Source: an uncultured Acidobacteriota bacterium (GTDB taxonomy: Bacteria; Acidobacteriota; Thermoanaerobaculia; Multivoradales; UBA5704). From it: DNA of 64,000 bases. The notes beneath the pieces are model-generated. The model was given only the letters and a program-made list of their open reading frames with translations. It searched no databases and was not told the DNA's origin. The DNA lies in NCBI GenBank assembly GCA_963770895.1, contig CAVYRF010000002.1:5536001-5600000 (forward strand), in the 5' to 3' direction. Every line of letters starts with the position of its first letter. The stretch's first letter is position 1. Shown one piece after another: positions 1 through 64,000 of the stretch. The position numbers were made by a program, and so were the translations under genes.

Positions 1-564
1 GCGGTGCTGCCCACCGTCAACTTCCTGGCCAACTACGGCCTGACCGGCGTCGGTCCCAGCTACGGCACGGCGTTCAGCCAGTTGAGCGATCTCAGCTTTC
101 CGGGCTGGTCGATCGGGCTGTCGCTGTCCGTGCCGCTGCAAAACCGCGCCGCCCGCGCCACCGCCGTCAGCTCCGACCTGGGCGTCAAGCAGTTCAGCTG
201 GGAGCTCGACGCGCAGCGCAAGCAGGTGCTGATCGAGGTGCGCAAGGCGGTGCGCGCCATGGAGACCGCGACCAAGCAGATCGACGCCGCGCACGCCGCC
301 CGCCAATACCAGGAGCGCAGCCTGGACGCCGAGCGCAAGCGCTACGAAAACGGCATGTCCACCAGCTTCCTGATCACCCAGGTGGAAGAGCAGCTGACCA
401 CCTCCAAGCAGACCGAAGTCAACGCCATCACCACCTACCGCACCGCCCTGGCCGAGTACTACCGCAGCATCGGCAAGCTCCTGCCCGAGCTGGGGGTGCA
501 GATCCAGGACCCCAAGGAGCCGGTCAACCGCTTCGTCTGGCACAAGGCCGACTGGTGGCGCTAG
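1..564 (+). CDS. TolC-family outer-membrane efflux protein, C-terminal part (5' end outside window)
   Basis: OEP-like signature: WSIGLSLSVPL beta-strand, coiled coil, 'ERKRYENGMSTSFLI'; first gene of a MacAB-type operon. Confidence 0.85.
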   Translation, partial: AVLPTVNFLANYGLTGVGPSYGTAFSQLSDLSFPGWSIGLSLSVPLQNRAARATAVSSDLGVKQFSWELDAQRKQVLIEVRKAVRAMETATKQIDAAHAARQYQERSLDAERKRYENGMSTSFLITQVEEQLTTSKQTEVNAITTYRTALAEYYRSIGKLLPELGVQIQDPKEPVNRFVWHKADWWR

Positions 565-684
565 TGTCCCGCCCGGTTAATTCGCATGGTATTCGCTTGC
601 CCTCCGGCCCCCTGGCGGCGTTGCGCCTCCTCGACATACGTTCGACTATGCCTGCGTCGGCGCGCCAACCGGGCGGGCCACTAG
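561..684. repeat. Palindromic MITE/REP-like element, internally deleted copy
   Basis: Ends CTAGTGTCCCGCCCGGTT...AACCGGGCGGGCCACTAG; about 100 bp nearly identical to 2786-2891; left end overlaps the TAG stop of the TolC gene. Confidence 0.8.
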
Positions 685-796
685 CAATAGGCCCCCTCCC
701 CTCAGGCGGCCTGCTGTAGGCTTGCTACCCGAGGCTGCCGGCCGGCACGCCGCCCCGCGACCCAGCGGTGCGGCGTCGCCGCCCAGAGGAACCGCC

Positions 797-2038
797 GTGA
801 AACGCATCCTGATCGTCGTCGCCTGCCTGGTGTTGGTGGGTGTGGCGGTGACCGCCGCCATCCGTGCCCGCGGCGGCAAAAAAGGCGTCCGCGTCTACGT
901 CGAGCCGGCGGCCCGCCGCGACCTGCTGCAGGTCGTCAAGGCGACCGGCGACATCGAGCCGCGCACCAAGGTCAACATCTCCGCCCACGTCATCGCCAAG
1001 ATCGAGAAGCTCTACGTCAACGAGGGCGACCGGGTGCAGAAGGGCCAGCCCTTCCTGATGCTGGAGCAGAACGTCTTCATCGCCGACCGCGACCAGTGGG
1101 CGGCACAGCTGCGCAGCGCCGAAACCGCCGTCGCCAAGCAGCAGGTGGAGCTCGACGACGCGACGGTCAAGCTGGCGCGCGCCAAGCGCCTGTTCACGGC
1201 CGGCTTCTTCACCGCCGAGCAGTGGGAAAACGCGCAGCTGGCCGAGCGCTCGGCGCGCCTGCAGCTGGAGCAGACCCGCGACGTGGTGAGCCAGGACCGC
1301 GCCAACCTGGAGCGGGCGCAGACCGACCTGGGCAAGACCGTGATCTACGCGCCGATCGGCGGCCAGGTCATCTCGCTCGCCGCCAAGGAGGGGGAGGTGG
1401 TGGTGTCGGGCACCATGAACAACCCCGCGTCGGTGATCGCCACCATCGCCGACATGAGCCAGGTGCTGGCCGAAGTGGACGTCGACGAAACCGAGATCGT
1501 GCAGGTCAAGCTCGGCCAGCGCGCCACGCTCAAGGTGGACGCTCTGCCCAAGCGCGTCTACCATGGCTCGGTGACGGAGGTGGGCAGCTCCGGCTACGGC
1601 CGCCCGTCGCAGCCCGACGTGACGTTCTTCCGGGTGAAGGTGCAGCTCGACGACAGCGACAGCCAGCTGCGCTCCGGCATGTCGGTGCGCGCGGAAATCG
1701 CCACCCAGGCCGACCGCGCGGCGCTGGTGGTGCCCATCCAGGCGGTGGTCGAGCGCGCGCCGCCGGGGCATCCGGGCGCCGACGAGATCAAGGTGGTGTT
1801 CGTGGTCGCCGGCGGGCGGGCTCACCTGCGGCCGGTGGAAACCGGCATCTCGGACGAGACGCAGGTCGAGGTGCTCTCGGGGCTGCACCCCGGCGACCAG
1901 CTGGTCACCGGGCCGTACCGGTCGCTGCGCGACCTCAAGGACGGCGACCTGCTGGACGTGACCGCCGGCGCGGCGCCCCAGGCCGGCGGCGAAGCGCAGG
2001 ACGGCCAGGACGCAGGCAAAGGGGGAGAGGATCGCTGA
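797..2038 (+). CDS. Efflux periplasmic adaptor (MacA/HlyD-family membrane fusion protein)
   Basis: GTG at 797 after AGAGGA; N-terminal TM ([14 protein letters not shown]), lipoyl half-motifs ([18 protein letters not shown]), '[13 protein letters not shown]', 'VETGISD'. Confidence 0.9.
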
Positions 2039-2775
2039 TGCCACCGCTGATCGAGCTCGAAGAGGTCTTCAAGATCTACGACATGGGGGCGGAGAAGGTG
2101 CACGCCTTGAACGGCATCGATCTGCACATCGACCGCGGCGAATACGTGGCGATCATGGGGTCGTCGGGCAGCGGCAAGTCGACGCTGATGAACCTGCTGG
2201 GGTGCCTGGACACGCCCACCTCGGGCACCTACCGGTTGAACGGCGTCGCGGTCGAAGAGCTGGACGACAGCGAGCTGGCCGCCATCCGCAACAAGGAGAT
2301 CGGCTTCGTGTTCCAGACGTTCAACCTGCTCGCCCGCACCGACGCCCTGCACAACGTCGAGCTGCCGCTGATCTACGCCGGGGTGCCGCGCCGCGAGCGC
2401 CGCGAGCGGGCGCGCAACGCCCTGGCCCGCGTCGGCCTGGCCGAGCGCATGAGCCACAACCCCAACGAGCTGTCGGGCGGCCAGCGGCAGCGGGTCGCGA
2501 TCGCCCGCGCGCTGGTCAACGATCCGTCGCTGCTGCTCGCCGACGAGCCCACCGGCAACCTGGATTCGACCACCTCGGACGAAATCATGGAGCTGTTCGA
2601 CCAGTTGCACGCGGCCGGCAACTCGGTGGTGGTGGTCACCCACGAACCCGACATCGCCGAGCACTCGCAGCGCCGCATCAACCTGCGCGACGGCAAGGTG
2701 CTGTCCGACGCTCCGACGACGCACGCGGCGGCCGGCGGGGCCGGCGCCGGGACCGGCGCCGAGGCCGGGAGCTAG
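2038..2775 (+). CDS. MacB/LolD-type ABC transporter ATP-binding protein
   Basis: ATG overlaps upstream TGA; Walker A GSSGSGKS, signature LSGGQRQR, Walker [14 protein letters not shown]-loop VVVTH. Confidence 0.95.
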
Positions 2776-2785
2776 CTCCCCAAGT

Positions 2786-2949
2786 TAGTGCCCCGCCCGG
2801 TGAATTCGCATGGTATTCGCTTGCCCTCCGGCCCCCTGGCGGCGTTCCGCCTCCTCGCCATAAGTTTCGACTATGCCTGCGTCGGCGCGCCTTGCCAGAG
2901 GACCGGATTGCGGCGCGACTACCATGCGAATTCACCGGGCGGGGCACTA
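2786..2949. mobile_element. Palindromic MITE/REP-like element, full-length copy (164 bp)
   Basis: Perfect 30-bp terminal inverted repeat TAGTGCCCCGCCCGGTGAATTCGCATGGTA (2786-2815) / TACCATGCGAATTCACCGGGCGGGGCACTA (2920-2949); intergenic, no coding capacity. Confidence 0.75.
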
Positions 2950-2963
2950 GGGCGGGGCCGCCG

Positions 2964-4190
2964 GTGATCGTCGCCGAAAACGTCCGCATCGCCGCCGCCG
3001 GGCTGCGCGCCAACGGCTTGCGGTCGCTGCTGACGACGCTCGGCATCGTCATCGGGGTGGCGGCGGTCATCGCCGTGGTGTCGGTGGTGCAGGGGCTGCA
3101 GCACCTGGCGACCGGCGTCTTCGAGGGGGTGGGAGCCTCCTTTCTGGCGGTCGAGGCGCGGCAGGCGCGCGAAAACCGCCCCGGCGTGGTGGCGCAGCAG
3201 GTGCGGCTGACGGTGGAGGACGCGCGCGCGATCCAGACCCAGGTGGCCGGCATCCGCGTCTTCACGCCGGTGCTGACCGGCAGCGCCGAGGTGCGCTACG
3301 GCGATCGCCGCCACCTGCCCGGCGCCGTGCTGGGGGTTGGCGACGCCTACCAGGAGGTGCTCAACCACACCGTCGAGCGCGGCCGTTTCCTGTCCCGCAT
3401 CGACCTCGAGAATCACCGCAAGGTCGCGGTGCTCGGCCCCAAGGTGGTCGCCAAGCTGCGGCTGGGGGGGGCGGTGCTGGGCAAGGAGATCTACGTCGGC
3501 AACCTCCCGGTGACGGTCGTCGGCATCATGGAGAGCAAGGGCGAGACGCTCGGCACCGACCTGGACGACCGGGTGTTCGTGCCGTTCGACACCGCCTTTG
3601 CCCTGTTCGGGCGCGACGCCGCCGACCGCGTGCAGTGCTACATGCAGGCGACGACGCCCGAGCGGGTGGCGGCGGTCCAGGCGGACATCGCCCAGCTGCT
3701 GCGCCGCCGCCACCACCTGGCGGCAGGCACGCCGGACGACTTCCGCATCACCGTCCAGGACGAGCTGCTGCGCCAGGTCACGCGGTTCCTGTCGGCGGTC
3801 ACCGCGGTGGTCGCCGGCATCGTCGGCATCTCGCTGCTGGTCGGCGGCATCGGCATCATGAACGTCATGCTGGTGTCGGTGACCGAGCGCACGCGCGAGA
3901 TCGGCGTGCGCAAGGCGGTCGGCGCCCGCCGCCGCGACATCCTGGCGCAGTTCCTGATCGAGGCGGTGACGCTGTCGCTGGCCGGCGGCCTGCTCGGCTT
4001 CGCGCTCGGCTACGGCCTGGGGGCGCTGGTGGTGGCGGTGGTGCCGGCGCACCTGCCGCCGGCGCACGTGCCGCTGTGGGCGGCGGTGCTGTCGCTGGGA
4101 TTCTCGGCGGCGGTGGGGATCTTCTTCGGCATCTATCCGGCCGGCAAGGCGGCCCGTCTCGACCCCATCGAGGCGCTGCGCTACGAGTAG
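2964..4190 (+). CDS. MacB-family ABC transporter permease (FtsX-like)
   Basis: 'RSLLTTLGIVIGVAAVI' TM1, periplasmic domain, 'GGIGIMNVMLVSVTERTREIGVRKAVGA', C-terminal 'LDPIEALRYE'; start taken at GTG 2964. Confidence 0.93.
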   Translation: MIVAENVRIAAAGLRANGLRSLLTTLGIVIGVAAVIAVVSVVQGLQHLATGVFEGVGASFLAVEARQARENRPGVVAQQVRLTVEDARAIQTQVAGIRVFTPVLTGSAEVRYGDRRHLPGAVLGVGDAYQEVLNHTVERGRFLSRIDLENHRKVAVLGPKVVAKLRLGGAVLGKEIYVGNLPVTVVGIMESKGETLGTDLDDRVFVPFDTAFALFGRDAADRVQCYMQATTPERVAAVQADIAQLLRRRHHLAAGTPDDFRITVQDELLRQVTRFLSAVTAVVAGIVGISLLVGGIGIMNVMLVSVTERTREIGVRKAVGARRRDILAQFLIEAVTLSLAGGLLGFALGYGLGALVVAVVPAHLPPAHVPLWAAVLSLGFSAAVGIFFGIYPAGKAARLDPIEALRYE

Positions 4191-4193
4191 CCC

Positions 4194-5417
4194 ATGGTCC
4201 TGGTCGAAAGCATCCGCCTGGCGCTGGCGGCGCTGGCCGCCAACAAGCTGCGCTCCATGCTCACCACCCTGGGGATCGTCATCGGCGTCGGCTCGGTGGT
4301 GGCGGTGGTGTCGGTGGTGCAGGGGCTGCAGCACCTGGCGAGCGACATCTTCGAGGGGGTGGGGGCGACGTACATGTTCGTGCTGCCGCTGCGCCCCGAG
4401 CAGCCGGGGGAGGCGGGCGCCCACCAGGTCAAGCTGACCTGGGACGACGGCAAGGCGGTCCAGGAGCAGGTGCCGGGGGTGCGCTACCTGACGCCGCTCA
4501 TCGCCGGCAGCGAGGAGGTCAAGTACGGCGACCGCCGGTACCGTCCCGACTTCGTGGTGGGCGCCGCCGACAACTACCAGGAGGTGATGAACCACACCGT
4601 GGACCGCGGCCGGTTCTTCTCGCTCATCGACGTCGAGGCGCAGCACAAGGTGGCGGTGGTCGGCACCCGCGTGGTGGAGCGGCTGGGCCTGGGGAGCAAC
4701 CCCATCGGCAAGCAGATCTACGTCGGCCGCTATCCGGCGACGGTGATCGGGGTGATGGAGCACAAGGGCCAGACGCTGGGGCAGGACATGGACGACTTCC
4801 TGTTCGTCCCCTTCGGCCAGGCGCTGGCCCTCTTTGGGCGCGAGGCCGGCGACCAGGCGCAGCTGCGCCTGCAGGCCGAGCGCGCCGACCTGGTCGACGA
4901 GGTGAGGGCCGGCATCGTCCGCGTGCTGCGGCGGCGCCACCATCTTGGCGCGGCGGACCCCGACGACTTCCAGATCATCGTCCAGGACGAGATCCTCAAG
5001 CAGGTGACCGGCTTCCTGTCCGGCGTCACCGCCGTGGTGGGGGGGATCGTCGCCATCTCGCTGCTGGTGGGCGGCATCGGCATCATGAACATCATGCTGG
5101 TGTCGGTGACCGAGCGCACGCGCGAGATCGGCGTGCGCAAGGCGGTCGGCGCCCGCCGCCGCGACATCCTGCTGCAGTTCCTGATCGAGGCCGTGACGCT
5201 GTCGGGCGCCGGCGGCCTGCTCGGCCTGGCGGTGGGGTACGGGTTGGGCGCGCTGGTGACCGCGGTGATCCCCGCCACGCTGCCGCCGGCGCACGTGCCG
5301 CTGTGGGCGATCGTGCTGGCGACCGGCACGTCGATGTCGATCGGCATCGCTTCTGGCATCTACCCGGCCGCCAAAGCGGCGCGGCTGGACCCCATCACCG
5401 CCCTCCATTTCGAATAG
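4194..5417 (+). CDS. MacB-family ABC transporter permease (second paralog)
   Basis: Same motifs as the preceding gene; tandem paralog. Confidence 0.93.
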   Translation: MVLVESIRLALAALAANKLRSMLTTLGIVIGVGSVVAVVSVVQGLQHLASDIFEGVGATYMFVLPLRPEQPGEAGAHQVKLTWDDGKAVQEQVPGVRYLTPLIAGSEEVKYGDRRYRPDFVVGAADNYQEVMNHTVDRGRFFSLIDVEAQHKVAVVGTRVVERLGLGSNPIGKQIYVGRYPATVIGVMEHKGQTLGQDMDDFLFVPFGQALALFGREAGDQAQLRLQAERADLVDEVRAGIVRVLRRRHHLGAADPDDFQIIVQDEILKQVTGFLSGVTAVVGGIVAISLLVGGIGIMNIMLVSVTERTREIGVRKAVGARRRDILLQFLIEAVTLSGAGGLLGLAVGYGLGALVTAVIPATLPPAHVPLWAIVLATGTSMSIGIASGIYPAAKAARLDPITALHFE

Positions 5418-5598
5418 CGCCCCAGGGGGCGTCCTGGACCGGCCGACGGCGGCCGGCAGCCAGCGGGCGGTGGAGTTGGCTCGGGCGTTGCAACGGTTCC
5501 CGGCGACCGCCGCACCTCCGGGCTCGTCTACCCAGCGGCTGATGGCCATGTGGCCAGCCGCGGGTCCGGAGGCACGCCGCGCCGGAGCCCGAGATCCT

Positions 5599-8500
5599 GT
5601 GAGCGACCCGACCGTCCAGCTGCCTTCGTTCAGCGACCTGCCCGAACCGATCCGCGAAGACCTCTGGAGCGTCGAGCGCCTGGAGCATCACGCCGAGGCT
5701 CTGGCGGCGTCCCATCACACCCGGCGCCGGCGCTGGGGCGACCGCCGCCTGCGGCCGCGGGTGTGGGACAACGGCAAGGTCCTGCTGGCTTCGTATCGCG
5801 CCATCGCCGGCGCGATCCGCGACGAGCGCGCGATCACGCCGGCGGCCGAATGGCTGGTCGACAACTTCCACCTGGTCGAAGAGCAGCTGCGCGAGATCCG
5901 CGAGGACCTGCCGGCCGGCTTCTACCGCCAGCTGCCGCGCCTGGCGGACGAGCCGTGGCGCGGCTATCCGCGCGTCTACGCCCTGATCTACGACTTCGTG
6001 GCGCACACCGACAGCCGCTTCGATCCCGATGCCCTGCGCCGCTTCGTCGCCGCCTACCAGCGCGCGCAGCCGCTGGCGGTCGGCGAGCTGTGGGCGGTGA
6101 CCATCTCGCTGCGCATCGTGCTGGTGGAAAACCTGCGCCGCCTGGCCGAGCAGATGGTGCGCTCGCGGGTGGCGCGGGAGCGCGCCGAAAGCCTCGCCGA
6201 TACGCTGCTGGGCGGCGCCGCGGAGCAGGCCGGCGCGGCGCTGCAACGGCACGAGCAGGGGCCGCTCGACATCGCCTTCGCGGTGGTGCTGATCGGCCGG
6301 CTGCGGGACGAAGACCCGGCGGTGACGCCGGCGCTGGCCTGGCTGGATCGCCGCCTGGACGAGCAGGGCACGACGGCGGACGCGATCGTCGAGCTGGAGC
6401 ACCAGCGCCAGGTGGCGATGAACTCGACGGTGCGCAACATCATCACCAGCATGCGCTCGATCTCGGCGTTCGATTGGGCGGGGTTCTTCGAAAGCGTCAG
6501 CCTGGTCGACGCGGCGCTGGGCGAGTACGCGGGCTACCGGGCGATGGAGTTCGCCACCCGCGACCGCTACCGGCACGCGGTCGAGGAGCTGGCGCGCGGC
6601 GCGCCGGCGAGCGAGGCCGACGTCGCCCGGCGCGCGGTGCGGTGCGCGGCGGCTGCCGCCGCTCAGGGCGCCTCCGGGGATGCAGGCGGCGCGGTCACGG
6701 CGCGGTCGGTGGTGGCGGGGGCGCCGGCGGCGGGGGGGCCGGCGCCGGCGGAGCAGGCTGCCGCCGCCGGCGCGCTGGCCGCGGCGCTCGCCACCGACCG
6801 GCGCGCCGATCCGGGCTACTACCTGGTCGGCGGCGGGCGCGCCGCCTTCGAACGCCAGGTGCGCTACCGCCTGCCGCCGTGGCTGGGGGCGCGGCGGGCG
6901 TTTCTGGCCCACCCGACGGCCGGCTACCTGGGGTCGCTGGCCGTCGTCACCGCCGCGGCGCTGGCGGCGCCGGTCTGGGCGGCGCAGGATCGCGGCGTGG
7001 GGTGGCCGCTGCTCGCGGCGCTCGCCGTGCTGGCGCTGGTTCCCGCTTCGGACCTGGCGGTGCAGCTGCTCAACGCCTGGGTGATGGAGCGGCTGGGGGC
7101 GCGGGCGCTGCCGCGGCTGACGCTGGGCCCCAACCTGCCGCCGGAGCTGCGGACGCTGGTCTGCATCCCGGCGCTGCTCACCGACCCTGGCGAGATCGAA
7201 GAGCTGATCGGGCGGCTGGAGGTGCACTTCCTGGCGAATCCCGAGCCGGAGCTGCGCTTCGCGCTGCTCACCGACTGGCTGGACGCGCCGAGCGAAACCA
7301 TGCCGGGCGACGCCCCGCTGCTGGCGGCGGCGCGCGCCGGCATCGCGCGGCTCAACGCCCGCCACGGTGCGGCGCGGCAGCAGGCGCCGGCGGACGGCGC
7401 GAACGGCGGCGCGACGCGCTTTTTCCTGCTGCACCGGCGGCGGCAGTGGAGCCGCGGCGAAAACTGCTGGCTGGGCTGGGAGCGCAAGCGCGGCAAGCTC
7501 GAAGAGCTCAACCGCCTGCTGCGCGGCGCCGGCGACACCACCTTCCTGGACGCCGTCGCGGATGCCAGGGAGCTGGGCGCGGTGCGCTACGTGCTGACCC
7601 TGGACGCCGACACCCGGCTGCCGCGCGGCGCCGCCTGCCGGCTGGTCGGCACCATGGCGCACCCGCTCAACCGGGCGCGCTTCGACGAGCGGCTGCGGCG
7701 GGTGGTCGAGGGCTACGGCATCCTGCAGCCGCGCGTCACGCCGACCCTGCCCAGCGGCCGCGAGGGGTCGCTCTACCAGCGCATCACCTCGGGGCCGGCG
7801 GGGATCGACCCGTACGCCGCCGCGGTGTCGGACGTCTACCAGGACGTCTTCGGCGAGGGCTCGTTCACCGGCAAGGGCATCTACGACGTCGACGCCTTTA
7901 CCGCGGCGCTGGCCGGCCGCGTGCCCGAGGGGACGCTGCTCAGCCACGACCTGCTGGAAGGGATCTTCGCGCGTTCGGGGCTGGCAACCGACATCGAGCT
8001 GTTCGAGGAGTTCCCGGCGCACTTCCTGGCCGCCCAGGCGCGCCAGCATCGCTGGGCGCGCGGCGACTGGCAGCTGCTGCCCTGGATCGTCGGCGGCGGC
8101 CGGCGGCGGGGACCGATCCCGCTCATCGGGCGGTTCAAGATGTTCGACAACCTGCGGCGGACGCTGGTGGCGCCCGCCACCTGGCTGCTGCTGGCGGCGG
8201 CCTGGGCGGTGCCGGGGGCCGCGCCGGGGGTGTGGACCGGCTTCTGGCTGCTGACCATCGCGCTGCCAGGCTTCCTGCCGGTGCTGTACGCGGCGGTGCC
8301 GCGGCGGCGCGGCATCTCGAAGCGCAGCCACGTGCGCGCCGTCGGCCGCGACCTGGCGCTGGCCGCGGCGCGGGTGGGCCTGGCGCTGGCGACGCTGGCC
8401 TGGCAGGCGTGGCTGATGACCGACGCGATGGTGCGCACCCTGGTGCGGCTGGCCGCGACGCGCCGCAAGCTGCTCGAATGGGTGACGGCGGCGCAGGCGC

Positions 8501-11500
8501 GCAGCGGCTTGAGCCTGGACCTGGGTGCCTTCTATCGCCGCATGGCGGGTGGCGTGGCGCTGGCGGCGGCCGCCGCCGCGGCGGCGGCGTTGGGGACGGT
8601 GGCGCGCGTCGGCGCGCCGGCGGCGGCGGGGGGGCGGCGGCGGGAGCGGCGCTGCCGCCGCCCGGCGCCGTGTGGGTGTGGGCGGCGCCGCTCGTGGTGC
8701 TGTGGGCGCTGGCGCCGGCGGTGGCGCGCTGGCTGAGCCTGCCGCTGCCCGGCGCGGCGGAGACGCTGCCGCTGACCGCCGCCGAGCGCCGCACGCTGCG
8801 CCTCATCGGCCGCCGCACCTGGCGCTTCTTCGAAACCTTTGTCGTCGCCGGCGACAACGCGCTGCCGCCGGACAACGTGCAGGAGGACCCGCGGCAGGTG
8901 GTGGCGCACCGCACCTCGCCGACCAACGTCGGGCTCTACCTGCTGACGGTGGTGGCGGCGCGCGATCACGGCTGGCTGGGGACCCTGGACGCGATCGACC
9001 GGCTGGAGGCGACGCTTGCCACCGTCGGCAGGCTGGTCCACTTTCGCGGCCACCTGCTCAACTGGTACGACACGCAGAGTCTGGAGCCGCTGGCGCCGCG
9101 CTATGTCTCGACGGTGGACAGCGGCAACCTGGCGGGCCACCTGCTGACCCTGGCGGAAGGCTGCTACCGGCGCGGCCGGCTGCCGGCTTTGGATCGCCAG
9201 GTTCTGGCCGGCATCGCCGATGCCGTCGACTGCCTGCGCGAAGCGGCGCCGGCCAGCGCCGGGCTGCGCACCCAGACGGTGACCCGCCGCCACCTTGACG
9301 AGGCGCTGGCCGCGGTCGAAACCGGGCTGCGGAGCGAGGGCGCCGACCTGCCCCCCACGCCCGCCACCGCCGCCGCGTGGGCGGAGCGGCTGGACCAGCT
9401 GGCCGCCAGCCTGCACGCGGTGGTGGACGTGGCAGGGGCGCTGGCGCACGAGCAGCGCGAAGGCGCCGACGCCGCCGCCTGGGGCGAGGTGCTGGCCTGG
9501 GCCGAGCTGGCCGCCGCCTGCGTCGCCAGCCACCGGCGCGACCTGGACGCCCTGGCGCAGGCGGACCCGGCGCCCGCGGCGGCTCCCGGAGCGGCGGGAG
9601 CGGTGCCCGGGGAGCCGCTGGAGGTCCCCCTGGCCGCGGCCTCGCCGCCCTCGCCGGGGCTGCCGGCGGCGGTCGTGCGGCGGCTCGAGGCGCTGGCCGA
9701 ATCCGCCCTGGCGGCCTTTGCCGCCATGGAGTTCGGGTTTCTGTACGACCCGGTGCACAAGCTCTTTGCCATCGGCTATCGCGCCGATCTGGGCGAGCTG
9801 GACGGCAACGAGTACGACCTGCTCGCTTCGGAAGCGCGCCTGGCCAGCTTCGTCGCCATCGCCAAGGGCGACGTACCGGTCGAGCACTGGTTCCACCTCG
9901 GCCGCCAGCTGACGCCGGTGGACCGCGGCGCCGCCCTCATCTCGTGGTCGGGCTCGATGTTCGAATACCTGATGCCGGCGCTGGTCATGCGCGCGCCGGC
10001 GCACAGCCTGCTCGACCAGACCTGCCGCCTGGTGGTGCGGCGGCAGATCCAGTACGGCGAGGAGCGGGGCGTCCCCTGGGGGGTGTCGGAGTCGGCGTTC
10101 AACGCCCGCGACCTGCAGCTGACCTACCAGTATTCGAACTTCGGCGTCCCCGGCCTGGGCCTCAAGCGCGGCCTGTCGGAGGACCTGGTGATCGCCCCCT
10201 ACGCCACGGCGCTGGCGGCGATCTTCGAGCCGCGCGCGGCGATCCGCAACTTCGCCCGCCTGGCGGAGGCTGGCGCCAGCGGCCGCTTCGGCTTCTACGA
10301 AGCGGTCGACTACACCGCGAGCCGCCTGCCCGAGGAGCAGAACCTGGCGGTGGTGCGCGCCTTCATGGCCCACCACCAGGGCATGTCGCTGCTCGCCCTG
10401 GCCGACGTCCTCGATCCCTGCGACGACGGCGCCCTGCCGGCACTGTTTCACGCCGCGCCGCAGGTGCAGGCGACCGAGCTGCTGCTGCAGGAGCGCACGC
10501 CGCGCGACGTGGCGGTGGCGCGACCGCGCGCCGAGGAGGTCGCCGCCGCGGCGCAGATCGGCGCCCTGCTGCCGCCCGTCGAGCGGCGCTACGATTCGCC
10601 GCACGACACGACGCCGCGCAGCCACCTGCTGGGGCACGGCCGCTACGTGGTGATGCTGACCGCCGCGGGCTCGGGGTACAGCCGCGCCGGCGACCTGGCG
10701 GTGACGCGCTACCGCGAAGACGCCACCCGCGACTGCTGGGGGACTTTCTTCTTCCTGCGCGACATGCACAGCGGCGCCGTGTGGTCGGCCGGCTACCAGC
10801 CGAGCGGCGTCCAGGCGGACCAGTACGAGGCGATCTTCGCCGAAGACCGTGCCGAGATCGTGCGCCGCGACGGCGCGATCGCCAGCCGCCTGGAGGTGGT
10901 GGTGACGCCCGAGGACGAGGGCGAGGTGCGCCGGCTGTCGCTCTCCAACCGCGGCGCCCGGCCGAGCGAGATCGAGGTCACCTCCTACGCCGAGGTGGTG
11001 CTGGCGCCGCAGGCGGCGGACGCGGCGCACCCGGCGTACTCCAACCTGTTTGTCGAGACCGAGTTCCTGGCTCCCACCGGCGCGCTCCTGGCCTGGCGGC
11101 GGCCGCGCGCCGAGGGCGAGGCGCGGCCGTGGGCGGTGCACGTCGTGGCGGTCGACGGCGACGGGGCCGCGGGGGTGCAGTTCGAAACCGACCGCGCGCG
11201 CTTCCTGGGCCGCGGGCGCGGCGTGCGCACGCCGATGTCGGTCGTCGACGGCAGGCCGCTGTCCAACACCGCGGGCGCGGTGCTCGACCCCATCTTCAGT
11301 CTGCGGCGGCGGGTGCGCCTGGCGCCGGGCGCCACCGTGCGCGTGGTGTTCGCGACGCTGGTGGCGCCGTCGCGCGAGGCCGCGGTGGCGCTGGCGGAGA
11401 AGTACCGCGATCCGGCGGGCTTCGAGCGTGCGGCGACCATGGCATGGACGCAGGCGCAGGTGCACCTGCGCCACCTGGCCATCCTGCCCGACGAGGCCAA

Positions 11501-14471
11501 CCTGTTCCAGCGCCTGGCCAACCGCCTGCTGTACTCCGACGTGTCGCTGCGCGCCCCGGCCGAGGTGCTGCAAAAAAACGCCGCCGGGGCGCCGGCGCTC
11601 TGGGCGCTGGGCATTTCGGGCGATCTGCCGATCGTCGTCGCGCGCATCGACGAGCTCGACGACCTGGGCCTGGTGCGCCAGCTGCTCAAGGCGCAGGAGT
11701 ATTTCCGCTCGAAGCGGCTGGCGGCCGATCTGGTGATCGTCAACGAGAAGGCGCCGTCCTACTCCCAGGACCTGCAGGCGGCGCTCGAAGCGCTGCTGCG
11801 CACCGCCCAGGCGCGCCACCAGCAGAGCGACACGCAGGGGCCGCACGGCGAAACCTACCTGCTGCGCAACGAGCAGATCGACGCGACGGCGCGCGGGGCG
11901 CTGCTGGCGATGGCGCGGGCGGTGCTGGTGGCGCGGCGCGGCTCGCTCGCCGAGCAGCTGGCCCGCCGCGACCGCGGCGACGAGCGCCGGCTGGTCCAGC
12001 GTTCGCGCCGGACGACCGCGGCGCCGGCGGACGAGCCGCCGCCGCGCCCCGACCTGGAGTTCTGGAACGGCCTGGGGGGCTTCCGCGCCGACGGCCGCGA
12101 GTACGTCACCATCCTGGGCGAAGGGCAGTGGACGCCGGCGCCGTGGATCAACGTCATCGCCAATCCCGGCTTCGGCTTCCAGGTGTCCGAGTCGGGCGCC
12201 GGCTACACCTGGTCGGTCAACAGCAGCCAGAACCAGCTCACCCCCTGGTCCAACGACCCGGTGAGCGACCCGCCGGGCGAGGCGCTCTACGTGCGCGACG
12301 AGGAGAGCGGCGAGGTGTGGGGGCCGACCGTGCTGCCGATCCGCGAAGAGTCGTGGCTGTACATCGCCCGTCACGGCCAGGGCTACAGCCGCTTCGAGCA
12401 CACCTCGCACGGCATCGCCCTGGACCTGCTGCAGCTGGTGCCGCTGGCCGATCCGGTCAAGATCTCGCGGCTGACCCTGACCAATCGCGGCACGCGGCCG
12501 CGCCGGCTGTCGGTCACCGCCTACGTCGAGTGGGTGCTGGGGGTGTCGCGCAGCGCTTCGGCGCCCTCGATCGTCACCGAGATGGACGGCGCGACGGGGG
12601 CGCTTCTGGCGCGCCGCGCCTGGAACGAAGAGCTGGGGGCGGGGCGCGTGGCCTTCGTCGACCTCGCCGGCCGCCAGACCGCGTGGAGCGGCGACCGCGG
12701 CGAGTTCCTGGGCCGCAACGGCACGCTCGACCATCCGGCGGCGCTGGAGGACCGGGAGCACCGGCTGTCGGGGCGGGTGGGCGCCGGGTTGGACCCGGCC
12801 GGCGTGCTGCAGACCGTCCTTGAGCTGCGCCCCGGCGAGCAGGCGGAAGTGGTGTGCCTGCTGGGGGAGTGCGCCGGCGGCGAGGCGGCGCGGCAGCTCG
12901 TCGAGCGCTACCGCAAGGCCGACGTCGAGGAGGTCCTGGCCGAGGTCGTGCGCTATTGGGACGACGTCGCCGGCGCGCTCCAGGTGGAGACGCCCGATCG
13001 TTCGCTCGACCTGCTGCTCAACCGCTGGCTGCTCTACCAGACGCTGTCGTGCCGCGTCTGGGCACGCGCCGCGTTCTACCAGGCGGGCGGCGCCTACGGC
13101 TTCCGCGACCAGCTGCAGGACGTGATGGCGCTCACCCGCGCCCGGCGCGAGGTGGCGCGCGAGCAGATCCTGCGCGCCGCGGCGCGGCAGTTCGTGCAGG
13201 GCGACGTGCAGCACTGGTGGCACCCGCCTTCCGGCCGCGGCGTGCGCACGCACATCTCGGACGACCTGTTGTGGCTGCCCTACACCGTGCTCAACTACGT
13301 CGAGGTGACCGGCGAAAAGGAGCTGTTCGACCAGCAGGTCGCCTTCCTGGACGGGCCGCCGGTGCCGCCGGACCACGACGACGCCTACTTCCAGCCCAGC
13401 GTGACCGAGGAGCGGGCGAGCCTGTTCGAGCACTGCGCCCGCGCCCTGGACCTGCGCCTGGCGGTCGGCGCGCACGGCCTGCCGCTGATGGGTACCGGCG
13501 ACTGGAACGACGGCATGAACCGGGTCGGCCGCCAGGGCAAGGGCGAAAGCGTCTGGCTGGGCTGGTTTCTGCACACCCTGCTGTGGGAGTACGCGGCGCT
13601 GGCCGACCAACGCGGCGAATCGGCGCGGGCGGACGCCTGGCGTCAGCACCGGGCGGCGCTCAAGGAGGCGCTGGAGCGGGCCTGGGACGGCGACTGGTAC
13701 CGCCGCGGCTACTTCGACGACGGCACGCCGCTGGGGTCGGCCAGCGGCGCGGAATGCAAGATCGACTCGATCGCGCAGTCTTGGGCGGTGATCTCAGGCG
13801 CCGCCCTTCGCGACCGCGCGGTGCGCGCCATGGCGGCGGTGGAAGAGTACCTGGTGCACCGCGGCGACGGCCTGGTGCTGCTGTTCACGCCGCCCTTCGA
13901 CAGCTCCGCGCTCGATCCCGGCTACATCAAGGGCTACCTGCCGGGGGTGCGCGAAAACGGCGGCCAGTACACCCACGCCGCCATCTGGTGCGTGCTCGCC
14001 TTTGCCGCCCTGGGCGACGGCGACCGCGCCGGCGAGCTGATGTCCATCCTCAATCCCATCAACCACGCCAGCACGCGCGCCGGCATCCAGCGCTACAAGG
14101 TCGAGCCCTACGTCGCCGCCGCCGACATCTACGCCCAATCCCACCACGTCGGCCGCGGCGGCTGGACCTGGTACAGCGGCTCGGCCGGCTGGATGTACCG
14201 CGCCGGCGTCGAGTGGATCCTGGGCGTGCGCATGCGCGGCACGGTGCTGTCGATCGACCCCTCCATCCCGCGCGCCTGGCCGCGCTACCAGGTCACCTTC
14301 CGCTACCACTCGGCGACCTACCACCTGCACGTCGACAACCCGCGCGGCGCCACCCGCGGCGTCACCGCCGCGGAGATGGACGGCGCCGCCCTGCCGGTGC
14401 TGCCGCACGGCGCCGCCGACGTCGCCCTGGTCAAGGACGGCACCCACCAGATCCGCATCGTCCTGGGCTGA
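5599..14471 (+). CDS. ndvB: Cyclic beta-1,2-glucan synthase (NdvB/ChvB/Cgs; glycosyltransferase plus C-terminal GH94 phosphorylase domains), split by one frameshift near 8630
   Basis: N-part (frame of 5470..8736): EWLVDNF, GWERKRGKL, TLDADT, LLSHDLLEG, RQHRWARGDWQ. C-part (frame of 5550..14471): HRTSPTN, YDLLASEARL, SWSGSMFEYLMP, GAYGFRDQLQD, GDWNDGMN, RENGGQYTH, GRGGWTWYSGSAGW. Frames switch around a G7 run at 8628-8634. Confidence 0.9.
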
Positions 14472-14618
14472 CGGGGCCGCTGTTGCCTGCACCGCCGGCG
14501 CCGCCGGCGCCGCCGAGCGAGCGACGGCACCTGATATAGGCTTGCGGCGGCGGTGCCGGCTGCCGGTGTGCCGGCAGCGCCGCCAGTGCCCGCTCGAACG
14601 CCCCGCTCGAACCGCATC

Positions 14619-16283
14619 ATGGAACCGTCTCCGGTCGTCGCCAGTGGACGCGCAACGGCGGCCGCCGGTGGCGAGCCGCCGCCGGCGGACGGGGGGAGCC
14701 GGCGCGGCGACCGGCGCGGCTGGCGCGGCTGGCGGAGCCGGGCGGCGGAGCTGGCGGGCATCGACCTGCGGTCGCTGGCGCTGTTGCGCTGCGGCCTGGG
14801 GTTGGTGATTCTGTTCGACATCGCGGGGCGGCTGCCGGACCTGGCCGCGCACTACACCGATCAGGGCATCCTGCCGCGCTGGGCGGCCCTGGTCTGGCTG
14901 CCGGTCGAAGCCCACCTGTCGGTGCGCATGCTGAGCGGGGCGGCGTGGTTTCAGGCGCTGGTCTTCGCCGTGGCGGCCGCCGCCGCCGTCGCCCTGATCT
15001 GCGGCTGGCACACGCGCGCCGCGGCGGTGCTCTCGTGGTACCTGGTGTTTGCGCTGCAAGCGCGCAACCCGGCGATCGAGCACGGCGGCGACAACGTGCT
15101 GCGGCTGGTCCTGTTCTGGGCCATGTTCCTGCCCCTGGGCGACCGCTGGTCGCGCGACCGCGCGAGCGGCCGCCTGCCGGCGCCTGCGGAGCACTCGGAG
15201 CGGGGGGCGCCGCGCGTCGTGTCGGTGGCGGCGTTCGCGGCGCGGCTCCAGGTCTGCCTGATCTATTGGACGACGGCGGCGTTCAAGTGGGGCGCGGCGT
15301 GGGTGGGGCAGGGGAGCGCGATCGCCACCGCCATGCGGCTGGACTACCTGTCGACGTCGTGGGGGCGGTACCTGCTGCGCTTCCCGCGCCTGCTGCGGTG
15401 GATGACGCGCGGCTCGCTGGGCCTGGAGATCCTGGGCCCGGCGGCGGTGTGGAGCCCGGTGGGGACCGGCCCGGTGCGCTGCCTGGTGGTCCTGGCCTTC
15501 GTGCTGTTCCACCTGTGCGGCATCGGCCCGACGCTGCGGCTGGGGATCTTCCCCTGGATCTCGGCGCTCGGGTGGTGCCTGTTCCTGCCCGGCTGGTTCT
15601 GGCAGCGCCTGCGCGGCGGCCGCCTGGGAGCGCTGATGGAGCGTCTGGACCGGGCCGACGCGCGCGGGCTGGAGCGGCGCCGGGCCGGTGCGGCGCCGCT
15701 CGCGTGGTGGACGGGCTCCGCCGCCTCCGGTGGCGCCGATGTCTCCGATGGCTCAGGTTGTCGCGGGCGGCGGGTCGCGGATGCCGTCGCCGCCTGCCTG
15801 CTGGTGTACGTGGTGCTGCTCAACCTGCGCGAGCTGGACGCGGCGCGCTTCGCCCGCCTGCTGCCTGCCGCCGGCGAGGGTGTCGAGCAGGCCCTGGCGC
15901 TCCACCAGCGCTGGAACATGTTCGCACCGGCGCCGCCCACCGACGACGGCTGGTATGTCGTCGTCGGCCGCCTCGCCGGCGGCGGCAGCGTCGACCCCTG
16001 GCGCCAGGCGCCGGTCGATCCGGCGCGGCCGGAGCGCTTCGCCACGGTGTATGGCAATGCCCGCTGGACCAAGTACCTGACCAACCTGCACCACCCCGAC
16101 TACGTGTTCCACCGCCGGCTCTTCGGCAACTTCCTGTGCCGCCGCTGGAACGCCGCCCACGCCGGCCCCGAGCGTCTGGACGGCCTGTCGCTGGTCTACA
16201 TGCTGGAGCGCACCGTGCCGCCCGACCAGGAGCTGCCCGCCCGGCCGCTGCTGCTGTTCGCCCAGACCTGCCCCGCCACCTGA
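14619..16283 (+). CDS. HTTM-domain membrane protein (vitamin K-dependent gamma-carboxylase-like N-terminal fold)
   Basis: 'GIDLRSLALLRCGLG', 'RNPAIEHGGDNVLR...LPLGDRWS', 'QRWNMFAP'; multiple TM segments; start uncertain (14553 or 14619). Confidence 0.8.
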   Translation: MEPSPVVASGRATAAAGGEPPPADGGSRRGDRRGWRGWRSRAAELAGIDLRSLALLRCGLGLVILFDIAGRLPDLAAHYTDQGILPRWAALVWLPVEAHLSVRMLSGAAWFQALVFAVAAAAAVALICGWHTRAAAVLSWYLVFALQARNPAIEHGGDNVLRLVLFWAMFLPLGDRWSRDRASGRLPAPAEHSERGAPRVVSVAAFAARLQVCLIYWTTAAFKWGAAWVGQGSAIATAMRLDYLSTSWGRYLLRFPRLLRWMTRGSLGLEILGPAAVWSPVGTGPVRCLVVLAFVLFHLCGIGPTLRLGIFPWISALGWCLFLPGWFWQRLRGGRLGALMERLDRADARGLERRRAGAAPLAWWTGSAASGGADVSDGSGCRGRRVADAVAACLLVYVVLLNLRELDAARFARLLPAAGEGVEQALALHQRWNMFAPAPPTDDGWYVVVGRLAGGGSVDPWRQAPVDPARPERFATVYGNARWTKYLTNLHHPDYVFHRRLFGNFLCRRWNAAHAGPERLDGLSLVYMLERTVPPDQELPARPLLLFAQTCPAT

Positions 16284-16317
16284 CCGGCGTCCAACCGCGA
16301 TGGGACGCGCGCCGCCG

Positions 16318-17340
16318 TCAGGGGTGGGGGGGCCGCGGCGGCAGCGCCAGGATGGCCTTGGCCAGGGCGTCGGCGGCGCAGCGGTGGCCGTAGGGGGAGG
16401 GGTGGAAGTTGTCGGTGCTGATGGGGTCGGCGGGCGCGGCGTCGCGGCACTGGCTGAACGGCACCAGCAGGTCGGCCAGGGCGAAGCCGTTCTGCTGCGC
16501 CAGGCCGGCGACGTAGCGGTGCTGGCCGCCCCAGGGATAGCTCTTGAAGTTGCGGACGAAGCGCGGGATGACGGCGACCAGGACCTGAAAGTGGTCGTCG
16601 GCCGCCAGCTGGCGCAGGACGCCGAAATACGGCGCCACCGTGTCCGCCGACACCAGGTCCAGGTAGTGCTGCGGCTCGGCCGCCGGACGGCTTGCCGCCG
16701 CCAGCACGCGGAAGCGCACGAAGCGGTAGAGCGCGCTGTGCGCCATCCAGGCGTTCACCCGCGCGCCGCTCAGCCCCTCGCGGCGGCGGTCGGCTTCCGC
16801 CGCCAGCAGGGTTTTCAGGATGTCGCCGTCGACGTGCTCGCGCGAGCTCATGGTGTAGGCCACGATCACCAGGTCGGGGTGGTAGCGCAGCCCTTTCTCG
16901 CGCAGCGTCTCCACCTCCTGCTGGGTGTTGTAGCCGGACACCGCGAGGTTGATCACCTCGGCGCGCAGCCCGCGCTGGCCCAGGAGCTGTTCCAGGATCG
17001 GCGGGAAAATGTCCTGGTTGCGCTCGACGTGCAAGCCGGCGGCCACGCTGTCGCCGATGACGACGATGCGATAGACGCCGGCGGGCTTGGCGACGGTGTG
17101 CTCGCGGTCGCGGTAGCCTTGGCTGTTGCTCGCCCCCAGGTAGTCGTAAAAGCGGAGATCCTGGCCGTTGTAGACCAGCGGCGCCGGCTCGTAGCCGATC
17201 CTGGGGTTTTGCGACAGCCGGAAGCGGCCGCGCTGGATCGCGTACACCCTGGGCGCCACGCCCGCCAGCCGCACCATCGCTTCGGCGGCGAGCAGCGCCA
17301 GCAGCACGCTGGCCAGCATCAGGGCGAGGCGTTTCCACAT
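16318..17340 (-). CDS. SGNH/GDSL hydrolase-family protein with N-terminal membrane anchor
   Basis: Block I 'IVVIGDS', block II 'NLAVSGYNT', block V 'DNFHPSPYGH'. Confidence 0.85.
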   Translation of the reverse strand: MWKRLALMLASVLLALLAAEAMVRLAGVAPRVYAIQRGRFRLSQNPRIGYEPAPLVYNGQDLRFYDYLGASNSQGYRDREHTVAKPAGVYRIVVIGDSVAAGLHVERNQDIFPPILEQLLGQRGLRAEVINLAVSGYNTQQEVETLREKGLRYHPDLVIVAYTMSSREHVDGDILKTLLAAEADRRREGLSGARVNAWMAHSALYRFVRFRVLAAASRPAAEPQHYLDLVSADTVAPYFGVLRQLAADDHFQVLVAVIPRFVRNFKSYPWGGQHRYVAGLAQQNGFALADLLVPFSQCRDAAPADPISTDNFHPSPYGHRCAADALAKAILALPPRPPHP

Positions 17341-17479
17341 GGCGGCTGGCGGCTGGCGGCGGCGGGCGGGTGAGCGGCGGCTGACGGCGCTGGCGGAGAG
17401 GGCGGCGCTGGCGGCGCTGGCGGCGATTGGCGCGATGGGTAGTGACGGCCCGCCGTGTGCGGCAGGCGGGCCGGTCGGA

Positions 17480-18472
17480 TCAGGGCATGCAGGCGAAGCG
17501 CGACCGCGCCAGGGCGCGCGCGAAGATCGTCTGCGCGGCGGAGTTGGGATGGGCGTCTTCGTGGCTCACCCAGTAGCGCTCGCCCGAGCCGGCGGGGAAG
17601 TCGGCGGTGGGGTCGATGACCTCGAAGCCGGCTTCGCGGCCGATCGCCTCGACGCGCGAGAACGCTTCAGCGATGCCCGCGTCGTGCGGGTCGTGCAGCT
17701 CGGGCATGGGGAACAGCGTCGCCGCCACGTGGTCGGCCTTGAGGATCGCCCCCAGCTCCCGCAGCTTGGCCTGGGTGCGCAGCCAGCCCGGCTGCCCGTC
17801 GCGGAACAGGCCGACGTAGTAGTTGTTGTAGTTGGCCAGCTTGGGGTCGGTGATCTTCTGCATCCGGGCGCCGGCCAGCGACAGCAGCGCCGAGTTCCAG
17901 AAGAAGGGGTTGGTGTTGGGCACCGCGTCCGGTTCCGCGTCGTTGAAGGAGAAGCCCAGGATCACCCAGTCGGGGTGCACGAACGGCCGGATGCGTTGCT
18001 TGTAACGCTCCACCTCCATCGAGGTGTTGCAGTTGCCGATGCCGGCGTTGTCGACGGTCACCGCGCGCCCACCCTGGGTGGGGCAGCGCTCCGACAGGAT
18101 GCGCTCCAGGTCGTCGGAGAAGGTCTCCCCCTCGGGCACCCCCCAGCCGAACGTCAGCGAGTCGCCCAGCGCCACGACCAGCCGGTTGCCCGGCCGCCGC
18201 CGCGCCTCGGTCGCCGGGTCCGGCAGCCGGAAGCCGTGCTCTTCCGTGCGCACCCTGGCGCCCATCAGGAACGCGTTGCCGTTGGGCCGCTGCTCTTCGA
18301 CCACGCCAGGATAGGGCGAGATGACCTTGATCAGCTTGGCGTAGCGCCACATTTCCACGTCGTAGACGTACAGCCAATGCTTTGAAATCAGCCGCAGCCC
18401 CACCTCCGCCACGACGAACGTGACCACCAGGGAGACGCCGAGCACGACGGCACCCAACCAACGCTTGTTCAT
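17480..18472 (-). CDS. SGNH/GDSL hydrolase-family protein with N-terminal membrane anchor
   Basis: 'VALGDSLTFGWGV', 'NAGIGNCNT', 'FSFNDA', 'DAHPN'; start taken at MNKRWLG. Confidence 0.85.
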   Translation of the reverse strand: MNKRWLGAVVLGVSLVVTFVVAEVGLRLISKHWLYVYDVEMWRYAKLIKVISPYPGVVEEQRPNGNAFLMGARVRTEEHGFRLPDPATEARRRPGNRLVVALGDSLTFGWGVPEGETFSDDLERILSERCPTQGGRAVTVDNAGIGNCNTSMEVERYKQRIRPFVHPDWVILGFSFNDAEPDAVPNTNPFFWNSALLSLAGARMQKITDPKLANYNNYYVGLFRDGQPGWLRTQAKLRELGAILKADHVAATLFPMPELHDPHDAGIAEAFSRVEAIGREAGFEVIDPTADFPAGSGERYWVSHEDAHPNSAAQTIFARALARSRFACMP

Positions 18473-18598
18473 GGACACCACCTGGATCGAGTTCCCGGCC
18501 AGCGGGAGGGTTGTACGGCGCCGGGCACACACGCCCCGCGGCAGCGGCGCCCGACTCTATCATCACCGCCGCCCGCCCGGGTTTGGCGCGGTCCGATC

Positions 18599-20098
18599 TC
18601 AGGTGGCGGTCGGGAGGGCTGGCAGAGCTCTGCGCTCCAGGAGGTTGAGGGCGCGACGCGCCTGGTCCAGGGTCGCGGCCTCGCGCTGCGCCGCCTCGCA
18701 GAAGAGGTGGAAGGCCACCAGGGCGTCGGGCTCCACGCGCTCCGCGGTCAGGATCGTGGTCATCGCCGCGGCCAAGTCGCGCACTTCGGCGGTGCGGCCC
18801 TGGTCGAGATAGATCAGCGCGAGATCCAGGGAGACGATGGAGGCGCACACCTTCTGGCCTTGGGCCAGGCACTCCGCTCGGGCCTGCTCGAAGGCGGCGC
18901 ACGCCTCGGCCTGGCGGCCACGGCCTGCCGCGACGCGGCCACTGAGCCAAACGACGCGCATCCGGTCCGCACCGTTGTCGAGATCGAGCGCCATCTGGCG
19001 CAGGTGCGGGAGCTGCGTCTCCGCCTGGGCATAGTCGCCCAGGTGACACTGGCAGGCGCAGAAGTTGAACTCCAGAGCGAAGCGCAAGCGAGGATCGTCG
19101 CAGCTCGCGATCTGTGGTCCCGCGGCGTGCAGGACGGCAATGGCGGCGGCAGCGTCTCCGGATGCCTGCAGGGTGGACGCACGCTTGAGCAGGATCCGCC
19201 CCGAGGCGTGAGGTGGTGCCAAGGCGGCGGCGCGGTCGAGGAGATCGAGCGCCGCCTGGAATTGCCCGGCGTCGCGGCGGAGGGACGCTTCGAGATCGAA
19301 CAGGCGCCATTCTGCGAGGAGGGAGTCGCTGTTCCCGGCCCGCCAGAGGTTCCAGGCGGTGGCAAACTCGGTCCCGGCCGCAACCAGGTCGCCGGCGATC
19401 CGGCGGGCGTTGCCGACGAAGGCCCGCGCATAGCCCTGGACGCGCAGGCGCCAGGGCTCGTCGCCCGGCACGAGCCGGGCCACCGCGACGGCGAGGTGGG
19501 CCAGGTCAAGGGCCGCGGCGACGCCCTTGGGAGCCTGCCGCGCGCTTTCCTCGCATAGCCTTTCGGCAAACGCCCAGGTCTGAAGCTCGGCACCTTGCTC
19601 GACCAGCCAGAGGCGCTCCTCGGCAGTGCAGGCTGCGATCCGTTCCCAGGCGCGCGCCGCGTCCTCGCGGTCCGCTGGCGACGGTTGCCTGGGCGTGAGC
19701 GCCGCCGTCTCGGTGGTCGCGATGGCCGCCTCAAGATTGCCCAGGACCGCGTGCATTGCCTCGCGGACGGCTGCCTCCAGCGCGGCGTCGTCTGCCGCAA
19801 AATCCTGGACGATCGGTTGGTGCTTACCAGGAGGCGGGCCTGCTGCAGCGGCGTGCGCCTGCTCGCGGGCGGAGCGCAGTACGGGCAGCAGGCGGCGGAC
19901 CACCCACGAGGGGCGCAGGCCGACGGCCGTGGCGAGCTGCGCCAGGGCTTCTGGTGAGATCGGTTCCCCGGACTCATAGCGGGAGATGGACGCCTGGCCC
20001 AATCCTGCCCGTTGAGCCAGGGTGCGCTGGTCCCAGCCGCGGAGGGTGCGGAGCAGCAGCACCAGCAGCGGTCCGGCCTCATCTACATAGGAAGGCAT
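18599..20098 (-). CDS. XRE/Cro-C1 HTH regulator fused to a TPR-like helical domain (paralog 1)
   Basis: HTH 'LRTLRGWDQRTLAQRAGLGQASISRYESG' followed by Ala/Leu-rich TPR-like helices; divergent from the peptide gene. Confidence 0.8.
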   Translation of the reverse strand: MPSYVDEAGPLLVLLLRTLRGWDQRTLAQRAGLGQASISRYESGEPISPEALAQLATAVGLRPSWVVRRLLPVLRSAREQAHAAAAGPPPGKHQPIVQDFAADDAALEAAVREAMHAVLGNLEAAIATTETAALTPRQPSPADREDAARAWERIAACTAEERLWLVEQGAELQTWAFAERLCEESARQAPKGVAAALDLAHLAVAVARLVPGDEPWRLRVQGYARAFVGNARRIAGDLVAAGTEFATAWNLWRAGNSDSLLAEWRLFDLEASLRRDAGQFQAALDLLDRAAALAPPHASGRILLKRASTLQASGDAAAAIAVLHAAGPQIASCDDPRLRFALEFNFCACQCHLGDYAQAETQLPHLRQMALDLDNGADRMRVVWLSGRVAAGRGRQAEACAAFEQARAECLAQGQKVCASIVSLDLALIYLDQGRTAEVRDLAAAMTTILTAERVEPDALVAFHLFCEAAQREAATLDQARRALNLLERRALPALPTAT

Positions 20099-20235
20099 GT
20101 CACCTCCGCTTTGGATGCCATATCCGTAAAAAGTGTATTTTTAACCACTGCCATTCGTCCCGGCGGATCCCGGAGGCTCACGCGCTCGGGCCAATACCGA
20201 CCGCGAGCGCAGCGCCCCCTGAAAGGACCCCAGTC
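20099..20235. promoter_or_regulatory. Divergent promoter region between HTH-TPR paralog 1 and the repeat-peptide gene
   Basis: AT-rich patch TATCCGTAAAAAGTGTATTTTTAACCAC in a very GC-rich background; RBS GAAAGGA at 20221-20227. Confidence 0.5.
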
Positions 20236-20703
20236 ATGCGCCATCCGATCTCCCGTCGCCTTGTTGTCACCGCAGCGGTGCTTGCCCTGGCCGCCTGGGG
20301 GAGCGCTCCCCGGTCGCTCCGGGCCGCCCCAGCATCCGGCTTGAGCTTGCTGGCAAGTCAGGATGCCGACTTCCTTGCCCCGTTGCGCCAGTGGCTGCGC
20401 GCGATCTGGCCCTGGAACGGCTCTGAAGCCAGGCGCGACGGCGTCCGGCACGACGCTGCTGTGGCAAAGCCACAGAACCGCTGCACCATGGACCCGGACG
20501 GCCAGTGCACCACAGACGTCAAGCCACAGAACCGCTGCGTGATCGACCCGGACGGCCAGTGCATCACAGACGTCAAGCCGCAGAACCGCTGCGGGGCCGA
20601 CCCGAACGGCGGTCAGCAGTGCACCGCCGCCGTCACGCCGCAGAACCGCTGCACCGCGGACCCGGATGGACATGGCTGCCTGAACCGAGCGGTTTCCTGG
20701 TAA
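20236..20703 (+). CDS. Small secreted polyprotein precursor (155 aa) with four tandem Cys-x-x-DP[DN]G-x(1-3)-Cys units
   Basis: ATG 20236 with strong RBS; signal-peptide-like N-terminus (MRHPISRRLVVTAAVLALAAWG), amphipathic 'FLAPLRQWLRAIWPW', then four PQNRC..DP[DN]G..C repeats. Confidence 0.8.
   Translation: MRHPISRRLVVTAAVLALAAWGSAPRSLRAAPASGLSLLASQDADFLAPLRQWLRAIWPWNGSEARRDGVRHDAAVAKPQNRCTMDPDGQCTTDVKPQNRCVIDPDGQCITDVKPQNRCGADPNGGQQCTAAVTPQNRCTADPDGHGCLNRAVSW
20467..20679 (+). repeat. In-frame tandem repeat, 4 units (periods 54, 54, 60 bp)
   Basis: CC(A/G)CAGAACCGCTGC core recurs in units starting at 20467, 20521, 20575 and 20635. Confidence 0.95.
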
Positions 20704-20811
20704 GGCGGAGCGATTGGAGAAGCCTGGTTTCCTCCGCTGCGGGGACGGAGCCCTCCCTGCCATGCCTGCCGGAGCCTCGTCCAGGGTTCCGGCGTTCCGC
20801 CAGCCGGACTT

Positions 20812-23253
20812 TCACGGTAGGCTGAAGCGGGCACGGGATGAGCGATCGAGCAGACGCAAGGCCGTGCGCGCCTGCTCAATCGTGGCGACCTCGCGATTGG
20901 CTGCTTCGCAAAACAGCTTGAGACTGGCGACGGCCTCCCGCTCGACCTTTTGGGCGGCCAAGACCTTCCATATCTTCTGTGCAAGGCGGCGCACCTCGGC
21001 CAGGCGCCCCTCCTCCAGGTAGAGAATCGCCAGATCGAGAGAGACCATTGCGCTGGCGACGCCGTTGCCGCGGTCCGCGAACTGTTCGCGCACGTGGGAG
21101 AAGGCGGCGCTAGCCTCCTGCCTGTTGCCCATGCCGGCTGCCACGCGAGCTGCCAACCAAGAGACGCGTAGCACGTCCAAGTCGTTGGCCAGCTCGAGCG
21201 TAAGGTGCCGCAACCTGGGGAGCTGAGCCGACGCATCGGCAAAGGCGCCAAGATGACAGAGAACCGCAGTCAAGGTGAATTCCAGGCCGAATTGCAAGCG
21301 CAGGTCGCCGGTCTCTATCACGAGCGGAGCCGCCTCCCGCAGCGCCGCCGCGGCGGCGGTCGCGTCACCTGCCTGCTCCAGGGTAGAGCCGCGCTTGAGC
21401 AGGATGCGACCGGCCGCAGCGCGAGGAGCCGCAGCCGCCGCACGGTCGAGGAGGTCAAGCGCGACGCCGAAGTGACCCGCGTCTCGGCGCAACGACGCCT
21501 CCAGGTCCAACAAGCGCCACTCGGGGAGAATGGCCGTCGGATCGCCCGCAGCACCGGCGTGCCAGAGCCGCCTGACCATCCGCCACTGCGCGTCCGCCTG
21601 GGGCAGGCTGCCCTGGATACGCAGGGCGTTGGCCAAAAACGCCCGGGCATAGCCTTCCAGCCGGCTGCGCCAGGCATCCGAGCCGGCGGCGAGCCGAGCC
21701 ACCGTGACGGCGAGCCCTGCCAACTCCAAGGCGGTGGTGGCGCTGCGGGGCGCGGCACGCCGGCTTTCCTCCGCGAGGCGCTCGGCGAGCGCCCAGCCCC
21801 GCAACTGCAGCAAGCCCTGGACGAGCAGCCGGCGCTGGGCAGGTTTGAATCTGGCGAGGGTTTGCCACTGCCTTCCGGCCGCGGCGCGCGCGCGGGCGAT
21901 GTGGTGCGCGGCGGAGCGCGCCTGGAGGCGGAACTGGGCAAGGGTGGCGTATTCCACGCCGAGATGGGAGGCGGTCTGCCGCGCGAGGTGATCGTCGAGC
22001 GGCGCCGCGGCCGCTGGGTGTGCGGCAGCCGCAACGGTGCCGGCGGGGGAGGGGTCGAGCGCCGCGACCGTCAGCAGGGCGACGTCCACGTCGGCCGGGG
22101 TGTATCCCATCACCTCCGACGTCAGGGTCTGGAAGCGGCGCGGGGTCAAGGGGCGATGGCCGCGCTCAAACCCCGAGATATGGCTGGTATGCACGCCGGC
22201 GGCGGCCGCCAGGTCCTGCTGCGTCCAGGCGATGCGTTCGCGCAGCCAGATGAGGGCAATGCGCGCGGTGTCCCGGGAATCGGGGAGCGCATCGCCGGCG
22301 GCGGCGTCCCCTTTCCTCTCCGGGGCAGTGCCAGGGCGCGAACTTGCACTGCCGGCCGCGGAGGGAGGCAAACCGTGCCGGTCGCCGGGCGCTGAGGCAA
22401 CCGTAGGTGCGTCCAGGCCGATGGATGCGGACAGGTCGAGCAGGCACCCTTCGGACAGGACGCCGGCCGGGTCGCCCGCGGCGCCGGCGCGCCAAAGGCT
22501 CCAGGCGGTCTGCCATTCGGCGCTGGCGGCGGCAGCGTGTCCCGCGGCCTGCAGCGCGTTGGCCAGGTAGGCCCGCGCATAGCCTTGGACACGGCTGCGC
22601 CAGGCTGCGGAGCCGGCGGCGAGCCGAGCCGCGGTGACCGCCAGCTGCGCCAGGTCGAGGGCGTCGGCGGCGCCTGCGGGCGCGGTGCGCTGGCTTTGGT
22701 GGGCAAGCAGCTCGGCCAACGCCCAGCCTTGGAACTCCTCCAACCGCTCGACGAGAAGACGGCGTTGGGCCGGACTGGCGACCTGGAGCCGACGCCAGAG
22801 ACTGGCGGCCTGGGCGCGAGCCTGCGCCAGCCGATGTTCGGCGATGCGGGGCTTCAGGCGGGGAAGCGCTAGCGCGGCGACCTCGACTGCGAGGTGCGCG
22901 ATCGCTTGGCGATGGAGCCGCGCCTCCGCGGGCGGCAGTGCGGCGGGACCGGTGGCCGCCGCATCGCCTCCCGCGGGGTCGGGACCGACGGCCGCAATGG
23001 CGAGCAGGGCCAGCTCGATTTGAGCGGGGGTGTAGGCCATCGCCGCGGCCAGCTGCAGGAACCGGCGGCGGCTCAGTGGGCGATTGCCGCGCTCGTAGTC
23101 GGTGATGAGGTTCCTGACCGTACCCGCGGCCTGGGCGAGCTGGGTCTGGCTCCAGCCGAGGCGCTCGCGCAACCAGGTCAGAGCGATGGAGTCCGGTTTG
23201 GGGATCGCCCTGGGCACCCGGTCGGGTCGCGCGGGAGGCGTCATGGGTCTCAT
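20812..23253 (-). CDS. XRE-HTH/TPR protein with an internally duplicated module (paralog 2: HTH-partial TPR-HTH-full TPR)
   Basis: Two HTHs ('WLRERLGWSQTQLAQAAG', 'WLRERIAWTQQDLAAAAG'), each followed by 'GWALAE..AGS.AWRSR..GYARA.LANAL'; start uncertain (23244/23253/23316). Confidence 0.8.
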   Translation of the reverse strand: MRPMTPPARPDRVPRAIPKPDSIALTWLRERLGWSQTQLAQAAGTVRNLITDYERGNRPLSRRRFLQLAAAMAYTPAQIELALLAIAAVGPDPAGGDAAATGPAALPPAEARLHRQAIAHLAVEVAALALPRLKPRIAEHRLAQARAQAASLWRRLQVASPAQRRLLVERLEEFQGWALAELLAHQSQRTAPAGAADALDLAQLAVTAARLAAGSAAWRSRVQGYARAYLANALQAAGHAAAASAEWQTAWSLWRAGAAGDPAGVLSEGCLLDLSASIGLDAPTVASAPGDRHGLPPSAAGSASSRPGTAPERKGDAAAGDALPDSRDTARIALIWLRERIAWTQQDLAAAAGVHTSHISGFERGHRPLTPRRFQTLTSEVMGYTPADVDVALLTVAALDPSPAGTVAAAAHPAAAAPLDDHLARQTASHLGVEYATLAQFRLQARSAAHHIARARAAAGRQWQTLARFKPAQRRLLVQGLLQLRGWALAERLAEESRRAAPRSATTALELAGLAVTVARLAAGSDAWRSRLEGYARAFLANALRIQGSLPQADAQWRMVRRLWHAGAAGDPTAILPEWRLLDLEASLRRDAGHFGVALDLLDRAAAAAPRAAAGRILLKRGSTLEQAGDATAAAAALREAAPLVIETGDLRLQFGLEFTLTAVLCHLGAFADASAQLPRLRHLTLELANDLDVLRVSWLAARVAAGMGNRQEASAAFSHVREQFADRGNGVASAMVSLDLAILYLEEGRLAEVRRLAQKIWKVLAAQKVEREAVASLKLFCEAANREVATIEQARTALRLLDRSSRARFSLP

Positions 23254-23599
23254 GGCTTGCTGAGCGAGACGACCGGGCTTTCCGTCCGATGCAAAGTATT
23301 GCCTCTCCGTAACCAATCGCTTTCAGGAAACAAATCGTCTTCGCTGCCGCGCAGATCATTCTTACGCGAACGCTCCGCTTGCGCAAGGGCGACCTTGCCC
23401 ACGAAATCAGGTGGTTTCCTACTGGATAGAAATCGTCTCTTTGCGTACCTGTCGATCGCCCCGAACCCGATCGCTTCGTCGCGGCGGGGCCGAGACGGTT
23501 ACCAACTTGCCTGGCGCTGGATACCGGGAGCTTCTTTTGTCAATTGCGCGCACGCCATTGCCAGATCGGGCAATCTCGCCAGCGAACGAGGAGGCAAAG

Positions 23600-25789
23600 A
23601 TGAGCGCCCCTGATCCCCGAAGTCCCATCGCCGGCCATCGCAGGCACGAGGACGCCGCAGCCTGCGCAGGTGAGGTGCCGCGGTATCCCTTCCTTGCCGC
23701 GGGTGCCGACGCCTTTCCTGCGAGCGGCGCCGCGCGCATGCCCGGCAAGGGCCGACCTCTGGGAATGGGCACCGGCATGGGACCTCATCGCAACCGGTCC
23801 GGTGCTGCCCCGGCCGGAGAGGTGCAGGGGCTGAGACGCCGCCATCGTCCAGCGTTGGGTCTTGCGCTTTCGACCTTGCGGTCCATCATGGGATGGTCTC
23901 AAACCGATCTTTCCCGGGTCAGCGGCGTCGCGATCAGCCAGATATCGCAATACGAATCTGGCAAGATACGTTTGACTCGGGCTCGCTTTCATCACCTCGC
24001 CGCGGTCATGGGCGCCGGCGAGGGGCTGGCCGATTGCGCGGTAACGACCTGTGCGCTGTTGTCTGCCGTAGCCACACCGGCGGACCCGGTTCCGCCAGGC
24101 GGTCTCACCTGGGACGAGCGGCGGCAGGTCAACTCGTTTGCACTAAGAATGTTGCCTGCGCTGACTGAGCTCGTTCGGGCGCAGGCCACTGCAACGATCA
24201 TCATGCAGCGCGTCGAAGAGGCGCATCAGGAAGCAGACGCACATTGGCAGGTGCTGGTGACGCTCAGCCACAGGGAGCGGCTGCAACGATTGGAAGCCGG
24301 TCTGCATCTACAAACCTGGGCGATGTGCCTGCGCCTGGGCGACGCGAGCGTTGCCGCTGCTCACAATGTCACGGAATCCATGCAGCTTGCCGAGCTTGCC
24401 GTGCGTGCGGCCCAACTGGCGCAGGGTGACGCCGGCGGGCTGCTGCGCTTGCAGGGCTACGCGCGCGCATTCCTTGCAAATGCTCATCGGTTGAGGGGAG
24501 ATCTCACGGCGGCAGATGCCGAGTTCGCTGCGGCAACGCGACAGTGGGATGAAGGTAAGCAAGTCGCGGAATTCCCGCTGCTGGAATGGCGGTTCCTCGA
24601 CTTGGAATCATCGCTCCGCCTGGCGCAAAAATTCTGGCCCGCAACCGTCGGCCTGCTCGACCGGGCCATCGCCCTTGCTCCCGCAGGGGAAACGGGCCGG
24701 CTGCTGATCAAGAAGGCGACGGCTCTACGGCTCGCCGGCCAGGTCGACGATGCGCTCGCTGCGCTGGACGCGGCGGCGCCCCTGGTCACGTCGCTGCCGG
24801 AAGCGCAGTGGATGGTGCAGTATCACCAGATTGCGTGTTTGTGCCAGACAGGGCGCTATCGACAGGCCGGTCATTTCCTGCAGAGCGCAGGCGATGCGCT
24901 TGACGGTGAGTCCACTTTGGAAATCGTCCGGCGATTGTGGCTCACAGCCCGCGTGACCGCAGGTCAGGGCGATCGGCGACAAGCGATCGCCGATTTGCAA
25001 TGGGTGCGTAGGGAACTCATGCCGTTCGCCACTTGCTACGAGTCCGCCCTGGTGTCGATCGAGCTGGCGGTTCTTTACTTCGACAGTCGGGAGTGGAGCT
25101 CGAAGATTCGTGGCTTGGTGCAAACCACCTTGGAAATAGTCAACGCACGATGGGGTTCGCGAGGTCTGACGGCCAGCCTTGGCGAGGCATGTCAGTCGCC
25201 TGAGAAGCTACGTCAGCTTCACGAAGACCTTGAGCTTTTGAGGGTCGAGAACTGGGTCTTCGAGCCCCTGACGACGGACGGCAGCGAGCGCACCGCGTAC
25301 AGCCCCCTTTCGAAACAGACCGATACCGTCTCGCTTGGCGACGAAACGAGCCTCCTGGTGCGCCTGTTGCGCGCAGTCCCTGGGTTTAGCCAGGACGCGA
25401 TGGGCGCTAGAGCGTCGATCGATCGCACTACGATCAGCCGCTACGAGAAAGGCGACATGATCCCCTCGCGGGCGCATCTCGCGCGCCTGGGCGATGCTGC
25501 CGGTATTTCACTGCCGCTTTTGGAGGGCGTGTTGCAGCCGCTGGTCCGCCTTGTGTGTGTCAAGAGGGCCTGTTCGCACAGAGCCTGGGTGCCGGCGCAC
25601 CAAGCTGATGAGGTGGCGACCGCGTTCGATCGGCAAATGGTGGCCACCCTGCGCGCAGGCGTCGCCACGTTTGCAGCAGCTCTCCGGTGCCGTCCTGCTG
25701 TGGCTGCTCAGCCTGGCCGGCCAGCGGATTTCCCGCCGCGCGATGCGCAGCAGGCGCCGGCGAAAAACGCGGGCGAGATGGCCAGATGA
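23600..25789 (+). CDS. XRE-HTH/TPR protein with a second, C-terminal HTH (paralog 3)
   Basis: ATG 23600 after GAGGAGG; HTH 'LRSIMGWSQTDLSRVSGVAISQISQYESGK', shared TPR module 'QGYARAFLANAHR..EWRFLDLESSLR', second HTH 'GFSQDAMGARASIDRTTISRYEKG'. Confidence 0.75.
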   Translation: MSAPDPRSPIAGHRRHEDAAACAGEVPRYPFLAAGADAFPASGAARMPGKGRPLGMGTGMGPHRNRSGAAPAGEVQGLRRRHRPALGLALSTLRSIMGWSQTDLSRVSGVAISQISQYESGKIRLTRARFHHLAAVMGAGEGLADCAVTTCALLSAVATPADPVPPGGLTWDERRQVNSFALRMLPALTELVRAQATATIIMQRVEEAHQEADAHWQVLVTLSHRERLQRLEAGLHLQTWAMCLRLGDASVAAAHNVTESMQLAELAVRAAQLAQGDAGGLLRLQGYARAFLANAHRLRGDLTAADAEFAAATRQWDEGKQVAEFPLLEWRFLDLESSLRLAQKFWPATVGLLDRAIALAPAGETGRLLIKKATALRLAGQVDDALAALDAAAPLVTSLPEAQWMVQYHQIACLCQTGRYRQAGHFLQSAGDALDGESTLEIVRRLWLTARVTAGQGDRRQAIADLQWVRRELMPFATCYESALVSIELAVLYFDSREWSSKIRGLVQTTLEIVNARWGSRGLTASLGEACQSPEKLRQLHEDLELLRVENWVFEPLTTDGSERTAYSPLSKQTDTVSLGDETSLLVRLLRAVPGFSQDAMGARASIDRTTISRYEKGDMIPSRAHLARLGDAAGISLPLLEGVLQPLVRLVCVKRACSHRAWVPAHQADEVATAFDRQMVATLRAGVATFAAALRCRPAVAAQPGRPADFPPRDAQQAPAKNAGEMAR

Positions 25790-25959
25790 CACGATCTGGG
25801 TCTGCGGTGGCCGCGCCGGGTGGGGCGCGAATGCCGCTCGCATCCAGCTCCCATACAGCATAAACTTAGAGCGAAAGCCAGAACGTAAGGTGCAAGTCGG
25901 AGCAGGCCCTTTTCGGCCTGGCTTGCGGCGCTTGTGCTTTGGGAGCCCGTGCAGACGGC

Positions 25960-28900
25960 GTGAAACGTTCGCTCGCTCTCTTCGGCCGGCCGACCTGCCG
26001 CGCTGTGGCGCTCCTTGTCCACGCGGCCGGGCTTGCCGTCACCATGTCCGGATGCGGTGACGGTTCCGATCCGGCACGCGCAGTGGAATCGATCCGTACC
26101 AACTGGACAAAGGCGTTTGCCGTCGCGCGGCCGCTGGCAGGCCGGCTGGCGGGCGTCGGATATGCACCTGCGGCGCCGGTGCCAGCGGCAGGGCCTGCGG
26201 CGCCAGTGGCACCGGCGCCGCTTGCAGCAGCGACGCTACCCGCGGCGTCGCCGAGCGAAGCCACGGTCGCCGCGGAGCGGCGCACCTTTGCCGGTCTCAG
26301 CCGGTCCGCCGTGCGGACGGCACGCACACGCTCGGCCTGGGATCTGTATGCCCTGGGGCTCGCCGCGCTGGGCGTCGGCCGGGTCGATGCGGCGGTCGAT
26401 CACCTTGCCGCGGCGGCGGCGCGAATGCCCGCCAAGCCGGAACCGTGGAGCGACCTGGCGGCCGCCTACCTGGAGCGAGGCGATCGCCGGCACCTTTCGC
26501 ACGACGACCTGCTGGCTCTGGACGCGGCGGACCGGGCGCTGCAGCTTGCGCCTGGCCTGGCGCCCGCGGCCTTCAACCGGGCTGTCGCCTTGGAGCGGCT
26601 TTTCCTCCCGGCCGCCGCCGCCTGGCAAAGGTTCCTGGCTAGCGATCGCAGCTCAGGCCGGGGATGGCCAGCCGAGGCGCGCCGCCACCTGGCCGCGGCA
26701 GGCTCGCCTGAACCGATCGATGCCTGGACGATCCAGCGCCGGCGCCTGGAAGACCTGGCGGCTGCCGGCAAACCGGAGGCCCTGGCATCGTGGGCTCGAC
26801 GGGTGCCGCAGGCGGTTCGCGAGCTGGCCGAAGACGTGGAACTGCCGGCCTGGGGCGGCGCCGTGCTCGCCGGCCGCGGGGCGGACGCCGGGCGCGCGCT
26901 GGCGATCGCCAGAGCGTTGGGCGGGGCGCTCGCCGCCGGCCGTGGCGGCACCGCGGTCGCGGATTGCGTGCGCGCGATCGACCTGGCAGGCGCCGGCCCT
27001 GGGGCCAGCGCCGGGTACGACACGTCCGCCGCGGCGCCGGTGAGTCCTGGGGGCAGGAGTGCGCTGCACGACCTGGCCGCCGCCCACGCCGTCTACGGTC
27101 AGGCGCTGGCGCTGTACGCCAGCGAGCAGTTCGCCGGCGCCCAGGTGGTTTTTGACCGCGCCGCCGCGCTGTTCGTCGGCGCCGGCAGCCCGTTTGCCGG
27201 GTGGGCGCGCTTTCAGCTGGCACGCTGTGCGTTTCAGCATCTGGATTACGACCGCGCCGTGCGCCTGCTGGAGCCGCTCACCGGCGCCGGAGCCGCCGGG
27301 CGCGATGCTGCGCTGGCGGGGCGCGCGTGGGTGCTCGACGGCCTGATCGCCGCGATCGTGGGGCGGCCTTTTGACGCGCTTGCGGCTTGGCAACAGGGCC
27401 GCGAGGTGTTCACCCGGCTGGGCGAGCGGGGGAGCTTGATCTCCCTGGACGCGGGCGCTGCCGAGGTGCTGGCCTCGCTCGGACGCAGAGCCGAAAGCTG
27501 GACCTTCCTGCTGCGCGCCCTGAGCGAAACCAGCGCCGTGGACCCGGTTGCGGACCTCGGACACGCGCTCGAGCGGGCCGCCGTGGCGGCGCAGGAAGAC
27601 GGCGCCTTTGCGGCGGCGATCGATTTTCGCGACGAGCAGCTGCGCCGCGCGCTGGCGTCGGGCTCCGCCCGGCGCACCGCGGGAGCGCTGTTCGACCGCG
27701 CCATGGCCTACAGCGGCGCCGGCAACCGCCCGCTCGCGCTGCACGACATCGAGGCAGCCAGGCGGATGGCCGCCGCCATGCCGGACAGCGGCCTGCGCAC
27801 CAGCGCGACGGCCGACATCCTGTACACCGAAGGCCGCATCCGGCGCCGCTTCGACGCCGCGTCGGCGATCCCGCCCCTGGCGGAGGCGGCGCGGATCTTC
27901 GCCGCGACCGGCTATCGCTATCCCCTGGTGACCGCCCACCTGGAGCTGGGGCTCGCCACGCTCGCGCTGCGCCAGGACGATCGCGCCGAAAGCGAGCTGC
28001 AAGCCGCCGCCGCGGCGGTCGAACACCAACGCGGCGCGATCCCGGACAGCTCCACCCGCAGCACCTACCTGGGACAGATGCGCGAGGTCTACGAAGCCAT
28101 CGTCGAGCTGGAGGCCGGCCGGCGCCGGCGGCCCGAGCCGGCACTGGCGGCGAGCGAGCTGTACCGCGGCCGCACGCTCCTCGACCTGTTGCAGGGCGGC
28201 CGCTCGCGGAGGGAGCGAGGTCTGACGCTCGGTCCCTCCGTGCAGCCCGTTCCGGCGGCAGGCAACGGCGCGTTCGCCGCCTCCCAGCCGCTGGCGCCGC
28301 GCGACATCGCGGCGGCGCTGCCCGCGGGTACCGCGGGTGTCGAGTTCGCCTTCGCCCACGGTCGGCTGTTCACCTGGGTCGTCACGCCAGGGGGGTTGCG
28401 CCTCTTCGCGTCGGATCTGGGCGCTCATGCCGAGCGCCGGATCGGGGTCCTGGCACAGCGCCTGCGCGGCGAGCTACGGACGGGCCGGGTGGGTAGAGGC
28501 TCGGCCGCCGTGCTGCTCGACGACCTGCTGCTGCAACCGATCGAGCCCGCGCTGCCCGCCGGAGCACGGCTGGTGCTGGCTCCCGACGGCCCGCTGAGCG
28601 GGCTGCCGTTTGCCGCCTTGCGCGATCGTCAGGGCCGCTACCTGATCGCGCGGCACGCGCTGCTGCTGGCACCCAGCCTTTCGTACTTCGTTGCCAGCCG
28701 GCGCTCGCACCGGTCCGTTGCGGATCGGTCTGCCGGCGGCGGTTCCACCAGCGGGAGGGCGCCGCTGCGCGTCCTTGCCGTCGGCGACCCCGCCTTCGAT
28801 CCAGCCGTCTTTGGCGATCTGCCCCGCCTGCCCGGCGCAGCGGCGGAAGCGGCGGCCGTCGCCAGGCTGCTGCCGGGCTCGGTCGCCCTGGTCGGAGCGC

Positions 28901-29412
28901 AGGCGTCCGCGGCCAACCTGCTGGCCGCCGTGGACCGGTTCCCCATCCTGCACTTCGCCGGCCATGCGATCGCCAACCCGGCGGAGCCGCTGCTGTCGTA
29001 CCTGCTGCTCGCCTCCGACGCGCCGGGCGGCGCGAGCGTGCTCTATGCGCGCGACGTGCTGGATTACCGCTTCGACCGCACGCGCCTGGCCCTGCTCGCG
29101 GCCTGCCGTACGGCGGACGACCAGAGCACCTCCGGACAGGGCGTGATGGGGCTGGCCAGCGTGTTTCTGGCCGCCGGGGTGCCCGCCGTGATCGCCACCC
29201 TGTGGGACGTCGAAGACCCGTCGTCCGGCGCTCTGCTCGACCGTTTCTATCGTCGCCTGGCGCGCGGCGTCGACGCCGCGGACGCCCTGCGCGCGGCGCA
29301 GCTGGACCTGCTGGCCAGCTCCGATCCAGCCTTACGCCAACCCGCCACCTGGGCCGGCTTCGAAATTATCGGCGATCCGCCGGCCTTTCTGCCCCAACCC
29401 GTACCTTTTTGA
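25960..29412 (+). CDS. TPR + CHAT (caspase/HetF-like, clan CD) protease, possibly a lipoprotein
   Basis: TPRs (WSDLAAAYLERG, AAFNRAVALERL); CHAT motifs LAPDGPLSGLPFAAL, catalytic His in LHFAGHA, catalytic Cys in LAACRT, 'VIATLWDVED', 'PATWAGF'; lipobox-like AVTMSG-C. Confidence 0.88.
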   Translation: MKRSLALFGRPTCRAVALLVHAAGLAVTMSGCGDGSDPARAVESIRTNWTKAFAVARPLAGRLAGVGYAPAAPVPAAGPAAPVAPAPLAAATLPAASPSEATVAAERRTFAGLSRSAVRTARTRSAWDLYALGLAALGVGRVDAAVDHLAAAAARMPAKPEPWSDLAAAYLERGDRRHLSHDDLLALDAADRALQLAPGLAPAAFNRAVALERLFLPAAAAWQRFLASDRSSGRGWPAEARRHLAAAGSPEPIDAWTIQRRRLEDLAAAGKPEALASWARRVPQAVRELAEDVELPAWGGAVLAGRGADAGRALAIARALGGALAAGRGGTAVADCVRAIDLAGAGPGASAGYDTSAAAPVSPGGRSALHDLAAAHAVYGQALALYASEQFAGAQVVFDRAAALFVGAGSPFAGWARFQLARCAFQHLDYDRAVRLLEPLTGAGAAGRDAALAGRAWVLDGLIAAIVGRPFDALAAWQQGREVFTRLGERGSLISLDAGAAEVLASLGRRAESWTFLLRALSETSAVDPVADLGHALERAAVAAQEDGAFAAAIDFRDEQLRRALASGSARRTAGALFDRAMAYSGAGNRPLALHDIEAARRMAAAMPDSGLRTSATADILYTEGRIRRRFDAASAIPPLAEAARIFAATGYRYPLVTAHLELGLATLALRQDDRAESELQAAAAAVEHQRGAIPDSSTRSTYLGQMREVYEAIVELEAGRRRRPEPALAASELYRGRTLLDLLQGGRSRRERGLTLGPSVQPVPAAGNGAFAASQPLAPRDIAAALPAGTAGVEFAFAHGRLFTWVVTPGGLRLFASDLGAHAERRIGVLAQRLRGELRTGRVGRGSAAVLLDDLLLQPIEPALPAGARLVLAPDGPLSGLPFAALRDRQGRYLIARHALLLAPSLSYFVASRRSHRSVADRSAGGGSTSGRAPLRVLAVGDPAFDPAVFGDLPRLPGAAAEAAAVARLLPGSVALVGAQASAANLLAAVDRFPILHFAGHAIANPAEPLLSYLLLASDAPGGASVLYARDVLDYRFDRTRLALLAACRTADDQSTSGQGVMGLASVFLAAGVPAVIATLWDVEDPSSGALLDRFYRRLARGVDAADALRAAQLDLLASSDPALRQPATWAGFEIIGDPPAFLPQPVPF

Positions 29413-29423
29413 GAGGAGAAAAG

Positions 29424-30476
29424 ATGCCCACTCCGTTGACGCTGGTGTTTCAAGGTCTGATCGCCTTCGCGCCGGGAATCACTGGCACCGCTCCGGACCT
29501 GACGGCCTATGTAATCGACGCCTCACAGCAGCCCGTATATAAGTGCGCGATGACCCACACCGCAAAGATTCGCTTTGTCACGAACACTTGTAACAACGGC
29601 TGCACCACGCGGCTTAAGGATCCGACGATGGGACCAATGATCGACGCCTGCGAGTGCAGCTTGTCCACCGACCTCATCTCCGTAGGAGGAACAGTGCCTG
29701 ACCTCAGTGCGAAAGCCATTGCTCACGCTCCGCAGGACGCCATGCCTCAATCGGATACCGAATCTTTGGATCCAGCCTACGTGGTGGATATGAACAACCT
29801 GGGCGCCACTCTCGACGCGACGAAGGTCTATCCGACCAAACTGGCGGCAACGTTCAACTTCTCTTATGACGTGCTCGAATCGCACAACTTTGCCATTGTG
29901 GGGCGTTATGCCGAAGACATGCGCTTCAAGCAGGAGGGAACGATGGGTTTGACCTCTCACGTCCAGGCCGCGGCAACAACGCTGGTGGCACGGATCACAA
30001 CAATGAACCCTGTCTTGACGCTGGTTAACGTCGTCTCCGGGAATGTCCGTACATTTCCCCTCACGCCGCTGTGCCCAACGCAGCAAGGCGGAACGCAGCC
30101 ATGCGAAATCTTGATTCAAAACGAGCCCTCGATGGATGTCCCTGCTGGATGCGATGCCAGCATCGGCTACGACTTCACGCTTTTCTATCAGCTTGCCAAG
30201 GGCACTATGAACGCGCTGGAGCTCAACCTGCCTCAAGGGATGGACATCGGCAAGATGCCGGGCTGCACGTCGCCCTTCCGGGCCTTCCAAAGTCAGCTTG
30301 AGACGTTTCCGTTCTACCAAACGATCTGCGATGGCACGGCGACCGTGAAAACAACCAAGACGGTTACGACGACGACCACGATTGGTGGTGTCACGACGGC
30401 CACGACGAAGGAGACTGTCATCCCCACCGCCGTCACCACCCGGTCCATCTGCGCAATGGCGCTCTTCTCGCAGTAG
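29424..30476 (+). CDS. Hypothetical Cys/Thr-rich protein coupled to the CHAT protease
   Basis: ATG 11 bp after the CHAT stop with GAGGAG RBS; 350 aa, 11 Cys, Thr-rich C-terminus; visibly lower GC. Confidence 0.75.
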   Translation: MPTPLTLVFQGLIAFAPGITGTAPDLTAYVIDASQQPVYKCAMTHTAKIRFVTNTCNNGCTTRLKDPTMGPMIDACECSLSTDLISVGGTVPDLSAKAIAHAPQDAMPQSDTESLDPAYVVDMNNLGATLDATKVYPTKLAATFNFSYDVLESHNFAIVGRYAEDMRFKQEGTMGLTSHVQAAATTLVARITTMNPVLTLVNVVSGNVRTFPLTPLCPTQQGGTQPCEILIQNEPSMDVPAGCDASIGYDFTLFYQLAKGTMNALELNLPQGMDIGKMPGCTSPFRAFQSQLETFPFYQTICDGTATVKTTKTVTTTTTIGGVTTATTKETVIPTAVTTRSICAMALFSQ

Positions 30477-30496
30477 CCGCGCCAGCCAGGCAGCAG

Positions 30497-30524
30497 ACGT
30501 CACTGCCGGCGGGTGACGTTTCTC
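30497..30524 (+). terminator. Putative intrinsic terminator after the CHAT operon
   Basis: ACGTCAC-tgccggcgg-GTGACGT stem followed by TTCTC. Confidence 0.4.
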
Positions 30525-30579
30525 ACAGCGGCCGGCGGGCGGGCGGGGGTAGGGTTGCCTCACCGGATAGGAGGGCACC

Positions 30580-33285
30580 GTGAGGCGCGACGCTAGCTGG
30601 TTGGCCGCTGTGGTGGGTGTTTTTGTGGTGGCGCTTGGCTTGGCCGGGGCGGGTGCCGCGGCGGGCCAGGGGATGAGCTTCTATACGGTGACGCCGTGCC
30701 GGCTGGTGGATACGCGGACGGCGGCGGGGCCGTTTGGCGGGCCGGCGCTGGCGGCGGGGACGCCGCGGACGTTCGACGCGGCGGGGCAGTGCGGGGTGTC
30801 GACGCGCGCCGTGGCGGTGGCGGCCAACGTGACGATCGTGGCGCCGCAGGCGGGCGGGTTTCTGGCGTTCCCGGCGATGAGCGGGCCGAACGCGGGGACG
30901 ATCACCACCTCGACGCTCAACTTTGCGATGAACCGGCAGGTGCTGGCCAACAACGCCGTGCTGGCGGTGGGGCCGGCGGGGGCGGTGGAGGTGCTGCCGG
31001 GCATGAGCGGCGCCGGCACGGTCCACATGATCGTCGACATCGTGGGCTACTTTGCCAACGCCGCGGCCGAGCAGACCACGGCGGCGCCGCCGGCGTTCAA
31101 TCCGCCGCCCGGCGCCTACAGCGGGCAGCAGATGGTGCAGATCGTCAGCTCGACGCCGGGGGCGGTCATCTATTACACGACCGACGGCTCGACGCCGAGC
31201 GCCACCCACGGCACGCTCTATACCGGCGCGGTGCCGCTGCCGGCGACGGCGACGCTGCAGGCGATGGCGGTTGCCACGGGGTTTGGCGCCAGCGCGGTCA
31301 CCAGCGGCGTGTATACGCTGAGCGGCACGTCGACGCTGTTCCTGGCCCAGATGGTGCCGCAGGGGGCTTCGCTGTCGCTCGGCTCGGGAGCGGCCAGCCT
31401 GGTGCTGTCCGCCGACCAGACGACCGCCGTGCTGCACTACACCTACTCCAACCTGAGCGGGCCGATCGTCGCGCAGCACATCCACGGTCCCGGCGGCCTC
31501 ATCCTGTTCGACATCGACAGCGCGACGCCCGACGCGACCGGCGGCCGGCTGTGGACGCTGGCGCCCGTCGGGGCGCTCTCCACGGCGCAGATCCTGACGG
31601 CGCTGTTTGCCGGCCAGTGCTACATCAACCTGCACACGGCGCTCTACCCGTCGGGCGAGATCCGGGGCTTCTTCAACCTGGCGACGGGCAGCGCAACGTT
31701 CACGCCGCCGCCGGTGCCGCCGGCCTTGCCGCCGCCGCCGATCACGCAGAGCGACGCGGCGCGCTTCCTGCTGCAGGCGACCTACGGGCCGGCGACGCCC
31801 GCCGACGTGACGATGATCACCGGCGACGCCAACGGCTTCGCCGACTGGCTGGCCTACCAGTACAGCCAGCCGCTGACCTCGCACCTGGCCTACGTGCAGG
31901 CTGCCGCGGCGGCGGGGGAGGACATCTCCAGCAACCAGGTGATGGAGTCGTTCTGGAAGCAGGCGGTGACCGGCCCCGACCAGCTGCGCCAGCGGGTGGC
32001 GCTGGCGCTGTCCGAGATCATGGTGATCTCCGACCAGGCCTCGGGGGTGGACCCCACCGGCATGGCGCGCTACCTCGACGTGCTCGAGCAGGACGCCTTC
32101 GGCAACTATCGCCAGCTGCTGGAGGACGCGACGCTCGACCCGACGATGGGCGTGTACCTGGACATGCTCGGCAACGACGCGGGCGATCCCGCGAACGGCA
32201 TCAATCCCAACGAGAACTACGCCCGCGAGGTGATGCAGCTGTTTTCGATCGGGCTCTACCAGCTGAATCCGGACGGCACCCTGGTGCTCGATTCGACCGG
32301 CCTGCCCATCCCCACCTACAACCAGGACGTGGTGATGGGCTTCGCCCAGGTGTTCACCGGCTGGACCTTCGCCGGCGGCGACCACAGCGACCCGGACAAC
32401 TTCTATTGGGTCGATCCCAACTGGACGCAGCCGATGGAATCGTGGCCGGAGCACCATTCGCCGGGCACCAAGCTGCTGTTGGGCGGCACCGTGCTGCCCG
32501 CCGGCCAGACGCCGCAGCAGGACCTGGAGGCGGCGCTGGACCTCATCTTCCAGCATCCCAACGTCGGTCCCTTTGTCTGCAAACAGCTGATCCAGCGGCT
32601 GGTGACCAGCAATCCCAGCCCGGCCTACGTCTACCGCTGCGCCCAGGCCTTTGCCGCCGACGCGCAGGGGGTGCGCGGCGACATGCAGGCGGTGCTCACC
32701 GCCATCCTGACGGATTACGAGGCGCGCTCGACAACCGTCCTGGCGCAGCCCGGCTTCGGCCACCTGCGCGAGCCCGTCGTTCGCCTGGGGAGCCTGCTGC
32801 GCGCCGTCCAGGCGACGCCGCCGTCCGACGGCAAGTGGCGCATCTGGTACCTGGAGGACCCGACCTACGGCCTGGACCAGAACCCGCTGCGTTCGCCGAC
32901 GGTGTTCAACTTCTTTTCGCCGACCTATTCGCTGCCCGGACCGGTGGCGCAGGCGGGGCTGGTGGCGCCCGAGTTCCAGATCACCGACGAAACGTCGGTC
33001 TTCGGCGCCGCCGACTACCTGCACGACATCATCTATTACGGCGCGGCGTTCGATCCCTACACGATCTTCCCCAACTATGCAGGCATGGTCGGTCTGGACG
33101 ATTCCGACCTGCTCGACTATCTCAACCTCACCATGATGGGCAACGGCATGTCGGCGGCGACGCGGTCGCTGCTCGCAACCGCCCTGGCAGATCCCAACTT
33201 CTCGGACCCGAACGACGCCACGACGCGGGTGCGCAACCTGATCTATCTGATCATCCTGTCGCCGGACTACGTGGTCCAGCGATGA
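30580..33285 (+). CDS. Secreted DUF1800-family protein with N-terminal beta-rich module, FN3-associated (chitobiase C-terminal-like) and CHRD domains
   Basis: Signal peptide; 'FYTVTPCRLVDTR' module; 'IYYTTDGSTPS'; CHRD 'HIHGP..YINLHTALYPSGEIRG'; DUF1800 'DQLRQRVALALSEI', 'PNENYAREVMQLFSIGL', 'LIQRLVTSNPSPAYV'. Confidence 0.88.
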   Translation: MRRDASWLAAVVGVFVVALGLAGAGAAAGQGMSFYTVTPCRLVDTRTAAGPFGGPALAAGTPRTFDAAGQCGVSTRAVAVAANVTIVAPQAGGFLAFPAMSGPNAGTITTSTLNFAMNRQVLANNAVLAVGPAGAVEVLPGMSGAGTVHMIVDIVGYFANAAAEQTTAAPPAFNPPPGAYSGQQMVQIVSSTPGAVIYYTTDGSTPSATHGTLYTGAVPLPATATLQAMAVATGFGASAVTSGVYTLSGTSTLFLAQMVPQGASLSLGSGAASLVLSADQTTAVLHYTYSNLSGPIVAQHIHGPGGLILFDIDSATPDATGGRLWTLAPVGALSTAQILTALFAGQCYINLHTALYPSGEIRGFFNLATGSATFTPPPVPPALPPPPITQSDAARFLLQATYGPATPADVTMITGDANGFADWLAYQYSQPLTSHLAYVQAAAAAGEDISSNQVMESFWKQAVTGPDQLRQRVALALSEIMVISDQASGVDPTGMARYLDVLEQDAFGNYRQLLEDATLDPTMGVYLDMLGNDAGDPANGINPNENYAREVMQLFSIGLYQLNPDGTLVLDSTGLPIPTYNQDVVMGFAQVFTGWTFAGGDHSDPDNFYWVDPNWTQPMESWPEHHSPGTKLLLGGTVLPAGQTPQQDLEAALDLIFQHPNVGPFVCKQLIQRLVTSNPSPAYVYRCAQAFAADAQGVRGDMQAVLTAILTDYEARSTTVLAQPGFGHLREPVVRLGSLLRAVQATPPSDGKWRIWYLEDPTYGLDQNPLRSPTVFNFFSPTYSLPGPVAQAGLVAPEFQITDETSVFGAADYLHDIIYYGAAFDPYTIFPNYAGMVGLDDSDLLDYLNLTMMGNGMSAATRSLLATALADPNFSDPNDATTRVRNLIYLIILSPDYVVQR

Positions 33286-33349
33286 GCACGCCGCTCGCGG
33301 CACGGCTCCCGGCAAGGCTCTCGGCACAGGGCATGAGGCGACCAAGACA

Positions 33350-34810
33350 ATGAAACAGCGGCGGCAGGCTCAAGGGCGGACGCAAGGGTTGCACAGCGCG
33401 CGGCGGCCGGCGCCGGCGGCGAGGGGGAAGGGGGGCGCACCGCAGCCGTCCGGTCCGACCCGCCGCCAGTTTCTGCGCTCGTCGCTGTGCGCCGCGGTCG
33501 GCACCACGGCGATGGCGTCGACGCTGTTCGACCTGCGCCGGCTGGCCGCGGCCACTCCCCCGACCGGCGGCTACAAGGCGCTGGTGTGCGTCTTTCTGTA
33601 CGGCGGCAACGACAGCAACAACATGCTGGTGCCGTTCGACGCCACCGACTACGCCGCCTACGCCGCGGTGCGCCAGGGGCTGGCGCTGCCGCAGAACACG
33701 CTGCTGCCGATCAACCTGGTATCGGGCGGCGACGGGCGCCTGTGGTCGCTCCATCCCAGCATGACCGCCCTGCAAAGCCTGTTCGCCCAGCAGAAGATGG
33801 CGATCCTGGCCAACGTCGGCCCGCTGGTGACGCCGGTGTCGCTGCAGGCCTACAACAACGGCACCGCCAACCTGCCGCCGCAGCTGTTTTCGCACAGCGA
33901 CCAGACGACGCACTGGCAGACCTCGATCCCCAACCAGCCGCCGCTCACCGGGTGGGGCGGCCGGGTGGCGGACCAGCTGGTGGCGCTCAACTCCAGCTCG
34001 CAGATCTCGCTCTGCATGTCGGTTTCCGGCGCCAACACCTTCGAGGTCGGCAACCTGGTGACGCAGCTGCAGGTCCCGCCCGGCAACCCGCCGTCGCTGG
34101 ACGACTACACCCCGGACCCCACCGACCCGGTGTCGAACGCCCTGCGCGGCATGTTGCAAATGAGCTACGGCAACCTGTTTCAGACCGCCTACAGCTCGAT
34201 CGTGCAGCGCGCCATCAACGACGACCAGCTGCTGCAGACGACGCTCGCCGCCCTGCCGGCGCTCAATACGCAGTTCCCCGCGACCGACCTGGGAGCCCAG
34301 CTGCAGGCCGTGGCGCAGCTCATCCAGGCGCGCCAACCGCTGTCGCAGCAGCGCCAGATCTTCTTTGTCGCCACCGACGGCTTCGATACCCACGGCTCGC
34401 AGCTCGAAACCCAGGGCCCCCTGCTGCAGGAGCTGAGCGACGCCCTGGCGGCCTTTTATGCCGCAACCGTCGAGATGCAGGTGCAGGGCAGCGTCACCGC
34501 CTTCACCGCCTCCGACTTCGGCCGCACCTACCTGAGCAACGGCGACGGCAGCGATCACGGCTGGGGCAGCCACCACCTGATCGTCGGCGGCGCCGTCAAC
34601 GGCGGCAGCCTCTACGGCCAGATGCCCAGCCTGGCGATCAACGGTCCCGACGACACCGGCGAAGGCCGCTGGATCCCCTCCACCTCGGTCGACGAATACT
34701 CGGCAACCCTGGCCAAGTGGTTCGGCGTCAGCGCCTCGGACATGCCGACCGTCTTTCCCAACCTGGGCCAATTCGGCCACCCCGACCTGGGCTTCCTGAG
34801 CGCCAGCTGA
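33350..34810 (+). CDS. DUF1501-family Tat-exported protein
   Basis: Twin-Arg TRRQFL; 'YKALVCVFLYGGNDSNN', 'LFSHSDQ', 'GFDTH', 'SDFGRT..NGDGSDHGWG'; usual partner of DUF1800. Confidence 0.9.
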   Translation: MKQRRQAQGRTQGLHSARRPAPAARGKGGAPQPSGPTRRQFLRSSLCAAVGTTAMASTLFDLRRLAAATPPTGGYKALVCVFLYGGNDSNNMLVPFDATDYAAYAAVRQGLALPQNTLLPINLVSGGDGRLWSLHPSMTALQSLFAQQKMAILANVGPLVTPVSLQAYNNGTANLPPQLFSHSDQTTHWQTSIPNQPPLTGWGGRVADQLVALNSSSQISLCMSVSGANTFEVGNLVTQLQVPPGNPPSLDDYTPDPTDPVSNALRGMLQMSYGNLFQTAYSSIVQRAINDDQLLQTTLAALPALNTQFPATDLGAQLQAVAQLIQARQPLSQQRQIFFVATDGFDTHGSQLETQGPLLQELSDALAAFYAATVEMQVQGSVTAFTASDFGRTYLSNGDGSDHGWGSHHLIVGGAVNGGSLYGQMPSLAINGPDDTGEGRWIPSTSVDEYSATLAKWFGVSASDMPTVFPNLGQFGHPDLGFLSAS

Positions 34811-34864
34811 ACCAGCCGGAAAGCCGCCAAACCGAAGACGGTCGGTGCCCCGGAGCGACCGGTG

Positions 34865-34907
34865 TGCATCGATGCAGTGATGGTGCATTCTGGTGCACTT
34901 TGGTGTA
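34865..34907 (+). promoter_or_regulatory. Putative operator: palindrome plus three helically phased direct repeats
   Basis: TGCATCGATGCA (34865-34876); TGGTG(C/T)A at 34881, 34891, 34901 (10-bp period), just upstream of an RHH gene. Confidence 0.5.
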
Positions 34908-34917
34908 TCGTCGCTGC

Positions 34918-35175
34918 ATGGTGACTCCACAGAAGCCTGTCCGCCAGAGCCTGAGCCTACCCCCGGCCGTGGCTCGGCGCGTCAGGTCGCTCGCGAAGAT
35001 GAGCCGCACCAGCACAAACCGAGTGCTGGTGGATCTGATCGAGTCAGGGTTGGCGGCGAGGGAGCAGGAAAAAAAGCGTTTCTTCGAGTTGGCCGACCGG
35101 CTGGCGCTCTCCCAGGATCCGGAAGAGCAACGCCGGGTCAAGGAGGAGCTGGCGCTCATGACATTTGGTGAGTGA
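34918..35175 (+). CDS. Ribbon-helix-helix (CopG/Arc-like) protein, probable antitoxin
   Basis: MVTPQKPVRQSLSLPPAVARRVRSLAKMSRTSTNRVLVDLIESGL: beta-strand then two helices; 85 aa. Confidence 0.7.
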   Translation: MVTPQKPVRQSLSLPPAVARRVRSLAKMSRTSTNRVLVDLIESGLAAREQEKKRFFELADRLALSQDPEEQRRVKEELALMTFGE

Positions 35176-35186
35176 TGCCGGAGATC

Positions 35187-35468
35187 CGGTGGAGCAAGCG
35201 CTTGGCCCGATTGCGGTCGCGCCGTCAGGCGCGCCGCGGTCGGGCCAACCGCACGGGACCGGCCTCGCTACACCTGGAAAGCCGTGCACTGCGAATCAGG
35301 CACACCGCGCACACCGCGCCCTCCGCCGGTGCCCCCCTTTTCCCGATTCGAAAACAGCGCGGCGGGCTCTGCGCCGGGGGACACCGGCGCGGGGCTTACT
35401 CCCAAGGTCTGTGGCGGGCGCCGGCACCTTTGCGCGCGACCACGGGAATTGCCGGGCGCCCGGCGCAC
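35187..35468. repeat. About 280-bp dispersed repeat, copy 1
   Basis: Highly similar to 36651-36922 (GGCCCGATTGCGGTCGCGCC...GCTACACCTGGAAAGCCGTG...CCCAAGGTCTG...TTGCCGGGCGCCCG). Confidence 0.85.
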
Positions 35469-35494
35469 CGCCATGCCGCAGCCGCCTCGTCTTG

Positions 35495-35522
35495 CCATAT
35501 CGATCTATGGTTGGCCATATGG
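35495..35522 (+). promoter_or_regulatory. Putative vapBC operator
   Basis: Inverted repeats CCATA-tcgatc-TATGG and CCATATGG in an AT-rich patch just before vapB. Confidence 0.4.
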
Positions 35523-35536
35523 TATCTTGAGCTGCT

Positions 35537-35743
35537 ATGGAGCAAAAAACGCGCAAAGTCACGGTCGGATTGCCACAGGAGCTTCTGCGGAAAGCACAGC
35601 GGACTACCGGCGCTGGCATCACCGCCACCATCCGGCGCGGATTGGAGCTGGTTGCTGCCGGCAGGGCTTACGAGGAACTGCTTCATCTCAGGGGCAAGGT
35701 GACGCTGTCGATCGACCTCAAGCAGCTGAGGGAGGATCGGTGA
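35537..35743 (+). CDS. vapB: VapB-like antitoxin
   Basis: 68 aa, N-terminal RHH-like 'RKVTVGLPQELLRKAQ'; stop overlaps the start of a PIN gene (GTGA). Confidence 0.75.
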   Translation: MEQKTRKVTVGLPQELLRKAQRTTGAGITATIRRGLELVAAGRAYEELLHLRGKVTLSIDLKQLREDR

Positions 35744-36117
35744 TCGCAATCGATACCAGCGCCTGGGTCGCTTTCTTCGGCGGCTCCCTCGGCAAGGACG
35801 TCGAGCTGGTGGGCAAGGCGCTGGCAGACGGCCAAGTCTGTTTGGCGCCGGTGGTCCTTACGGAGTTGCTGAGCGATCCGCAGTTGCCGCGGCGGGTCGC
35901 CGCACTGCTTGAGGATCTCCCTCTCCTTGAGATCACAGAGGGTTACTGGGAGAGGGCGGGTAACCTGCGATCCGAGATTCTGTCCCAGAAGCTCAAGGCC
36001 AAGCTGGCCGATACCCTGATTGCTCAGAGCTGCTTGGACCACGGTGTAGCGCTCGTCACCAGGGATGGCGACTTTCGCCATTTCGCCGCGGCCCGGGGCC
36101 TGAAGCTACTCGGCTGA
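35740..36117 (+). CDS. vapC: VapC PIN-domain toxin
   Basis: IAIDTS, VLTELL, ADTLIA, LVTRDGDF: the conserved acidic PIN residues; 125 aa. Confidence 0.92.
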   Translation: MIAIDTSAWVAFFGGSLGKDVELVGKALADGQVCLAPVVLTELLSDPQLPRRVAALLEDLPLLEITEGYWERAGNLRSEILSQKLKAKLADTLIAQSCLDHGVALVTRDGDFRHFAAARGLKLLG

Positions 36118-36147
36118 ACGGCTGGTGCCTTCCAGTCCGAAGTTGGG

Positions 36148-36308
36148 TCAATCCGGCCGCCGCGCGATCCCTGATGCCCGTTGTGCACAAGAAGACGGAG
36201 ATGGGTTTGGCTGGGCATTCCCAGGCGAAAATCCTCGCTAGCATCAAGACGGCGTTCCGCGGGAAGGAACTGCCCGACTTGGAGCCTGGAGCGATGAGCT
36301 ACATGATG
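36148..36308 (+). pseudogene. Diverged internal fragment of the gene at 37270-38034
   Basis: 161 bp collinear with 37625-37785 (MPVVHKKTEMGLAGHS...PGAMSYMM vs MPVVYRKTEMVLAGHS...PGAMSYMM). Confidence 0.8.
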
Positions 36309-36330
36309 GGCGGGGTATCATGCCCATGTC

Positions 36331-36550
36331 ATGGTTTCGACTCTTACGGACACGCCGCCGGAAGTTGAAGAGATCCTTGTCGAGGGTTATCGCCGGATGT
36401 CCCCTGCCGAGCGGCTGGCCCGCGCGCTCGACCTCGGCCGCGCCGTGCAGCAGCTGGCCCTTGCCCGCATCCTCGCCCGCTATGGCCCCAATCTCTCCGA
36501 GCGCGAAGCGCGCCTCCGCTTGGCCGCCCTCTGGCTGCCGCGCGAAAGAA
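36331..36550 (+). pseudogene. Truncated small helical protein of the type often found upstream of nucleotidyltransferase genes in TA-like pairs
   Basis: 'DTPPEVEEILVEGYRRMSPAERLARALDL...EREARLRLAALWL' then reads into unrelated and repeat sequence; family assignment from recall only. Confidence 0.5.
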
Positions 36551-36650
36551 GCTCGTCCGCCAGAGCCTTCGCGCCGTCAGGTCTGCTCCATGCCGGGCGC
36601 TCTCCTCGACTCCTGGTCAAAGCGCACTCAGCGCCAGCGCCCGTCACCAA

Positions 36651-36922
36651 CGGTGGGAGCAAGTGCCCGGCCCGATTGCGGTCGCGCCGCCAGGCGCGCC
36701 GCGATCGGGCCAACCGCACAGGACCGGCCTTGCTACACCTGGAAAGCCGTGGCACCGAGACCAGGCCGTATCGCGTCCTTCGCCGGTGTCCCCCTTTCCC
36801 GATTCGGAACAGCACGGCGGTCCCTGCCGCGGGGGACACCGGCGCGGGGCTTGCTCCCAAGGTCTGCGGCGGGCGCCGGCACCTTGCGCGCGACCATGGG
36901 GATTGCCGGGCGCCCGACGCAC
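36651..36922. repeat. About 270-bp dispersed repeat, copy 2
   Basis: Similar to 35187-35468. Confidence 0.85.
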
Positions 36923-36924
36923 AG

Positions 36925-36975
36925 TGTCGACCGACCTCTATCAGCTGAGAGGATCGGTGATCGCGATCGATACCG
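36925..36975 (+). pseudogene. Remnant of the vapB/vapC junction
   Basis: TGTCGACCGACCTCTATCAGCTGAGAGGATCGGTGATCGCGATCGATACC matches 35706-35757. Confidence 0.7.
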
Positions 36976-37269
36976 GGGACGGAAGAGTGCTGGCCGCGCT
37001 GCAGGCGCCTCGCGCGCTGCCGAAGTGGATCTTCGCCTTTTGCGTGGGTTGGTGCGAAGATTGTTTCGGCTAGGAGGGGTACCACGGCTTGGTCAGGCAG
37101 GCTGCGCGGCAGCCAGCGACCGATGTTCTTGTCGGAATCCCATGGGCAGATCGCCACCGGTTTGCAGGTCCGGTATGGTGCCGCCTCTCCGATACCGAGA
37201 GGTGGTGCGGCCGTGCGGTTTTGCTGTGATGCAGGTTGCGCTTGCGGGACCTCTGAGAAAGGAACGACC

Positions 37270-38034
37270 ATGAAGCGAGTACGGCAGAGCGGGCGGATCG
37301 CTGGCAGCGCGGTGATGAGCTTGATGGTTCTGGGCGGCGTTCTGGGTGCCGGGCAGCGTGCGGAGGCTGCCAGGGCAGAATACCCGCGGATGGCGCCGAT
37401 CGATCAGTACATGATGTCCGACCGGAATGCCGAGATCGCTTTGGCGCGCAGCGCGGCCCCGGAGGCCATATCTCGCGACGCCAGGATCCTGGTGCTGGGA
37501 AGGCATGGGTACGAAACGGCCGTCGAAGGCAAGAACGGGTTTGTGTGCATCGTGGAACGAGGGTGGACCAGCGCCTTCGATTTCCCGGACGTGTGGAACC
37601 CGAAGCTCCGCGGCCCGGTCTGCCTCAATCCGGCCGCCGCGCGATCGCTGATGCCGGTTGTGTACAGGAAGACGGAGATGGTGTTGGCTGGGCATTCCCC
37701 GGCGGAGATCCTCGCCAGTCTCAAGACGGCGTATCGCCAAAAGGAACTGCCCGGCCTGGAGCCCGGTGCGATGAGCTACATGATGTCGAAGGCGGCGTAC
37801 CTCACCGATGACGGCGGGCACAACATGGCGCACCTGATGTTCTACGTTTTGACCAAGGATCGCTCGACCTGGGGAGCGGACCTGCCCAAGTCGCCGATCG
37901 ACTCAGGGTCCTTCTGGTTCCCCGCCGACCTGGCAAATCCGCAAGAAGAAGGCCTTCCTCCCATCGTTGTGTTCATCGCCCCCGTCCCGACGTGGTCCGA
38001 TGGAACGGCTGCCACCCATCAAGCAATGCCCTGA
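37270..38034 (+). CDS. Conserved hypothetical exported protein
   Basis: ATG 37270 after GAAAGGA; signal peptide; 'YPRMAPIDQYMM..EIALARSAAP', 'NGFVCIVER', 'PGAMSYMMSK', 'HLMFY'. Confidence 0.75.
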   Translation: MKRVRQSGRIAGSAVMSLMVLGGVLGAGQRAEAARAEYPRMAPIDQYMMSDRNAEIALARSAAPEAISRDARILVLGRHGYETAVEGKNGFVCIVERGWTSAFDFPDVWNPKLRGPVCLNPAAARSLMPVVYRKTEMVLAGHSPAEILASLKTAYRQKELPGLEPGAMSYMMSKAAYLTDDGGHNMAHLMFYVLTKDRSTWGADLPKSPIDSGSFWFPADLANPQEEGLPPIVVFIAPVPTWSDGTAATHQAMP

Positions 38035-38083
38035 GTTGGAAGAAGGCCGCGCGCGGAGGCATCGGCGAGGGAGGGGACAACGG

Positions 38084-38111
38084 AAAAGGGCCACCCGGTC
38101 AGGGGTGGCCC
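38084..38111 (-). terminator. Intrinsic terminator downstream of the cold-shock gene
   Basis: Minus strand GGGCCACC-cctgaccg-GGTGGCCC-TTTT. Confidence 0.6.
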
Positions 38112-38189
38112 ATGGCAATCGATCACGATGCCGCGCGGGGTGGGGTGAGATCTCACCGCGATCCCGGCGCGGGTCGGGGATTTGCTCGA

Positions 38190-38399
38190 TCAGGAAATGC
38201 GGGTGACGTTCGCCGCAGCGGCGCCCTTGGCGCTCTGGACGACGTCGAATTCGACGCGCTCGCCCTCGGCCAGGCTCTTGAAGCCCTCGCCCTGAATTGC
38301 CGAGTGATGGACGAAGCAATCCTTGCCACCGTCCTCCGGCGTGATGAATCCAAAACCCTTCGCATCATTGAACCACTTCACTCTTCCGGTGTTACGCAT
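38190..38399 (-). CDS. cspA: Cold-shock protein (CspA family)
   Basis: [15 protein letters not shown] (RNP1), FVHHSAI (RNP2), 69 aa. Confidence 0.97.
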
Positions 38400-38525
38400 T
38401 GTCTTTCTTCTCTCTTTCTAGGGCTTTTCCCGCCAAAAACACAAAAGGCCCGGTAGTAACCAGGCCTTTGTCATAGTCTCTGGCGTACAGCGCAGGGCCA
38501 ACCGTTGACCCAACGCTAGAGGCAC

Positions 38526-38554
38526 GTTTTACTCCAAGTCTTGGCCTTTGTCAA
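38526..38554 (-). promoter_or_regulatory. Sigma70-type promoter of csp
   Basis: Minus strand TTGACA-N17-TAAAAC, implying a 5' UTR of about 120 nt. Confidence 0.65.
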
Positions 38555-38622
38555 GAGCTGAATCGCAGATTGTGGCGCGGCAAGCTTGGGCACCGCCGAT
38601 TTGGCGGGTACAGGGCGGGGCG

Positions 38623-40053
38623 CTAGAGGGGCACTCGTCGGACCTGGGATGGGGTTGGGTGCGCGTCGGGCTTCTGGGTGCCGTCGTCGGCCAGCCGGTC
38701 CCAGCCGCTGTTGGCGATGAAGAAGAAGTCCCGGCCCACGACGACGCCATGGGTGGGCACACCCAGGCCGGGGGAGCTGCTGTCGAGGGGCTCCCAGCGG
38801 AGGATGCGGGTCTGCGTGGGGTCGAGGCGAAAGCGCACCACGCGGTTGGGCTCGGTGCCGTTCTGCACCGCGATCAGCGAGTCGCCGGCAAGGTACATCC
38901 CGTCGATGCCGCTGACCGCCACCTCCGGTGGATGCGACATCCAGGTGACCTGGCGGGTGGTCAGGTCCACGACGCCGATGCCGCGCAGGTAGTCGGCGAC
39001 GAACAGGCGGCGGGCGTCGGCGGCGACCGCCGGGTTTTGCGGCGAAACGAAGGTGCCAGGCGGCACCAGGACCTCCAGCTGCGCGCCGCCTGGCCGGATG
39101 GTGTAGACGGCGCCGGTCACGGCCTCCGACACGAAGACGTCGCCGCCGGGCGCCACGGTCATGTCGCCCAGGACCCGCGAGCGGTCTTCGGCCGGTTCCG
39201 CTGGCGCCGCCGGCGCCACGGTGGCTGCCGCGCCCGTTGCCGCCGCCGGCGCGGGCGGCGTGGGGGGTGGAGGGGCGACCGGCAAGTCGTAGCGGCGCAC
39301 CAGCTTGCCGGTGGCCAGGTCGTAGCGCAGCACGGCGGTGTGCCCAAGGTCGGCCGGCCGGTAGGTCAGCGTCTGCGGCATCGCGGCGGTGGTGGCCCAG
39401 AGGATGCCGCGGGGTGCGTCGACCGCCAGCGCCAAGATGCCCCAGATGGCGTCGCGCCCGGCGGGCACGAAGTCCGTCGCGGCGCCGCTATTGGCATCCA
39501 CCGCCAGAATCCTGGCCTGGCGAACGCTGCTGACAAAATAGCGCCGGGTGGCCGGATCGTAGGCCAGGTCTTCGGCCAGCAGGCCCGGATCGCGCAGGGT
39601 GAACGCCACGGCCGCGTGCGTCGCCGGCTGCCGGTTGGCGTCCAGCCTGGCCTGGACGGCGGCATAGCCTGGCTGCTGCCGCAGGCTCGCCAGCTCGGGC
39701 TCGGCGGCGAGGTCCCGCACCAGGCCCATCGCGGCATAGACGTGCAGCCAATCGAGCGCCGCGGCGGGATGGCCGAGCAGGGCCTCAGCCTTGGCCGCCG
39801 CCATTACGATTTCGGGGTTTCCCGACAGCAGCTGGTCGAGCTGGCCGACTTCGCTGCGATACAGCGCATAGTCCCTGGCGTCGTGCGCCACCTTGGCGGC
39901 GTGGTTCACCTCTTGCCAGGAGCGCGGCGGCGGCGCCGACGCAGCCGCCGGCGCGGCGGACGCGTCGTGGCAACCGGCCGCATCCTGCGCGGCAAGCGAG
40001 GCGCCAGCTGTGCCAACCAGGACCAGGATGGCGATACCGGGAAGGAGTTTCAT
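38623..40053 (-). CDS. Secreted SMP-30/gluconolactonase/NHL-like beta-propeller protein
   Basis: Signal peptide MKLLPGIAILVLVG; propeller blades 'EDLAYDPATRRYFVSS', 'SPQNPAV..RLFVADY', 'GIDGMYL'. Confidence 0.7.
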   Translation of the reverse strand: MKLLPGIAILVLVGTAGASLAAQDAAGCHDASAAPAAASAPPPRSWQEVNHAAKVAHDARDYALYRSEVGQLDQLLSGNPEIVMAAAKAEALLGHPAAALDWLHVYAAMGLVRDLAAEPELASLRQQPGYAAVQARLDANRQPATHAAVAFTLRDPGLLAEDLAYDPATRRYFVSSVRQARILAVDANSGAATDFVPAGRDAIWGILALAVDAPRGILWATTAAMPQTLTYRPADLGHTAVLRYDLATGKLVRRYDLPVAPPPPTPPAPAAATGAAATVAPAAPAEPAEDRSRVLGDMTVAPGGDVFVSEAVTGAVYTIRPGGAQLEVLVPPGTFVSPQNPAVAADARRLFVADYLRGIGVVDLTTRQVTWMSHPPEVAVSGIDGMYLAGDSLIAVQNGTEPNRVVRFRLDPTQTRILRWEPLDSSSPGLGVPTHGVVVGRDFFFIANSGWDRLADDGTQKPDAHPTPSQVRRVPL

Positions 40054-40214
40054 GGTGCGACATCGTAGCTCACGCGATGCCACACCGCGCTCGCCGCCGG
40101 CGATCGGTTCCTCCCCAACCCGGTCCTCCCCCAACCGATAGAAGGAGCGCTCGCGTGCAAGCAAAACGGTGTCAGGGGTTGGGGGAGGGGGACGGAGGGC
40201 CGGCTGAGGTCAGG

Positions 40215-40379
40215 CTATGCGCAGCCGACGCAGGATTTGCACTCGGTGTGCGGGTTGGTCGGACAAAGGCTGGTGCAGGTCGTCGGCGTGTTGCCGCCGG
40301 CGGCGTCGCGCAGACTCCCCTCGCGCAGCAGGTGCAGGGTTTCACGGCGGAGGGTGAGCTTGTTGAGCGTACGCTTCAT
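40215..40379 (-). CDS. RiPP (lanthipeptide-like) precursor peptide, 54 aa
   Basis: RBS GAAAGGA; leader MKRTLNKLTLRRETLHLL..AAGG (double-glycine site); core NTPTTCTSLCPTNPHTECKSCVGCA with 5 Cys and 8 Ser/Thr. Confidence 0.75.
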   Translation of the reverse strand: MKRTLNKLTLRRETLHLLREGSLRDAAGGNTPTTCTSLCPTNPHTECKSCVGCA

Positions 40380-40634
40380 GTTCCCATCCTTTCGCATGAG
40401 CTCCACGGTCCACGATGGACCGCGAAGAGAGGAGCCGTCCAACTTGAAAATGCTCCTTCACCATAGCGAGTGTAGGCAACGCCGCAAAGCGTGCCTGCCG
40501 TGGCCATCGCGAGCGGACTTGCGGAGCAGGCGGTTGGGGAGGGGCAACCTCGCTCGAGATTGCGCAGACGGGGGCGGGGGTGGGCCTGTACGATTGGCAT
40601 TGGACACGCTACTGGTGGCGCGGAGGAGACGCGG

Positions 40635-41009
40635 ATGAACGCACAAGCTGCAGACGACCGGCGCCTGGCGAAGCTCACGCGGATCTGTCTGGCGCTGCCC
40701 GAAGCGGGGCGTGAGCCTTACGGGCAGACCCATTCCCGGTTTCGGGTACGCGACAAGACGTTCGCGTATTTTTTCGACAACTACCACGGCGACGGCAAGG
40801 TGGCGCTGGCGTGCAAGGTGGCGACCGGCGACAACGCCGACATGGCGGCCGCCGACCCCGCCCGCTTTTACATCCCGGCCTACCTGGGGGCCAACGGTTG
40901 GGTGGCGCTGCGGCTGGACGTGGGCGCCATCGACTGGGAGCTGGTGGCGGAGCTGGTTGCCGACAGCTACCGCCTGATCGCTCCCAAGCGCCTGACCGCC
41001 CAGCTATAG
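40635..41009 (+). CDS. MmcQ/YjbR-family protein
   Basis: 'RICLALPEA', 'FRVRDKTFA', 'FYIPAYLGANGWVALRL', 'DSYRLIAPKRL'; RBS GGAGGAG. Confidence 0.9.
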   Translation: MNAQAADDRRLAKLTRICLALPEAGREPYGQTHSRFRVRDKTFAYFFDNYHGDGKVALACKVATGDNADMAAADPARFYIPAYLGANGWVALRLDVGAIDWELVAELVADSYRLIAPKRLTAQL

Positions 41010-41022
41010 TGCCCCGCACTAG
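41007..41022. repeat. Possible collapsed footprint of the MITE-like element
   Basis: TAGTGCCCCGCACTAG = left end (TAGTGCCCCGC) fused to right end (GCACTAG) of the 2786 element, again on a TAG stop codon. Confidence 0.5.
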
Positions 41023-41101
41023 GAGCGGTAAGCCGGCGGGAATAACCGCGGCGCCGGCGGCGGTTGTGAGCGGTCGCAGGCAACGCGATCGGAGGCGACC
41101 A

Positions 41102-42001
41102 ATGTCAATTCGTGCGGTCAAGCAGATTTCGCAGGCGGTTCCCACGCTCGAGGGCGCGGGGGTGCACTTGCAGCGGGCTTTCGGGTTCGATCATACGGAT
41201 GAGTTCGATCCCTTTCTGTTGCTGGACGACTTTCGCAACGACCGGCCCCAGGACTATTTGAAAGGTTTTCCCTGGCATCCGCACCGCGGCATCGAAACCA
41301 TCACCTACGTGCTGTCGGGCACCGTCGAGCACGGCGACAGCCTGGGCAACCGCGGGGCGCTGGGTGCCGGCGACGTGCAGTGGATGACCGCCGGCAGCGG
41401 CATCATCCACCAGGAGATGCCCAAGGGGGACCGCGACGGCCGCATGCACGGCTTTCAGCTGTGGGCCAACCTCCCTTCGACGCTCAAGATGACCGCGCCG
41501 CGCTACCAGGACGTGCGCGGCGCCGACATTCCCGAGGTCACCGACGACGACGGCACCACGGCGCGCGTCATCTGCGGCAGCTTCTGGGGCGTCTCGGGAC
41601 CGGTCGACGGCATCGCCGCCGAGCCCAGCTACCTGGACGTGTGGGTACCGCCGAACACGCGCAAGAGCCTGCCGGTCGAAACGTCGCGCCATGCCTTCGC
41701 CTACGTGTTTGCCGGCTCGGGCACCTTCGCCAACGCCTCGGCGCCCCGCACGGTGCGCACCGACACCGTGGCAGATGCCGCTCCGGTCGCGGCCGACCTG
41801 GCGCAAAACCGCACGCTGGTGGTCTTCGACCGCGGCGACGAGGTGACGGTCGACGCGGGCGAACAGGGCATCCGCTTCCTGCTGGTTTCGGGCAAGCCCT
41901 TGCAGGAGCCGGTCGCCTGGCAGGGCCCCATCGTCATGAACACCGAAGCCCAGCTGCGGCAGGCCTACGCCGAGCTGCGCTCCGGCACCTTTCTGCGCTG
42001 A
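41102..42001 (+). CDS. Pirin-family protein
   Basis: DPFLLLD, GFPWHPHRGIETITY, WMTAGSGIIHQE, QLWANLP, GPIVMN. Confidence 0.95.
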   Translation: MSIRAVKQISQAVPTLEGAGVHLQRAFGFDHTDEFDPFLLLDDFRNDRPQDYLKGFPWHPHRGIETITYVLSGTVEHGDSLGNRGALGAGDVQWMTAGSGIIHQEMPKGDRDGRMHGFQLWANLPSTLKMTAPRYQDVRGADIPEVTDDDGTTARVICGSFWGVSGPVDGIAAEPSYLDVWVPPNTRKSLPVETSRHAFAYVFAGSGTFANASAPRTVRTDTVADAAPVAADLAQNRTLVVFDRGDEVTVDAGEQGIRFLLVSGKPLQEPVAWQGPIVMNTEAQLRQAYAELRSGTFLR

Positions 42002-42082
42002 CGATCCCCAGGACCCTGGGCGCTGGCGATCCGCCTGCCGCCCGCCCGGCCGCGCCCTCCGCGGCGGCCGGGCGCGCCCGCC

Positions 42083-44554
42083 TCAGGTGCCGCGCAAGGT
42101 GATGGCGGGGTCGATGGAGGCGGCGCGCCGGGCGGGTACGAAAGCGGCCAGCAGCGAGACGGCAAAGAGGGCGCCCGCACCCACTGCGTAGACCAGGGGA
42201 TCGTGGCTGGCGACGCCAAACAGCAGCGCCTGGATGGCGCGGCCCAGGACGAGAGAGATGACGATGCCGGCGCCGATACCCAGGCTGGTCAGGCCCAGGG
42301 CCCCGGCAAAGATGAGGCCCAGCACCTGGCCGCGGCGGGCCCCCAGCGCCATGCGGACGCCGATCTCGCCGGTGCGCTGTTCGACGGCGTAGGACACGAC
42401 GCCGTAGATGCCCAGGCTGGCCAGGATCAGCGCCAACAGGGCCAGGCCGCCGATCAGCAGCATCTGGAAGCGGCGGGCTGCGAGCGATTCGTCGACCATG
42501 TTGGCCAGCAGGTCCAGGCCGGCGATCGGCTGGCGCGGGTCGATCGTCAGCACCTGGCGGCGCAGGGCGGACGCCAGGCCGAGCGGGTCGCCGGCGGTGC
42601 GCACCACCAGCGTATAGGCGGCCAGGGTGGACTGGCGGTAGGGGACGTAGGTGTCGTTGGTCGGCTTTTCGTCGAGCGACATCAGGTGGACGTTGCCGAC
42701 CACGCCGACGACGGTCAGCCAGGGCCCGTTGTCGTTCCAGCGCAGGCGCTTGCCGATCGGGTCCTGGTGCGGCCAGACGGCGTCGACCAGGATTTGATTG
42801 ACGATCACCACGCGGGCGCTGGTGCGGTTGTCGTGCTCGTCAAAGGGACGCCCGCGCAGCACCGGGATGCGCAGGGTGCGGAAGTAGTCGGGGCTCGCGA
42901 CGCGCTTTTCGGCGACCACGTCGTGCCCCGGCTCCGGCTTGGGCTGGCCCTCGATGTAGATGGAGCCGTTGGTGCTGCTGAGACCGAACGGCACCGCGTC
43001 GATGGTGGCGGCGGCGGCCACGCCGGGGAGCGCCCTCACCCTTTGCAGCAGCTGGTCGGTGAAGCCGGTGATCGCCGCGTCGGAGGCATAGCGATTGCCG
43101 GGCAGCAGGATGTCGCCGCTGAGGACGCCCGCCGGCAGGAAGCCCGGATCGGTCGCCAGCAGGTTGGCAAAGCTGCGGATCATCAGACCGGCGCCGATCA
43201 GCAGGCTGAGCGCCAGGGCCGTCTCGGCGACCACCAGGGCACGCCGCAGCGGCTGGCCGCCGGCGTCGCCGCCGCGGCCGCCCCGCTGCAGCACCGCGCC
43301 GGGGTCGACGCGCGTCGAGCGCCACGCCGGCCCGATGCCCGCCAGCAGGCCTGCCACGAGCGCGGTGCCGAGCGTGAACAGCAGCACTCCCGCGTCGATC
43401 CTCACCTCGGTGATGCGCGGCAGGTCCTGCGGCGCGCCGACCCTCAGCAGGTGGACCCCGACGGCGGCGAGCAGCAACCCCAGGGCGCCGCCCAGCACGC
43501 CCAGCAGCAACGTTTCGGTGAGCGCCTGGCGGATCAGCCGCCCCCGCCCGGCGCCGAGCGAAACCCGCGTCGCCATCTCCCGCTGGCGCCCGGCGCCGCG
43601 GGCCAGCAGCAGGTTTGCCAGGTTGGCGCAGGCGATCAACAGGATCAGCCCGACGGCGCCGAGCAGCATCCACAGCGCCGCTCCGGTGTCGCGCACCACC
43701 CAGGCGCGCAGCGGCTGGAGATTCGCCTTGGTGTCCTTGGCGTCCTGCGGGTACGCCTCGGACAGGCGGCGCGACAGGGTGCGCATCTCGGCGTTGGCCT
43801 GCTCGAGCGAGACTCCCTGACGCACCCGCGCGTAGCCGCGGACGTAGTGGAGGCCGCGGTCGGCCAGCGCGGCACCCGTCAGGTCGCCGCGCGGCATGGG
43901 GGCGGCAAAGGCCGAGCCGACCCAGATGTCGCCGCGCGCCACCAGGCTGAAAGTCGCGGCCATGACGCCGACGATGGTGCAGGGATGGTCGTCCAGGTCG
44001 ACGACGCTGCCGACGACGCCCGGGTCGGCGCCGAACTGCTCCCGCCAGGCGTGGTAGCTGAGCACCGCGGCGGCCGGCGCGCCGGGCCGGTCGATGGCCG
44101 GGTCGAGCGTGCGCCCCACCATCGCCGGCAGGCCGAAGACGGCGAAGAAGTTGGGGGTCACCTGCATGCCGCGCAGCCAGGTCGGATCGACGCCGCGCCG
44201 GGTCAGCACGAAGGTGCTGCCGGAGGTCCCGGCGAGGTTTTCCAGCGTCTGGCTCTGGCGCCGGTAGTCGACCAGGTTGGGCGCCGAGAGCGGGCAGAAG
44301 TGGCAGCTCGGCGGCCGCTCTTCGCCCATCACCACCACCTCGCCGCCGGGCCGGTAGGGGAGCTGGCGCAGCACCACCGCGTCCACGACGCTGAAGATGG
44401 CGGTGTTGGCGCCGATTCCCAGCCCCAGCGTGGCGACGGCGATGGCGGTGAAGCCCGGGTTCTTGCGCACCAGCCGCCAGGCGAGGCGCAAATCGGCGCG
44501 GGTGCTTTCCAGCCAGGCCGGCAGACCGGCCGCGGATCGATCCTGGATGCTCAT
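42083..44554 (-). CDS. ADOP-type duplicated MacB/FtsX ABC permease
   Basis: '[37 protein letters not shown]', '[15 protein letters not shown]', '[10 protein letters not shown]'; no linked ATPase. Confidence 0.92.
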
Positions 44555-44672
44555 CGGTCGCCTCTCCTTGCGCTCGCTTCCCGCCGGACCATTACGGTGT
44601 GCACCACGCGCGGGTTGCATCTATAGTTTGTGCCTTGCCGTGGCGACATTGAGGATTTGCCCTGGGGGAGCG

Positions 44673-46013
44673 ATGGTGATCGGCGACGGCGGTGAGCAGC
44701 CGGCGGCCGGCGGCGAGCGGCCGCGCGTGCTGCTCTACTCCCATGACGGGTTCGGATTGGGCCATGTGCAGCGCAATTTCAACATCGCCTGCGCGCTGGA
44801 GCAAGCGGTCGAGGGCACGACGGCGCTGCTGGTTGGCGGCTCGCCGCACGGCTTCGATTGCCGCCTGCCGCCAGGGATCGATTGGATCAAGCTGCCGTCG
44901 GTGGTCAAGCACGGCGCCGGCGATTGGCGGGCGCGCACCCTGCGCCTGGGGCAGAGCCAGCTGGGCCGCCTGCGCGCGGCCAGCATCGCCGCGGCGGTGG
45001 AGCAGTTCCAGCCGCACCTGATCGTCGTCGATCACCTGCCGACCGGCGTCTGGGGCGAGCTGCTGCCGACGCTCGCCCGATGCCGGCGCCAGCCGCGGCC
45101 GCCGGCGGTGGTGCTGGGGCTGCGCGACATCCTGGATCGGCCGGAGGCGACGCGCGCCCTGTGGTTGCAGGGCGGCGCCTATCCTGCCATCGAGACCCTG
45201 TACGACCGTGTGCTGGTCTACGGCGACCCGGCGATCTTCGCCACTGCCGAGGCGTATGGGCTCGCGCATTGCGTGCCGGACAAGCTGGTTTATTGCGGCT
45301 ACGTCGGGCCCGCGGCGGGCTCCGCGGCGGGTCGCACTGCGCAGCGCCGCATGCGCGCCGAGCTGGCGCTGCGGCCGCACGAAAAGCTGGTCATCGCGAG
45401 CGGCGGCGGCGGCGCCGACGCCTATCCGCTGCTGGCGGCCTGCGCCGGCGCCGTGCAGCGGCTGGCCCACCAGCTGCCCCTGCGGTGCATCCTGCTCAGC
45501 GGTCCGTTGATGCCCGAGCGCCAGCGCCGGCAGCTGCGTCGCCAGGTGGCGGGCCTGCCGCTGGAGGTCTGGTGGCAGGTCGACAACCTGGCGGGGCTGC
45601 TCGGCGCCGCCGACCTGGTGGTGGCGATGGCCGGCTACAACACGCTGGTCGAAGCGCTGCTGGCCCGCCGGCCGTTGGTGGTCGTGCCGCGTTCCGGCCC
45701 CAGCGCCGAGCAGTCGCTGCGCGCCCAGGCCTTTGCCCGCCGCGGCCTGCTCGACGTCGTGCCCCCCGAGCAGCTGTCGCCGGTGCACCTGGCGGCGGCG
45801 ATCGAGCGCGGCCTGGGGGCGCCGGCCGCGCTGCCGCCGCGCACGGAGGTGCCGCGCCTGGGCGGCATGCGGCGGGTGGTGGAGGAGCTGGCGGCGCTTC
45901 TGGAGGAGCGGGTGCCGGGAGGCATCCGGCGCCGCCGCACCGCCGCGGCGCAGCGGCGCGACCGCGATCGCGACCGCAGCCACGCTCAGGGCGAAAAGCC
46001 CAGGCTGGCGTAG
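44673..46013 (+). CDS. GT-B glycosyltransferase (COG4671/GT28 C-terminal-like)
   Basis: 'LLYSHDGFGLGHVQR', 'LGLRDILD', 'SGGGGAD', 'VAMAGYNT', 'EQSLRA'. Confidence 0.88.
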   Translation: MVIGDGGEQPAAGGERPRVLLYSHDGFGLGHVQRNFNIACALEQAVEGTTALLVGGSPHGFDCRLPPGIDWIKLPSVVKHGAGDWRARTLRLGQSQLGRLRAASIAAAVEQFQPHLIVVDHLPTGVWGELLPTLARCRRQPRPPAVVLGLRDILDRPEATRALWLQGGAYPAIETLYDRVLVYGDPAIFATAEAYGLAHCVPDKLVYCGYVGPAAGSAAGRTAQRRMRAELALRPHEKLVIASGGGGADAYPLLAACAGAVQRLAHQLPLRCILLSGPLMPERQRRQLRRQVAGLPLEVWWQVDNLAGLLGAADLVVAMAGYNTLVEALLARRPLVVVPRSGPSAEQSLRAQAFARRGLLDVVPPEQLSPVHLAAAIERGLGAPAALPPRTEVPRLGGMRRVVEELAALLEERVPGGIRRRRTAAAQRRDRDRDRSHAQGEKPRLA

Positions 46014-47248
46014 GTCTCGGCCAGCGCCGCGATCAGTCCGGCGCGCGAAAACCGCGCTTCATAGATGGCCCGCGCCCGCGCCGCCAGCCGCCGGCGCAGC
46101 GCCGCGTCGCCGAGCAGCAAGGTCAGCGCCCGCCCCAGCGCCGCGGCGTCGCCGGGCGGCACCAGCAGCGCATCCTCGCCGTGCACCAGGTCTTCAGGGA
46201 TGCCGTCGCAGGCGGAGGCGATGACCGCGCAGCCCGCCTGCAGCGCTTCGAGCAGCGCCACCGACCCGCTCCCTTCCTCATGCGACGGCAGCACGAAAAT
46301 GTCCGCCTGGCACAGGTAGGCGAGCGGATCGTCCACCCGGCCGGCGAGCACCGTCGAAGCCCCCAGCCCGAGCTGCGCCGCGAGGTCGCGATGCCGTTCG
46401 AGCAGCGTCCCTGGACCGACAAGGCAGGCGCGAAACGGCACGCCGGCGCCCTGCAGTTGGCCCAGACAGCGCAGCAGCCCGTCGAGCCCCTTGCGCGGGT
46501 CGTGGCGCGCGACCGTCATCACCAGCGGCGCCGCGGCCGGTGCAAGCGCGGCCAATGCCGCGGGCGGCGGGCTTTCCGCGTCGGGCCGGAAGGCCGCGAC
46601 CGAGGCGTAGGGCAGCCGCCGGATCTCGACCGAGAGCCCTTCGGCTTCCATCAGCAGCCGCCGCACCGACTCGTAGTTGACCAGCACCAGGCGCGACCCG
46701 GCATAGCCGCGCCGTTCGCAGCGCCCGGCCAGGCCGCGGATCCATAGATACTCCGCCCGGTAGCGCAGGTGCTTCCAGAGACGCTCCGTCCGGGCCCGTC
46801 CGTGCGTGCCGGCGCCGCCGCTTCCCGCCGCCAGGCCGGCCAGCTTCCCCCGCCAGTCGTGCGCCAGCGTCGCATAGGCGCTCGCCACCGGCACCGCCGC
46901 CATGCCGCGCCGGCCGAGCGCCCGGCATGCCTTGACGCCGACGTAGCTCCACGGCCCGAAGCCGTGCACCAGGTGGCGGCCGCTCGCGCCGCGCAGCAGA
47001 CGCAGGACCGCCGCCACCAGAAACGGGCTATGCGCCACCATGGTCGGATGACGCCGCGACGGCACCGGCGACGCGACCCGATGCACCACCCCATACTCCG
47101 TCTCCACCCGCCCCGCCCGCGGCGCGACACAAAAGATCTGCGGCGCATACCCGGCCGCCACCGCCGCCAACCCATGCGCCACCACGTACGACGAATGCCC
47201 ACCCACCGCCGTCGAAGGGTCGCGCCCCGCCATGAAGATCAAGGCCAT
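45986..47248 (-). CDS. GT4-family glycosyltransferase
   Basis: 'ARHDPRKG', 'DIFVLPSHEEGSGSVALLEALQAG' (ExxxxxxxE motif). Confidence 0.9.
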   Translation of the reverse strand: MALIFMAGRDPSTAVGGHSSYVVAHGLAAVAAGYAPQIFCVAPRAGRVETEYGVVHRVASPVPSRRHPTMVAHSPFLVAAVLRLLRGASGRHLVHGFGPWSYVGVKACRALGRRGMAAVPVASAYATLAHDWRGKLAGLAAGSGGAGTHGRARTERLWKHLRYRAEYLWIRGLAGRCERRGYAGSRLVLVNYESVRRLLMEAEGLSVEIRRLPYASVAAFRPDAESPPPAALAALAPAAAPLVMTVARHDPRKGLDGLLRCLGQLQGAGVPFRACLVGPGTLLERHRDLAAQLGLGASTVLAGRVDDPLAYLCQADIFVLPSHEEGSGSVALLEALQAGCAVIASACDGIPEDLVHGEDALLVPPGDAAALGRALTLLLGDAALRRRLAARARAIYEARFSRAGLIAALAETYASLGFSP

Positions 47249-47297
47249 GCCGGCTCTGCTCTGGACGCACCTGTCGGCTGCCGCGCGGCGGCGGGCG

Positions 47298-49823
47298 CTA
47301 CTTGAGGTGGAGGGCGGCGCGGCGGGCGCCTGGGGCGGCGGCGGCCGGCAGGGCCATGCGTATGGCGGGCGGCGGGGCCGGGGTGGCGTCGGATGGGGAT
47401 GCTGGGGATGCTGGCGCCGCCGGCGCCATCGGCGCGGACTGGGTGGGGATGGACGGTGGCGGCGACGCCTGCGGTCCTTGTTGGGGGGGTGCGGCGGGTT
47501 CGCCGGCTCCGCCGCCGGCGGCTGGCGGTGCGTGGGCGGCGACGATCTCGCGCACGGCCGCCAGAAGCTCCGCGGGCTCGACGGGCTTGGTGACGTAGCG
47601 CTCGAAGCCGGCGGCCAGGGCGCGCTGCTGATCGCCGCCGCGGACGTGGGCGCTGACCGCGATGGCCGGCACGGCGCCGCCGCGATCGCGGCCCCGCCGC
47701 CGCAGCTGGCGCAGCAGGGCGTAGCCGTCGCCGCCGGGCATGGCGATGTCGCTGAGCAGGACGTCGGGCTGGAAGCCGTCGAACTGCGCCAGGGCGTCGG
47801 TGAGCGAGGCTGCCCTGGCGGTGGTGGCGCCGGCGGTGGTCAGGATCTCGCTGAGGATCTCGCGGGCGTCCGGCTCGTCGTCCACCACCAGGACCTTGAC
47901 CCCGGCCAGCAGGTCGGGGCGCGGCAGCGCGGCCGGCTCCGGCGATCCTGCCGCCGCCGGCGCAGCTCCCGCCGGCCCCGCCGCAGCCGCCCGCGCCGGC
48001 TGGGCGGGCGACCCTGCCGCGGCGGGCGCGGCGGACGCATCGGTGGGGCGCGCCAGGGGCTCGGAAGGCTCGACGAACGCCGGCAGGGTGACGGTGAAGG
48101 TGGCGCCCAGGCCGGGGCCGGGGCTGCTGGCTTCGACGCGGCCGCCGTGCAGCTCGACGATGTGCTGGACGATGGCGAGGCCCACCCCCAGGCCGCCCTG
48201 GTCGCGGATGTCGCTGCTGTCGTCCTGGCGGAAGCGGTCGAAGACGTGGCGCAGGAACTGCGGGCTGATCCCCTTGCCGTCGTCGCGGACGGTGACATGG
48301 AAGGACTGCTCCCGGCGGCTCACCGACACTTCGATGTGGCCGCCGGTGGGGGTGAACTTGATGGCGTTCGAGAGCAGGTTGAGAGCCACCTGCTGCAGGC
48401 GGTCGGTGTCGCCGGCGATGGCCGACTGCGCGTCGACGCCGGGGTCGATGCGCACGCCGAGCGCCAGGCGCTTGGCGTCGGCCGACGGGCGCATGCCTTC
48501 GATGGCGGCTTCCACGGTGGCGAGCAGCGGGATCGGCAGCAGGTTGACGCGCAGCTTGCCGGCGTAGATGCGCGACACGTCGAGCAGGTCTTCGATCAGC
48601 TTGGTCTGGGCCAGCACGTTGCGCTCGATGACCGTCAGTCCGTGCTCCAGGCGCGCCGCGTCGGGCGGCGCGGCGCGCAGGATGCGCGTCCAGCCGACGA
48701 TGGCGGTCAGCGGCGTGCGCAGCTCGTGCGACAGGGTGGTGAGGAATTCGTCCTTCAGCCGGTTTGCCTCGCGCGCTTCGAGCGACAGCAGGTTTTCGAT
48801 GGCGATCGAGCCGATCTGCGCGACCTGCGTCAGGATGGCGCTGTCGTCGTCGCCGAACTCGCCTTCGGTGCGCCCCGCCAGGTGGACCCAGCCGACGTTG
48901 CGCCCATCGCGGCTGGTCAGCGGCGTCGCCAGCCAGCCCGACGTCTCCGCTCCGCAGCCGTCCATCAGCAGCCGCCAGCGCGGGTCGCCGGCGATCTCGC
49001 GCGGGGTGAGCAGCACCGGCCGCGACGTGTCGCCGATGCCGGCGGTGACCGCGCTGCCCTGCGCCGTCAGCACGGCGTATGCGTCGTCCTCGGGTGCCGC
49101 CAGCCCCAGCCCCGGCCCCGCCCCATCGGTGCCGGCCGCCGCCGTCGCGGTCGCGGCGGCGGTCACCGCGGCGCCGGGCGGCGCGGCGTACGGCGCCGGC
49201 GCGGTGGCCAGCGGCCGGTGCACCACCGTGTCGCCGCGCCCGAGGGTGGTGATGGTCGTGGCGCAGCGCGCGCCGACCAGGTCGCGCGCCGTTTCGGTGA
49301 CCACCTCCAGAATCGTTTCCAGGGTGTTGGCCGAGTTGATCGCCAGGGAGGCCGCCGCCAGCTTCGCCAGCTGGTCGGCGCGGCGGCGCAGCGATTCGGC
49401 CTGGCGGCGGATCTGCTGCGCCTTGCGGAACAGGTCGACGAACACCGCCACCTTGGAGCGCAGCACTTCCGGCACGACCGGCGATACGATGTAGTCCACC
49501 GCGCCCAGCGAATAGCCGCGCGAGATGTGGACTTCGTCGCTGAACGCGGTGATGAAGATGATCGGCGTGCGCTCGGAGCTCTTGCGCTGCCGCACCAGCG
49601 AGGCGGTTTCGAACCCGTCCATGATCGGCATGTTGACGTCGAGCAGGATGACGGCGAACTCCTGCGCCAGCAGGCAGCGCAGGGCCTCCCGCCCGGAGCC
49701 GGCGGTGACCACCCCCTGTCCCGGCTCGGTCAGGATCGACTGGAGGGTGAGGCGGTTCTCGGCGCTGTCATCGACGACCAGGATGTCCACCGGGTCGCCA
49801 TGCGGCATGACCAGCTCTGTCAT
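47298..49823 (-). CDS. Hybrid sensor kinase: REC-GAF-like-HisKA-HATPase-REC
   Basis: 'ILVVDD..LLDVNMP', H-box 'FLTTLSHELRTPL', N-box 'NLLSNAIKFT', G-boxes, C-terminal REC 'LSDIAMPGGDG'. Confidence 0.92.
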   Translation of the reverse strand: MTELVMPHGDPVDILVVDDSAENRLTLQSILTEPGQGVVTAGSGREALRCLLAQEFAVILLDVNMPIMDGFETASLVRQRKSSERTPIIFITAFSDEVHISRGYSLGAVDYIVSPVVPEVLRSKVAVFVDLFRKAQQIRRQAESLRRRADQLAKLAAASLAINSANTLETILEVVTETARDLVGARCATTITTLGRGDTVVHRPLATAPAPYAAPPGAAVTAAATATAAAGTDGAGPGLGLAAPEDDAYAVLTAQGSAVTAGIGDTSRPVLLTPREIAGDPRWRLLMDGCGAETSGWLATPLTSRDGRNVGWVHLAGRTEGEFGDDDSAILTQVAQIGSIAIENLLSLEAREANRLKDEFLTTLSHELRTPLTAIVGWTRILRAAPPDAARLEHGLTVIERNVLAQTKLIEDLLDVSRIYAGKLRVNLLPIPLLATVEAAIEGMRPSADAKRLALGVRIDPGVDAQSAIAGDTDRLQQVALNLLSNAIKFTPTGGHIEVSVSRREQSFHVTVRDDGKGISPQFLRHVFDRFRQDDSSDIRDQGGLGVGLAIVQHIVELHGGRVEASSPGPGLGATFTVTLPAFVEPSEPLARPTDASAAPAAAGSPAQPARAAAAGPAGAAPAAAGSPEPAALPRPDLLAGVKVLVVDDEPDAREILSEILTTAGATTARAASLTDALAQFDGFQPDVLLSDIAMPGGDGYALLRQLRRRGRDRGGAVPAIAVSAHVRGGDQQRALAAGFERYVTKPVEPAELLAAVREIVAAHAPPAAGGGAGEPAAPPQQGPQASPPPSIPTQSAPMAPAAPASPASPSDATPAPPPAIRMALPAAAAPGARRAALHLK

Positions 49824-49916
49824 CTCCCGTCTTCCTCCCGCACCGGTCCCGGCCGCGTGGCCGGCGCCTCCGCCCGCGGGCGGAGGCCCTTCCTTCACTG
49901 CCGTGGTTGCCACAGA

Positions 49917-55766
<5,850 letters not shown>

Positions 55767-56008
55767 TCAGCTCCTCTTCGGCGAACCTGGTAAGAAATGC
55801 CAAATGTGCCTGCCCGCCTTGGCAGTTTCGCCAAGGCGGGGATGTCCGTCGGCCAGACTCAAGGGGTGCGCGCACCGGCGCGCGCCACGGTGACGATCCT
55901 ACGCTGCCCTGAGGGCCTGATCTCCTGGTTCAAGCATGAGAAACGACCGTGGGCAACTGCAAAAACTTTGCCTGGAGAGGTGTGGTTCCCGCCCGCGGGC
56001 TTCCGGCC

Positions 56009-56157
56009 GGGAAGGAGGGGGAGGAAGCGGTTGAAGAAGGGGGAAGGGGAGGGGGGGAGGGAAGGAGGAAGTGAGGGCGGGAGGGGAGAGGTGGAAGGGG
56101 GGCAGGTGGGGACCGGGAGGGGAGGGGACGGGGGAGGCGGGAGGGAGGCGAGAAGGG
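56009..56157 (+). repeat. Polypurine G-rich low-complexity tract
   Basis: About 150 bp almost entirely G/A with many G3-G7 runs. Confidence 0.8.
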
Positions 56158-56177
56158 CGCCGCGGCGGATAGGGACC

Positions 56178-56954
56178 TTACTTGGTCAGGCGCGCCACCA
56201 GCGCGCGCAGGGCTGCCTGCGCTTCGGGATGGAACCAGGCGTCCACCACCTGGTCGATCTCGTCGCTCCCCTTGGTTTCAGCATTGGCGCCGGCCACGGT
56301 GGGAGCGATCAGCGCGATCAGGTCGGCGCGGGCGTCGCGCCGCGTGCTGCTCATGGCGAAGGGCGGCAGGGCCAGCTGTTCTTCGCACCAGGCGACGGCG
56401 CGGTCCACCACCTGGTCGGCCGGCACCACCTGGTCCACCAGGCCGGCGGCGAGCGCTTCGGCGGGCGCGAGCAGCAGGCCGCCCACCGCCAGCCGCGACG
56501 CCTGCGCGGGCCCCACCAGGTGGCGCAGCACGCGATGCACCGTCGGCGGCAGGTGCAGGCCGATGCGCACCTCGTTGAGGCCGATCTTGAACGGCCCGTC
56601 CGCCGCGAAACGCCGGTCCGCACACAGCGCGATGACGGTGCCGCCGGCCGGCGCGTGGCCGGTGATCGCCGCCGCGATGGGGATGGGCGACGCGGCCAGG
56701 GTGTAAAGCAGGCCGAAGAGCCCGCGCCAGGCGTCGGCGATCGCCGCGCGGTCCAGAGGCAGCAGCTCCGGCACGTCCAGGCCGCCCGAAAACATCCCCG
56801 GCGCGCCGGCGATGACCACCGCCCGCGCTCCCGCCTCCGGCGCCGCCGCCACCGCCTGGTCCAGCGCCGCCACCAGCCCGCGGCTGAGCGCGTTGGCCGG
56901 CGGCCGCGCCAGCCGCAGCTGGCGCACGGCGCCGTGATCGACAATTTCGATCAT
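56178..56954 (-). CDS. Enoyl-CoA hydratase/isomerase (crotonase family)
   Basis: 'RPPANAL', 'FSGGLD', 'AAITGHAPAGG', 'IGLNEVRIG'. Confidence 0.92.
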   Translation of the reverse strand: MIEIVDHGAVRQLRLARPPANALSRGLVAALDQAVAAAPEAGARAVVIAGAPGMFSGGLDVPELLPLDRAAIADAWRGLFGLLYTLAASPIPIAAAITGHAPAGGTVIALCADRRFAADGPFKIGLNEVRIGLHLPPTVHRVLRHLVGPAQASRLAVGGLLLAPAEALAAGLVDQVVPADQVVDRAVAWCEEQLALPPFAMSSTRRDARADLIALIAPTVAGANAETKGSDEIDQVVDAWFHPEAQAALRALVARLTK

Positions 56955-57063
56955 CGGCCTGGGCGCTCAGCCGTGCGGCGCGCAGTGGGCGGTCGCAAAG
57001 TTCATCGTCAGAGTATAGAGGAATCGATTCTGGTGGGCGGGGCCGCGCACCGGCGCCGCGGCT

Positions 57064-59625
57064 CTATTCGGTGCGCAGCGCCACCATCGGGTCGACCGAG
57101 GCGGCGCGGCGGGCGGGCAGGAAGGCTGCGAAGAGGCCGCATCCGAGCAGGGTCAGCGAGGCGATGGTGAGAATCGCCGGATCGAACGAGCGCACGCCGA
57201 ACAGCTGGCTGGCCAGGGCGTGGCCGGCGGCCAGGGCGGCCGGCACGCCGATCGCCAGACCGAAGGCGATCGGCACCATGGCGCCGCGCAGAACCAGCAG
57301 GATGACGCCGCCGCGGTCCGCTCCCAGGGCGATGCGCAAGCCCATCTCGCGCGTGCGGCGCACCACGGTGTAGGAGGCGACGCCGTACAGGCCGGTGCAG
57401 GCGAGCACCAGCGCCAGCACGCTGTAGAGCATGGTCAGCCGCGCGATCAGGCGCTCGTTGTTGAAGTAGCTGCTGACTTCTTCGTCGAGGCTGCGCATCT
57501 GGATGACCGTCGAGCCGGGGTCGAGGTCGGACAGGATGCGCCGCACCGTGGCCTGCAGGTTGCGCGGCTGGCCGGCGAGGCGCAGCTGCAGGCTGTGCAC
57601 GTCGTTGGAGCGTCGCTGGGTGCTGCTCTCGAACGAGTCGGGGTAGGTGACGTCCTGCAGCAGCGGCAGGAAGAGGGTGGGGAAGGCGGGGCCGCGGGCG
57701 TCGACGTACTTGGCGTCTTCGACCACGCCGACGATCTCGTAGTCGAGGCCGTGGCCGGGGCTGCCGAAGCCGAGGTGCCTGCCGAGCGGGTCCTGGTGCG
57801 GGAAGTAGCGGTTGACGAAGGTCTGGTTGACCACCGCCACGCGGCGCGCCGTGGGCGTGTCCTGCTCGCCCAGGGCGCGGCCGCGCAGGATGCGCGAACC
57901 GACGGTCTCGAAGAAGTGCGGGCTCACCCGGTCGAGCGACGGCGAGCGCAGCTCCCCCACGGGCTGCCCGTCGACGCTGGTGGGGATGGCCCAGTTGAGG
58001 TGCTCCATCGGGCCGTACAGCGACAGGCTGGCGCTGGCCACGCCGGGGATCTGCGCCAGCCGGCGCATCAGCTCGGGATAGAAGGCGGCCAGCTGGCTGG
58101 GGGTGGCGCCGGCCATCGCCAGGTCCACCTGTGCCATCACCCGTCCCTGGGTCTGGAAGCCGAACCGCTGCTCCTCCAGGCGCCGCAGGCTCTCGCTGAG
58201 CAGCCCGGCGCCGGCGAGCAGCACCAGCGACAGGGCGGCCTGGACGATGACCAGCACGCGCTGCGGCCGCGCCTCCCGCCCGCGGGTGCCGCGCCCGGCG
58301 CCGCGCAGCGGCTCCGCCGGGTGGGTGCGCGAGGCGATGAGCGCCGGCGCGACGCTGAACAGCACGCCGGTGACCAGGCAGAGGAGGGCGGTGAACGCCA
58401 ACGCCGGCGCCGACGGATTGGGGTCGATCGGCACGAAGCTGGCGTCGCGGAAGGCCAGCGCCAGGATGGCCCGCGCGCCGCCGAAGGCGAGCGCCAGTCC
58501 GGCGATGCCGCCGAACGCCGCCAGCAGCACGCCTTCGGTGACGGTCTGCCGGATCAGGCGCCCGCGCGCCGCGCCCAGCGCCATGCGCACGGCGATCTGC
58601 AGGCGGCCGGCGGTGCCGCGCGCCAGCAGCAGGTTGGCGATGTTGGCGCAGGCGATGACCAGCAGCAGGCCCGAGATCACCATCAGCAGGCGCAGCCCGT
58701 TCTGATAGTCCGCGAGCCCGCTCTTCAGGCCGCCGCCGGCGGGGAGGATCGTCAGGTGCATCTTGGCGAGCCGGGTGCGGTCGCGATCGCTGAGCCACGG
58801 CTGCGCCGTCAGGTAGTGGCGCACCTCCGCGTTCACCCGCGCCTCGAGCGCCGCGGCATGCGCGCCGTGGCGCAGGCGGCCGACGGCGTAGAGCCAGAAC
58901 GTGTCGTCGCGCGCCCAGAGCGGCGCTCCCGGATGCAGCAGCGGCTCCGCCGCCAGCGGCAGCCAGAAGTCGGGCGGGTCGGAGCGCACCGTCTCGCCGA
59001 AAAACCCTGGCGGCGCGATGCCGACGACGGTCACCGGCACGCCGGCGAACACCAGGGTGGTGCCCAGGACCGCCGGGTCGAGGGCGTAGAGGTCGTGCCA
59101 GGTGTGGTAGCTCATCACCGCCGCCGGGGCGGCGCCCGGACGGTCGTCGGCGGCGGTGAGCGCGCGCCCGGCAAGGGCGCCGACGCCGAGCAGGTGAAAG
59201 TAGTTGTCCGACACCAGCTCGACACGCCTGGGGTCGGCGGCGGCGGCCGAGCCGGCGCGCCGCACGCTCACCGTTTCGACGGTGGCCTGGAAGGCCGCAA
59301 GGTCGGCCAGCTCCGGCGTGTTGTCGCGGATCTGCCGGAAGAGCGGCAGGGTGTACTCGGTGAAGTCTTCGAAGACGCCGGACAGCACGCAGCAGGCCAT
59401 GCCGTCGCCCAGGCTGACCAGGCTGCCGGGGTCGGCAACCGGCAGGTTGCGCAGCATGACCGCGTTGATCAGGGTGAAGATCGCGGTGTTGGCACCGATG
59501 CCGAGCGCCAGGGTCAAGATCGCCGCCACGGTGAAGCCGCGCCCCTGGCGCAGCTGCCTCATGCCATACCGCAGGTCCTGCCCCAGCCCATCGAGCCAGG
59601 CCGCTGCTGGACTCTTCGCGCTCAT
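57064..59625 (-). CDS. ADOP-type duplicated MacB/FtsX ABC permease
   Basis: '[24 protein letters not shown]', '[14 protein letters not shown]', 'DPMVALRTE'; GGAGG RBS; divergent from sbnB. Confidence 0.92.
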   Translation of the reverse strand: MSAKSPAAAWLDGLGQDLRYGMRQLRQGRGFTVAAILTLALGIGANTAIFTLINAVMLRNLPVADPGSLVSLGDGMACCVLSGVFEDFTEYTLPLFRQIRDNTPELADLAAFQATVETVSVRRAGSAAAADPRRVELVSDNYFHLLGVGALAGRALTAADDRPGAAPAAVMSYHTWHDLYALDPAVLGTTLVFAGVPVTVVGIAPPGFFGETVRSDPPDFWLPLAAEPLLHPGAPLWARDDTFWLYAVGRLRHGAHAAALEARVNAEVRHYLTAQPWLSDRDRTRLAKMHLTILPAGGGLKSGLADYQNGLRLLMVISGLLLVIACANIANLLLARGTAGRLQIAVRMALGAARGRLIRQTVTEGVLLAAFGGIAGLALAFGGARAILALAFRDASFVPIDPNPSAPALAFTALLCLVTGVLFSVAPALIASRTHPAEPLRGAGRGTRGREARPQRVLVIVQAALSLVLLAGAGLLSESLRRLEEQRFGFQTQGRVMAQVDLAMAGATPSQLAAFYPELMRRLAQIPGVASASLSLYGPMEHLNWAIPTSVDGQPVGELRSPSLDRVSPHFFETVGSRILRGRALGEQDTPTARRVAVVNQTFVNRYFPHQDPLGRHLGFGSPGHGLDYEIVGVVEDAKYVDARGPAFPTLFLPLLQDVTYPDSFESSTQRRSNDVHSLQLRLAGQPRNLQATVRRILSDLDPGSTVIQMRSLDEEVSSYFNNERLIARLTMLYSVLALVLACTGLYGVASYTVVRRTREMGLRIALGADRGGVILLVLRGAMVPIAFGLAIGVPAALAAGHALASQLFGVRSFDPAILTIASLTLLGCGLFAAFLPARRAASVDPMVALRTE

Positions 59626-59852
59626 CGCCATCCTCCTGGCGCGCCCCGCGCCGCGCCGCCGCCGCCGCCGCCGCACAGCTGTCTGCCATCACCAGTACCG
59701 GTCGCAGGCAGCGCAGGTTTCAGTACCGCGCCACGGCGGGTCAGTTTACCCGGCCACCGGCGCGAAATACCTCTCTCGCCACACTTAGAGCAGGAGACCG
59801 CCGGGAGGTCCCACGCCGGGCCTGATGCGCGAGCGGTGGCGGGGGACGGCAC

Positions 59853-60872
59853 ATGGGCGGTGGGGACATCCTGGTTCTGACGGGCGACGAAGTGCGGGAT
59901 CTGCTGGCCGGGCGGGAAGGCGACGTGCTGGCGGCGGTGCGCGCCGCCTACCTGGCGCATGCCGCCGGAGCGAGCGCGCTGCCGCATTCGCTGTTCCTGC
60001 GGTTTCCGGGCCGCAGCGCCGAGCGGATCATCGCCTTGCCGGCCTTTCTGGGCGGCGGCTTCGACGTGGCCGGCATCAAGTGGATCTCCTCGTTCCCCGG
60101 CAACCTCGAGCTCGGCCTGCCCCGGGCGTCGGCGATCCTGGTGCTCAACTCGTCGGCGACCGGGCGCCCGGAGGCGATCCTGGAAGGTTCGCTGATCAGT
60201 GCGGCGCGCACCGCGGCGAGCGCCGCGGTGGCGGCGCGCGAGCTGACCGGCGGCGTGGCGCCGGAGAGCGCCGGCCTGATCGGCACCGGCCCGATCAACC
60301 TGGAGGTCGCCCGCTACCTGCGGGCGGCGCTGCCCGGCTTGGGCAGGTTCGTGCTCTACGACCTGGACGCCGCCCGCGCCGCCAAGGCTGCGGCGACGCT
60401 CGCCAGGACCCTGGGCGTCGAGGCGAGCGTCGCCGGCAGCCTGGAGGCGGTGCTGGCCGGTTGCTCGCTGGTGTCGTTCGCCACCACGGCAGGCACGCCG
60501 CACGTCGACGACCTGTCCCGCTGTCCGCCCGGCGCCGCCATCCTGCACGTCTCGCTGCGGGACCTGGCGCCGCAGGCCATCCTGCGCTGCGACAACGTGG
60601 TCGACGACGTGGATCACGTGTGCCGCGCGCAGACCTCGGTGCACCTGGCGGAGATCCAGTCGGGCTCGCGCTCGTTCATCCGCTGCACCCTGGCCGACGT
60701 CCTGTCCGGTGCGGCGCCGCCGCGGCGCGACGGCAGCTCCATCGCGGTGTTCAGCCCGTTCGGCCTGGGAGTGCTGGACCTGGCGGTCGGTGGGCAGGTG
60801 CGCGACCAGGCGCTGGCAGCCGGCCGGGGGCGCACGATCCCCTCCTTCCAGCCGACCGCCGATCCGGACTGA
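59853..60872 (+). CDS. sbnB: 2,3-diaminopropionate biosynthesis protein SbnB (ornithine cyclodeaminase family)
   Basis: 'PHSLFLRFP..ERIIALPA', 'GIKWISSFPGN', 'ISAARTAASA', 'LHVSLRD', 'FSPFGLGVLDLA'. Confidence 0.92.
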   Translation: MGGGDILVLTGDEVRDLLAGREGDVLAAVRAAYLAHAAGASALPHSLFLRFPGRSAERIIALPAFLGGGFDVAGIKWISSFPGNLELGLPRASAILVLNSSATGRPEAILEGSLISAARTAASAAVAARELTGGVAPESAGLIGTGPINLEVARYLRAALPGLGRFVLYDLDAARAAKAAATLARTLGVEASVAGSLEAVLAGCSLVSFATTAGTPHVDDLSRCPPGAAILHVSLRDLAPQAILRCDNVVDDVDHVCRAQTSVHLAEIQSGSRSFIRCTLADVLSGAAPPRRDGSSIAVFSPFGLGVLDLAVGGQVRDQALAAGRGRTIPSFQPTADPD

Positions 60873-61067
60873 GAGCGGGCGGGCAGCAGCGTTGCCGCCA
60901 GACGAGCGTCCAATTTTGTTGGTAGTATTTAGATACTCGAACAAACGGAAAGCGCACATGCGCTATCGTGTCTCTATCGTTGCACAATTGCGCACTTCTA
61001 TGGGCGAAGGCATGTTGTACCCGCCGGGGCCCGCAGGCCCATGGCCTACCGGGTCGAGGAAGATGCC

Positions 61068-62168
61068 ATGAGTCGACAGAAGGGCGCCGCGGGCGTCCAA
61101 CATACGGGAGTGTTGTCAGCCATCGGCGGCACTCCGCTGGTGCGGCTCGATCGGCTCTTCCCGGATGCAGGCTTCGACCTGTACGCCAAGCTAGAGGCGC
61201 TCAACCCCGGCGGCAGCTCCAAGGACCGGCCGGCGCTGGCCATTCTGGACGGCGGCCTGCGCTCGGGCGCCATCGACGGCGCGAGCGTCATCGTCGAATC
61301 GAGCTCAGGCAACATGGGCATCGGCCTGGCGCAGACGTGTCGCTATCACGGCTTGCGCTTCATCTGCGTGGTCGACATCAAGGCGTCGCCGCTCAATCTC
61401 AAGATCATGGAGGCGTACGGTGCCGAGCTGGTGCAGGTCACCGAGCCGGACCCGGTGTCGGGCGAGTGGCTGCAGGCGCGCATCAACCGTGTCCAGCAGC
61501 TGGTGCGCGAGATCCCCAATGCCTTCTGGCCCAACCAGTACGCCAACCGCGACAATTCCGCATCGCACTACCGCACGACCATCGAAGAGCTGGTCTGGGC
61601 GTTGGAGGGCAAGCTCGACGTGCTGTTCGTGGCGACCAGCACCTGCGGCACCATCCGCGGCTGCTGCGAATATGTGCGCGAGCACAGGTTGCCGACGCGG
61701 GTGGTCGCGGTGGACGCGGCGGGCAGCCTGATTTTTGGCGGCGTACCCCGCCCGCGCATGATCCCCGGCCTGGGCGCCGGCATCCGGCCGCCGCTCTGCG
61801 ACCCGGCGCTGATCGACCAGGTGGTGCACGTCACCGACGGCGAGTGTGTCGCCGGCTGCCGCCTGCTGGTGGCGCGCGAGGCGATCCTGGCCGGCGGCTC
61901 CTCGGGTGGAGTGGTGGCGGCGGTGGCGCGGCTGCGCGACTCGGTGCCGCCTGGCGCCAACTGCGCGGTGATCCTGCCGGACCGCGGCGAGCGCTATCTG
62001 GACACGGTGTACGACGACGATTGGGTGACGCTGCACGTCGGCGCTCTGGATCAGCTGCCGGATCTGGGCGCCACCGATGCCTCCGCCCCCTCCGACCCTC
62101 CCGGATTGGCGGGTGCGGCGGCGCCGGATCGCGCCGTGGCAATGCCGGTTCGCGCCGGCAGTATCTAG
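61068..62168 (+). CDS. sbnA: 2,3-diaminopropionate biosynthesis protein SbnA (PLP-dependent cysteine synthase family)
   Basis: 'KLEALNPGGSSKDR' (PLP Lys), 'ESSSGNMG', 'WPNQYAN', 'STCGT', 'RMIPGLG', 'PDRGERYLDTVY'; adjacent to sbnB. Confidence 0.92.
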   Translation: MSRQKGAAGVQHTGVLSAIGGTPLVRLDRLFPDAGFDLYAKLEALNPGGSSKDRPALAILDGGLRSGAIDGASVIVESSSGNMGIGLAQTCRYHGLRFICVVDIKASPLNLKIMEAYGAELVQVTEPDPVSGEWLQARINRVQQLVREIPNAFWPNQYANRDNSASHYRTTIEELVWALEGKLDVLFVATSTCGTIRGCCEYVREHRLPTRVVAVDAAGSLIFGGVPRPRMIPGLGAGIRPPLCDPALIDQVVHVTDGECVAGCRLLVAREAILAGGSSGGVVAAVARLRDSVPPGANCAVILPDRGERYLDTVYDDDWVTLHVGALDQLPDLGATDASAPSDPPGLAGAAAPDRAVAMPVRAGSI

Positions 62169-62600
62169 ACGGCCGGCTGCTCGGCTCCGGCCTGGCTGCA
62201 GACGGCGCGCGCGCCGCCCTGGTTCATCTCCGTTCCAGACATTTCATTTCAGTTAGGTCACCTGCCCTGGGTATGACGGGCTGGCGCCGCTGAAGCGGCG
62301 GCGGCAGGTACGCCGCCGGGTCGATCGGCCGTCACGGCCAAATCGCGGGCGGGCGCGACGTCGGGCAGGCTGCAGACCCGTGCCGGTGGTCTCCGGTTAC
62401 GCATCGCCGTAACGTCACCGTGCTGCCACAGGGTGTCCCGCCTTGGGATATGTGTGACACTACACAATCAGAGCGACTTTGATACGAAAATATCACCAGA
62501 TGGAATCATAAATGTCATTCGATTCCACAGGAAGTTGGTACACCTTTAACCAATTGCCTGAAATTGTGGCGCAAAATGCGCCGGGTACTGGCGGCCTGGG

Positions 62601-64000
62601 GTGACGCCTGTGCCGCCAAGATCCGAACGGCAGAGCCCAGCCGGCGAGCAGCCCTCCCTCGAGCGCTACGACGGCACCGAGATCGCCATCATCGGCATGG
62701 CCTGCCGGTTGCCCGGCGCCAACGACATCGAGCAGTTCTGGCACAACCTGTGCCGCGGCGTCGAGGCGCTGGTTCAGTTGAGCGACCAGGACCTGGCGGC
62801 CGCCGGCGTCCCGGCCGCGGTGGCGCACGGTGCGAACTACGTCCGCAGCGTGCCGGTGCTCGACCAGGTCGAGATGTTCGACGCCGGTTTCTTCGGCTAT
62901 ACGCCGCTGGAAGCCCGGCTCATGGACCCGCAGCACCGGCTGTTCCTGGAGTGCGCCTGGGAGGCCTTCGAGCGCGCCGGCTACGACCCGCAGCGCTGCG
63001 GCGGGCGGGCGGGGGTGTTCACCGGCGCCAAGACCAACACCTACCTGTTCAGCTTGTTCTCCGATCGCGAGCTGTTCGGCTCGCTCGACAGCTTCCAGAT
63101 CGCCCTGGGCGGCGACCTGGCGGCGATGGCGACGCGGGTTTCCTACAAGCTCGATTTGCGCGGCCCCAGCTACGCCCTGCACACCGCCTGCTCGACCTCC
63201 CTGGTGGCGATCCACCTGGCCTGCCAGAGCCTGCTGCTGGGCGAGTGCCGGGTGGCGCTGGCCGGCGGCGCGGCGATCAACGTGCCGCACCGCCGCGGTT
63301 ACCCGTATCAAAAGGGCGGCATCCTGTCGCCGGACGGCAGCTGCCGCACCTTCGACGCGCGCGCGGCGGGCAGCAACTTCGGCAACGGCGTCGGCGCGGT
63401 CCTGCTCAAGCGGCTGGAAGACGCCCTGGCCGACGGCGATCACATCCACGCCCTGATCCGCGGCTCGGCCACCAACAACGACGGCGCCGCCAAGGCGAGC
63501 TACACCGCTCCCGGCGTCGAGGGCCAGACCGAGGTGCTGCTGGAAGCCATGGCCAGCGCCGGCATCGAGGCATCCAGCCTTTCCTATATCGAAGCGCACG
63601 GCACCGCCACCGAGTTGGGCGACGCCATCGAAATGCTGGCGCTTGCCAACGCTTTCAAGGCTGCCGGTTGGGGGCGCGCCGGCGACGGGAGCGCGCCGGC
63701 GCGCTGTGCGATCGGTTCGGTCAAGACCAACCTGGGCCACCTGGAAACCGCCGCCGGCGTCGCCGGCGTGATCAAGACCGCGCTGGCGCTGGAGCACCGG
63801 CAGATCCCGGCAAGCCTGCACTTCGAGCACCCCAACCCGCGCATCGACTTTGCCAGCAGCCCCTTCTACGTCAACACCCAGCTGGCCGACTGGCCCGCCG
63901 GAGCGGCGCCGCGGCGGGCCGGCGTCAGCTCCTTCGGCATCGGCAGCACCAACGCCCACGCCATCCTCGAAGAAGCTCCCGCGCCCCTGCCGCCGGCGCC
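62601..64000 (+). CDS. Type I PKS (hybrid NRPS/PKS-type) ketosynthase domain, truncated by the window edge; absent from the ORF track
   Basis: Frame from GTG 62601/62610: EIAIIGMACRLPGA, MDPQHRLFLE, catalytic HTACSTSLVA, EAHGTATELGD, GSVKTNLGHLE, GVSSFGIGSTNAH. Confidence 0.95.
   Translation, partial: MTPVPPRSERQSPAGEQPSLERYDGTEIAIIGMACRLPGANDIEQFWHNLCRGVEALVQLSDQDLAAAGVPAAVAHGANYVRSVPVLDQVEMFDAGFFGYTPLEARLMDPQHRLFLECAWEAFERAGYDPQRCGGRAGVFTGAKTNTYLFSLFSDRELFGSLDSFQIALGGDLAAMATRVSYKLDLRGPSYALHTACSTSLVAIHLACQSLLLGECRVALAGGAAINVPHRRGYPYQKGGILSPDGSCRTFDARAAGSNFGNGVGAVLLKRLEDALADGDHIHALIRGSATNNDGAAKASYTAPGVEGQTEVLLEAMASAGIEASSLSYIEAHGTATELGDAIEMLALANAFKAAGWGRAGDGSAPARCAIGSVKTNLGHLETAAGVAGVIKTALALEHRQIPASLHFEHPNPRIDFASSPFYVNTQLADWPAGAAPRRAGVSSFGIGSTNAHAILEEAPAPLPPA

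Follow-up and report, generated by a model that had tools for sequence, protein, structure and literature searches.

Small secreted proteins with Cys-closed DPxG loops are paired with HTH-TPR regulators in Acidobacteriota: a possible RRNPP-like signalling module

The window analysed here, a stretch of 64,000 nucleotides from an uncultured acidobacterium of the class Thermoanaerobaculia, carries on its forward strand a small gene (P0001, 20236..20703) whose 155-residue product combines a predicted signal peptide, a spacer, a Trp-rich helix and four Cys-closed loops containing the motif DPxG. Translation bears out the four cores described in an earlier note on this DNA, each of them preceded by PQNR (as KPQNR three times and TPQNR once) and all conforming to C-x2-DP[DN]G-x(1-3)-C. 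These are, all on the forward strand, loop 1, CTMDPDGQC (residues 83-91; 20482..20508), loop 2, CVIDPDGQC (residues 101-109; 20536..20562), loop 3, CGADPNGGQQC (residues 119-129; 20590..20622), and loop 4, CTADPDGHGC (residues 139-148; 20650..20679), and the coding sequence of linkers and loops forms a 54-nt tandem repeat (20467..20652, forward strand; 3.3 copies, 84% matches and a score of 206 in TRF). The N-terminus, MRHPISRRLVV, opens the predicted signal peptide (residues 1-30; 20236..20325, forward strand), in which MRHPISRR is followed by a hydrophobic core and by a cleavage site that, judged from the sequence, probably falls between SLRA and AP. Within it, SRRLVV fits the Tat pattern [ST]RRx##, which recurs in 10 of 149 family members, and TatC is encoded in the genome. 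The amphipathic Trp-rich helix, DFLAPLRQWLRAIWPW, spans residues 45-60 (20368..20415, forward strand) and is conserved in the family alignments. The AF2 model (pLDDT 62) places helices at residues 4-22 and 47-57, in agreement with the succession of signal peptide and amphipathic helix that the note had described, adds a hairpin at loop 2 alone, and shows no globular fold, which supports the note's description of a small, secreted, multi-repeat, precursor-like protein. Scans of the protein against Pfam and NCBIfam gave no matches, nor did the PADLOC defence models.

The gene is nested in a 315-aa six-frame open reading frame (19756..20703), as the note had pointed out, while its concern that annotation might overlook the gene proves unfounded, the exact 155-aa product being already present in a protein collection. 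Translation probably starts at the ATG at 20236: all paralogs and close homologs align from that methionine, and a Shine-Dalgarno-like box, GAAAGGAC (20221..20228, forward strand), lies 7 nt ahead of it and is invariant across four paralogous loci. Further upstream, the divergent intergenic region between the peptide gene and its neighbour, regulator A, contains an unstranded AT-rich element, TAAAAAGTGTATTTTTAACC (20127..20146), with the inverted repeat TAAAAA-n5-TTTTTA. Alignment shows the element unchanged in all four paralogous cassettes, and a search of the 8.16-Mb genome at up to 3 mismatches finds it at 4 sites, which are those four cassettes; it is a candidate operator or promoter element. 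A scan of 20050..20900 for sigma-70 promoters and intrinsic terminators returned none of either.

Three regulator genes accompany the peptide gene. Regulator A (18599..20098, reverse strand, divergent from the peptide gene) encodes 499 residues with an XRE-type HTH, a helical linker and a TPR superhelix, and matches Pfam HTH_3 at 39.6 bits, HTH_31 at 34.6 bits and, weakly, TPR_19. Regulator B (20812..23316, reverse strand, 834 aa), convergent with the peptide gene, consists of two tandem HTH-TPR modules, with two stretches matching HTH_3 (62.6 bits) and our profile HMM A2 covering residues 37-301 and 350-830; its convergent layout with the peptide gene is the one kept in relatives. Regulator C (23411..25789, forward strand, 792 aa) has, by Pfam and HMM A2, two HTH domains and a TPR-type region, and its paralogs, 73-80% identical, adjoin two other peptide loci of the same genome. 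A TPR-CHAT gene (Pfam CHAT, 220.8 bits) lies 5.2 kb downstream of the peptide gene. Membership of an anti-phage defence system was considered and rejected, PADLOC leaving the peptide unmatched, matching the full-length regulators through their HTH stretch only and giving the CHAT protein one weak match of 17.2 bits.

The loop protein belongs to an unnamed family of small secreted proteins in soil bacteria, which is almost always found beside a regulator of the peptide-sensor type. The family comprises at least 260 clusters at 50% identity, and a hydrophobic N-terminal stretch of at least 10 residues is present in 140 of 149 members and a Trp within the 30 residues ahead of loop 1 in 138. Among 153 proteins with 424 loops the consensus is G-C-x-hydrophobic-D-P-x-G-x-C, and 314 of these loops are nine residues long. 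For ten members the database names were 'hypothetical protein' in five cases and lacking in five, and a search of the ESM Atlas with the peptide met only Acidobacteriota 'hypothetical protein' clusters, at 0.84-0.86, below the level taken as evidence in that search. Searching the genome contigs with the single sequence of P0001 gave 230 pattern matches, none of which was confirmed.

The association with the regulators was assessed first within the genome itself. The cassette is present in four copies, all with the gene order regulator A, peptide, regulator B. A six-frame scan of the 8.16-Mb sequence places open reading frames with repeats of C-x2-DP-x-G-x(0-4)-C at five sites, all of them less than 1 kb from one of the 26 strong HTH-TPR genes and none elsewhere, so the loop pattern is not a product of chance. 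A family profile, A3, recovers 11 distinct peptide genes, all of which map by coordinate inside regulator clusters, and the 26 strong regulators thus compare with about 11 peptide genes. In relatives (19 genomes) a regulator lies within 1.5 kb of the peptide gene at 18 of 19 loci, with 14 loci in convergent orientation, four with the regulator co-directional and downstream, and one without a regulator; a second regulator, upstream and divergent, is found at seven. Maps of 20 kb around such loci show peptide and regulator units alternating in arrays, and across 10 genomes the surroundings of 19 loci have only regulators, the shadow open reading frames antisense to them, and peptides in common. 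Around the same loci we found no conserved protease, maturase, transporter, exporter or importer, and no conserved bacteriocin-type immunity or export genes. In one family, genomes carry from 6 to at least 38 copies of the regulator. The pairing of peptide and regulator is therefore both exclusive and ancient, and this neighbourhood, in paralogs and relatives alike, strongly supports the note's proposal of a pheromone precursor.

A further view of the pairing comes from sister families, sampled as five genomes from four other families of the order. Here the TPR homologs match the regulator profile at positions of about 115-489 only, none of ten has a Pfam HTH, and an HxxxCxxC head stands in its place. 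This head reached the zf-HC2 cut-off of 22.2 bits in one of five scanned N-terminal segments (22.3 bits), with two other proteins scoring below it at 16.1 and 13.1 bits; by eye, the N-terminal sequences of these zinc-finger-class proteins hold no transmembrane segment. A small partner of the secreted type, co-directional with the TPR gene, accompanies 16 of 30 zinc-finger-class loci (15 upstream and one downstream), and 15 of the 16 partners combine signal peptide, Trp helix and DPxG, mostly without a Cys pair and, in nine of the 16, with the last DPxG no more than four residues from the C-terminus. At one such locus an ECF sigma gene (Sigma70_r2 at 49.1 bits and r4_2 at 32.3 bits) lies between partner and TPR gene. 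The output domains have thus been swapped on one conserved TPR sensor, in which the polar residues N230, R233 and R381, together with W384, are conserved at 0.90-1.0 across both classes. One sensor with two transcription outputs and the same type of secreted partner is what a ligand/sensor pair predicts.

The AF2 model of regulator A (pLDDT 88.5) is all-helical, with helix pairs running from about residue 140 to 490, and inspection by eye found neither a signal peptide nor a membrane segment in the regulator sequence. In Foldseek the peptide-bound Rap proteins have the lowest rmsd among generic TPR matches (4gyo, TM-target 0.67 and rmsd 5.1; 8rsu, 0.67; 4i9c, 0.63), although LGN and TTC7B score equally with Rap, TPR superhelices being generic. 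Prediction of the complex between peptide and TPR regulator gave 0.52 (runs of 0.58, 0.52 and 0.46) against 0.32 for the best of three controls, a pass that at such a score is wrong more often than right unless other grounds already make the pairing likely. Of 80 solved complexes, 58 pass this mark, as do 2 of 110 mismatched pairs, but just 7 of the 80 solved complexes pass it with a score of 0.60 or less, the range into which both passing mismatches fall. The runs, made with the whole pro-region including the helix, agreed in at least 33% of contacts, with a partner pLDDT of at least 34, and the model weakly favours pairing of the peptide with the TPR domain.

We put at about an even chance the reading that the cassette is an RRNPP-like module of peptide and TPR receptor in Acidobacteriota (Thermoanaerobaculia), with the loop gene encoding the exported pro-form of a signal, the neighbouring HTH-TPR proteins serving as its intracellular receptors, and the whole following a quorum or kin signalling logic. 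The precursor would be exported by its signal peptide, as its hydrophobic N-terminal stretch suggests, and in the periplasm the Cys pairs would lock each DPxG turn as a small disulfide loop. General proteases of unspecified kind might then cut the linkers, or the protein might act whole. The TPR superhelix of the neighbouring regulator would recognise the DPxG unit, the sole element common to all relatives, and this would alter the regulator's binding at the TAAAAA-n5-TTTTTA element that separates regulator A from the peptide gene. A more specific version, to which we give somewhat less than even weight, is that the DPxG turns, disulfide-locked and present two to five times per precursor in one family, bind as ligands to a cytoplasmic TPR sensor dedicated to them and wired either to an XRE HTH, as in this family, or to an anti-sigma-like zinc-finger head with an ECF sigma factor, as in the sister families, and that the cassettes, at a dozen or more per genome, constitute many private channels. 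Several points speak against signalling. As the host is diderm, a secreted signal has to make two crossings of the outer membrane and one of the inner; peptide uptake genes in the genome, two SBP_bac_5 and one PTR2, are permissive only. A disulfide loop would not survive the reducing cytoplasm, the regulators far outnumber the detected peptides, and a cassette with three regulators, of which two are double modules, is unlike a simple RRNPP system.

The strongest alternative, though one we consider rather unlikely, is that the regulators control the adjacent gene in response to another cue, the loop protein being a secreted effector without feedback, for which the candidates include a protein of the periplasm or cell surface, a binder of metals or ions, an adhesive and an antimicrobial peptide. 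Adjacency and the shared intergenic element suit a regulator and its target gene equally well, a point that also counts against signalling, and the effector account is helped by the surplus of regulators over peptides, by the lack of linked import or processing genes and by the Trp-rich amphipathic helix, which could bind membrane. What it leaves unexplained is that a partner of the same type persists through the swap from HTH to zinc finger and that the cassettes have multiplied as pairs, with up to 20 peptide matches in one genome; nor is it aided by the lack of conserved bacteriocin-type immunity and export genes or by a protein with neither a Pfam domain nor a predicted fold.

Quite improbable, in our estimate, is a partner switch in which the TPR domain captures the precursor in the cytoplasm, by its Trp helix or N-region, until export of the precursor sets the regulator free or activates it. 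Such secretion-coupled logic is exemplified by FlgM/sigma-28 and ExsE. It would spare a diderm the need for re-import, conservation of the Trp helix is as broad as that of DPxG, and the low complex score came from a pro-region that included this helix, whereas general Sec or Tat export is normally unregulated and the C-terminal DPxG of the sister families fits a released ligand better.

The mechanism favoured in the earlier note, that of a multi-core RiPP resembling the cyanobactins in which the CHAT-type protease cuts after PQNR and frees four cyclic peptides with an N-terminal Cys, now seems very improbable. It drew on the identical PQNR junctions at the four repeats of this gene and on the TPR-CHAT gene downstream. 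The PQNR/C junction is, however, not conserved, an outcome that the note itself had named as refuting its reading: PQNR occurs at 4 of the 424 family loops, all four in this gene, and the genome's three paralogs carry PQNG, PQN[SA] and PQAT, so that G, S/A or T replaces the Arg. The residue before Cys1 is Gly in 393 of the 424 loops and R/K in just 8, so cleavage after Arg cannot be the maturation rule of the family. In place of a constant site with variable cores, the family alignments show conserved loops joined by variable linkers. No counterpart of the CHAT gene lies within about 10 kb of the genome's four other peptide loci, and neither a maturase nor a protease is conserved at the 19 loci of relatives, synteny on which CHAT is rejected as the processing protease. 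Equally hard to credit is an unprocessed structural protein whose DPDG and DPNG turns are calcium or other ion sites, an idea that the note had raised and that the repeated DxDG-like turns and two relatives (a Cys-free 212-aa protein, P0029, and a 783-aa protein with nine matched stretches, P0060) might recommend, but which is rejected for want of a match in Pfam or NCBIfam (E <= 0.01), EF-hand-like and RTX repeat models included, has one invariant acidic residue per loop unit and no AF2 fold to build on, and leaves the link to the regulators unexplained.

If the signalling reading is true, it extends RRNPP-type logic beyond the Bacillota and to cyclic, disulfide-constrained signals, and a signal/receptor pair would bring a major soil phylum with few cultured members into the study of quorum or kin signalling by peptides and offer a compact, testable ligand motif, G-C-x-hydrophobic-D-P-x-G-x-C. 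A module found lineage-wide in Acidobacteriota would change the Bacillota-centred picture of cytoplasmic TPR peptide receptors. Should they not signal, these small secreted proteins would still be a family without annotation that accounts for much of the HTH-TPR expansion in these genomes.

Among known systems, one likeness is to the Bowman-Birk inhibitors and SFTI-1, whose nine-residue disulfide loop bears P1-Ser-x-Pro-Pro. The loops here share with it the nine residues from Cys to Cys and a tight, Pro-containing turn, a likeness of description, while their residue pattern is D-P-x-G. Cyanobactin precursors likewise hold several similar short units and repeated linkers in one protein, but the logic here is the reverse, with conserved units and varying linkers, and neither a PatA/PatG-like protease nor a macrocyclase or other maturase is conserved nearby. 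The HxxxCxxC head of the sister-family TPR proteins, with an ECF sigma gene next to it at one locus, recalls the ZAS-type (zf-HC2) anti-sigma factors of ECF systems, whereas the regulators in the window carry an HTH, not a zinc finger, in that position; a soluble TPR anti-sigma factor with a co-transcribed secreted peptide was not met in the available portion of the ECF classification (PMC7826278).

It is the RRNPP(A) systems that offer the closest comparison. The accessible text of PMC9765709 and PMC10075063 describes RRNPPA as a system of Firmicutes/Bacillota and their mobile elements, while the host here is a diderm acidobacterium. We found no account of peptide-TPR systems in Acidobacteriota or other Gram-negative bacteria in the literature as available, and the supplements of PMC10075063 and PMC7826278 could hold candidates from outside the Bacillota or soluble anti-sigma groups of the TPR type. 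Nor are the regulators members of RRNPP by sequence, Pfam and NCBIfam yielding HTH_3, HTH_31 and weak generic TPR matches only, and Rap, PlcR, NprR, Rgg, PrgX and AimR being absent from the PDB profile-search matches, which comprise HTH domains and generic TPRs. The putative ligand, a conserved Cys-closed DPxG turn, differs from a short, linear and variable peptide, and the cassettes differ in having two to three regulators per peptide, some of them doubled, and mostly convergent orientation. The resemblances are those of architecture and genetics: a small propeptide gene with a signal peptide lies beside a cytoplasmic TPR-type receptor, the cassettes multiply and diverge as pairs, and an N-terminal XRE-type HTH joined to a TPR superhelix, as in regulator A, is found in most RRNPP subfamilies. 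RRNPP pheromones are usually located at the C-terminus of the propeptide, and in the sister-family partners the conserved motif is often C-terminal too. Repeated loops also have a parallel, as tandemly duplicated pheromone units are documented in the propeptides of Rap-Phr systems, according to the accessible part of PMC11343458. The solved structures that superpose best on regulator A include peptide-bound Rap.

The key result of the analysis is the neighbourhood of the peptide gene (20236..20703, +), which is flanked by regulators of XRE-HTH and TPR architecture. Regulator A (18599..20098, -) is divergent from it; regulator B (20812..23316, -), with two modules, is convergent with it and is followed by a third regulator, C (23411..25789, +). 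B and C each contain an internal duplication: in B a half module accompanies a full HTH-TPR module, in C a second HTH region accompanies a full module. Similar doubled forms recur at the paralogous loci. The order A, peptide, B is kept at all three paralogous loci of the genome (8.16 Mb, 70.7% G+C, 3 contigs), with copies of C (73-80% identical) at two other peptide loci. Within this genome the regulator family has 26 strong, clustered members (E < 1e-100); the five ORFs that repeat the Cys loop are each no more than 1 kb from one of these genes, with none elsewhere, and the 11 distinct genes matched by a broader profile likewise map by coordinates inside regulator clusters.

In 19 related genomes a regulator lies within 1.5 kb at 18 of 19 loci, one locus having none; 14 of the regulators are convergent with the peptide gene and 4 co-directional downstream, and 7 loci carry an extra upstream divergent copy. 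In 20-kb maps of 18 further stretches, peptide and regulator units alternate, at times two or three consecutively. When all ORFs of at least 120 aa at 19 loci of 10 genomes were clustered, conservation in more than three genomes was limited to peptides, regulators and the antisense shadow ORFs of the regulators. Near a second peptide cassette outside the window, a long ORF carrying YD/RHS-like repeats overlaps or directly adjoins another HTH-TPR gene (G000 C2:3847112..3852094, part of locus L029). Inside the window, two adjacent GDSL/SGNH lipase-like genes (16318..17340 and 17480..18532, both -) stand just upstream of regulator A, and no counterparts of them were found at the paralogous loci. 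A giant ORF of 2973 aa (5550..14471, +) combines GH94 supersandwich (534.8 bits), GH94 catalytic (400.3 bits) and glucoamylase-like domains, an architecture that fits a cyclic beta-1,2-glucan synthase or a protein of the phosphorylase type. A DUF1501 protein (33350..34810, +; 116.8 bits) and a MacB/FtsX-type ABC permease (42083..44620, -; MacB_PCD 119.7 bits, FtsX 96.2 bits) appear unrelated to the cassette.

The product of the peptide gene, the 155-aa P0001, begins MRHPISRR and continues with a hydrophobic stretch ending SLRA|AP, a spacer, the Trp-rich stretch DFLAPLRQWLRAIWPW and four units, each a linker ending PQNR plus a loop (in order CTMDPDGQC, CVIDPDGQC, CGADPNGGQQC and CTADPDGHGC); in the DNA, 3.3 copies of a 54-nt unit stand in tandem with 84% matches. 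A 315-aa TTG-started frame encloses the gene in the six-frame ORF list, and the ATG at 20236 is supported because all paralogs and close homologs align from that Met and the Shine-Dalgarno-like GAAAGGAC box is invariant in four loci. The earlier note feared that annotation might miss the gene; the exact product is already in a public protein collection, so gene callers do find it. P0001 has no match in Pfam or NCBIfam, and its AF2 model (60-sequence alignment, mean pLDDT 62) has just three structured elements, namely the helix of the signal peptide (aa 4-22), another helix (aa 47-57) and a single hairpin at loop 2. As modelled, it looks like a precursor or tethered-loop protein rather than a folded domain.

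Three close paralogs in the same genome (65, 51 and 47% identity) have the junctions PQNG-C, PQN[S/A]-C and PQAT-C; the residue before Cys1 is therefore uniform inside a gene and different between genes. When 1.84 billion representative proteins were searched with a profile, 260 matched at E <= 0.001; of the 150 matches listed, almost all are 77-175 aa long. The 153 proteins tallied (P0001-P0006 and homologs P0007-P0153) hold 424 loops of the form C-x2-DP...C, 9 residues long in 314; 5 proteins have no loop, 8 have one, 35 have two, 78 three, 23 four and 4 five. PQNR, previously proposed as an invariant cleavage site, precedes only 4 of the 424, all in P0001 itself; Gly precedes Cys1 in 393 and R or K in 8. 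Conservation sits in the loops (consensus unit [D/K]-[N/A/E]-G-C-[G/S]-[I/L]-D-P-[N/D/S]-G-x-C) and the linkers are variable. Of 149 members, 140 have a hydrophobic stretch at the N-terminus, 138 a Trp at most 30 residues before loop 1, and only 10 the Tat-like pattern [ST]RRx## (# a hydrophobic residue). Ten members looked up were either named 'hypothetical protein' (5) or had no name (5), and Atlas matches were confined to unnamed acidobacterial clusters, with scores under the Atlas evidence level. Two metagenome relatives, P0029 (212 aa) and P0060 (783 aa, 9 matched stretches), repeat a G-x-x-hydrophobic-DP[DN]G unit many times, mostly without cysteines. The DPxG turn is older than the disulfide.

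Between regulator A and the peptide gene lies a 20-nt AT-rich element, TAAAAAGTGTATTTTTAACC (20127..20146), with the inverted repeat TAAAAA-n5-TTTTTA, which is invariant in the four cassettes and, at up to 3 mismatches, confined to them in the genome; it is a candidate operator. The 5' leader that follows (GGCCAAT..CCGnCCGCGAGCGGCnGCGCC, 20147..20235) is also strongly conserved in the aligned parts of the paralogous cassettes L002-L004, and may act as an RNA leader or as another site for protein binding. Between the peptide gene and the convergent regulator B gene, the 108-bp spacer (20695..20815) has an unusually stable predicted RNA fold of -61.9 kcal/mol (z = -3.3, 0 of 200 shuffles equally stable); no canonical intrinsic terminator was found in it, and it may form a bidirectional terminator-like structure.

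The group belongs to Thermoanaerobaculia, Acidobacteriota, judging by the source names of regulator homologs. The peptide family is matched at E <= 0.01 (at most 20 times per genome) in 23 of 41 related genomes, with 21 of 24 in the window's taxonomic family vs 1 of 16 in the order's other families. An even, phylum-wide sample gave matches at E <= 1e-5 in 2 of 301 genomes (only 14 candidates per genome scored), namely the window's own and one other of the same family. The regulator family is present at E <= 1e-40 in 38 of the 41 relatives, each genome of the window's family having 6 to at least 38 copies, against 0-17 for the rest of the order.

In five genomes from four other families of the order, the TPR homologs match only about positions 115-489 of the regulator profile, and a Pfam HTH was found in 0 of 10. 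Their N-termini carry an HxxxCxxC motif, and 3 of 5 N-terminal segments tested matched zf-HC2 at 22.3 (cut-off 22.2), 16.1 and 13.1 bits, the other two giving no match. A co-directional small ORF matching the peptide profile accompanies 16 of 30 such loci (15 upstream, 1 downstream); these ORFs encode a signal peptide and a Trp-rich helix, 15 have DPxG, and in 9 the final DPxG is at most 4 residues from the C-terminus, mostly without flanking cysteines. The same type of secreted partner thus stays with one TPR domain while the DNA-facing end differs, and four positions called polar (N230, R233, R381 and W384, regulator A numbering) are conserved at 0.90-1.0 in both TPR classes. At one locus an ECF sigma gene (Sigma70_r2 49.1 bits, r4_2 32.3 bits) lies between small ORF and TPR gene; at three others a short ORF in this position is sigma-region-2-like by eye, with no Pfam sigma match. 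Locus L077 (G034 C2:657000-669000), where a single gene for a small secreted DPxG protein is followed downstream by a tandem row of four zinc-finger-class TPR genes, shows that regulator arrays form in a sister family too.

The most economical reading, to which we give an even chance, is a peptide and TPR-sensor module working like the RRNPP systems of Bacillota. The propeptide would be exported, its DPxG unit, disulfide-locked and multiplied in the window's family, would be the ligand, and the receptor would be the neighbouring TPR regulator, which would act on the promoter of the cassette itself. Weak points are the diderm envelope, the reduction of disulfides in the cytoplasm, the absence of a linked exporter, protease or importer at 19 loci of 10 genomes (general uptake genes are present in the genome), the several regulators per peptide and the many regulators without a detected peptide. 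The main rival, a plain pair of regulator and target in which the loop protein has an extracytoplasmic function, is rather unlikely; a secretion-coupled partner switch is improbable. Very improbable and poorly supported are a Ca-binding structural protein and the cyanobactin-like model of PQNR cleavage by a CHAT protease: the window does encode a TPR-CHAT protein (25939..29412, +; 1157 aa; CHAT 220.8 bits), but no counterpart was found within about 10 kb of the genome's four other loci. Against PADLOC this protein gave a weak match to BovA (17.2 bits).

For the receptor role in the RRNPP-like reading, complex prediction with the TPR domain (residues 140-499) and the P0001 pro-region (residues 31-155) lends weak support: the score was 0.52 (runs 0.58, 0.52 and 0.46) vs 0.32 for the best control, on a scale where 58 of the 80 solved complexes and 2 of the 110 mismatched pairs pass the mark, passes at 0.60 or under comprising only 7 of the 80 and both mismatches. 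The runs agree in at least 33% of contacts, with partner pLDDT of at least 34. The AF2 model of regulator A (pLDDT 88.5) has an HTH, a long helix and about eight helix pairs, and its Foldseek matches in the PDB are generic TPR proteins such as LGN and TTC7B, those of lowest rmsd being peptide-bound Rap: 4gyo (TM-target 0.67, rmsd 5.1, 325 columns), 8rsu (0.67) and 4i9c (0.63).

By sequence, Pfam, NCBIfam and a PDB profile search gave no RRNPP membership, the regulator profile meeting only HTH proteins and generic TPRs in the PDB. Literature searches at main-text and abstract level found neither the family nor the peptide/regulator pairing described, and RRNPPA is treated as a Firmicutes system in passages of PMC9765709 and PMC10075063. 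Tandem-duplicated pheromone units are documented for Rap-Phr propeptides in the abstract of PMC11343458. Relative to such systems, the phylum, the receptor clade, the constrained ligand motif and the two alternative output domains would be new, while the logic appears RRNPP-like.
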